A DNA stretch of 60,089 bases, counting the filler, from Sluysia triapertura (taxonomy: Eukaryota): the NCBI GenBank assembly GCA_046118255.1. It is 4 parts of 4 records of this genome, joined end to end, with 100 filler letters (N's around TTAATTAATTAA, not from the genome) between each part and the next. Parts side by side here need not be neighbours in the genome. Positions count along the whole stretch, not along the records: positions 1 to 11,418 come from JBJNIA010184957.1; 3 more parts are not named here. One strand, given 5' to 3'. The notes under the pieces were generated by a model. It was not told the origin of the DNA and searched no databases. It saw only the letters and a list, made by a program, of their open reading frames with translations. How positions within the stretch are numbered: position 1 is the first letter of the stretch; the number at the start of each line of letters is the position of its first letter. Positions 1 through 60,089 of the stretch are shown in pieces. Both the position numbers and the translations under genes were made by a program.

Positions 1-72
<72 letters not shown>
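1..72. repeat. (TAA)n microsatellite
   Basis: Perfect trinucleotide run. Similar tracts at 13556-13609, 15065-15142, 17327-17390, 21236-21302, 55845-55907 and 60026-60089. Confidence 0.99.
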
Positions 73-73
<1 letters not shown>

Positions 74-540
74 GTTGAAGTACGAATTATAAAACATTGA
101 AAATGTATGCATAAGGGTCATAGGAGTTGAAGGAAACTATTGACTAATCTCTCAATTAGGAATTGAGGTTGAAATAAACGCTAGTATCTATCTTAAACGT
201 CGTGATGTTGCAATAAAATGCAAATTAGTTTTACAAACTAATGAAAGTATCGATCCCGTGAAATATCACTCTAATTATATTTACTACGAAACTTTTACAG
301 AAAAATAATAATATTATAAATTTGTAATCAGACAAACAAAATGATATTCATATATATAGTACTAAAAACGTTTGATAATTATAGTTAAATATTTTTAAAG
401 TTCATCTGCTATTCTGCTTATAAATTAAAATTACATTGACGATAAAGCACACCTAATGTATTCTTTTTAACAGTTTGTAAATTGTAAAATATTATTTAAT
501 AATTTCGAGAATATTAAAATTAATTTATTTATTTGGATAG

Positions 541-605
541 GTTAATGTAGAAACTGCGATTGAATCAAATTCCGAAATAAAAGAAAGAATGCAACAATAC
601 AAAAA
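541..605 (+). CDS. Possible isolated exon of an unknown gene (VNVETAIESNSEIKERMQQYK)
   Basis: T-rich acceptor ending ggatag at 540, gtatgt donor at 606, only one open frame. No recognisable homology. Confidence 0.3.
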
Positions 606-1724
606 GTATGTTTATTCAATAATAATGCATAAAGAATAAAGGACACTAAAATGGTAATTACATCTCGCTAATTGTCGCTTCTATTATTTTCATTGAATTT
701 TATAATGATTGTTTTGAAAATAATGTGAGTAATAAATTATTGATCGGTCAATTAGTCGATATATCGTGTTGTATAAGTTACTTATACAATAATAATCTTT
801 CAGTTTTATTGCTTTATTATTACTTTGAATGTTTAAGTTTAATTTTACTCTCAAAATCGAAACAAATGTAGTTACTCAATTTATTTATGAAAATTTATTC
901 GAAATCAATTTAAACCTTGCTTTATACTACGGTTTTCACATTTAATTCTAAACATAGATTGATTATAGCAAGCACTTAATTTCAAACTTATGTCAATCTA
1001 ATTAACTTCTAATTGCTTTTGTTTAGTGCAGCCTGTTACTACTTTATATATTTATAATAAATTTTATATACTTACTATCTTGTAAGTTTTATGGTTTGCT
1101 TTAGATATTATTTTTCATTGATGTTTTATTATAGGAAATAATTTTTTTGAATTTCATTCTTACCATGGATATTTTTGTAAATTTTTTCAACTTAATAGTT
1201 TATTAAATCCTATAACAGCATTTGGCAATAAAGCTGCCCAAATAATTTATTTACTTGGATCCTCATTGGGTTAACTAGAATTTATTTCCTTATGTTTGTA
1301 TTCATTTTTAATGTGTTGTTGCTTATTGAGATATTTTTGAAGTATTTACAGATTCTTTTATTTTGGCTTAATTTCCGGACATATCATTTCATTCTTTTAA
1401 GAGTTAGAGTAAATTTCAATATTTTTATTTATTAATTTAATTTAATTTGTTAGTTTAAATTTACTTTATAGATAGTTTAGGTTAATTAATAAATTTATTC
1501 AAAATTTGGGTTAGTTATTTTTATACACTTGATTTAAATTATAAAGTTAATTTATCTAAATATTCTTAATTTTATAAATTGGTTTTATAATATCGTGAGT
1601 ACTTTCGACGAACTTCGCTATCGTCAAAGGTGGAGTGCCAAATTTAGTATGAATGAGTTTTTAAGCCCTCTTATAAATAAAGTATCCCACAATAAATTAA
1701 ATTTTATTAGTAAAAATTGGATTA

Positions 1725-2260
1725 TTAATCCTTTGTCATTCGAGAGAAGTGCATAAATTCCATTTTTTTTGTATTCAATGTAATTTTGTCGACCAAATTT
1801 TCAGATGTAATTTTAGTTAGGATAGGATTCGGATCTATTGGCCTATCTTTACTTTCATTTTCCTTTTTGCTGGTTTCTGTGTATGGATTGCTATTAAGAT
1901 CAATTGCATAATCTGCTTTTCTTATGGCATTGTCATTTTCTATTATTTCATCATCATTTTTAGTAATTCCAATCTCACCATCCTCCATTACTTGTTTCAT
2001 AAAAGAACGTGGAATTTTGCCCAAATCTATATTGTCATCGAACTTATCTAGAGTTTCATTTGCGAATTTGCATACAATACAACAGCATTTAGTAACTCAT
2101 TATCTTTTCCCAAAGGATAACTAAAATTGTTTAGAAGCTGATATGGTTCCAAAAGCCTGTTTGGAAATTTTAAGTTAAAATCATAAAATCCACTCAAATT
2201 ATTCATTGATTTAGAAAATTTTGTAAGTCCCCGATATATTGAGGGGTAAAATCCACGTAA
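1725..2260 (-). mobile_element. Possible LTR-retrotransposon integrase C-terminal relic
   Basis: FTPQYIG/TYKI near 2215-2250 resembles the GPY/F motif and is followed by a 99-aa hydrophilic ORF. Confidence 0.3.
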
Positions 2261-2504
2261 ATTTTGATCAAGATTAGATTAAACGCTCTAGGAGCTTTAA
2301 TCTCTAATAATATCTAGTTATTTTTATTTCTTTATATTAATATCTATACATTTGATAAGTCTTTTGTAGATTTTTGTTAAATAGAATAATTTAATTCTTG
2401 TGTTCATTGATTAATAAATTATTACGTTTATTTAGTAGTTAAAGACCCTCTTAAGTTAATTTATTTTGCAGAGACTTTATTTTTAAGTAATCTTTAACGC
2501 TTAC

Positions 2505-3473
2505 TGTAACCGAACCCTGCTAAAAAATATATTGCCGTAGGTTAAGTGTTAGAAAAACTACAGCATAATGGAACAAATACATTTAACTATATATTGAATT
2601 AAATTTAAAGTACCCGTCTCAATATAAAATAAATATTAGATAATTTTGTTGTATTCGAAGAATTATTTTATTTATAACATCATCTTTTTTAGATATAGTA
2701 CAAAAATAGCACAGATATTTTAAGTAAATAAAATATCGTTGTAAAACAAACTTTTATTATCGATAATACTTGTCGATGTCGTCGGATTGGAAAGACAATG
2801 TGTTAATTAATACTTGGTACAAAGAAACATTTTAATTATGCATATAAATTTGTTTATAAATAATGAATATATTGATTTATTTGTTCTATTTTTACATAAG
2901 CCATAACAATAGAAAAATGTGTTCTCAATTGTTTTTGTAAATCTATTTATTTATTAACTGTATAGATAGATAGATTTTCCATTGGTTTAATTAATAACAA
3001 TAAATATAATTTTCATTTATTCATTACATAAAAATCACATTTATTGTAACTATACAACGAAAGATAAGCATAAATTTTCTAATGGTTTGTTTTCGTTTTT
3101 AAACTATTTAAACAATTTTCTTCACTTTTTTCGATTAATTTATAAAATTATAATAAAACAAAAATATAATTTTAAATTAAAGTTATAAAATAAATATTAT
3201 AGCAACATCAAAATAAACACAAAGAAATAACGAAGCAACAAATAAATAGAACATGAATTCTAATAAGAAATTGAATAGTACGTGGATAAAATTGCCTCTA
3301 AACCATCTTAGAGTAAAATAAATTAGAGCTGAAATTATAGAACAGATACGATTATAACAAGAACAAAATTTAATATAAAAATAAAACAAAAGATTTATTT
3401 AATCTTGGAAATATTCTTTGAAACATTTTTAGTGTTTATGCTGTGGTTTTCTTAAATCTAAACCTACGGCAAT
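2505..3473. mobile_element. Non-autonomous TIR element beginning TGTAACCG (right TIR incomplete)
   Basis: 2531-2566 attgccgtaggttaagtgttagaaaaactacagcat is inverted at 3438-3473; the same end occurs at 59107. Confidence 0.65.
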
Positions 3474-4189
3474 GAGTGAACAATATGTTTAGCTGTTTCT
3501 TTATTAATAAATTTTCGAATATGTGATATTTTACTTAATTGATATTTATACTTTTTAACAATACAATTAATATTTTCTTCCATGTTCATTTTTGAATCCA
3601 TATAACATTTAAAAATTCATTGAAAACATTTACTCATTATTTTATAACATTAGAATCACAATTACACCTTAAAATTTAATCTAAAATGCGTAACATGAAT
3701 TTAAAATACCATAAGTTCTCAACATTTAGCTTTTTAGACTTTTAAAGATAATAAATAATGTCTAGAAATAAGATGTATAAGCAGAAAGATCATGTTATAA
3801 CAAAAGATTAATGCGGTTATATTTTTGTATTTTCATTATTATTATTATTATCCATATTTTGCTATAATTATCATTATTCCCGTCATTTTTTATTATCATT
3901 ATTATTACTGTAATTATTATGATTATTACTATTTCTCATCATTCCATTAAAACTTGCTATTTAGTGGTTTTTACCACTATCTATACTGACATTGCTGATA
4001 ATTGCCGTCTGGTTCTTGTGCCAAAAAATTAATTTTACCTCTTTACTTGATTGGATGTCCAGTCAGTACTATTTTATCATTATACATTGATGATATTAAC
4101 AATTTTTAGTAAAAGCCCAGTAATTAGATATCAGCGGCAAGAGTTATTAGAAAAATTTAAAAATTATTTTCTTTTTGGACGTAAAAATA

Positions 4190-4810
4190 ACAATTATAGT
4201 GAATGCAAGTTTGAAAAATTCAATTATGGTTCATTAAAATCAACTCAAGATAATGTTAAGCGAAAATATGAACAACTTTTATCCGAATTTAATAAACAGA
4301 TGGAACTAACTAAATGAATTACAATTGTCATAATTCTACTACATTTCTTAGTTTGGTTAATTCTGATAATACAATTCTTAATAAAGTGGTTGTCGTTTTA
4401 TCCACTGCATATTCTGAAGTGGAATATCTATTAAAAGAAGCTCATACTAAATTGCTACCAGCTACGTCGTTTCATGGTCAATGTAAAGAACCGAAAGATG
4501 ATGAAATGTTATATGTTCCTGTCATGATGGATGCGTTTATGCCAACGTTGAATGACATAATGCGTAATGTTAATCGCGTGAATGAAGTCAAATCATGGAG
4601 CTTTCTTGATTGATGCAAGTAACTTAAGTTTTGAGGCTATATATGAAACAATGTCATTCTTATTTTTTCTTCTGACATCATTTGATGCTAACCTTACAAA
4701 TCCTAGTGCGTTTTTAGATTGTTTAGGAACCTCTGCTAAACAAGACCCAGAAAGATCCAACCTTTTGAGATTTTACTGATGAATTTAGAAGGAAAGCTAA
4801 TCCAAGACTA
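4190..4810 (+). pseudogene. WASHC4: WASH complex subunit 4 (SWIP/KIAA1033) N-terminal fragment, frameshifted, with internal deletions
   Basis: Consecutive small ORFs match the WASHC4 N-terminus in order: FEKFNYGSLK..KYEQLLSEFNKQM; FLSLVNSDNTILNKVVVVLSTAYSEVEYLLKEAHTK; IDASNLSFEAIYETMSFLFFLLTSFD; NLEGKL (compare [36 protein letters not shown] and LKLEGQL). Recognised from memory. Confidence 0.8.
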
Positions 4811-5124
4811 TAGTAAATCACTGAAGATAAACGAAGTATTAAATCTAAAAATAATATGTTTAACTGGAAATGCCAATATAATTGATCAACCAACAGAACT
4901 TAGTATTTCTAATTTCTGTAGGATATCAGTTACTCCTTATCAGATTTCAGTGATGCTTCATTACACTAATCAGATTAAAGAAATTTTTTGTTCCAATCAA
5001 TACTTAGTGATCTGCGGTGTAATCGATTATTTGAGGAAATTGTGAGGGATTCGCGAATTCTATCAACAAAGTCTAGTGATAAAAGGATGAAGAAAAACAA
5101 AAGGAATTGTAAACGAATGCAAAA

Positions 5125-5730
5125 TTGTGTAACAGAATGCCATTATCAGATCGTAAAGAAGTCGGATGTCTGCTACATGATCCACAATTTGTTGAAGTCG
5201 AATTAATTTGTGATATGTTAAATGATGTTATAAAACGAAGTACTTGTAGAATATCAAACATCGAAAGTGTAGAACCGTCGATCGATATTTGTAATGTTAA
5301 TATTCAACAACCTACAACCCCGGTCTATAACTTCAATCACAGGCATCATGATTCAATTCAGAATTCACACTTAAATGAACATTACGAGACGGCATTATGC
5401 ACTTGTGACATGACACATTCTGGGGTTTGTCAAAAGCACGGTATTAATTGTCAATACTTACACTCTGTCCAAGAACTTAATGGATTGGAAATCAACTCGG
5501 CAGTCTACAACAGTCATCGTAATCGTATAAAAACTTTACAGGAATCCATAGATAGTTTCATTTTGGCAAAGTCCACATTAACAACGTCGCTCGAAATACT
5601 ACAGTCCGAAGAATCTACATCAGTCGAAATTAAAGTAATTTATAAACATTATTATGATGATAACTTGATTTTATATTTTTATTCAGTAATCGAAACATGG
5701 CCCGGCATGACACATAGATATTCTGTGTAA
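5125..5730 (+). CDS. CCCH zinc-finger-containing ORF (shared 3' module of the cassette family)
   Basis: HYETALC-x9-C-x6-CQYLHSVQEL (5380-5478) resembles YKTxLC...C...CxFAHxxxEL fingers of the Roquin/TIS11 type. Predicted 52-nt intron at 5635-5686. Confidence 0.6.
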   Translation: MCNRMPLSDRKEVGCLLHDPQFVEVELICDMLNDVIKRSTCRISNIESVEPSIDICNVNIQQPTTPVYNFNHRHHDSIQNSHLNEHYETALCTCDMTHSGVCQKHGINCQYLHSVQELNGLEINSAVYNSHRNRIKTLQESIDSFILAKSTLTTSLEILQSEESTSVEIKVIYKHYYDDNLILYFYSVIETWPGMTHRYSV

Positions 5731-8009
5731 TATTAATAAAAACTTAGGTTTTTAATAGTGTTCCTTTTTAATTTACTAAATGACAGAATAATTTCATTTA
5801 ATAAGTTAATGAGAAAATGTAATATTTATAAGTACAATAAAGTTTTAACAACAAATTTTAAAATAATAAATACATTGTTAACAATTTTAATAAAATCTTA
5901 TAATACAACTAATATTAAACCATCACATCACATTAAAGTGTATTAAAGAAAAAATAACTAATGCAAACGCCCATATAATGTTCAAGCAATACAAATACAC
6001 GTATATAAGTACTAATACACATATACACATATATCAACAATATACAATAATCTTGACAAAATTACGATTTATTAGTATTATTATTATAGTCTATCACTTG
6101 TACTGTTTTTCTATATTAATATATTCTTTATTCAATTATTATCATTTGAAAGGTTCACTTTAACGAACCTCAGTAAAATTATTATTGTTTCAATTAATTG
6201 TTTCAATTTAATTAATTGTTTCAGTTTAATTAATTGTTTCAATTTAACAACCAAAGTAAAATATTTCAGTTTTTTTAACTATTACGTTTAAATTAGTAAA
6301 ATTTAATATAAAATATCTCAAATTAAAATATCAATTCTTTCAGTCTCTTTATGAAAGATGCCTAGTAAATAAACTTCCACATTTTAAATTATATAATTAC
6401 AGTTCTTTAAAAGATTTCCTACATAATTTCATTAAGTATATATATTAAATCAATTTAGAATAAAATCTCCATAAGTTTCCTTTTACTTTTAAAATCCAAC
6501 GGCTAACCCTAACCATTAAGTCTAGATACGTTGATGAACTCACTTATATCTACTTTTATTCGTTTAACGTTTTTTCTAACAAAATGAAAAAAAATGATAG
6601 CATTATTGATGAAATTATCATGTTAATTGATTTTAAAAATTATAGTAATCAGTATAGGCGGTATATCAATTATCTCCATCGTTCAATTCGTATATCTTGA
6701 TCTCGTTCGGCGGAATTTTATAATAATTAATGATAATGATGATTTTTAAAGAATAAATATTTGCACAATATTATCTGCATACTAGTTTAAGTACTTAAAT
6801 ATTATAAAAAAGTAATTTCATTTTGGGTAACTAACATATGTACTAATTTTATACAAAAATTACTTAAAATGTAAGTAAGTAATAATTATTAATTATTGAA
6901 ATTAATTTGTGTGATTGGCTAAGACTCATTATACATTCTGATTCATTTTTAATCACAGGCATAATTTCAATTCAAGTTGACAGTGGTCAACATTCTTATT
7001 ATTCTAATTTAGACGCCATATTATTTCGAGAAAAATGATATTAATTAATAATTAAAAATGATAGAGCTACTTAATTGATTTTCCGTTTTACACTGATATT
7101 ATGTGATATTTAATTTTTTCATTACACGTTTAACAGAATTGAACTTAGTCGTTCTAATTCTTGTATTATTATTAAAAGATAAATAAAGGAATTAATTCTA
7201 AATAATTGCAGAATTTTTACACAAACTGGTTTCCGTAAATTAATAATTGTGTCGAATTGAAATTATTAATTACTTTAAATCAATACTATAGAAGTTATAT
7301 GATCAAAGATCCATGTAGTTACATTAATATAATGATTGATACAGAATATGTTAGGGAGTAAAAGGCATAAAATTTTGTCGTCATTTGACATAGTTACAGG
7401 CACGCCTACTCCACGTTTTAAGTGTGATCCTGATAAAATTTATTTTGTTTTAGATTGGTATTAAGATAAGATATCAATAGGCATTACTGAACAATCCTAA
7501 GGATTCAGAATTGTATATTCCTAAGTATCAAAATTATTCATTCCTAATTTGAATAGTTTCTTCATTTGCGGAATAATGGTAAAACATTTAGAAGATTATC
7601 TGACTTAGAGCTTTATTTACAACTTTAAATGATTTTTTTCTAAATGTGTTACTAAATCTTTCTTTATCTCAATTGCGGTTTAATAAACTTTCATTTTATT
7701 TCCATATTCAATTCGAGTTTTAAAAATGACACAATTTTCGCAGAAATAATCTCGATTAAATGTTTTGTTAAGATTTTCGCTCAACTTTGCATAATACTTA
7801 ATTTCAAAACTTTTATTAAAAAAATGATTGCATAAAAATAAATTTAAATAAACGCCATTTTTGATTTTACTACATTATCAAATAATTCGTTCTGTGGATA
7901 TTTATTTTTGGTAAGAAATGCAGAAATTATTGAAGGAGTATAAAAATTTTTATATTTTAACTTATATACTTTTCAGACATTCAATACATTATTCATTGAA
8001 ATGTACATA

Positions 8010-8720
8010 TAATCAAGTAATGAAATTGGATAGGTCTGCACTATCTTCATGTTGTAATTGTAAATACTTTCATAGGATCTATAAGAAAATTCTCAATCTT
8101 CGCCTAATCGACTGGATTAAAAGGTAATCTTATAAGCCCAACCCAGAAAGAACTTATCTACCCGGATGCTTGTTCAGGACATTCATATACTTCAGACTTT
8201 ACTACATGCTAATGCGGTGCACTTTCCGAAAACAACCTTATTTGTTTGTTGGCACGACATTTTCAATGCTTTCGGTTCAGTTCTTTACAGCTACTTGTTT
8301 TGTTTGCCCTCATATTTATTCTGCTGTTCCAGACTATCCTTTAGTCATGTCACTCTTACTTATCCATTGAATTCATGATTCGATTTGCTATCCAAAATAT
8401 TGAACCCTTCATTTACCTGAATTATTCCTTCGCCTTCCTAGCTCACGATGGTTATATTATGACTATCAAAATCAGTAGATTCTGTAAAAACACTCTTAAT
8501 AAACTAAATACTCTTTCTGCTCTTATAAATCTTAAATTCCGACCTGATAAATGTAGCTTTATTAATACAGCTAACTCCATGAGAAATTGTACGATTTATG
8601 ACACTCATTGATCGTTTTTGATTCAAAGATTCACTCTACTTACTTTGATTCTAAGGTGGTTGCTGATAAAAACAACTCTGTCCGAATTCTAACTTCACCT
8701 TATCCATAAAATTGGGACAA
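8010..8720 (+). mobile_element. Non-LTR retrotransposon reverse-transcriptase relic (RLE type, R2/NeSL/Hero-like)
   Basis: IYKKILNLRLIDW, LFVCWHDIFNAFGSV (compare WLDLxNAFGSV), DYPLVMSLL, FAFLAHDG, INLKFRPDKCS in the expected order; heavily frameshifted. Confidence 0.75.
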
Positions 8721-10948
8721 AGTATACATTCTTTCAAGGTTTTTCTACAGATTCAGAGTTTCCAAGATTCGATGAATTCAACTCGTGAATGCCTGAAGGA
8801 AATCTAATAATGACGAAAATTACTCATAAGCAGTTCCGGACTTTTCTGCGACCTTGCTTGCAACTTAACTTTAATTTTTCTTCTGCTGACAATAACTGAC
8901 CTCGCTAGACTTTTTGCACACTGAATACCTCATCCAAAGATTTATTCATTGTTTTAGAATTCTCGCATTCTATAATGATAAAGAGGCTTGAGGATAAATA
9001 CCTTCTAATAGTTGATAACTTAAAATATTAAAGAGCTTTCATATTGATCCTTTGTCATATAACACAATTTCTAAATCTAAATCTAGTAATAATTAAGAAA
9101 ATAATAATAATGATACTAATTTGGAAAACAAAATTATAATAAATAATAATAAACAGACAAATAATAATAATATAATATTAACAATAAATTATACAATAAA
9201 AATAGTTTTCTTTTATAACAATAATAATTTTTACACGCTTAGTAGTCTGTTTTTCATCAAAAATATAAAAATAAAAAGTACATTGTATTCATTAAAAATA
9301 ACAAAACACAGAATACATACGTACTCACTCATAAATTACTGCTGATAAAGAGAACCAGTGAAAAAAGAGTAAGTAGGTACTCATATTTTAGTGGAATAGA
9401 ATTAAGCGCTTATGTGCTTCATTCACAATAATAGTGATTTCAAATCTATACAATTTTAATTGTCGCAAAAATGTTGACACTTTATTACTGGCAATATTTG
9501 TTAATCAATATTATTCCACTTCTTGTTTATCAATTGTGATAGCTAGTTTTCGACAAATCTAATAAAGTGATTACAAAGATATATTCAAAGTCAAATCACT
9601 TGACGTTAGTTTTATTATAAGTTTTGACTACTTTAAATTATTGCGTAAAATCTTACAACAATTTTAACAACATTTTAAAACGTATATCTGAAATTAATTT
9701 AGTAACCTTTAAAGTGAATAAGCTTTATATCAAAATATTCATGCCCTTTTATTACTATTAGTGAAAATCTTTATATTTTATTCTTAACAAAATTGTGATT
9801 TACATAATCACAGTAACATATTTTTCCAGTTGACTAGAAGAATGATTAAATATTTCTGCGCCAATTTTTATAAATCCTTTTTAAATAAAAATGCACATTA
9901 AAGGGAACAATTTCTATAGTTTTAAATTAGTAAAATCTATCTGTTTTGTAATTTTTCACGCCGGTTTCAATACGAGGATAAATGACCATTTTTCGTCCTA
10001 GTTTAAAAAAATACTCAAATATATTATTAAAATTAAATTAGCTGAAGCTAGAACTCATATAGTAAAGTATATAACATTTATAATATTATTTCAATCGATT
10101 GTTCTATTTTACTCGACTCCAAGAATTGTACAATCTTTATAAAGTTATAAGATTGCTTAATTTTAAGTATTCGATATCACTTGACTATTTTCAATTTAAA
10201 TCATATGAACGGGCCCTTAATTGTGTAATATTCGGATCACAGGCGAATTCTTAAATTATTAAAAACAATTATGATTATAGGATTTCGTTGAAAAACCACG
10301 TAAATAGATAATGAAGAGATTCAGTGCACATTCAAGATAAAGAAAGTTTACTCTACGTTATCTTGTAAAACAAACGTAAAACCAATAAATATTTAGAGTA
10401 TCTTTTCCTTATGATTAGTGGAACATTACAATATGTTATTTTGTTAACGATGGTAATGAAATATATATGAAAAACTGCAAATAAATTACACATGTGATAC
10501 ATGTAAATAAAATTATAAAACTTTGTCTTGTGCCAGTTTTTACATATTTGAAAATATTTTAAGCATTTTTATTCGGTTTGGAAAATGAATATTAATCTAT
10601 GGTGCACCTATATTATGAGGTTTATACTCTCCTGAGAAATTTAAGAAAGTGCTTATTCTAATTTATTAGTAATTTTAGAGTATGTATATCAATGTGTAAT
10701 TTTTCTTATGTAACGTAATATTTATACAACAATTTTTTATACAATAATTTTTATTAAAAATTTTATAGTTAATTTATTTTCAAGTCCTAATTTATTTACA
10801 TGCTTAATATTAAGGGAGCATTCCCTCATTTACCTTTTATAATCTAAATCTTCCGAAGACTTATAAATTTCTTTCTTGATTAATTAGGGTTTGTTTCAAA
10901 TTGTTGAAATTAGTTAAGTAATTAAATTAAATTAAGATTTAATTTAAA

Positions 10949-11008
10949 TGTGAGTCCTCTATGATACTGGACTTATTCACTTAAGGGCCAGCACATAGAT
11001 TTTTGCAG
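10949..11008 (+). repeat. Short dispersed hairpin repeat (also 27538-27585, 27910-27975, and 41602-41636 minus)
   Basis: ctctatgatactggactta(c/t)tcact(g/t)aagggccagc.catagat is seen four times. Confidence 0.8.
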
Positions 11009-11418
11009 TTTTATAAAATCTATGGGCCTTATATAATATCAAGTCGAAACCAATATGTAAAGTAAATTATCAGATCAATACAATTTTAACAAATAATTTG
11101 ATTATTAACTTATACGCTAATTAAGCGACGTTAATTCGTTTATTTCGTTTTTATCTTCTTGAACTCTAAGAAAAAAACGTTTCTCTTTTATTAAAAAGCT
11201 TATCAGTTATCAATTGCTTGATATCAATAATAATAGATTAACACTACTAAAAATTTATTAAATAAATTAAAAACAATGATTACAGCAAATACTAATAAAT
11301 AGAACGTTCAACTCAACACGATACAAAAAAATTTTAGAATAAATAGGTATATAGTATTTATGTAAATAAAGGTAAAATATGTTGTAATTACTATATATAT
11401 ATATATATATATATATAT

Positions 11419-11518
11419 NNNNNNNNNNNNNNNNNNNNNNNNNNNNNNNNNNNNNNNNNNNNTTAATTAATTAANNNNNNNNNNNNNNNNNNNNNNNNNN
11501 NNNNNNNNNNNNNNNNNN
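11419..11518. other. Assembly gap with artificial TTAATTAATTAA spacer (also 23037-23136 and 38042-38141; plain N gap at 52533-52816)
   Basis: Identical 100-nt N44-TTAATTAATTAA-N44 structure occurs three times. Confidence 0.97.
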
Positions 11519-11591
11519 GTCTTTTTTTGTGCGATTTTTTTTATGCGGATTTCCCTGGAACGCATCTACCGCATAAAAAAAGAACCAAGTG
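11519..11591. mobile_element. Right end of a related pogo-like MITE, cut by a gap
   Basis: ctttttttgtgcg...ttttatgcgg...ccgcataaaaaaagaaccaagtg|TA parallels 56640-56766. Confidence 0.6.
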
Positions 11592-12996
11592 TATTTCGTT
11601 TTTCACAAAAATTACAATTTACTTTTTTTACGCATGACAAGTATATTTGTGGTATAATAGTTTGAATTTAACTGAACATTCTTTGGTACTTGTTGTAATC
11701 GTTTGAATTTAACTGAAAACATTTCAATTTAAAATATTTGTAATATTATTTATATTTACTTTTAACCACAATTAAAAAATTTAAATTTTGAAAATAATGC
11801 CAATTAGAAAAATAAAACTACTTGTGAATAAGTTATTTGCCTTTATTTCAGACTGGTAATACAATTTCAAATTTTAAATAAAATTTCGTTAAACTTAAAG
11901 TTTTATTGATTTTTGGAAATTGAAAGGTACGGTTCAAAAGTTATATATTACGGGATTTTAATTGGCACTTTCATTTTTACCAACAGAGACGAGTTTAAAT
12001 TCAACCTCCAGGATAAATTTATATTAAGTCATTAAAGAGATAAAAGAAAAAATTTATCGGCAAAATAAATAAAGAAAAACTAAATTATTTAAAAAAATAC
12101 TTTGTAAGGGTCGAAAATTATTTCAAAGATTAAAGTAGAACTATTTATTATTTATTAAGAATTATTAATTTATAGTTATAATATGATCATTACATGAAAG
12201 AATTTTATAAATTATAACTAGATATTATTATTAAAATGGATAACTTTTAAATAAGAATATCTATGTATCTAAAATTAATATAAACCATAATTATGTAATA
12301 ATTGGCCAGATTTATCACTTTTAATTACTAATATTAATAAAGTTTTATTAATTACAAAATGTTCAATTTAAAAGCTTTTATTTCAATTATCAAAACAATA
12401 ATCACCTTCACCAAATTTACAAAATAAAGTTAAATTTTAGATCCAATTAGTGGCTTAAATAGCATCAAAAAGAATCTATCTTATAAAAGTTATATTTAAC
12501 CTATTTTAACATTAGAGCAAATCTGTTGTTTCGTGGAGGTTATGAAACTGTCCTCGTTGTTAGAGATGGAAACGAAATGTTTTAATTGTAAGAAATATTT
12601 TAAAATGAAATTTTTAATATAAGGTTTACTTAGTTATTAGACTTACATTATCTTAAGTTTTGCTGAAATAATTCTGATAATAAAGCTTCTCAAACTCTAG
12701 AATTCCTCAGAATTTGTGACTTAAATTCTCACTAAGAACTGAAATATTTTTTTACTGAAATTGCAATTTTTATAAACTAACACCACTTAATTGCAACTTT
12801 GTGAACCATACGAATTACTTATAATGTTAATTTCCTTTTTGTGTATGTGATGCTTGAGACACGATTTCATATTACGATTATGATTATTATAATTATAATT
12901 ACATTACACATCTACCATCACGTTATAGACAAAGTCTGATAAAATTTATCCATAGAATTCTTGAAGTTAGAAGTGAATATATAAAACTCGCACTTA

Positions 12997-13513
12997 CAGT
13001 TGTGGTCAAATTATTAGACTAAAGACAATTGTGATAAAATTCAACATTTTCAAGGACATTATGAAACTACTAATCAAAAGTGTTTTACCGGCAACTATTA
13101 CCGACAATTGTCACTGGAAATGTAAAATGTTGGAAAATAATTACTTTCTCCAAAAAAATTCTGGTGAAAGTAAAATAATAGATAAAAACGCTTTAGATCC
13201 AAAACGTACAGAAATTTTATTCATGCAAAATGATAGCACAATTTAATACAAATCAAATGTGTTGTATCAGTACTTCGTTTGCCCTCCTTTTTTATCCAAT
13301 AATATCCTGATCCTTAAACGCATGCTACGGAAGAGCTTTGGGCACAAGTCTCGTCATCGCGATGTCACGCTTTTAGTAGGTTTCAATAAGTTCCGTCCTA
13401 GTGGTTGGTTTCTCACAGATTTCTGTGGGATTCATGTTTGGAGAGTTTCCAGGTCAGAAAACCGAAGAAAATCATGTTTTTCCTGTTTAAGTCTAATAAT
13501 TTGGCCACCACTG
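12997..13513 (-). mobile_element. Internally deleted Tc1-family DNA transposon
   Basis: 24-bp TIRs CAGT(T/G)GTGG(T/C)CAAATTATTAGACT with TA on both sides. The minus strand keeps (W)PGNSPNMNPTE and SMRLRIRILLDKKGGQTKY* remnants. Confidence 0.9.
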
Positions 13514-13552
13514 TATAATAAACAAATAGTTAATTGCTATTTAAATTGAAAA

Positions 13553-27520: not shown

Positions 27521-28850
27521 GATTAGTATTTCTTATCTGAGTCCTCTATGACACAGGGCCAGCGCATAGATGTCAGCGTCGAAAGAAATAAATATGGAAA
27601 TAATGGAGGTCAGTAATATGTATATTTACTTTCAGCTAATTATGATGAGTTTTTAAATGTAATTTTTATTTCTGATCTAAAATGATCTTCTTTAAAGTAA
27701 TTCTTTAATGTAATTCTACCAAAAATGTTCAACAATAATTTAATAGTTAGCGCGTAAGTTTCCTTAATTTTATCAACAAATTTTGATGTAATTCACTAAT
27801 AACTGGAAGGATATATATATTTAAAGAAAAAACGATAAAATTAGTATTGTGGAGATTTTGCGATAAGAAAATAAAGATGCTTTTATTTTACTTAGTTTAT
27901 CTTTTTGCTTGTGAATTCTCTATGATACTGGACTTACTCACTGAAGGGCCAGCTCATAGATTTGCAGCGTCAAGAAAAGAGATTAAAACTGGAGGTAAAT
28001 ACATATGATTGGTTTTTAGGTACAACAATTATTATTATTTTAATGATAAGAAATAACTTTTCAAATACCTTTATTAACCACAAGACAAATATTGATATTG
28101 CACTTAATCAAATGATATTAAAAATTACAAAGTAAATGTTAATAATCAATAGTATAATTGATTAAAATAAAATGAAATGATATTACAAGATTTATTTATA
28201 AAAACTGTATTATTATATTACTTTGTATTCCTAGAGCACAAACTTTAAAGTCACAAAATGTTAATATTAGTAATGTTAAATATTCAATCAATTAATATCC
28301 ACAATCAAATATACAAAATTAAAAATTCAATTAAAATATTAGGTATCAAATATACAGAATTAAAAGATTAAAAATTCAATCAATATTAATCTATAATTAA
28401 TATTTTAGTATAAAATTTTTCTTTTTATAATAATTTATATTGTATTAAATTCTACCAGAATTTAATTAAATTTAAGTATCTTTTATTATATAATTAAAAT
28501 TTTCCTAATAAAAGAAAACTAACGATTACAAAATTAATAGTCGCTTTAAATAAATTTCCAAACAAACGAAATATTCTTCTTTTATTCTTTAAATTTAAGC
28601 TATCACGAGAGAATTCTTCTTTAAAGCAAATAATAACTTTTATAACTATTTTCTTTAAAACAAATAATGACTGCGTTTTCTAAATTGAAACAACTGTAAC
28701 TGTTTTCTAAATTTTAAACCACTGAGTTTTTTAAACTTTGAAAACTCTATTTATAGAACGTTTTACGTCATAATAATGAATTTAAACAAATTTTTAATAA
28801 TAATAATAGTACTTAATAATTTTATTTTTTATAATATTAATAATAATAAT

Positions 28851-30630
28851 TGTGGTGGCCAACCCAATAATTTGAAAATTTATAACGTAATTTAACATCA
28901 AAATCATATTCAACATTGAAAACCATTAAACACACACTTAGAAATTAATTTTACACATTTTAAATTTAGTCCAACATATCGCACATTACGTAACTTCCTA
29001 ATTATTTTCCATCAAAGCCTTTTTTTCATATTTTATCTCTTCAGATGCACCAAAACCATTTTCATACCTTAAAACATTTTTTAATTGTCAATCTGTCAAC
29101 ATCTAAATCATAATTATATTCAAAACCGTTACTTTACAATACAAAGTTCACTTCAAACATTCTTTATTTACAAAGTTATAACATCAAAATCACTTCTACA
29201 TTCAAAAACATCATTACACATTAAATTTTATTCAACACATTTTCAAGTCACAACCTTCCAACATCCAAAGTTTTCTTTCATTTAAAATCGTTTTAAATTC
29301 ATGTTTCATTTCAGTTAAGAATAATAAGTATTAAGCGAAAAATATTATTGTTTAGAAACAGAAGAACTAAAAGAAAGATCATGTTTTTATGATTTTGAAA
29401 GAATTTATGTTTTCGTTATTTTATTTTATCTAACTTTATTAATTATTACTATTATTATTTGAATCATTTTTATTGTTATTATTTAGTCTCATTATCATTA
29501 ACTTTAACAGTAAACACATCCTAGTAACTGACAGTGGTTGACAGTCAATTAAACAAAACTATGAAAATTGTATGGTATGCCACAATCTTGTTATTACTAT
29601 TTCTGTGCTTTCATTGGTTGTCCAACCAGAACAACCAATGGTGGTTGCTCAGTGAACAGTGTAAGAATAAATCAGCACACACTGATATTACATCGAGACC
29701 TGTGATTGTGCATACAGGAATTTTGAGTGTGAGAAAGAACATAAAAATTTAATTTGATATTGAGATAAAATTTTTTCATAAATAACATTGACTAAAAGAT
29801 AAAAAAGAAATTAATAATTTTCATTCATTTTATTTTGACAGCGTTTCGGAATATTAATATTAACATAGTTATACTATTGGGGAAGGTGAAAAAGAAGTAC
29901 TAAATATCTTCTGTTTTGAAGGTCTTTCTAAGTTGTGTGATATTTTGCCAACATTTACTCAATCATTAAAAGGATTAGCTGACGTAGAACGTATTGAAAT
30001 ATCTACTGATGCATTGAATGAATTTTTCTCAACAGATAGCGATAATATAGTATTTTGTCCAAACTGGTACAGAGTTGATATGTCCAAAAAGAAAGATCAA
30101 ATTTTCGAGATCATGTGCTGAACAAATTTCACTAAAAATATTTATATGCCATTTACGTTCAACGAAATAGTTTTGATATTACTAGAAGAAGTGAAACATT
30201 AGAAAACGAGCTGAGTTTATGCAAAAATCCTTTATTGTATTTGTCACACAATTATGTAAATAGAATTAAAATGTTTAAGTTTCAAATAAACAAGCTAATA
30301 AAATATAAATGAATCTAAGTTTAGAAATGTGGTATACCTATATTTAGAGTGTTAATTGATGATTCGACAATTAATATTACTAAACATAATATGTCTGATA
30401 GATCGTGTAAAGCATTTATGAATGGTATCATTTCCTTAAATGATAAAGATGACGAATTCTTCATCAAAATTATATCTGAACAAAACATTAGTTTCAAAAA
30501 CATGGCTTCATCAACTTATATCTGCCAATTAAATTTAATGTTTACGTTGAACAAATCCTTTATAATAAAGCACGAATTGATAAAGATATATCTGGAGATG
30601 AAACAAAACTATTGTAAAGCAATTTAATAT
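28851..30630 (+). mobile_element. Cassette family copy B with decayed unknown cargo
   Basis: Starts TGTGGTGGCCAACC; G-poor arm to ~29300; AGAAAGATCATG at 29372-29383; CATTGGTTGT...ACAACCAATG inverted repeat at 29612-29640; broken ORFs at 29840-30627. Confidence 0.75.
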
Positions 30631-30653
30631 GAAGCTTATCAATCTATTAGTAG

Positions 30654-30759
30654 TGTGGTGGCCAACTTACTAACCTTAATAAATTTTACAAAAATCCTAC
30701 CTAAAACATATCAAAATCTCATAAATCTTCAAAATATACACTACATATTTTTCAATCGA
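30654..30759 (+). mobile_element. Cassette family 5' stub (second TGTGGTGGCCAAC plus start of arm) directly after copy B
   Basis: Exact 13-nt terminal motif followed by C/A-rich sequence; interrupted by the TTAA MITE. Confidence 0.6.
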
Positions 30760-30763
30760 TTAA

Positions 30764-30997
30764 CCCTTTCAGCCCCGGGACCGCCATATGGTGTCAATGG
30801 CGATTTTTTCTCTTACACAACTGCTACGCAAGATCCTACGAAAGTATTTTTCAATAGATATTTATGTTTGAACTTTGACCCATATATTTTTACTTTACGT
30901 CAATATTTACAATTTTCATACATTTTTCCTAAATCATCATCTATAAAGACAATAAATCACCATATATCTAAAGGAAAAAAATTCAGGGCTGAAAGGG
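30764..30997. mobile_element. piggyBac-like MITE
   Basis: TIR CCCTTTCAGCCC ... GGGCTGAAAGGG with TTAA on both sides (30760-63, 30998-31001). Confidence 0.85.
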
Positions 30998-33900
30998 TTA
31001 ATTAAGAAATATTTCCTGCGTCCAGAAATTGGAAGCTTAGTGAGAAAGAAAAACTTTATTCAATTCAGAAAAAGGTTTCCTCAAAAGGATAGTTATCTTA
31101 TATTTTAAAAAAATCGAAACCGGACGGAGAGAATATTTAAATATGATATAATTGTATTTCTTAATTATATTTCTTATTTGTTTCATAAAATAATCGATAG
31201 TATTAGTCAAAAATTTAATTTTTCGACACAATAAAAAGCCAAACTTTAATATTTAGGACGGTAGGCAGTAAAAAGTATAAAGCTTGAATTGCCCACATAT
31301 TTTTCCAAATATTTAATAAAAAGTGATAAAAATTTCTTAGCACATTTATTTGTAATTCTAATTTATTATATAATATTGCATGAAATTTCAAAAAAAAATG
31401 AATTTCCAATATCCGTTCTATTAGTATTTTCATTTTCATTTAGAAATACGAAAAATGAAAATTAATAATATTCTAATTTTTACTAAAAGTACATTATTGT
31501 GTTGAACCTAGTATGATTAATAATAGAAAAAAAAACGAAAAATAAAATAAAATTTCTTCAGCAAATAGAAAATAACCAGGGTATTAAAATTACAAAAAAA
31601 AGAAACTAAGATAAATAAACGACGTGTAATAAATTCAAATTGTATACTACTTTCAACTATAAAGTTGCCCACTTAGTATTGTAGTAATGTGGCACACAAT
31701 GACAAGTGAAATTACTAGTAATATAATACATTAAACTTTAGTACTGGTTCATTTTTAAAAAGAAAATCTATTTATATAGAAAATACACGCTTACAAAATC
31801 ACAATTGCTAATATCTGACGTACTAATTGACACAATTGCAGTAAAGTTTACGGTGCATATTTATAAATTACACTTCATTTCCATTCGTCGTTGTCTCTGT
31901 AATGACTTACATTGTGAAAATTATGTCTTTATAAACTATGGTGTAAACTGTTGTGTATTGTGAAATGCAGACCCAGTCATATGAGAATTATTTAAATATT
32001 ATGTATACTTAATTAAAGATATAATGATTATAATATTAAATAGTAATTAATAAAATTAAAATGTTACACTATTTTCTATTTTTAAACACATTTAAATGAC
32101 AAATATAAATGACTGCTTTAGTTCTGATTTTTGCTTAAATATAAGTACAAAAATAGGAAATTAAAGTTGTGTGTTAATAAATAAATCAAAAATAATTGGA
32201 TTTACTAAATACTTAGATGTGAAATTAAAGATAATTAATGTGGAATTATATTTAGAAGGAAGAGAAATCTATTTACAAAATTTAAAAATCTAGAAATTAA
32301 ATTTACTACTCATAAATTGCAATTTTATATGCATTACTAATGTCGATATGCCAACGTTAATAAGTTAAACATTTAAATAGAAATTATATTAAAACAAACA
32401 AAATATCAAAAAGATTTTCTCTTTAAATAACTATAATTGTAAAGAAAATTAAAAAATATCCATTTTGTTATAATTTTTGAAAGTTCATTAAATATTTGAT
32501 TAGTGTTACAAATCACACAGCAATAAAAATATGGATTAAAAAGAAATAACTTTATAACATTATCGTGAGTGATTTGGTTTGATCGTTCCAACTGATGACT
32601 TTATTCTGATTTTGCTAATATTAAATTTATAATCGAACAAAATCGTAAGTGTTATTTTGTTAAGTGTTATTCTTAGATAAAAATTAAGGATTAAATTCTG
32701 ACTTAAATTATTTAATAAATCCAGTATGAAAATCCTAAATAAAAACACTTTTCACTATTAATATTCACTATCTTTTATTTGTGACGAATTATAATCGTTG
32801 TATTTAAAAGTTTCATTGTAATAGATATTTTATTTGTGTTTGTTATTGTTGAATTAGAAAAGAATAACGATAAAGAGCAAGTCTAAAGATATCGTTAAAG
32901 GTTTAACTCATAAAGTTGATACCTCAAATGAGATTTGCTATAATTAAGTAATTGGATAACTCGAGATATAATAGAAAAAGAACATATTACAATAAGACTC
33001 TTTAGACACGTTAAGTGTATATACATATTCAATATAAAAAATCTTGTCATATAAGTTGTTGATTGCAGGTGAACTCAGCATAAAAATATTTTGCAAGCTG
33101 TAGAAAACACAAAATAAATCACTTCTGAACTAAGCATAAACATGTGGAAGGAAACTACATATAATTAACAAATATTAGTGACATTAAGTTTATTGTATGT
33201 TAGGGTCTTATTTCCTATTTTATCATTTTTAAGAATAATAATAATAATTTAATATGGTGTGATTTCGTGCGATATCACACCAGTGGCTGATTTATCATAA
33301 TATATGTTTACTTTAGCAATTTATTTATTGCAATTCATAGTCGCTTTACTTAGACTCTATGTAGATTTTTCTTGCTCTTCCATTAAAAATTTATTTGTCT
33401 ACTTTTTGTTACAAAACTTTCATTGTGTGACTTTATTTTTTGCAGTTGTTGCATTCTTTATTGGCAGCCTTATTTTGTTCAATAATTTTCTGCTATTTTC
33501 CTTTGTCTAATGCTTATTTGTTAATCACTTCATGATTTTTCTGTCTCTCTTTATTAGTCTTTGATCACAATTTTTCTGTACATACACGTATAGTAATATT
33601 GATATACATATATCCAATGATACACATAATTATGAAATTGAACTTACGGGTCCGCCTGTGATGTACGGTTTATATTACGTGAAAGAAGTACTCACAGGAA
33701 AGTTTTTGTAAAGAGTTCCTTATACTTTTGTTATGATTAGAGTCTCAACGTATAGTCAATTAATTATTAAATTATTAAGTTATGGTAGCTTAACAATTCT
33801 CTTAATCTATAATTAATTAATTCTTAAGTCTCAAATCAAAAACTAATCTTTTTATTTAAAATTTATTTTATCTTTCTTTCGATCTCAGTCAAGGGTTAAT

Positions 33901-36900
33901 TAGTTCAAATTTATATCTTTTCAATCAATAATTCGTTAATTTGCAAATTAATCTTTAGATTTCACTTCATTTTTCCCTTAAATAAACTTATACAGTAACT
34001 AAAAAAACAAATGTTTATTAATATAAAATAAATATATAAATTATAATATATAAAGACAAATTAGATTATAAAATATATAAACAAAATCACAAAATTTAAA
34101 TGGAGTTTGACTCCGCCTTGATGCTTGAATTTTCAAAGAGTTTTAGGATTTTACGTCTATTTTAAGGCAAATATTATTGCCGTAAACTTAAAAATAAATA
34201 GCACACTTATGAGACATCAAAATCGCTAGAATATGTCCATTTGTTGTTTAAAATCTGCCGATTATAAATATGAATATTTTTATGATGACACAGTCTTTCC
34301 ACGAAAAGAATGAAATTAAATTAAATTAAATTTTTCTCCGAATAAGGTTTTCGCAATCTAATATGAATCCACAATTAGCGTAACTTTTTTGCACGAAGCC
34401 GATTCACACAGTCATTTATTTATGATTAAGATTTGTAGAGCCGATACGTTTTATTTATATGTTATTCAGTACGCTGTTTATTTTCATTTACATAACATAA
34501 TACATAAATATTTTCGATTTAATATTCCAAAGTTTAAGAATTAATTGAAAATTGAAAAATAATTGACATAATATAATATAAATATTCAAAGTTTTTAAAT
34601 TTTCATATTTTATATATCAAAGTCTAAAATTAATTAATTTTAATTTACGATTTTACATGTTACAATTTTACATATTTTGCTTAATTTAAATTATTTTACT
34701 TAATTTAAATATTTACATTTGAATATTTACATTTAAAATATCTACATTTAAATATTTACATGTCAGTTGGGATTGAGATATAAATAAACACCCTCAATAA
34801 GGTCTTACTCGTGACAAATAATAAAGTACATTTATTAATTAATGTAATTAAAAAGTGATTGATTTAATAATTTTACGAAAAACGACTTTACATGAGAAAA
34901 TAACGTATGAACTAAAGTATAATGTTGTGATTCATTAATATTATTAATTGTGAAGCATGTCGATGTAGGTAACGTAAAAATTAATTATCTTTATTTTCTA
35001 TAATATAAAGTTAAATTTGTATATGTTGTAATGTCCAATTCAGACAGGTTATTGAAATCGACGTGTAACCTAAGGTTAAGGTATGACATACTGTTATTTT
35101 GTTTGTATTTTTTAATATTCTTTAAATTAACAACGATAATTATAAAAGACAAATAAATGAGCCTAAATATCAATATATTATAAGTATATCACAATAAAAA
35201 TCAAATAATTATTAAGTTAATATAATTCAGTCTTTTATAACAATTAATTATTCAATAAAGTAACACTCAATTATAATATTCAATCTCAGGAATTAGACAA
35301 CATATAAAAATGTTAATACTCATAATAAATAAATGATAAAAATTTAAGACTCGACTAACCACAAATAAGTTAGTTATAAATAAAATTTAGTCCGTTTTCT
35401 AAAGATTTGCAGGATTCAATCATTGTTTGCTACTACTGTACTGAGTCAGTCATCTTACAGCAAAAGTATTAAATGTTATAATAATTTTCTTTGTATTTTT
35501 GTGTCAAATGACAAAAAATTGATATTGAGTGGGGAATTTGACTTAATTAATATACATGTCGACAAGACATGCTTAATTCTTAGAGTCGGTTTTATGTCGA
35601 CCAATTTTATTAATCAAATTTCAGTCGAATTTCCATTTTAATATTATCTTGCAATTATCTAAAGATAATGAGTTTTGTGGCAAACAAGCTCTTATTTTTT
35701 GAACAGAGTAAAATTAAAATGTAAGATCATAGTTATAATAATACTTATCAATACAATAATACATTAACTTAAATTGAATATAAATCTAATCAAATATAAA
35801 ACTTATTTTCAATAATAACTTTTGATACAATATTCAACATCTTAACGGTACGTTACACGTCAATTTTTGTAAGATATTTAAAATGATCTCTTAGTGAGCA
35901 TTAATTTAATATATAGTTTTATTATGTATTCTCATTATACTACATAGAAATTTAACTTTATCATAAAATTAATTAAAACTGATGATTTAAGATTTCTACG
36001 TTGACGTGTTTCACACTATCTTTGTGTTCATAACACTGATACATTTCATAATTGAGTTTTACTATGTGATACCAGCTCCTATGCAAACATCGTAAGGAAA
36101 GTTATCGATTAAAAATAATTTTCAAACAACTCTAATGAAAGTAATTGATTAATATACTTATAAAATTTTATAAACTTGTAAAACCTGATAAAATATTGAT
36201 CCCTTTACCTCCAAGCCGCAATATCCTTACAGTCACTTTATTTTCTGACAACTCCAACACTGCATTAAGTTTTAAAATTTTTATAGAAAAGAAATTTGGT
36301 ATTAAATTAATTTTATGTTTAATTTTAAGTAACTTTATGTTTCACTGTGATGATGATGTTAAATTTTGATTTTATTATGTTAATAATCCCATTATCTTTG
36401 GGTAATTACTGGGAGGTGATAAATTGTAATTTGACGGAAATAATCGTCGAAAATTAGTCGGCTTTTAACCGACTCAAAATAATAAGTAGTTACATAAAGT
36501 AATTATTTCAATTCTTTCAATTTCTACTTTCCTCAACGATTATCCAACTATTACATATGCGATCGCATTTTTACTAAATATGCAAATGAAAACTGCTTTG
36601 ACACGGTTATGGTAAACATAGTGACTAAGTCTTAAAGTGCTTAGTTGGAATGGGTTTTTAATACACATTTATTTTTGTTTACTTACGGGTATTAACATTC
36701 CGTGAGTTAATTCTGAGTAATTTATTTATTAACGAATGTATAAAGACTTTGATTTATTTGAGAATATTTATTATCTCTGTAACTAAAGAATAATTGAAAA
36801 TATATCGAGATTTCAGACTAATTTAATTTTGAGTTATTGTTTTTAATTTCCAATAAAGGCTCAACAAAAATATGAAATGTATAAAGGTAAAGAGTGGAGG

Positions 36901-37689
36901 CAGATGACCAACAGTAATGGTATTACGATTTGTAGAAGTTGTTCTTTCCGTAAATAAGTTTTTTTGGAAAGGGATAGGTTGATTTGATTAAAGTTATTGT
37001 ATATAATATGTTTATTATATTATGAGTGGTATATACTGTGATGATGGCATCGTTTAAAGTGGTACCTTGTGTTTGTTATGTAATGAAATCATCGGTAAAG
37101 ATTTGAGCCACCACAAGAATAATCAATGAATAATCTTTTAATTTGTGTTTTGGATTCCATTGATTAAATTTTAAATTACTAATACTACTTAAAACGTGAC
37201 CTTTGTAATTAATACTTCGTAAAAGTTGACGAAATAATTTTTTTGCCCTTATTTATATACGCACAAATTTTTCTATCCATAAACATTAACAAATAAATAA
37301 TAAAATCCTTTATTTTATTTATGAGCGCACTCTGTACGAACTATTGGAATAATACGACCTCTACATAACAGCTCTGTCAGCATTTCAGATTTAGCTAAAT
37401 CATACCAATTAATAACGTTTCTTTTTTGAATTTCGAATTCTAATTGTTGTTTATGATAATAAATCAAATTACCTGACGTGCATATACCGGTATAATCTTC
37501 ACAATGTTTATGATTACAAAGAGAAGCAGTAAAATATTCTTTTAAACATTACACAATCTTACTTTTATCAATTTTCTTTATTTTAACTGATTCAGTCTTT
37601 TTAATATCGTCTAAATAAATCCGTTTACTCCTGTATAATTTCAACATCAAGCTGAAATTGGAAATATAAATTGATAATTGTTGGACAAA

Positions 37690-37900
37690 AACTTCCTCTA
37701 AAATAATTTTAAAATTTCAGAAATTGCCTTAAATTGTCAAACAAAGGCTGCATCTTTTATTTATATTAAAACAATTGATATTTCTGTTTTTTAGTAATCG
37801 AGATAGCTTTGTTTTTTCAACATATTATAAGCCTCAGCAATTTTTGTTTCACTTCTACAAACTTCTACATGAATATATAAAAGCATCTGTGCACCTTAGT
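37690..37900 (-). mobile_element. Possible Penelope-like GIY-YIG C-terminal relic
   Basis: NINKRCSLCLT resembles the KRCxLCLxEK motif at the end of Penelope-like ORFs. Confidence 0.35.
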
Positions 37901-38199
37901 ATAACTGATGATGACCTTCAACTTATTTAATAACTTGTTCACAAATAGCAATTGCTGCTTATTGTTTAAAAGCAAAATTTGAAAGATTTGTAACTCCGTT
38001 AAACGAATTTCTAGCAATTCGTCCCCTTTGCTATATATATANNNNNNNNNNNNNNNNNNNNNNNNNNNNNNNNNNNNNNNNNNNNTTAATTAATTAANNN
38101 NNNNNNNNNNNNNNNNNNNNNNNNNNNNNNNNNNNNNNNNNTGTTTAATAATCTGTGTACATGTGAAGTGTTTTTATGTGATGAAGTGTGATGAATTTT

Positions 38200-41100
38200 G
38201 TGTGATTTCCCTACAAAGATCAAAATAGAATTCATTATTATTATTAATGAGTCTTCACCAAACAAAACCAAAATGACAAAATTAATAATAGCGTTTACAA
38301 TAATAACAAGGATATTAGAATCTCTAAAATAAAACTGCCAGGGGTGACGCAACAGACTAAAAAAATATCAATATCCAGGAAGTTTAAAATATTAATGTTG
38401 GATAACTATTATATCTTAAAAACAAACTGTAAAGTGAGTTTCTTACTAAGTGATAATTAATATCAAAAAATTAATTTAATATTTCAAAATAAAATAGCAA
38501 GTGATATTAAAATCCCTTAAAAATAACAACAAATTTAATATTTTAAAATAAAATGCCTAAGGGAGTCTTTCACTAAATGATATTAAAATCCCTTTAAAAA
38601 TAATAACAAATTTAATATTTTAAGATAAAATTAATTATGGTGTCAGATGTTAATTTGTATGTTTTGTTATTTTGAATTGGACAGCGTAATTTATCAGAGA
38701 TGGCCGTAAGTTTCGTGTTCATAAATATGAGGGGGGCATATTTGTTATTTATTATAAAATCAGTAGTTAGTACACATGAACTTTTATTGTCTGCTAGAAG
38801 TAAAAGATTTAGTCTTTTAAATATTCTCGCATGAGTAATAATAATATTGGATCCTAATCTTAAGTTAAGTATTTTGTAGATATGTTCGTTATTAAATCTT
38901 TTGATATCAATTATTGTATTAAATTTTTTACTTAAAACTCTGAATCTAACATTGTAGAAATTCAAGATATTGTCATTAAGGTTTTCAACTTTAGCAAAAT
39001 TTAAAATAATTTTATAAAAACAACAAGGATAATTATTTATTGAATTGTTAAATGTAAAAATTGAATTAAAGAATATTTTTGGTTTTGTAAATTTTTCCGT
39101 ACATATCGCCTCATTCTGGATCGTGCTTTTGCTAACTTCTAAATTGCAAAGATTATAATAAGCAATATATAAATATATGTTATCACAAATCTGATAATAA
39201 AAGTTCAGTGTAAAAATATTACCTCTTTCAATGTCGAGATGATTAACTTTGTATATGACTGGATTGAGTGGTGCAATTGGCTGTATTAGCTCGATACAGT
39301 CGTAGGAATCAAACGCATCAACCTCTCTATGTACAACAGGCTGTTTGGCAATCAATTCACCACTATACAATGATACTATAACAAGTGTATCGTCTCTAAG
39401 TGTAGATAGTCGTTCTTTCATTATTCGAGGATCATTGAATAGCATTTCATTGAATACATAGTCTTTGTGAGCACGAATTTGTCTTTTAATAAATTGTTGG
39501 GAAGTTAATAACTTTACGTCAAATGTATCGTCTCTACATGTACGAAATTGTCTTTTGATCATTCGCTGAATATCTAATAATGTAACACTAAAAGTTGTAA
39601 ATGAATCGTTACACTTCTTAACCATTACTGATTCATAGTTGTCGTTGTACTTCATAACTCTTGTCTCTAATTTGTTACGATGGAGTAACGTTAAATCAAT
39701 TAGCGTGATAAAGTCAACCAACTTGATAATTTTCATCATTCGAGAATTATTTAATAACACTTCATTGCCTATATAATCTTTATGAGGACGAATTTGTCTT
39801 TTAGTAATTTGTTGGAAAGTTAATAACTTTGCGTCAAATATTTCATCTCCACATGTACAAAATTGTCTTTTGATGACTCGCTGAATATCTAATAATATAA
39901 CACTGAAGGTTGTAAATGAATCATTACACTTCTTAATCATTACTGATTCATGATTGTCGTCGTACTTCATAACTCTTGCCTCTAATTTGTCACGACGGAA
40001 TAATGTTAAATCAATTAGCATAAAAAAATGAACAATCTTGATAATCTTTGATATTTTATAAACAGCTTTGTGCTTTAAGTATCTTATAGCTGAATAGTAA
40101 TCGAACCGTGATAAATAGAACAACGTAATACAATCATGAAACTTGATAAATTTTAATATTTCATGTTTAGTTTTGTACTTTATATTATCAAACGATGATG
40201 AATTGAATAGCATAATGGGATGATCCAACTGAATAAAATTTAACATTTGATGTTTAGTTTTGTAATTAATATATCAAACAATGATGAATTGAATAATATG
40301 ATTGTATCGTCAAACTTTATAATTCACAATGTTTTTGAATTTTTACTACTTGTAATTGTTGATCTCTATCGAAACTATGTGTAGATTCACTAAAAATTGT
40401 AAGGTAGTTAAATTGTGAGTGTTGATTTTTCTGTTTGCTATTTTTAGGTTCACTGTACTCTTGTTTACCCAATCAGAGCGTTGATATTTGCTTTACTTGA
40501 TTTTGTGATTATGCTCTGATTGGGTGGTGGTAATTAGTGCAAAATCAATCCACTGACCATCATCATCAGTAGTGATTTAAAATTAACAATGTACAAAGTG
40601 TCACTACTGATGATGGTGACAACGAGATTTTAATTTATTTGTAAGGTTTAATAGAAATAAAAATAATGGTAATAATGATAATAAAGTACATATTAATGAT
40701 TATAAAATAATAATAACAATAATAAAAGTGATAATAATAATTATAAACTAATAAATATAAAAATACATAAATGTCTTTAAGAAAGAAGTAGACACAATCT
40801 TTTCTTATATCTTTTTTTTACTTCTAAATATTTGAAAACGGAATAAAATGAACGAGACAATTGTACTGTGAAGGAGCAACAACAGTTAAATGAAAGATGT
40901 ATTGTTTGTGGTTGTTTCTTCACAGTATGATTACGAACTTCTTCAGAGCTATTTGAGATTTATTTGAAAATTGTGTTATGGTTATAGTTAAGTGAAATGG
41001 AAAGTGTTAAACGTAATTTATTGAAATTAATTGAAATTTTGTGAATTGAAAACAAGGTCTATGCATTAGATTTAAAATGTTTATTAAAAGGTTTAAGTTT

Positions 41101-41545
41101 AAAATGCTTATTAAAAAGGTTGAAGTTAATTTGATTTTAAATGATGATTTAGAAATAAATTTATATATGTTATAATGTTGTTACAGATGATTGAGGATGA
41201 TGAGTATGGTTGTGTGAAGTAGATTTAGGTCGTTGTTGTTGATTATAGTTTTAGGTGGGGTGGTCTATGTTTCTGAAATGGTGATTAGCATTATTTGAGT
41301 GTTGTTATGTTTGTGATTTATGAGGTTTATGTTGTGATTATGACTTATTTAGTGAAGTATTTAGTGAGTAGATGTTATGAATTGTTTTGAAATAAAAAAA
41401 TGGTTGAGATATAAGTTGGTCTGTTGGTGTTAGTGATGATGTGTTTGTAGAATAAGATTATGACTATTGAAAAAAATATATTTTGATAAAATTAAATTTG
41501 TAATTGTTGAGTTAAGATTTTAGGTGATTGGTGTTGACCATTACA
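38200..41545 (-). mobile_element. Cassette family copy C carrying an intact 544-aa ORF
   Basis: Minus-strand start TGTAATGGTCAAC at 41545; skewed arm at 41000-41530; AGAAAAGATTGTG variant at 40793-40805; two perfect inverted repeats at 40468-40524 and 40561-40615. The 3' end runs towards a gap. Confidence 0.7.
38612..40246 (-). CDS. 544-aa intronless protein of unknown function with a 105-aa internal tandem duplication; C-terminus possibly OB-fold-like
   Basis: ATG start; 1635 nt without a stop in very AT-rich DNA; 315-bp in-frame duplication (~39417-39731 and ~39732-40046). Confidence 0.75.
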   Translation of the reverse strand: MLNFIQLDHPIMLFNSSSFDNIKYKTKHEILKFIKFHDCITLFYLSRFDYYSAIRYLKHKAVYKISKIIKIVHFFMLIDLTLFRRDKLEARVMKYDDNHESVMIKKCNDSFTTFSVILLDIQRVIKRQFCTCGDEIFDAKLLTFQQITKRQIRPHKDYIGNEVLLNNSRMMKIIKLVDFITLIDLTLLHRNKLETRVMKYNDNYESVMVKKCNDSFTTFSVTLLDIQRMIKRQFRTCRDDTFDVKLLTSQQFIKRQIRAHKDYVFNEMLFNDPRIMKERLSTLRDDTLVIVSLYSGELIAKQPVVHREVDAFDSYDCIELIQPIAPLNPVIYKVNHLDIERGNIFTLNFYYQICDNIYLYIAYYNLCNLEVSKSTIQNEAICTEKFTKPKIFFNSIFTFNNSINNYPCCFYKIILNFAKVENLNDNILNFYNVRFRVLSKKFNTIIDIKRFNNEHIYKILNLRLGSNIIITHARIFKRLNLLLLADNKSSCVLTTDFIINNKYAPLIFMNTKLTAISDKLRCPIQNNKTYKLTSDTIINFILKY

Positions 41546-42059
41546 TACGTAGAATTAAGAATACATATAAACATATACATCCAGTCTTATTTTTCTTATT
41601 ATTCAGTGAGTAAGTCCTGTATCACAGAGAACTTACGATAAGAATAAGACATCTAATTTAAATCAAATATCTATCTTTAATCACACTAATCTCCACAGTA
41701 TGATTCCATTTATAAAAATATCCATAATTTTTATATTTCTGTATTTGTAAAATAGACAAAAGTTCGAATTTTCTTTAATCTGATGAAATATATTAATGTT
41801 TTGAACACTTAGATAATATGAAACATATCGACGTATATATAAATTCCTATGAGTTGCAGCAATCACAAGTGGTAAAAGTATATATCAAATTAATGCTCAC
41901 TAAGATACTATTTAACATTTTCTATTGAAAAATAGTGACATTTGGTCACCGGCTTTTTTCAGAAAAATAAAAATGTTAAAACTTCATTTAAAATGAGTGA
42001 AATATTAAATTTATTTAAAATTATTAAAAATGAAGTGTATATATATTTTGAAATATAAA

Positions 42060-42900
42060 CTTTAATACAAGCACGACATATTTTGACAACACCGCGACAT
42101 ACTTTCCGGCAAGTTTCCTCTGAAATTTGGTTCCATTCGTGCTGAATTCTTTTTTTAGTTGATCAATTGTCCTAGGCTACTTAGCATAAACTGCGTTTAT
42201 TAGAACTCCCCACAGATTTGGTGGGCCATTCGATTGTCCTCAGCGTTCAATCCAACGTCTAGGAAATGTTTCATCTTTTGTGTAGTTCGTAGCTCCATCT
42301 TGTTGAAAATGAAGATCACCGAAACGGAGAAACTCATTAACAATAGGAAACACTTTAGTCTGCAGCATAATAAGAAAAAGTATACCATTAACAGTTCCTT
42401 CAAAGAAGAATGCGTAAATTAGGCCAGTGCTACCGATTCCAGCCCAGATTGTGACTCCAGGAACATTGACTTACGTTTCAATAATACGACCGAGATTCTT
42501 ATTGTATCTGTTAACATGCCCATTCAGTTTGAAGGAAGTTTCATCACTCCATAAAATTCAATCTGGAAGGTCTGGTGATTCTTCACAAAATTATAATAGT
42601 TTATCCGGATCATCTTCATTTAGGGCATGAAGAAGATGAGGTCTGTATGGTTTTAGACCAATGTCATGCAAAATATGGTGGAGTAAGGTTCGAGAAATGC
42701 TTAGCTCTTTCGATTCTTGGCGGATAGATTTTTTAGTAGAATGAACAAATGCAGCTGCGCCACTATATCCCTGTTTTCAGGTGAAGGAACTGTTTCGGCC
42801 GACCTTCTTTAGGAGCATCTGACACTTCCAATTTCGATACAAGATGGAACATTGTCAACTTACTTTCACCTTTCTCCAACATGCTTATAGCTAGTCCTTA
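42060..42900 (-). mobile_element. Tc1/mariner-superfamily transposase relic
   Basis: KKSIRQESKELSISRTLLHHILHDIGLKPYRPHLLHALNEDD, ILWSDETSFKLNGHVNR, VTIWAG, FFFEGTVNG, FQQDGA, FPRRWI, LWG, PRTIDQLKKRI. Contains stops and frameshifts; the third catalytic residue is deleted; TIRs not identified. Confidence 0.88.
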
Positions 42901-44399
42901 CTCAGCAATTCTTAAAAACGAAGATACGTTCGTGTAAATCTAAAGTCATTAGCTTCATTTTTAAGAATGAGGGTCCAGAAGCTCACGCTGAACAAAAATC
43001 AAGTAGTGACATCAGAGCTAAAACAAAAGTCATTCTAAAGACTACTATTGGCAGAAGAAAATGAATAGTAGCGAAGATAACATAAAATGACAAAAGAAGA
43101 AATTACATTTGTCGTTTTTGAAATCTAATTTTTACTTAAGCACACAAAAATGATATTAATAGAAACTAAGTAGACATTAAGTAATAAGTAATAATTCGAA
43201 TAAATAAATTAAAACATTAATTGAAACTAATATATTTCGAAATTTTAATATTCATTTTGTCCGTAGCTTAATGCTATTATCAATGGTATGTGATTCGTAG
43301 TGTACTGTGGCTTTGCTTAAATACAACAAACTTACGATTAATCACTATGTGAAATAAATTAACTGAATAATAATAAGCGAAAAATATAATAACAATGTAA
43401 TAAGAATAAAATTAAAATATTAATTATTATTAGGCTCAGAATCCTAGAGCTTTAATAATATATCAAAATAAATAACTTTTAGCGTCATGGGTATAAAAAT
43501 GTCACGCATTTGTAAGTACAAATGAACAATATAAATAGCGCAATGATTTTCAACGTTTTTCTAAAAAGTAGTTCGAATAAAAAACTAGACACCATATAGA
43601 CAAATATTTATACAATATATAAATATTAATATTAGTATAGAGTTAATATAAATTCAAAATTTAGTAACAAATAATAATCAGTTTTAAATTGAAATTGTAT
43701 AAATAATCATTTTAAAATGAGATTTAATAACGACATGAAATTGAAATTTATAAACATCAAACCTTAAAATCAATAAAATCATTTTAAAATAAGACTTAAT
43801 AAGAATAATATAAAATCAAATTTTGGGAGCATAAAATCCTATCAGAATTTTCTGAAAAACATGATTTAGAATATTATTATATATAATATAAAATCATTAA
43901 ATTAAGATTTAATAGAATCGGTATGGGATTAAAATTTAATAACATTATATTCAATGAAAATTATCTTAAAGATTAAATAGAATAGATAAAAGTTGTGTAA
44001 TCAAAATTTAAAATCATTTTGAGGGAAAATAATTATTCTAAATTTTGATTTAATATTAATTACAAAATTATATATTGTGAAATAATTACGTACAGTGCAA
44101 TAAAGTATTAGAAAATTACTAACTAATAATAATCAAAAATTAATAGTTTAGACCAAAAAAATTAATCACTATGTGAAATAAATTATTAACTAAATAATAA
44201 TAATTAATAAACTATATATTGTGTGAAATAAATTATTTAATTAACAATATCGAACAATATAAAGAATGGAGTAATACGTAAACACGAACGAATAAACCGC
44301 AGAAACTTTGAGATATTTGACTGATTTACCTTTTTTATATATTTATTTGGAATAAATCGTTATAACTTATCAGAGAGTACTTGGGTAAAGATTAAATTG

Positions 44400-44900
44400 A
44401 TTCATCCAAGCTAATTGGAGAAATTCAACTGAATGTTTTGTGATATACTATTCACACTTTCAAATAAAAGTTTCTTTCTATGGTAGAGTAGAATTATTTT
44501 AACTTAAAGTTTAATAAAGTAGAATAAAGTATCTTAAAGCATAATTATACGAAATTGATGGAGACCTAGTCGGACAATAATAAGCGTTTAATTGAATAAT
44601 TAATCGATTATTTAGCACTTCTAACACGCATAACCGGGATGAGTATTTGAATTCATACTTTCAGATAAAGTAAAATTAATATACTGATCTAGGTTATAGG
44701 TATTATTAAAGAAGTTTACATCAACAATAATTTAGCTTTTCGAATCTTGATTTACACTGCCCAAATAAGATTTTATAGATTCAAAACACATTAATATTTT
44801 TTAACTATAAATCACAGAAGTTTTGACGAAACTACTATTAGGGATTAATATACAACACATAAATCTAAAATTTTGGAAATTAATTATTCAAACTTTTGCC
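44400..44900 (+). mobile_element. Gypsy-like protease/RT relic
   Basis: KLIGEIQLNV..SFY, LGIIKEV-like, FSNLDL...QI.ID and FKLLP remnants in pol order; very decayed. Confidence 0.4.
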
Positions 44901-46232
44901 TTAACTCGAAGAAATTTGACGTGAAAAGCTTGGGTACCAATCTACAATAAATAACTTTTGGAAGTAGCAAATAACTTTCAATTCACTTATACAATAAATA
45001 CAGGAGGACAGTGTATACATATTCATCAAACGAAATTGCTATAAAAATATTAATATGGTGGGCAATTTCTGGCTTAAAATTTAAACAATCATTTCAATCA
45101 CATTTTCACATTCATTAACATTTTACATTATTACCTTTTCATAATTCACTAAAACCTTTTCTATATTTTACACTTTCTTAATCCATTAAAACTAATTTCA
45201 TTTCAAAACATTTTAAATTCAGGATCTATTACCATCCAAATCATATTGATATTTAAATCATCAATGTATATTTAAACATCCATTTGAAACATTTGTTCAT
45301 TATCATCTAACATTAAAAATACAATTATATCTTAAACTATTAAATACACATCATTAAACCAATCCAAAATATTCCAATTTTACAATCTTCAATACTCATT
45401 CTTTAACATCTCAAAAAACATCAAATTCACACTTCAAATCATTGTAAACATTTCAATAATATAGAACCAAAAAAACAATTTTATCTCAAGACATATAAAG
45501 TTAAAAGATTTTATTTCAAATATGTTAAGAAGGAATAAAATAAAATTAAAGAAATATCTTGTGGTAAAAGCAAAATATTTATGCATTTTAACTATCATTA
45601 TATTGTCAACCATTTTATTATCATTATTATTTATATCACTAAAAATTTCAATTTAATTTCTGTCAAGTACGACAGATCATTTTTCACAACAATTCATTTA
45701 CCTGTCACCATTTTTAAGTACTTATACATTGAATTTAATAACCACATGGTGACAGGCGCACAGTCAAGATGGTAACGACTATCTCAGGCAGTTATTCGTA
45801 CTACTCCACTTGATTGGACTTCTAATCATTGCTATTTATTCATGTTAACATTGCTGTTATAATTAGACGCCCAATCACATGATATTACACATAACAAAAT
45901 TTATCAAATTAAAAAAGTAGTAACTGAATGATAAAAATAAGGGCATGCACTAATACCGACACATTAAAAAGATACACAAAAATAAAATATTAGTATCTTT
46001 TAATTTTGCAAGCGTTCAATTTAAATCAATAGTAGTACTAGTTTGTCAAAATTCGGATTCTTTAATTTATATATTAAAAAAAGAAAATTAAAAGATGAAT
46101 GAAACGCTACAAACGATATACAACAGTGATATTATACATTCTAGCATCTCCGAAAATCAAAGATGAGTGTGAAATTTCAGTGAATACCTCATCATTACTC
46201 CATCTAAAGTATCTAAGCCAATATATGATATT

Positions 46233-46766
46233 ATGGAACCTCTAATTATAAACCAACATCAAACGTCTATCCTTAAAATATGTCAAAACCCAAAAACTGT
46301 TGATCATGAATCAGCGAAGTGTTTAGCAAAACGTTTGTATGATTGTGATGGTTTCAGAATATCAGACATGGCAATTCATTTATCCAAAAGAAATGATTTT
46401 AATCGGGTTGTTGCAGTTGAATTTTCAAATTTTTTCGATTTTTCAAATTTACGACTTGACAAAGCACTATGTCAGTTTCTGAGCAAATTAACACTAGTTG
46501 GCAAAACGCAAGAACGAGAATGTATTATGAATCACTTTTCAAAACGTTATAAGATTTGTAATCCATCTGTATATAATGGCGAAGACGCTTGTCACCCTTT
46601 AAATACAAATATACACAGTCAAATTTATCCAAAATTATCATGCAAGGATTTTATAAAAGGTTTGAAAGTACTTAATGATGATGAAAATTTTAGATCCGAA
46701 AACCTTCAGGAATTATTTGATTCGATCGAATAAGAACCTATTAAGTCACCTGTTGATGATGAATAT
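46233..46766 (+). pseudogene. PSD: Sec7 domain of the EFA6/PSD Arf6-GEF family, degenerate
   Basis: SAKCLAKRLYDCDGFRISDMAIHLSKRNDFNRVVAVEF..FFDFSNLRLDKALCQFL..LTLVGKTQEREC..HFSKRY..CNP matches the EFA6 Sec7 domain. The TLTCALML segment is deleted, there is a premature TAA at 46731, and no PH domain follows. Confidence 0.9.
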
Positions 46767-47160
46767 GTAAATATTATTAATACCAATAAATCGCATGTTT
46801 TTCAATCGAATAATTTATTTATCTCTTAGCAATCTTAGTACCAGAGTCACAGATCCTCAAAGATCAAATTAAATTCAAGCCGCGAACCTCGAGTCGTAAA
46901 ACATCATTCGTTAACCATAACTTGAGAATCAATCATGTTGATTCAAGATATTTAACTACACATCAATGTGAACAATATAATTTAGATTTATCCATTTCTC
47001 ATTTAGATTCAAATGTCTTTATATTCAGTAATAATTCTACAAGGGCCCGAAGTTCCTCTAAATGCGTATCTAAAAGAATAATTAATATTGAGAATTATGA
47101 TTCCATGGAACCAAATGAAAGGTAATTGATGAGCAAACAAATGATGTTAATTCAAGTGAA

Positions 47161-47574
47161 ATGATAGAACTTTTTGGTATAATAGATGAGATTTCACGGA
47201 AATTAAATGAAGTTGAACTTTTAGCAACTAACTATCAAACTAGAAACATGACATCTAACAAATGGGGTCGTACTGAAGATATTAATTGCACAGCAAGAGT
47301 AACAGAGACAATGGACAATCTTTGGTTAGACTATTATGAAGCCCGAACAATGGAAAAGACTTTATCTGATGTAAATATTAGTGAACAAAATAATAAAGTA
47401 ATTTACTCTTCATATATCCAGAATTTAACTAATTGCGATATTTTTTATTTCAGGGTCATGACAACCAGTGATTTTGCCATTCTATATACAAAATGGGCTA
47501 CGACTTTTATCAAATGTATTTATAACTTAAATCTTAGCATTTTAGTAAATAAATATTTTCCCATGTGTTTTTAA
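47161..47574 (+). pseudogene. Degenerate shared 3' module of the cassette family
   Basis: EDINC..TETMDNLW resembles copy F DNNC...TELTDNFSW; same AAA|GTAATT...TTTCAG intron. Confidence 0.45.
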
Positions 47575-48824
47575 TTCTCTTGAAGTTTTCAAAATTACGA
47601 ATATGTTATAAAATAAAATTGGCATTATCAAAAAAAGATCAACATGATATTTGATATAAACATAAATTTAAATAATAATAATCATATGGTCAACTTTAAT
47701 AATCAATACTTACAATTAATTTACAAAGTTATAGTTTATTTTATACCCTTTAAATTACAACGTCATTTTTCAAATCACTTTTTAAATATAGGTTTAAAAT
47801 CTAAGGCATTAAAAAATTTATATAAGAATCTTATTTTCACTTTCTCATTTTAAAAGAGTTAAAATCTTATAAAATCTAACTATATTTTTGAAATCTCATT
47901 TTAAATAAAGGAATAAAATATATTTAAAGTATTATAATTGCATTAAGACAGTTATAAAGGTGTTGGAATTATATTTGTTGAACGAGTAAAAATTAAACGA
48001 TTTCTTGTAAGATCGTTATGTTGCAAAATTCTGTGGACAAACTATTCTGTAAGTCTTGGATTACAGGTAAACTCATTAAATTAATTTCTATTTGTAATTT
48101 CTGTTTAAAAATGTATAGATATTTTAGTGGATTTTAAACCGTGATTAAAACGGTGAATCATACATTTAACAAACTAATTTATAACAGATAATGAAAGTTT
48201 GCCCTAAAAACTGTTTAGTTCTGTCGAATCTAAAAGAACTATCTTTTATGATGTAATTATTGCGCATAAAATGTTGTTATTCGTTTTCTATATTAAACTA
48301 CTATTGTTACTTAAAAACGATGCGTGCAACATTTTTACTGAGCAAAAATGTTATATCTATTCATAAGTGTTGAAGATTATTGTGCATTATTTAATTTTAT
48401 GGTGAAAAATAATTCGCATTTAACACGCAATTATATTATTTTGATATTCGTAGTCCTGTGCATTTTGGTATACCAATTTTATCTAGGTTTTATTGGTTTT
48501 TTTAATTATTTTGTTAATAATATTATCTTTATGTTATCATTTAATAATTATGTTAATTTAAGGCTTACAATCATAAACACATTTCATCACAAACCAACAC
48601 AAACAAAGTACTAAACAGCTTATTGCTGTTTTTATACTAAACTTTTGCAAAATAGTCTTATCTGGAGGAGTTCACCTAACAGAGACGACTTATATCTGGA
48701 CGAAGGCGGTCTATTAGGATTTTAAAGTTCTTAGAATACTAGGTGAGTTCAATAGTCGAAGCGTTGCACTACGCTTAATAAAGATTAATTCTACTAGTTT
48801 AAAAACTTATAAATTCAATAAATT

Positions 48825-48945
48825 AAACTAGCCAGATTATGGTCTAGTTTCTAAATTAATTAAGCTAGCCGGTTATGGTCTAGCGTACAGGTTAAAATAT
48901 TTTAATGAAATTAAACGTTAAGCTAGCCTTATTAAGGTCTAGCAA
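48825..48945 (+). repeat. Three spaced CTAGCC-N6-7-GGTCTAG mini-hairpins (partial fourth copy near 49135)
   Basis: ctagccagattatggtctag, ctagccggttatggtctag, ctagccttattaaggtctag. Confidence 0.7.
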
Positions 48946-49379
48946 ATTAATCAATATTTTAGTTTAAATTTATATAACAAAGGATTAACACGAAAAGTTA
49001 TTACGTAAACGATCGATAATATATAAACTTTAGTGCCACAAAGAATAATATAATAATATTTTTAATTTATGGAGTTACTTAAGAAAAGGAGTTTTCTTAG
49101 TAACTATATGAAATTTAAAGAATTAAATTAAACAAGCCTTATTAAGGTCTCTTTATATAAATTGATGATTTTACGTCTTTTTTATTCTTCCTTATATGGT
49201 AAGAATACAAATCTTAAAGTCAAAACAAATTACTTGTAATCATGGAATTGCGAAATGGCCAAATAAAATATCGTTCCAATTTTGATTAAACTTCCTCAAA
49301 ATGTTTGTGTGTAATTCCATTATGAAACAACTATTTATATCCAAATTTCTTCAGCCATATTGCAATATTTGTTTATTTT

Positions 49380-50393
49380 TTACTTTAAATAAACAAATGA
49401 AATAATATTTACTTTTTTACTTTCATCAAATAATATTTTTATTGTGGTTTTAACCTTATAATTCGGATATTTAGAGTTATCGTTATTCCTGCATTTACAA
49501 CCAGCTTTGTTTGCACAATATTTGAAACTACTAAAAAATTGGTGCTTAAGGCACCGGAAAATCTCATTATAAACAATAAAATACCAATGAAGATAACATG
49601 ACAAATTTATATTAAAAGCACACAAAAAAGGGTTAACGCTTGCTGACACATTAAAAATTGTATAAAACTTACATTGTCTATCAACGGTGAGGATATAAGA
49701 TGTGGTTCCCAAACTTCTATTCTCTCCAGCGTTTTGACTAACAAAAGTCACCTCACTAGATTCAAACACGATAAGAACACGCACGTAAATGAGGATCCTA
49801 TATAAAACGCAAAATAAAAATCAAAACATAAAAATTTGAACAAGATCTCGAATTATTAGTTTTTAAATGTGCCAACTTATTCGTAGTACTGAGCGAACGA
49901 TATCCCTGTCCCAGTCGGTTATCCATGGCTAGGTTATCTACGTAACTAAAATGAATAGGCTCATAGATTTGCTTAAGCTTTAAATTTAAATAATATGAGC
50001 ATCCTTTTGGACCAGGGGCATCGTCGTCCAGTACTAAGTGTTGGACTACCTTTAACTTGAAAAAGGAATCAAAAATATCATAAAAATATAGTGATTTGAA
50101 TTTAGCATGAGAAAAATCGAATACTTCATCATTCTGCACGCTTTTTGCAATCTCTGATCCATCATAAATAGATTTCCATGTTTCGTGTTTAAAATTTGAA
50201 TTTGAATTATCTTCGATCACTCCAATATGGTTGGCTACAGTTAGAGTAGATTCCCAAACATGGTTTATATGTTCCTTGGTTGAGACTGCACCGATCTTTA
50301 AAATTCCTTTGGCTATCCTATGCGCATCGGCTTTGTCTTCGCTAATCAGGGCTGCACCTATTATTGATAATTTGCCCATGTCAAATAACTTAC
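49380..50393 (-). pseudogene. Unidentified intron-containing coding sequence (193-aa and 134-aa ORFs)
   Basis: Locally raised GC, long open frames, a candidate 36-nt GT-AG intron at 50393-50358, and further splice-like sites near 49798 and 49672. No confident product. Confidence 0.45.
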
Positions 50394-51947
50394 TGTCTTT
50401 TGAAATTTGAAATCATTTTGTATTTTATAAATTATAAATTATTTTGTAAATTTTAAATATAATATTTATAAAATCAAATGCACAAAATGTATAATAAATA
50501 AAAAAGCGTAAATTGTTCTTACATTACTCTATACATACAAAACATAAATATAATCGTAATAATTATTATAATTATCATAATTGTAGAAGCAATAGTAGTA
50601 ATTATTGTTATTGTAATATATAGTTGTCATGATATGTTAATTGTTATTTTTATTAGTATGCTATTATTATTGTATCTGTGTACCAATGCAATTAATCAAT
50701 AAATGTATCATAACTATTTAACTATCTCATTTTTTGTATGCATTATTTGACATTATTTTCATTTATTCCCTATAATGATCACTCTAAGAATTGTTTCGGT
50801 AATATTAACGCATTGTCTGATTCGGTATTGTTCTACAAATATGAAGTTCCAACAAACAAGTTTACTGATAAAATATTATTTAATAAAAATATAATATTTA
50901 GCAATAATATTTAATTGAGTATTATTATATATTTGGTAACATATTAAATGTTATTAATATTATATTACTTAAAATAAAAATGTAATTAAATGTAATTGAA
51001 ACTGTAATAAGTGAAATTTTTTAAAATAGTTTAAAATATAATAAAAAATCAATTATAATAAACAAGCCTTGTAAATACCAAGACTCTATTGGAAAACTTC
51101 AAATTTAAATACAGTTAATTGATGTTTTTTTTAAAGATTATTACTATTATCGCTATCATCGTTGCTACAATATTTGTTTTTAGGTTTAAAAAATGTAAAT
51201 TCAATTATATTGTTCCAATTTTTCCTCGGACGCCAATTTGTAGAGAACTTGATGTATTTTATAATTCTAATATCAGACTACCTCTATTTATAGTAAAAAA
51301 TTTTATTTATAGTTAATTTTTTAAATAATATTTGGCTATTATTATGTGAATAAATTTTCGTATAGTTATTTATTCGTTAATATTATTAATTCAGTTAATG
51401 CATTCAGTTTACTTAATTATTTTTCAGTATTATTAGTATATACTAGTTCATTCAATATAAATAATACAAAATTCATAACATACTTCATTATATGATATTC
51501 ATAACATATCATTCATTCACAGTTTCTTCACAAATTAATTAATTATTTACTTTAAATACAATTTATATCTTATTTTATTATATAACTTTACAAAATTAGT
51601 AATATTTTAATTTTATACTACAATTATTTGAGTTGTAAATATTACCGATAATAATCCGTTTAAATCGAATCGGTTTATGATTAATCTCGCTACCAAAGTT
51701 CTCATTAGACTCTGATAAAAAGTTGGAAGTGCTAATTTTAATAGTTGAAATAAGTTACTCATACCTATATTTCGGAAATAAAACACTCAACACTAAAAGG
51801 TATATTCGATATCAGTAAAAGTGTTTACAACCAAACGTAATGACTGCAATAATTTGAATAATTTGACTTACACTTAGATAATAATAGGTTCGCCTGTTGC
51901 GAGCGGTTGACACTCTTATAGGTATTTTAAAGTGACTTAACTTATCA

Positions 51948-52532
51948 TATGGTGGGCCAATCGACATATTATTAATTTTTTAGCTTGCAACCTCACCAAA
52001 ATTACTGTTTACATAAATATATGTAGATAAATGTACTTAACCTTATTAAACATAAAACACAGTACATTAACAATTCTGCACTCAAACACCTCGTACATCT
52101 TACTGAAATACTTTTCAAATTTGATTCTGATTTGTAACCATATTTACAACAATTAAATGTATTCTATTCAGCAAGAACATTCAAAGAACAAATAAAAGTA
52201 AAGAACAGGCTATCCATATTGCAAACCAAACTATATAAAAGTCACCTCATAAAGTTACACAGCAATTAAAAGAATTAAAAAGTAAATGGAATATAAAGAA
52301 TTAAAATTACTTTAGATTTTAGAATTGAACGAAGCAAAGAAAGTGAAGAAATAAGATCTTAGTTCAAATTTATTTAGATTTTTTATTTAAAACTTTATGT
52401 AGGATTTTGTGACAATTTATAAAGGAACGGAGATCGGAATAGTGTGAAGAGGCAATTTAAAGTAGAACTAAATATTAAATAGGTTTTTCTTTATGTTAGT
52501 TTGTGCATATTTTTATGCATTTATGTTATTTT
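51948..52532 (+). mobile_element. Cassette family copy E (arm only, runs into gap)
   Basis: TATGGTGGGCCAAT start, C/A-rich arm, purine-rich block with an AATAAGATCTTAG variant near 52350. Confidence 0.45.
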
Positions 52533-54339
52533 NNNNNNNNNNNNNNNNNNNNNNNNNNNNNNNNNNNNNNNNNNNNNNNNNNNNNNNNNNNNNNNNNNNN
52601 NNNNNNNNNNNNNNNNNNNNNNNNNNNNNNNNNNNNNNNNNNNNNNNNNNNNNNNNNNNNNNNNNNNNNNNNNNNNNNNNNNNNNNNNNNNNNNNNNNNN
52701 NNNNNNNNNNNNNNNNNNNNNNNNNNNNNNNNNNNNNNNNNNNNNNNNNNNNNNNNNNNNNNNNNNNNNNNNNNNNNNNNNNNNNNNNNNNNNNNNNNNN
52801 NNNNNNNNNNNNNNNNAATGGCATCCAGGCCTTATGAATAAACTAATAATTTGAGTAAAATCAAAAATTAAAAAATTAAAAAAACATTTAAAAAGATAAA
52901 AATTAGAGATGCCAAAATATCAACCATTATAATGCGATGAATTTTATCATAAAATTTCCATTATAGAAATTTGAGCTTAAAAGATAAATACTTTGAAATG
53001 TTATGTTTATGCTCTAACTTTTATAAAATTAAGCAATTAGAAAATCTAAATATTATGAATTTTCAAAAAGATTATTTTGATTATATTGTATCATTTGCAG
53101 TACCGTTTAATACTAAATTGTCGAGTATCATTTATCGTCATTTCTTTCTGAAATCACATTTAATTCAAAGAGAATTTGTTAGAAGTCACTATAAAAATGC
53201 AATTGTGACAATGAAATGGATCATAACCAGCTATTTCATATGCCATTTAATCCCAACGTTTTCTGTTCATGAAAACTATCACAACTATCTGTGAGAACAA
53301 AATCCAAGAATTATTATTAATCCTTTAAACATTCTAGTCTATGAAAATAAATGCAAAGAAAAAACAGTAAAATTTTTATTTCAAGTATATGATAAGAGTA
53401 AATATTTATATATTTTTTTATATATGTTAAATTTTTATAATAGTCTTTAGATTATTTTTACAGGGTAGCTAATATCCTTATTCCCATAAGTGTTAATGAA
53501 TATTTGCAATGCGTTTTTGATAATTGCATAATTTTATTTACTGTAGACTTTAAATCTCTTTATGAAATTGTTTATGAAAATAACATAAACTTCATAGTAC
53601 ATTCTAAGACTAATATTTTTGAAGCTAATGATATCACAAAAGTTAAGTCTATAAAAATAATAATACAAATTTATAAACTCTCAAAAAACTACAATTATTA
53701 TTGTATTGTACACAAAATAGTAAAGGGTTTAAAAGATATTTGTACTTATTATTTTATTTAGTATCTTTATCTTTAAGATATCTTTACGTTAAAGTTTCAT
53801 CAGATTTGGTTCTACAATTAGTAATACATATAAATTCAAATCTCTTTGCCTTTCGTATTTCATATTATAAATTCATTAGCTCCGCTAACATTCTAAATAT
53901 CGACTTTCTCTATTTCTAGTATTTGTCGATCAGTTTCATCAAATTCATTAATTTTAATCTCAAATGCGTAAATGATTTCTTATTAATGATCCAATAATTG
54001 AATACAATCAACATAACCTTTTACTATATATTACACGCGAGTTTTACATGATTCTTACGTAAACACATTCACGAATTTCATTCCACGACATTCCCTTCCG
54101 ATTTATAAATTGTGGTGATATGAAATAGTTTATAATATTTAAAAAATTTAATTTTATTATATTACCAAGAGAATATAATTTTACATATTGCGGTAACGAG
54201 AATTCTTTAGCATTTTTATTTAAATTCAATAGAAATCTAGTAACTTTAGACAACGAAAATATTAACAAAATTTTTATTATGATTAACTAAACAATAAACA
54301 TTTAATTTTAAAGTTCTTATTTTGATTATGTCATCCCGA

Positions 54340-55841
54340 GCTCGTTATAGATTCACTTTGTAAAAGATTCTAAAGAAAATAAAATAATGTAAATAGGTAT
54401 TAATGTTACTAATAAAGTTATGAATCAGGTTAAATTTAACAATTACTTTTGAGTCATGATGATTGTTGCTATCGAATGGCCTTGTGTCTAATGATGACAT
54501 CAGTAGTCTTATTCGTTGAATATGTTCCGTTAAGTTCGAAGTCCAAGAAAAGTTATCCGTTAGTTCGGTTGCATTGTGTGCGTATATACAATTATTGTCC
54601 GTCTGGAGTTGCTGCATACATGCACCAACCAGATCTGAAGTGTCGTGACTCATCATCCAGATCTGATTTTGTCTTTCGAGCCTCATTAGTGGATGTATCG
54701 ACTTGAAAAAAGCTCTCTTTCAAAGGCAAAATTTTTATGAGAATATGCCGCTGACTGGAATCTCTGTATGCGTCGAAATTCTAAGTTTGCGAATTGTTTC
54801 CGGTTTACTAAAGATTTAAATAATTCTAATTGACATTTACATAATCGGTTATGGTGAATTGGATTTTTTATTTCCAACATAACGAAAATATCTTGTAGAT
54901 TCTTTAACGTGACATTCAAATTATGTCACGTTATCAATAATAAACTAAAAAGAGTGACACTCTGAGCATCGTTTTTCTGTACGTCTACATAACTCAAAAA
55001 TTTTTTTAAATAGTTTCAAAATCATTTTTTACAAAATAACTATAACGGCATACATTTCTTTAAACTTTCGCTTAAATATATCACACGCATATCTACTTTT
55101 CATAACTTTAATTACATCTGACTAATTAAGTTTACCACAAATAAATTTTGGACCATCGGCATTTTGTTTGACATGGGATAAAATTTCTTTAACATGTGAA
55201 TCAGATTGTTTTACATAATGTCTTTGGATTCGATTAATTCTGTTTCCCACAGAACGACTAATGCTATTTACTAAATCTTTGATTTCACCAAAATAATCAT
55301 AGTAAAAAATATGTTCATCTAAAAATAAAAGATTATTAATTCGGCATTTGCTTTCAATTCTTTTGTTAGTTTAACTTGTACAATGAGGCCATCAGTTAGA
55401 ACATCTAATCGTAGAGTAGTCATTTCAAGACTTTCTTTATCATTAATTCTTGGGGTTGTCGTACTGTTTAATTCAACATTTATTAATTCTGAACGAGCTT
55501 TTAATCTAAAATTCATATCTTGTTTGCTGTTAATTGCTATTCAATGTTCTTAACATAAAATTGACGGTAAGCTACTGATTGAGAAAAAAGAATAATTTCT
55601 AAAATGAATTTTTATTATTTTTTAGTACTAATTGAGAAATGAATTTTTATTGGCTGCTCAACCAGAGTAATAAAAATAATGAACAGAGATACTCTGGTTT
55701 GACAACCAATAATAGCACTAATTATTTTTCACATTGACAGGACAACAACATGGAAACCAACAGTGTCGCCATTGATAGTGGTAATTATTAGTTAGTAAAA
55801 TTAGTAAATTAAAATTTAAATGATAATAATAATAATAACAA

Positions 55842-55908
<67 letters not shown>

Positions 55909-56573
55909 AATCGCATAAACTCTTTAAAAATTGCATGATCTTTCTTTATTTCTTTCTTGTTCTCAACATATTTGAAGTTCGTAATTTAGTTGATGACCTT
56001 TTTGATTACTATGTTTTAAATTGATTCTATAATGTGATTTTACTATTTTTCGATGATCTACAAGATTGAGTGTTGAGACATTATGGACTTGAAATGTTTT
56101 GGATTAGTTTTAAATGTATATTTGATGGTTTTGAATAAGGTAAAGTTTGAATATTAGAAGATTATGATTTGAAAATGTATTGAAAAGAGAGTGGTTTAGT
56201 GGATCTGAGAAGATAAATTATAGTCTAGATTTTGGTACATTCTAAAAAGGTTATTGTGCGATGTTGGTATTGAACTATGTGTGAAAATATTTTTAATGAG
56301 TTTTTAAAATGTAGGTTGATAGTTTAAGATGTAAATTGTAGTTCTAATGTTGTGAGATTATGGGTTAAAATGTCCAAAATGAAATTTAAATGTGTATTAA
56401 TGATGTAAATATTGGATATAAGTGTGGTTTTGATGTAAGATTGTGAATTTAAAATGTTTTGAAATGTAAAAAGGTTTTAATATGTCTGAGAAAGTGAGAT
56501 GTAAGATGTAAGAAAATGTGATATTTTGTATGAATTATTAGTTCAAATTCCAAGTGAAAGGTTGGCCACCACA
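54340..56573 (-). mobile_element. Cassette family copy F with decayed cargo and CCCH module
   Basis: Minus-strand TGTGGTGGCCAACC at 56573; arm motif at 56319-56351; AGAAAGATCATG at 55934-55945; 22-bp inverted repeat at 55648-55711; intron at 54446-54370. Confidence 0.78.
54345..55516 (-). pseudogene. Fragmented ORFs ending in a frameshifted CCCH finger (RHFRSGWCMYAATPDG / DNNCIYAHNATEL)
   Basis: Two adjacent frames reconstruct a finger collinear with copy A, followed by H..RI..L..S.D as in copy A. Confidence 0.55.
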
Positions 56574-56615
56574 TGACCTATCAACCAAATTCAACAATTA
56601 ATTTTCATTATAGTA

Positions 56616-56766
56616 CACTTAAACCTGTTTTTATGGGGTCCTTTTTTGTGCGTTTTTTAATATTGTTTCGAAAACTACTTTTATAGGTACTCGTGAAGTT
56701 TTATCTGATTTTTTTAATGTTTCTTTTATGCGGTCCCTACCCACCGCACAAAAACAGGTTTGAGCG
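56616..56766. mobile_element. pogo/Tigger-like MITE
   Basis: Imperfect TIRs CACTTAAACCTGTTTTTATG / CACAAAAACAGGTTTGAGCG with TA flanks. Confidence 0.75.
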
Positions 56767-59106
56767 TAAATTATACATAATTTTTTAGTAGGCACTTTAA
56801 ATCTATTGTGTGTTGCCTTTTTATTTTACATCTCAAGCAACATTTATTTATGAAACATTCATAACTAACATGATACAGTTGTTTTTAGTATTACATTATT
56901 CGTTATTCGTCATCAAAAGTCAGATTAGTTATAAAAAGGAAAAAGTTCTATTTGGAAAATATCTTGTCAGTGTAAAATTTTAACAGTTTTATTACCGAAA
57001 CAATGTTTCCCTCGTTTCTAATAAATTTCAAAAATACAACAAATGAACTTTATTCAAGGAAACATTTTATGTAGTGATATTTGATTATATAATTTCTAAA
57101 TAATCAAAATATGTATATTAAGTCTAAGGGATTTCTTCATTCTTTATGATAAATAATACTCGAATTTACAATTCTTTTTATTACAATGATTGATAATTTT
57201 ATCCAAGTTTATATATAAATAATATTTATTTGTTTATTTTAATTCTCCAATTTTTATTTTGTACAGTTTTTCACTCGTTTTTATTTTGCATAATTTTCTG
57301 AGTTACATAAGTAAAAATATAAATATAAATACTTGAGGCAAATTCTAGTCTAATTTAACATAAAAATAAACAAATTTCACCTTAACATATTAGCGCCAAA
57401 ATAAATATGGCTGTATATTAAATTAAAACAAAATTATTTTAATTATTGTTAAATCAAAACACGTTTGGTTTTAATAAAATAACTTACACCATTTCAAAAA
57501 TAATACATAAAAATCTATTAATTTTTTTCACTTTACTTAACATTTTTACTTCAATAATGATTAATCTTATTACTTTTTTTAATATTCATTATTATATTCT
57601 ATTTAAGTGATAATTTTTTATGATCAAACTGTTTGTTGAAAAAGAAAATCAGGTAAATGAAACCTGACAAAATATAAAGAAAAGAAAATGACAAAAATCA
57701 TCTGTGTTATAAACATCATGCTTAATTAAATTATACTTAATTCATGATATTTTGTTAAAATTTATACATTTATATGCAAAAATATGATTTTATTTAATTT
57801 CTATTTATTTTGATTTCTAAAATATTATACAAATGATTTTATAAGTTAAGTATTGCAAAACTTAAAAACGCTATTAATTCATTACTGGCTGTTGACTTAG
57901 TAATACGTCATTTTTGTCTGAAATCCAGTAGCCGCTGACGTAGCAGTACGATTTTTGATAGAATAACTTTGTTTGTGTAGCCATCAAACAATCGATTAAG
58001 AATTTTTAGCAGCCAGTTATGAGTTAAATGTTTCTTAATAGGTTTAAAAAAATTTTAAAACCGTTTAGTTGTTTTAAAAACATTCAATACAACTCAATTT
58101 AAATCATTTACAATTTTAAAAACATTGTACTTATTTCAACTTTTTATTTTACATCTTCAAAACCTTTATTATCAGGTTATACTCTTCATATTTTGTAATA
58201 AAACGTATAAATTAACTTCCAGTCAGTTATTACTTCTAATAGTCAGTATCTTCTATTAATGATAGATTTCAAAACTTTTAATGGTTCTTTAATGCTACCA
58301 TAAAATTATTATGCAATATCTATTTTATTTTATTCAATTTTAATAATTAATTAGATTTTATAGTAACTTTAATAAATTAATTTAAAAAATATTAATATCT
58401 ACTATAAAGTACTTCAAAATCATTTATTATAATATTTCTAAATTAGAATGAACTTTGACTTTACTTTAAATGCTTCGTTAAATAATATTTAAATATAGTT
58501 TCAGTTGAATCACAAATCACACAGTTAATTTTACAAATAAAACAAGATCTTAACTCTATCATCATAATTCCATTTAGTTATCGTGGAAATGGGATCTTCC
58601 GGATTTACTTTATTAATAAATTATTTTTATTAAGGGTGTTTTAACTTTCGAAACATTGAAACATTAAAATAAAATAATGAAAGTAATTTACTTTTAAAAT
58701 TATAAATACAATTTAACGGTCCAAAACAGGTTTTAATTTTAACTTATTTTATTTTGATTTTTTTGTCTACCTTGAATCTATTTTTAGTTGTACACTTAAT
58801 TCGTCTTTTGTTATTAATAAAATTACCAATATTAATACTTGTGTTTGTAATTGATTGCAAACCGGCGAAACTTTTCATTCATTTAACATATACTTGACTT
58901 AAGACCCTTCATTTAAGAATTGACATATTAAAAGCAATTAATTATCTCGTTTAATCAGTATTTCTACATATGCGAATAAAATAAATATACATAAGCTAAG
59001 TCACGCAAAATAAACTGAAGGAATAGAAATCAACATATAAACTCTACGTTATGATTTGTCAAGTTTTTGTTACAAGTACACCCACTTTACGTTGTAAGTC
59101 GTTCAT

Positions 59107-59169
59107 TGTAACCGGACCCTGCTAAAAATTATTTTGCTGTAGGTTAAGAGTTAAGGAAACCACAGCATT
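59107..59169 (+). mobile_element. Second copy of the TGTAACCG terminal repeat
   Basis: tgtaaccggaccctgctaaaaa...gctgtaggttaagagttaaggaaaccacagcat closely matches 2505-2566. Confidence 0.7.
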
Positions 59170-60023
59170 ACATAGATATTAATAATTTATATAGTTGGCT
59201 TCATTACAGCCATTATAGCATAAAGTTTTCCAATGAATTTGAAATTTGCCAAATACAGATACCGTAAATATTAAAATGTTGACTTTATTACTTCATCTTT
59301 TGTGCATGGTTATTTAGATTACTTACATGTATCCCCATCTATTCCAAAAGTTATTATAAACTGCAATTGTTAGTCAAGTAAACGCACCAGTTAAATTTAA
59401 TCAAAATTGTATTGATTATAATTCATATAAGCATAATCATAGAACGATAAATTTTTAAGAACAGTTTGTATATGAAGATTAACAATTTCAAAACTTTTTT
59501 GAGGCACATGCACTAATGAATTCAATGAAATGAATACTTTTAGTTCTTCGGTTTATCGATTTTGTTATTAAACATAACATTTGCTTCTACAAATTCCAAC
59601 AATTTTTTTTAAAGCTATCAATAAATCGTAAAAATTTTGTTTACATAAATGTGTCATTGTTTCATTTTGCATGTAATAAAAACATAAGTATAATATATTT
59701 ATAATATAAATAAATTTGAAACATTTCTACAGGTCAGTCATGATGTAACAGCAAATATGTTACAAGAAACAATATTCATTTAACCAATAAAATTAGTTTA
59801 CATAGCAGTATTATAATTTTTACAAAAGCTAATTCAAACGAAGTATGTGTTAACATAAAAGTAGGAAATTATTATTATTATTACTATTATTATTATTGTT
59901 ATAAAAATAATCAAGTGTACTTTACACCGAAAATATCAACATATTTTTCTAAATATTCACTGAAATTACATTTATTTAATTATATACTAAGTGGTTAGTT
60001 AGAGTAACGTAGTAGTAACTTTA

Positions 60024-60089
<66 letters not shown>

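What the first reader, a model, noticed from the sequence alone, without database searches (positions are those of the whole stretch)
5380..5730. Shared resident 3' module: CCCH zinc finger plus a conserved terminal intron
A: HYETALCTCDMTHSGVCQKHGINCQYLHSVQEL...HRNRIKTLQESID. F (54561-54643, across a frameshift): HFRSGWCMYAATPDG/DNNCIYAHNATEL...HIQRIRLLMSSLD. D keeps only a trace (EDINC..TETMDNLW). All three then have a phase-0 intron starting AAA|GTAATT (5635-5686, 47398-47453, 54446-54370). Inference: the family has its own spliced, possibly RNA-binding gene, and captured fragments sit between the promoter and this module, creating chimeric genes. A retained intron argues for DNA-level mobility.
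Basis: partly seen in the sequence, partly recalled or inferred. Interest (0 to 1): 0.72.

Follow-up and report, generated by a model that had tools for sequence, protein, structure and literature searches.

The report
Mobile element carrying CCCH-finger fusion gene
The finding is the tail of a dead copy of a 2-2.5 kb mobile DNA element, present in many copies in this AT-rich genome, that fuses a stolen piece of a host gene (WASH complex subunit 4) to its own conserved zinc-finger module; whether the proposed terminal intron is spliced could not be tested.

Summary
Window 3599-5927 (+) is one 5'-truncated copy, frameshifted at least five times, of a dispersed mobile element.

Full copies start TGTGGTG(A/G)CCAACC and end CCATCACA. 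They have perfect 5-bp target duplications, and one has a matching empty site elsewhere in the genome.

The element has three parts:
- a 5' module with a TATA-like box;
- a body, here an intron-free fragment of WASH complex subunit 4 (Pfam positions about 2-250 of 572);
- a 3' module made of a linker, one TTP/TIS11-like CCCH finger, a predicted helix, the 52-55-nt "intron", a 3' UTR and the terminus.

The CCCH module shows purifying selection (dN/dS 0.41 against 0.69 and 0.89 in shifted frames). The WASH4 part does not (0.71 against 0.57 and 0.68), and the two parts have discordant relationships between copies. This fits a resident 3' module carrying a passenger.

The intron is unproven because no RNA runs exist. 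In its favour, GT, AG and a stop right after AG are kept, and one copy seems to lack exactly this segment. Against it, the unspliced frame also stays open.

The element class is unresolved: a non-autonomous integrase-type DNA element or a solo LTR.

The parts
3599..3800 (+). Remnant of the family's 5' module. This copy is truncated: full copies run about 345 nt further upstream to the terminus TGTGGTG(A/G)CCAACC. It contains diverged ~100-nt subrepeats that carry an AAAACCATCA motif like the 3' end.
   Evidence: 1528 first-look candidates, 40 of 40 scored significant, matches start at window 3599-3606. Alignments of 5' ends. The missing 5' part is not elsewhere in the window.
3776..3781 (+). 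TATA-like box (TATAAG) inside a block (..AGATGTATAAGCAGAAAG..) kept in nearly all aligned 5' modules. Its role as the promoter of the element's ORF is inferred.
   Evidence: Alignment of 23 5' modules. Function is inference only.
3835..3933 (+). (ATT)n microsatellite between the 5' module and the ORF.
   Evidence: Tandem Repeats Finder. Also present in other copies.
4192..4805 (+). Passenger: intron-free fragment derived from the N-terminus of WASH complex subunit 4 (Pfam WASH-4_N positions about 2-250 of 572). In this copy it is broken into frames 1/3/1/3 (shifts near 4305-4314, 4585-4589 and 4760-4779). The codon that is ATG in locus L080 reads AAT here (4192-4194).
   Evidence: PF14745, E 6e-11 on 4314-4610. 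At least 54 places in the genome, almost all within positions 2-250 (a few reach about 280; the four at 230-536 are host-gene exons). Intact 253-258-aa ORFs in L056 and L063 map onto the window across frame changes. dN/dS 0.71 against 0.57 and 0.68 off frame.
4806..5379 (+). Linker, the first part of the resident 3' module. Further frame changes near 5021-5033 and 5155-5190. The boundary with the passenger at about 4805 is where many copies stop resembling the window.
   Evidence: ORFs of L011, L002, L007 and L016 bridge 4582-5290 in one frame. Homology breaks at 4789-4817 in L056-L066, L071, L072 and L080.
5380..5478 (+). Single CCCH zinc finger of TTP/TIS11 flavour: lead-in HYETALC (family YYKTALC), C-x9-C-x6-C-x3-H, then SVQEL.
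   Evidence: In-frame dN/dS of the module is 0.41 against 0.69 and 0.89 in shifted frames.
5479..5634 (+). C-terminal part of the module (..AVYNSHRNRIK.LL.SID.F..), predicted helical, ending ..VEIK.
   Evidence: Alignment A1. The AlphaFold2 model shows a long helix but at low confidence, pLDDT 53.8.
5635..5686 (+). Putative phase-0 terminal intron: GTAATT .. TAAC-type branch-like motif .. T-rich tract .. CAG. It can also be read as coding (VIYKHYYDDNLILYFYS..).
   Evidence: Of 35 copies, 28 have GT, 28 have AG and 25 have both, with lengths 43-67 and a mode of 55. It is the best conserved stretch of the 3' region and shows no codon periodicity. No conserved RNA fold. The unspliced frame is open in most copies. 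L051 apparently lacks exactly this segment. No RNA data.
5687..5689 (+). TAA directly after the AG; this would end the protein at ..VEIK if the segment is spliced out.
   Evidence: 22 of the 25 GT+AG copies have TAA, TAG or TGA here. The divergent copy L062 has CAG followed by TGA.
5690..5927 (+). 3' UTR-like tail with AATAAA motifs and the element's 3' terminus CCATCACA (5920-5927).
   Evidence: Homology between copies ends at this motif and the flanks differ. Complete copies L081 and L023 end the same way and are followed by the target duplication.
5125..5730 (+). The only long open frame left in this copy (201 aa). It reads through the putative intron.

Best explanation
Window 3599-5927 is a dead copy of a non-autonomous mobile element of about 1.9-2.5 kb. 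The host genome is AT-rich (about 25% GC), 619 Mb and highly fragmented.

The element inserts as a DNA unit with retroviral-integrase-like ends (5'-TGTG...CACA-3') and a 5-bp target duplication. It carries one transcription unit:
- a 5' module with subrepeats and a TATA-like box;
- a long single-exon ORF;
- a short segment with all the signals of a terminal intron, followed at once by a stop codon;
- AATAAA motifs and then the terminus.

The ORF is a fusion. Its N-terminal half is a cDNA-like (intron-free) fragment of host WASH complex subunit 4, which drifts neutrally. Its C-terminal half is the family's old resident module: a linker, one TTP/TIS11-like CCCH finger and a predicted helix. This half has been kept under purifying selection while the family diversified.

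Modules have been exchanged between element lineages, and other elements with the same 5' module carry other bodies.

Shown: family membership, termini, target duplication, empty site, domain homologies, the selection contrast, module discordance, and decay of this copy.

Inferred: promoter function, RNA binding by the finger, splicing of the 52-nt segment (I put it at roughly 55%), mobilisation in trans by an integrase-type enzyme, and the cDNA origin of the WASH4 piece.
For: Family: 47 DNA matches and 150 of 150 scored protein matches, from 3671 candidates.

Termini and 5-bp duplications: copy L081 is 2526 bp with ATGAT, and L023 is 1934 bp with AATAT.

Empty site: the two flanks of L081 abut on C220145 with a 5-bp overlap.

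Not an LTR pair: no LTR-type internal repeats. No shared sequence beyond either end among 13 5' ends and about 10 3' ends.

L003 is an internal-deletion derivative that keeps the 5' end.

WASH-4_N homology reaches E 2e-23, but only positions about 2-250. The host gene's later exons lie on C200836 with introns of 296 and 497 nt.

Finger.

Selection contrast.

Discordance between parts: window against L062 is 59-67% aa in the WASH4 part but 29% in the CCCH module; window against L046 is the reverse.

Variable bodies behind the same 5' module. One body hits PF12627.

Frameshifts in this copy.
Against: - The inverted repeat at the ends is only 7-8 bp, and no partner encoding a transposase or integrase was identified. 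The 981 integrase candidates show no meaningful co-location.
- The same ends and duplication length fit a solo LTR.
- Splicing and transcription are untested.
- The dN/dS tests use only 11 and 7 ORF-intact pieces chosen for lacking stops, in a strongly AT-biased genome.
- The host gene's own N-terminal exons were not located, so 'intron-free relative to the parent' is inferred from exon sizes.
Confidence: 0.55

Rival explanations
1. The units are solo LTRs (or LTRs whose internal parts the fragmented assembly did not join) of an LTR retrotransposon with unusually long, ORF-bearing LTRs. On this view the subrepeats and TATA box are U3, and the AATAAA motifs and terminus are R-U5.
For: TGT..ACA-type ends and a 5-bp duplication are the LTR norm (PMC6839031). 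Enhancer-like subrepeats sit upstream of a TATA-like box. The genome holds many integrase genes with long open frames. An empty-site comparison cannot tell a solo LTR from a stand-alone element.
Against: None of about 10 3' flanks shows a shared primer-binding site or internal region, and none of 13 5' flanks shows a shared polypurine tract. No contig in the hit lists carries two separated copies. Bodies differ between copies with the same 5' kilobase, and modules are exchanged. A 1.5-kb ORF with a terminal intron inside an LTR would have few precedents.
Confidence: 0.22
2. The 52-nt segment is not an intron but ordinary coding sequence: a conserved aromatic and hydrophobic C-terminal tail (..KVIYKHY.DD.NLILYFYSV.ETW), with the protein ending a few codons later.
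For: 23 of 33 copies keep the frame through the segment, and most have no stop inside it although it is about 85% A+T. Length changes are mostly multiples of three. A similar peptide can be read in the very divergent copy L062. The two real host introns seen here are 296 and 497 nt, not about 50.
Against: There is no third-position excess, and the segment is more conserved than the coding sequence before it: mean deviation from the majority base per column is 0.106 against 0.168. The triplet indels lie in an ATT/ATG microsatellite, which slips in threes anyway. GT, AG, a TAAC-type motif and a T-rich tract are all kept, and a stop follows the AG in 22 of 25 copies, as TAA, TAG or TGA and again in L062 at a shifted position. 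L051 appears to have lost exactly the segment.
Confidence: 0.4
3. It is a dispersed host multigene family (WASH4-like/CCCH proteins) that spread by ordinary duplication, not a mobile element.
For: There is one transcription-unit-like organisation with an ORF, and purifying selection on part of it.
Against: Homology ends sharply at the same two motifs in unrelated flanks. Perfect 5-bp duplications and an empty site. Hundreds to thousands of mostly broken copies. Nested copies.
Confidence: 0.03

Closest known systems
Pack-type (transduplicating) DNA transposons: Pack-MULEs, Pack-TIRs in animals (PMC8277862), Turmoil-1 of C. elegans (PMC2572040)
   Same: Non-autonomous elements with defined ends and target duplications that carry host gene fragments, can amplify as 'pseudo-TEs', and give chimeric transcription units.
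   Different: Here the inverted repeat is only 7-8 bp. The captured piece is intron-free and fused in frame to a conserved resident ORF that is not a transposase. No autonomous partner is known.
Integrase-related DNA transposons: Ginger1, Ginger2/TDD (PMC2836005) and GingerRoot (PMC6839031)
   Same: TG..CA (TGTNR-type) ends like LTR retrotransposons. Short duplications: TDD-4/5 5 bp, Ginger1 4 bp. For metazoan Ginger2 the two papers differ: PMC2836005 reports 4 bp, PMC6839031 says 6 bp. GingerRoot is mostly 6 bp and often carries gene fragments.
   Different: Those families have inverted repeats of 40-270 bp and encode an integrase-like transposase. Neither was found here.
Solo LTRs of Gypsy/BEL-type retrotransposons
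   Same: TGT..ACA ends, 5-bp duplication, upstream subrepeats plus a TATA-like box, and poly(A) signals near the 3' end.
   Different: No paired copies, primer-binding site or polypurine tract were seen. The body is variable, with a 1.5-kb ORF.
TTP/TIS11 (ZFP36) family CCCH fingers (PDB 1rgo, 1m9o)
   Same: Lead-in YKT.LC, the order C..C..C...H, an aromatic residue before the His, and ..EL after it. The best structural-database sequence matches are to this group.
   Different: A single finger instead of a tandem pair. Spacing is C-x9-C-x6 instead of C-x8-C-x5. It scores below Pfam cut-offs, and the rest of the module has no relatives in 1.84 billion proteins.
WASH complex subunit 4 (SWIP/WASHC4)
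   Same: Clear homology to the first ~250 positions of Pfam WASH-4_N (up to 90 bits).
   Different: Only the N-terminal fragment is present. It has no introns, occurs in many copies, evolves neutrally and is fused to an unrelated module.

Membership tests
CCCH (C3H1) zinc finger, TTP/TIS11 type | Cys-Cys-Cys-His ligands with spacing in the accepted range (C-x4-15-C-x4-6-C-x3-H) | tested here: met
   C-x9-C-x6-C-x3-H at 5398-5463. The ligands are the majority residue across 14 aligned modules, though single copies have lost one.
CCCH (C3H1) zinc finger, TTP/TIS11 type | Score above a curated Pfam CCCH model cut-off | tested here: not met
   The only hit is PF25427 at 24.8 bits against a cut-off of 31.1, and PF00642 does not hit. 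L062 scores 20.7 bits. Support comes instead from PDB phmmer and the reverse profile search.
CCCH (C3H1) zinc finger, TTP/TIS11 type | Tandem pair of fingers, each with a (R/K)YKTELC lead-in | tested here: not met
   The lead-in is present (family YYKTALC, window HYETALC), but each module has only one finger.
CCCH (C3H1) zinc finger, TTP/TIS11 type | Zinc-dependent binding of single-stranded (AU-rich) RNA | not testable with these tools
   Needs protein and a binding assay. The AlphaFold2 model was too weak to use, pLDDT 53.8.
Spliceosomal intron | GT..AG borders with a branch-like motif and pyrimidine tract, kept among copies | tested here: met
   GT in 28, AG in 28 and both in 25 of 35 copies. 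TAAC/TTAAT motif and T-rich tract.
Spliceosomal intron | RNA molecules that join the two exons | not testable with these tools
No RNA run holds the stretch. The one run found is DNA contigs.
Spliceosomal intron | Evolves unlike coding sequence (no frame conservation, stops tolerated) | tested here: inconclusive
   No codon periodicity, but the frame stays open in most copies.
Pack-type TIR DNA transposon | Terminal inverted repeats | tested here: inconclusive
   Only TGTGRTG(R) against its complement CAYCACA, 7-8 bp.
Pack-type TIR DNA transposon | Target site duplication of fixed length, and an empty site | tested here: met
   5 bp in both complete copies. Empty site on C220145.
Pack-type TIR DNA transposon | Captured fragment with a parental host gene elsewhere | tested here: inconclusive
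   WASH-4_N positions 2-250 lie in the element, and host exons for positions 230-536 lie on C200836 and C72534. The parental N-terminal exons themselves were not identified.
Pack-type TIR DNA transposon | Autonomous relative with the same ends that encodes the transposase | tested here: inconclusive
   Not found. The integrase hit list shares only one contig with the element lists, and in the wrong geometry. Further DNA could not be fetched.
Ginger / TDD / GingerRoot integrase-type DNA transposons | TG..CA ends and a 4-6-bp duplication | tested here: met
   Family features are taken from PMC2836005 and PMC6839031.
Ginger / TDD / GingerRoot integrase-type DNA transposons | Inverted repeats of 40-270 bp | tested here: not met
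   No inverted repeat beyond about 8 bp joins the two ends.
Solo LTR / LTR retrotransposon | Paired direct copies around gag-pol, with a primer-binding site and polypurine tract | tested here: inconclusive
   None among 13 5' flanks and about 10 3' flanks, and none downstream in this window. However, contigs average 2.3 kb.
WASH complex subunit 4 | Full WASH-4_N domain (572 positions) plus the C-terminal domain | tested here: not met
   Only positions about 2-250 are covered in any element copy.

The most novel reading that the evidence does not exclude
A previously undescribed kind of non-autonomous mobile element. It has integrase-type ends without LTRs or long inverted repeats, and it maintains its own TTP-like RNA-binding module with a terminal intron. 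It acts as a fusion platform: host coding fragments, taken from mRNA, are placed in frame between its promoter and this module, and the chimeric genes are then spread in many copies and shuffled between element lineages.
Probability: 0.25. Interest if true: 0.75.

Novelty: new variant of a known kind. Interest (0 to 1): 0.52.

Why it matters
Elements that pick up host gene pieces are well known in plants and only sparsely documented in animals. Their cargo is usually seen as dead freight.

This family is different in four ways:
- It keeps a non-transposase reading frame (a single CCCH finger module) under selection.
- It fuses host coding sequence to that frame, in frame.
- It exchanges modules between lineages.
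- It moves with LTR-like ends but, as far as could be seen, without LTRs.

If the module binds RNA and the fusions are expressed, this would be a natural exon-shuffling machine. It would also pose a puzzle about what a non-autonomous element gains from encoding an RNA-binding protein.

It is also a practical warning for annotating this genome. Dozens of 'WASH complex subunit 4' and many 'zinc finger' hits are transposon copies.

Tried and rejected
**RNA evidence.** The look-up of sequencing runs gave one run only. It consists of DNA contigs, so read laying could show neither expression nor splicing. No joint skipping 5635-5686 appeared among the listed ones.

**Word-index protein searches.** The CCCH module and an intact WASH4-like ORF both found nothing. 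The protein atlas gave only sub-threshold CCCH clusters.

**Structure.** The AlphaFold2 model had mean pLDDT 53.8, so no fold search was run.

**RNA families and folds.** Rfam found nothing in the piece. There is no conserved RNA fold over the 'intron' region: alifold was empty and the z-score was +0.86.

**5' subrepeats.** Tandem Repeats Finder does not detect them because they are too diverged.

**LINE-like origin.** I considered it because many copies seem 5'-truncated. The full ends, the fixed 5-bp duplication and the lack of A-tails speak against it. Several 'truncations' are divergence, internal deletion (L003) or other bodies.

**Helitron, CACTA, hAT, Transib.** Rejected on end sequences and duplication length.

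**Second empty site.** None found for L023.

**Organism.** Not identified; the run's organism name is coded.

Full report
**1. The observation**

The piece is very AT-rich: 20-35% GC in 500-nt windows.
- The finger runs from 5380 (HYETALC..) to 5478 (..SVQEL).
- The ligands are C 5398, C 5428, C 5449 and H 5461, giving C-x9-C-x6-C-x3-H.
- The frame completes a codon at 5634. GTAATT begins at 5635, TTCAG ends at 5686, and the next three bases are TAA.

So the described features exist at the stated coordinates.

**2. Is it a CCCH finger?**

- Pfam gives one weak hit, PF25427 (UNK-like CCCH): E 2e-5, 24.8 bits, below its cut-off of 31.1.
- phmmer against all PDB chains puts a worm CCCH protein, TIS11d, unkempt, TTP and roquin on top (E 6e-4 to 0.3). 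The alignments run through the YKT.LC lead-in and the C..H..EL end.
- A profile of 14 family modules (alignment A1) was searched against 1.84 billion representative proteins. It found ten proteins at E <= 1e-3. All matched only over the finger, and the six I scanned are multi-finger CCCH proteins with PF00642 scores of 41-198 bits.

The finger homology is therefore real. It is a single finger, with each of the first two spacers one residue longer than in TTP. The rest of the module has no detectable relatives anywhere.

**3. What the finding belongs to**

DNA and protein searches of the window's own genome (619 Mb in 263,945 contigs) show a large dispersed family. There were 47 DNA matches at 67-87% identity, and all 150 scored protein places were significant, out of 3671 first-look candidates.

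Similarity between the window and other copies runs from 3599 to 5927. It ends on the right at a conserved CCATCACA, after which every copy has different sequence.

On the left the window copy is truncated. Other copies continue about 345 nt further, to a conserved TGTGGTG(A/G)CCAACC, again with unrelated sequence beyond.

Two loci hold complete copies with perfect 5-bp duplications:
- L081 (C35374), 2526 bp, ATGAT;
- L023 (C211613), 1934 bp, AATAT.

The two flanks of L081 lie next to each other on another contig. The 5' flank maps to C220145:1682-1948 and the 3' flank to 1944-2000. They overlap by exactly the 5 bp of the duplication. This is an empty site, so the unit is a discrete insertion.

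It has no LTR-like repeats of its own. L003 is an internal-deletion derivative that keeps the 5' end, and nested or abutting copies occur.

**4. Anatomy**

*(a) 5' module.* It has diverged ~100-nt subrepeats that contain an AAAACCATCA motif like the 3' end, a conserved TATA-like block (window 3776-3781) and an (ATT)n run. It is itself highly repeated: 1528 first-look candidates.

*(b) Body.* In this copy and most CCCH-bearing copies, the body is homologous to the N-terminus of WASH complex subunit 4.
- PF14745 hits at E 6e-11 here and up to 2e-23 elsewhere.
- At least 54 places in the genome match. Almost all cover only positions about 2-250 of the 572-position model.
- Later exons of the host gene (positions 230-489) sit on C200836, with ordinary introns of 296 and 497 nt.
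- In the element this part is one continuous ORF in intact copies (253-258 aa in L056 and L063).
- That ORF runs on, without interruption, into the linker and the finger lead-in (L063; L011 bridges 4582-5262).

*(c) 3' module, from about 4805.* It consists of a linker, the finger, a predicted helix, the 52-55-nt segment, a tail with AATAAA motifs and the terminus.

The window copy is dead. Mapping intact ORFs onto it needs frame changes near 4305-4314, 4585-4589, 4760-4779, 5021-5033 and 5155-5190. The codon that starts the ORF in L080 reads AAT here.

**5. Resident module against passenger**

Pairwise Nei-Gojobori dN/dS, with the same alignment shifted by +1 and +2 nt as controls:

| Part | Pieces used | In frame | Shifted +1 | Shifted +2 |
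|---|---|---|---|---|
| CCCH module | 11 stop-free | 0.41 | 0.69 | 0.89 |
| WASH4-derived part | 7 | 0.71 | 0.57 | 0.68 |

The CCCH module shows constraint; the WASH4 part shows none.

The two parts also tell different histories.

| Comparison | WASH4 part | CCCH module |
|---|---|---|
| Window vs L062 | 59-67% aa identity | 29% aa identity |
| Window vs L046 | no tblastn match | 52% aa identity |

Many copies stop resembling the window at exactly 4789-4817, the junction of the two parts.

Family HMMs find the WASH4 part 280-650 nt upstream of the CCCH module in most copies. They do not find it in one subfamily (L021, L022, L026, L028, L051, L054).

Of 11 loci chosen by the 5' module, about three carry the WASH4 body. 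The others diverge from one another after the first 750-1000 nt. One such body hits PF12627, a domain of CCA-adding and poly(A) polymerases, at 23.5 bits, just over its cut-off of 22.

One correction is needed: the WASH4 fragment is the standard cargo of the CCCH-bearing lineages, not one of many.

**6. The 'intron'**

No RNA run holds this stretch. The single run found consists of DNA contigs. Only comparative evidence is left, and it points both ways.

For an intron:
- Among 35 distinct copies, 28 have GT, 28 have AG and 25 have both. In 22 of those 25 a stop codon (TAA, TAG or TGA) follows the AG at once.
- The very divergent copy L062 has GTAATT and a T-rich tract, then CAG followed by TGA at a position shifted by three bases.
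- The segment is the best conserved part of the whole 3' region. The mean deviation from the majority base per column is 0.106, against 0.168 for the coding sequence before it and 0.25 for the 3' UTR. There is no excess at third positions.
- There is no RNA fold to explain this conservation.
- L051 lacks the segment. Read as AAA followed by TTGGTGAAAC, it matches its subfamily's exon 2 start (AG followed by TTAGTGAAAC) with one change. That amounts to a precise loss. MAFFT's own placement differs and costs three changes.

Against an intron:
- 23 of 33 copies keep the reading frame through the segment, and most are stop-free although it is about 85% A+T.
- Length differences are mostly multiples of three. 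However, they lie in an ATT/ATG microsatellite.
- The two host introns seen are six to ten times longer.

I put splicing at about 55%. The open frame could simply be frozen by the constraint on the splicing signals.

**7. Mechanism and class**

The ends (TGTG..CACA) and the 5-bp duplication are the signature of a retroviral-type integrase. They are shared by LTR retrotransposons and by the integrase-related DNA transposons Ginger/TDD and GingerRoot (PMC2836005, PMC6839031). TDD-4/5 make 5-bp duplications, and GingerRoot often carries gene fragments.

Unlike those DNA transposons, this element has only a 7-8-bp inverted repeat, and no partner enzyme was found. The genome has about 981 integrase candidates, some in frames over 1000 aa, with no telling co-location.

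The solo-LTR alternative cannot be excluded in an assembly whose contigs average 2.3 kb. Still, none of 13 5' flanks and about 10 3' flanks shows a shared internal sequence. The variable bodies and module exchange also fit a stand-alone, Pack-like non-autonomous element better.

The intron-free WASH4 fragment and the apparent precise intron loss in L051 suggest that reverse-transcribed mRNA has entered the family's history at least occasionally. This is inference.

**8. Verdict**

The thing is a new variant of a known kind, a gene-fragment-carrying non-autonomous element. Three features are unusual: a selected non-transposase CCCH module, in-frame fusion with host coding sequence, and LTR-like ends without LTRs.

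The copy in the window is a relic. Transcription, splicing, RNA binding and the mobilising enzyme remain to be shown.

Noticed in passing
window 3491-3581: The stretch just upstream of the truncated 5' end has a summed contig depth of about 1.7 million in run X1, against roughly 15-30 for single contigs. It is a hyper-abundant repeat or satellite, and it may be what cut off the element's 5' end.
   Followed up: no
L002/L033 (C51284) about 2320-2345: A second element of the family begins (TGTGGTGGCCAACC) about 12 nt before the expected 3' end of the first. This is a nested or abutting insertion, and the 5' module of the second copy follows about 300 nt later.
   Followed up: partly
L003 (C250445) 185-484: An internal-deletion derivative: the first ~230 nt of the element's 5' end are joined directly to the part that matches window 4751 onwards.
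   Followed up: partly
L074 (C213007) 2357-2671: An element with the same 5' module carries a different body. Its 105-aa ORF hits PF12627 (PolyA_pol_RNAbd, found in CCA-adding and poly(A) polymerases) at 23.5 bits, just over the cut-off. It may be another captured host fragment.
   Followed up: partly
L083 (C200836) 1983-3560: Real exons of the host WASH complex subunit 4 gene (Pfam positions 230-489), with GT-AG introns of 296 and 497 nt; the second ends in a long (ATT)n run. The gene's N-terminal exons were not located.
   Followed up: partly
L051 (C10463), minus strand, about 560-590: This copy lacks the 52-55-nt segment, apparently from the G of GT to the G of AG. It is the only such case among 35 copies.
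   Followed up: partly
whole genome G000: About 981 first-look integrase (Pfam rve) candidates, several inside open frames of 900-1660 aa. Integrase-bearing elements look recently active in this genome.
   Followed up: no
window 2172-2301 and 6490-6543: Two short stretches outside the element match parts of other fetched loci (L004 1612-1735 and L021 174-224), so other repeat families lie in the piece. ORFs elsewhere in the window (1728-2024 minus strand, 7918-8608) have no Pfam hit.
   Followed up: partly
L076 (C204911) 2147-2269: A very divergent finger (..C.H.....G.F.RFG.....YAHNA.E..) sits behind the shared 5' module and an unrelated body.
   Followed up: no

Follow-up and report, generated by a model that had tools for sequence, protein, structure and literature searches.

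Inverted repeats in the DNA analyzed here close a repeated, non-coding module of 0.8-1.1 kb. The window, a 60,089-nt stretch from Sluysia triapertura (GCA_046118255.1; four parts of four records joined with filler), comes from a genome of an AT-rich, animal-like type and holds five such modules (A, B, C, D, and F), located in contigs of 11-22 kb amid other transposon remains. The module recurs directly before broken pieces of unrelated host genes and is therefore likely a non-coding mobile element. We tentatively favor the reading that it is the cis part of an old non-autonomous element that captured spliced mRNA, with the hairpins as a predicted RNA signal at the cargo junction. This reading is based on the layout, the homology of A, B, D, and F, paralogues, a constant start, three cargos in one sense, and the continuity of a Sec7 coding piece. 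The module is very probably mobile and capture probably took place at the RNA level; the case for the hairpin as a needed structure is evenly balanced. We infer both the superfamily and the function of the hairpins.

Layout and copies of the module

The module runs from a TRTGGTGG start through 450-700 C/A-rich bases and an ATT tract to the hairpins and is strongly strand-asymmetric, with C at about 0.2 and G at about 0.05. Module D (45054-45877, + strand) begins with a start motif of this type at 45054-45066, the constant end of the module, placed by motif and by a step in sequencing depth. Its C/A-rich strand is followed by the AAAGAAATATCTTG motif at 45548, the ATT tract, hairpin 1 (45701-45756, with 11-bp perfect, TGTCAC-tipped arms) and hairpin 2 (45811-45877, ATTGG...CCAAT, 17 of 22 positions Watson-Crick paired). 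Module F (55647-56573, - strand) is homologous to A, B, and D and has its hairpin 2 at 55647-55712 (18 of 22 Watson-Crick plus two G-U pairs). Module B (28851-29640, + strand) ends in a short hairpin at 29612-29640, and anonymous broken frames then continue to 30627. The start of module A (3560-4123, + strand) is missing, and its hairpin 2, with the inner arm at 4048-4069 and the outer at 4102-4123, has decayed. Composition does not account for the homology of A, B, D, and F (local z 4.8-17). Module C (40467-41545, - strand) shares the layout and resembles the other modules weakly in sequence (z 6.7 against B, 3.2-3.4 against F and against A, and 0.6-2.6 for the head); its hairpins lie at 40556-40617 (hairpin 1, with a 15-bp perfect core and 19 bp in the fold of the + strand) and 40467-40525 (hairpin 2, CCAAT...ATTGG, with 13-bp perfect arms).

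Shorter stubs carry the start motif and a C/A-rich stretch: B2 (30654-30759, + strand, with a short stretch) and similar stubs at 51948 (+) and 37115 (-). D2 (47685-48136, + strand) combines a weak start motif with a diverged partial direct repeat of the module (z 4.5 for 47800-48160); we considered it as an LTR partner of D and rejected it as a weak diverged repeat only. Profile searches with stubs B2, G, H, D2, and J found no homology to module heads; for B2 and the similar stubs, the likeness that we could show lies in motif and composition. The G/T-rich strand, read as mitochondrial-type coding sequence, has no long frame under tables 1, 5, and 9. ARAGORN had no match in the window, nor did Rfam at E 1, there is no autonomous partner or reverse transcriptase within the window, and searches with the frame at 49801-50379 found no relative. 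The mostly open-access articles that we searched contain no description of the module family, and none of them joins Sec7 and Helitron.

Copies of D were assessed in a single sequencing run containing the window (X1), which is probably the window's own source and thus not independent support; records 2, 6, and 7 are identical to the window letter for letter, at a depth of 16-22. In this run, 1403 contigs map to 44600-48500, of which 780 are less than 90% alike, and single sites are covered by 30-34 contigs within the C/A-rich head and by 21-33 within the Sec7 core. Depth, which when summed is not a copy number, is 17 at 44862-44992 versus 1136-2915 at 44993-45385, resolving the exact start end of D to one 130-bp bin. 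It is at single-copy level just left of the D start and again from 48137, and along D it is highest at the start. The Sec7 core is deeper (650-1430) than the hairpin and leader (79-330), and other or more diverged modules may therefore precede many of its copies. The boundary between D and its cargo is based on one paralogue, a 529-nt sequence (record 3) that aligns to 45582-45877 and departs at the last base of hairpin 2. Ordinary retrocopies are truncated at the 5' end; as a counter-point, the stubs that retain only the start end and the depth peak at the start are the reverse of this pattern.

Hairpin sequence, pairing, and fold

Every arm quoted by the first-pass annotation is present at its coordinates. 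Arms are perfect at C 40468-79/40513-24 (extending to 13 bp), C 40561-75/40601-15, D 45701-11/45746-56, and B 29612-21/29631-40, and 14 of 16 bases match at D 45811-26/45862-77. The pair at F 55648-69/55690-711, described as a near-perfect 22-bp pair, does exist, with 18 of 22 positions matched. We counted perfect inverted repeats with arms of at least 10 bp, at least 4 G/C, and loops of 3-80, and found nine in the window; 60 local shuffles averaged 0.48 and reached three at most. Six of the nine fall within the hairpin zones, which were drawn after the hairpins had been seen and make up 1.7% of the window. Folding z-scores were -5.6 for C, -5.1 for F, -3.2 for A and for D, and -0.8 for B.

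The hairpins were said to be CCAAT-tipped and conserved in structure and not in sequence. The tips are as described in four of the six listed repeats; in the other two, C 40561 and D 45701, they read TGTCAC/GTGACA. Sequence is in fact shared: the inner CCAAT arm reads ATTGG-WTGT-CMARYCAG in A, B, and F, with a variant in D. Polarity is CCAAT...ATTGG in C versus ATTGG...CCAAT in D, F, and B, so the C hairpin is not the same structure. That the two arms of a copy match far better than copies match each other fails as a rule, since the 22-nt inner arms agree between copies at 13-18 positions (F-B 18, A-B 17, A-D 16) and each with its own partner arm at 17 in D, 18 in F, and 10 in A. It holds for D versus F (17-18 within copies, 13 between them).

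Pairing has been kept between lineages and not at every locus, which qualifies the suggestion that it is actively maintained. A structure-blind MAFFT alignment places D, F, and A in one common 22-pair register that is 77% paired, compared with 27-44% for slid registers. Six pairs of this register are altered on both sides, and D and F differ by five Watson-Crick swaps. Copy A has decayed to 10 Watson-Crick pairs of 22, and pairing is thus not kept at every locus. The covariation check, with three copies, did not pass its shuffle control (42-108 of 500) and was not significant. A covariance model built from D, F, and A found only its own three sites and their reverse strands in the window, with B and C at E of about 1. 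Run over 80 metagenome loci with PSD genes it gave one candidate match (L055, E 0.001), and blastn of these loci found no module.

The hairpins do not look like the ends of unrelated MITEs. None of the six is flanked by a 2-10 bp duplication, and the homology of the arms and their fixed positions count against independent MITEs.

Host gene pieces behind the modules

Broken pieces of WASH4, PSD Sec7, and TRNT1 lie directly behind modules and in the same sense. The cargo of A includes an N-terminal piece of WASH complex subunit 4 (4314-4610, + strand, E 6e-11) and a CCCH zinc-finger piece within 5113-5727 (E 2e-5). Behind D is a mid-gene piece of PSD/EFA6 covering the Sec7 domain (46284-46763, + strand; residues 655-822 of a 1134-residue homologue), followed by two anonymous open frames (46814-47574, + strand) that are multi-copy to about 47740. 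The cargo of F is a piece of TRNT1, the CCA-adding enzyme (55209-55474, - strand; E 0.0018 and, collinear, E 0.17), in which chain residues 80-123 abut 129-171 across a frameshift; an assignment to Drf_FH3 (E 0.026) was dropped in its favor. Behind C is an intact orphan frame of 544 residues (38615-40246, - strand) with a 315-bp internal duplication, for which protein searches found no relative and only a weak F-box lead (Atlas 0.81, all <0.9). The 13 cargo or candidate regions have no shared protein backbone, and no A-run longer than seven lies behind any cargo.

The D Sec7 piece reads through intron positions that are common in animal PSD genes, and judged from these comparisons the cargo appears spliced. 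Among 70 scored matches in the 80 metagenome loci, all genes of other animals, 43 have an AG break at the first intron position and 42 have a GT break at the second. D has no break at either of these or at a third, which shows as split alignments. Six to nine of the 70 matches are also continuous, some on long genomic contigs, and the host's own PSD parent gene was not seen, so intron loss in the parent is possible. The host does retain introns, since exons of V-ATPase subunit a at 13618, 16987, and 18940 in the window are separated by introns with GT-AG borders, about 3.1 kb and 34 nt long. The cargo is partial and multi-gene and lacks visible introns, with intron loss tested for Sec7 only. 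The Sec7 piece is multi-copy in X1 and has a 7-residue deletion, one stop, and a Lys at the position of the catalytic Glu (46503). Its best PSD match is nemertean (52%), which does not place the host.

Origin of the module and its cargo

Non-autonomous elements are known to capture genes, and each vector described so far has, to our knowledge, diagnostic ends. The copies seen here carry apparently spliced, chimeric cargo and have neither a Helitron terminus nor a hammerhead, a long TIR, or a partner LTR. PMC5131818 describes LTR-mediated retrocopies of animals and maize Bs1 in which an element promoter precedes chimeric cargo that is partial, lacks introns, joins several genes, and can spread again, much as here; template-switch retrocopies are likewise described there as partial, chimeric, intronless, and re-amplified. 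In those retrocopies both LTRs flank the cargo, whereas here the contigs hold no near-identical partner and paired hairpins stand at the junction. No module has a near-identical terminal partner, direct or inverted. The best partner matches of at least 40 bp are 68-79% for A, B, D, and F, with none for C, which excludes a classical LTR vector for these copies unless truncated. As regards a primer-binding site behind an LTR, three of eight starts have TCA plus two bases before a start motif beginning with TGG, but the DNA upstream of D is single-copy.

Penelope-related systems mobilize host genes in trans through terminal repeats that have 18-38 bp palindromes and a putative promoter, as outlined for pLTR-framed genes of Adineta vaga (PMC3846280) and for Terminons (PMC6431247). 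Such genes, however, keep host introns between paired pLTRs with target duplications, none of which we found here. Hammerhead motifs are reported there for Penelope-like repeats. Rfam gave none for the window, and the single candidate from a core scan, at 40946 in C, passed only a 4-base stem filter and is absent from A, B, D, and F.

The module might instead be a non-autonomous rolling-circle element (Helitron or Helentron/HINE), with the hairpins as terminal ssDNA signals and with cargo, including earlier retrocopies, gained by end bypass. We regard this as possible but unlikely. The absence of long terminal repeats, the one constant end, and the variable-length stubs agree with it, and the G/T-rich strand has the HINE-type layout in which a short terminal inverted repeat is followed by a microsatellite and then a repetitive core, like the very abundant non-coding DINE-1 Helentrons, which also have no LTRs (PMC4067079). 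In contrast to these elements, the modules show no T-run ends and their spliced-looking cargo lies outside the hairpin end. In C, D, and F the loops measure 20-35 nt, for the most part above the 3-22 bp reported for HINE. By inspection there is no sub-terminal repeat pair of at least 11 bp (11-15 bp in Helentrons), the outer arm agreeing with the start at nine of 10 bases in C and at 4-5 bases in B, D, and F. Bat Helitrons of the Helibat type carry promoters and captured gene pieces, including retroposed mRNAs, at many copies (PMC4224331). As to the 5' TC end of Helitrons, which insert between A and T, a TC lies three bases before the motif in four of eight starts (after an A in two), at an end known to a 130-bp bin. 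In A and in hairpin 2 of D, the inner arm forms an 18-nt palindrome. However, the Helitron 3' end, a palindrome of 16-20 nt about 11 bp before CTRR, is not seen at the module end, where CTAT follows at three bases in A and D. The identified cargos all lack visible introns, and these three would each require a prior retrocopy.

Somewhat less probable, in our judgment, is that the hairpins have no structural job and are symmetric pairs of NF-Y and TALE-homeodomain sites in a mobile or duplicated promoter of retrogene families, their arms homogenized by template switching in local replication. The CCAAT tips all fit the NF-Y consensus, in both polarities. The better-folding strand is opposite to the module for both hairpins of C, both of D, and hairpin B2 and is the module strand for F and A, so it is inconsistent, which also counts against the mRNA-capture reading. 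In C and D an ATG follows the hairpin at 218-221 bases, each with a TATA-like box, the C frame is intact, and the stop at 46731 in D is a Gln codon in 846 of 902 of the paralogous depth. Such factors need only 5-10 bp, though, and the copy-specific matches reach 13-22 bp, so the symmetric NF-Y promoter raised by the first-pass annotation fits the tips and leaves this match unexplained. The steady hairpin length (56-67 nt in five of six) and the mid-gene beginnings of the D and F cargo also count against it, as do the D-specific changes in the Sec7 frame: of the eight listed (from 40 of 732 rows), five are non-synonymous or nonsense.

It is improbable that the start motif is a short TIR of a cut-and-paste, hAT-like Pack-TIR, with modules and stubs as left and right ends. 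The inward-facing starts of B (28851, +) and H (37115, -) have nine bases in common and 8-bp flanks that match at seven of eight, G and F match at five of six at offset 2, and a similar motif starting with CAG occurs at 13512. These flanks are AAT-rich, however, and many combinations of pair, length, and offset were tried; B and H have no further homology, and D has no inverted motif at its right boundary. Pack-TIRs and Pack-MULEs do join non-autonomous ends to host pieces, but by DNA-level capture between matching TIRs (PMC8277862), which is not seen here.

A lineage-specific microRNA cluster is very improbable: stems of about 19-22 bp, a total of 56-67 nt, and an AUUGG conserved at the 5' end of one arm would suit it, but no hairpin has an Rfam match at E 1, the arms of D and F differ at nine of 22 positions, an arm is self-complementary, the C hairpin has no common motif position, and the context is a cargo-bearing repeat. 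Least credible are origins of extrachromosomal circles or single-stranded replicons, for which one might cite the strand asymmetry and the stability of the main hairpins as folded DNA (-8 to -15 kcal/mol); the proposed cruciform, packaging, or episomal origin found no support, as D's own contigs are at flank depth in X1 (16.6 and 16.6 versus 17-22), which could miss rare circles, the module contigs carry no replication gene, and the Sec7 cargo has no relative in viral contigs.

Returning to the mRNA-capturing element, we propose that an autonomous partner would supply reverse transcriptase, which would copy a piece of host mRNA and then jump to the module RNA at its structured 3' end. A series of such template jumps could yield chimeric cargo, and the chimera may then spread as one unit. 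Pairing would be kept, by selection or by copying one arm anew from its partner, only in actively moving lineages, and dead copies, A among them, would lose it. The tips with paired CCAAT and TGACA are probably also a promoter for the cargo. As a separate counter-point, a promoter placed 3' in the module could not give rise to a copy of the module.

It is doubtful, but conceivable, that the modules represent a class of gene-capturing retro-vector without LTRs or TIRs, in which the 3' hairpin of a structured 830-nt RNA is a fixed landing site for a reverse transcriptase that leaves broken host mRNAs. Five modules in 60 kb would then make it a major repeat that shuffles exons across the genome. 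In that case an intronless ARF6-GEF Sec7 domain, possibly catalytically dead and dominant-negative, has already been amplified by it. If the module is instead a Helentron or a promoter-bearing repeat, it would be a well-stocked but ordinary family. If the missing ends hold genome-wide, the family would add a route to retrogenes in invertebrates and would offer a natural system in which to test how a cis hairpin persists as its sequence changes.

Module layout and pairing of the hairpin arms

The window consists of four contigs (1-11418, 11519-23036, 23137-38041 and 38142-60089) joined by N-TTAATTAATTAA-N linkers, with a G+C content of ~25%. Because its V-ATPase subunit a gene (13618-19130) is split by GT-AG introns (~3.1 kb and 34 nt) in such AT-rich DNA, the host is an animal-type eukaryote that keeps introns in an AT-rich genome. 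The 34-nt intron lies near 17089, and ATT tracts adjoin the splice acceptors.

Each hairpin zone is the end of one module: A (3560-4123, +), B (28851-29640, +), C (40467-41545, -), D (45054-45877, +) or F (55647-56573, -). The order is a TRTGGTGG-type start, 450-700 bases (C ~0.2, G ~0.05), a AAAGAAAGATCATG-like motif and an ATT tract, followed by hairpins 1 and 2. The homology of modules A, B, D and F goes beyond shared composition (z of 5.7-9.0 for the heads of B, D and F), and C shares the layout with weak sequence likeness. The start motif also precedes short C/A-rich stubs at 30654 (+), 47685 (+), 51948 (+) and 37115 (-), in which comparison with the modules found no homology past the motif. 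On the G/T-rich strand the motif reads ...CCACCA in six of eight starts (28851, 30654, 45054, 51948, 37115 and 56573), like a tRNA-type 3' end.

The inverted repeats of the first-pass annotation were all present: four pairs are perfect, and those of D (45811/45862) and F match at 14/16 and 18/22 positions. The window has nine perfect arms of at least 10 bp with at least 4 G/C, compared to a mean of 0.48 and a maximum of 3 in 60 local shuffles, and six of the nine are in hairpin zones. Folding was below that of shuffles in four of the five zones (z -3.2 to -5.6), the exception being B. Four of the six listed repeats are CCAAT-tipped as described and two are not. The proposal of one CCAAT structure in all copies, unconserved in sequence and with arms far more alike than copies, needs correcting: the CCAAT repeat of C runs in the reverse polarity from those of D, F and B, and sequence is conserved in the inner CCAAT arm. 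This arm, itself a short palindrome of two CCAAT-like halves with 4 bases between, matches at 13-18/22 positions between copies and at 17, 18 and 10/22 within them. At 6905-7000, behind a C/A-rich stretch, lie another imperfect hairpin with CCAAT (6909-6957) and a perfect one of 6 bp (6976-6991), possibly a sixth, diverged module. A hairpin in an unrelated metagenome PSD locus (L055, 1174-1259, -) scored 33 bits with the model of the module and is probably generic.

Active maintenance of pairing, also proposed there, was upheld in part: the sequences indicate that pairing is kept or re-made between lineages, though not at every locus. Both arms of D, F and A aligned (MAFFT, three copies) in one 22-pair register, derived from the same sequences on which it was tested, with 77% of cells paired versus 27-44% in slid registers. 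In six pairs both partners changed, and five of these changes are Watson-Crick swaps that distinguish D from F. Copy A is decayed (10 Watson-Crick pairs left). The folding strand is inconsistent among hairpins, and D/F/A covariation did not pass the shuffle control (42-108 of 500), likewise with five rows. Three copies do not separate point compensation from re-copying of one arm off the other.

Host-gene cargo

Cargo lies behind the hairpins on the strand of each module: a WASH4 N-terminal piece and CCCH finger (A), PSD/EFA6 residues 655-822 (D), a TRNT1 piece (F), broken frames without assigned identity (B) and, in C, an intact orphan frame of 544 aa. The F cargo is a CCA-adding enzyme while the starts read ...CCACCA, which may be coincidence.

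The Sec7 piece of D (46284-46763, +) is likely of RNA-level origin, judging from its sequence, because it is continuous over all three intron positions at which PSD matches break; this is not proven, since the parent PSD gene of the host was not seen. We fetched 80 PSD loci, many redundant, and scored 70 matches. The first position had a break with AG in 43/70 (6 continuous, 21 unscored), and the second a break with GT in 42/70 (9 continuous, 12 breaks without GT by a crude test, 7 unscored). The third break was visible as split alignments in ~11 loci. Some loci continuous at intron positions were long genomic contigs. At 46503 the piece codes for Lys in place of the catalytic Glu, a feature shared with its top structure match, which we take to be an engineered dead mutant. 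At 49383-50412 (-), behind an ATT-rich stretch, two orphan frames of 204 and 146 aa abut each other; a search found no relatives of the first.

Copies in a sequencing run and neighboring repeats

One public run, X1, contains the window letter for letter and for that reason is probably its source and no independent support. At 80% likeness, 1403 X1 contigs were placed on 44600-48500. Summed depth, which is not copy number, was 17 just left of D (44862-44992), 1136-2915 in the D head, 330 and 125 in its hairpins (45701-45756 and 45811-45877), 650-1430 in the Sec7 core, 250-440 from there to 47743, and 22-24 from 48137. Single sites had 30-34 distinct contigs in the D head and 21-33 in the Sec7 core. 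One paralogue departs exactly at 45877 (among the 8 of 1481 pieces and 6 of 601 loose ends listed). The stop at 46731 in the Sec7 frame is Gln in most paralogous depth, among the differences listed (40 of 732). Single contigs join 45996/47384 and 45643/47662; these module copies without Sec7 cargo are either an empty ancestor or internal deletions.

Another multi-copy repeat (44600-44860, depth 508-1286) lies left of D, with single-copy DNA in between. A piggyBac-type MITE (30760-31001) with TTAA on both sides and a 17-bp terminal match beginning CCCTTTCAGCCC sits in the stub at 30654. Between C and D is a decayed transposase (42000-42980, -), presumably Tc1/mariner-like from its motifs by eye; a 76-aa piece had no Pfam match. 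A separate inverted repeat of ~400 bp, 74% alike (24621-24885 and 38237-38644), lies behind the orphan frame of C and next to a C/A-rich stub. The small dispersed repeats at 2498-2566/59100-59168, 10949-11002/27910-27963 and 27845-27945/41602-41700 bear no relation to the module.

Candidate mechanisms of gene capture

Template-switch capture by LTR elements gives partial, chimeric, intronless, re-amplified cargo (PMC5131818), features common to the cargo here. Yet no module had a near-identical partner in its own contig (best 68-79%), no hairpin had a flanking duplication, and no hammerhead in the modules was convincing. For these reasons we tentatively favor, at somewhat under even chances, a non-autonomous vector without paired LTRs: reverse transcriptase would pass from host mRNA pieces onto the structured 3' end of the module. 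Against this, stubs and depth peak at the start end, unlike in 5'-truncated retrocopies.

A rolling-circle element is a doubtful alternative, in which the module ends, a DINE-1-like order (PMC4067079) and a precedent for retroposed cargo (PMC4224331) are offset by sub-TIR and CTRR tests that failed in the copies seen. Slightly more doubtful are hairpin zones acting only as promoters, which the CCAAT and TGACA tips fit, with factor motifs that we assume for them. An mRNA-capture vector with neither LTRs nor TIRs is unlikely. It is improbable that the start motif is a short TIR, its flank match of 7/8 being in AAT-rich DNA. MicroRNA hairpins are very improbable and an episomal origin even more so, both with little in their favor.

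We place the module in none of four classes, because the copies seen failed a defining test for each: LTR vectors, Helitrons, Helentrons and Penelope elements. The literature searched, with supplements and Repbase outside its scope, had no description of this family. The module works like other gene-capturing non-autonomous elements (overview PMC6431247; review PMC13317346), namely Bs1-type retrocopies, Helibat, Penelope-framed genes (PMC3846280) and Pack-TIRs (PMC8277862).
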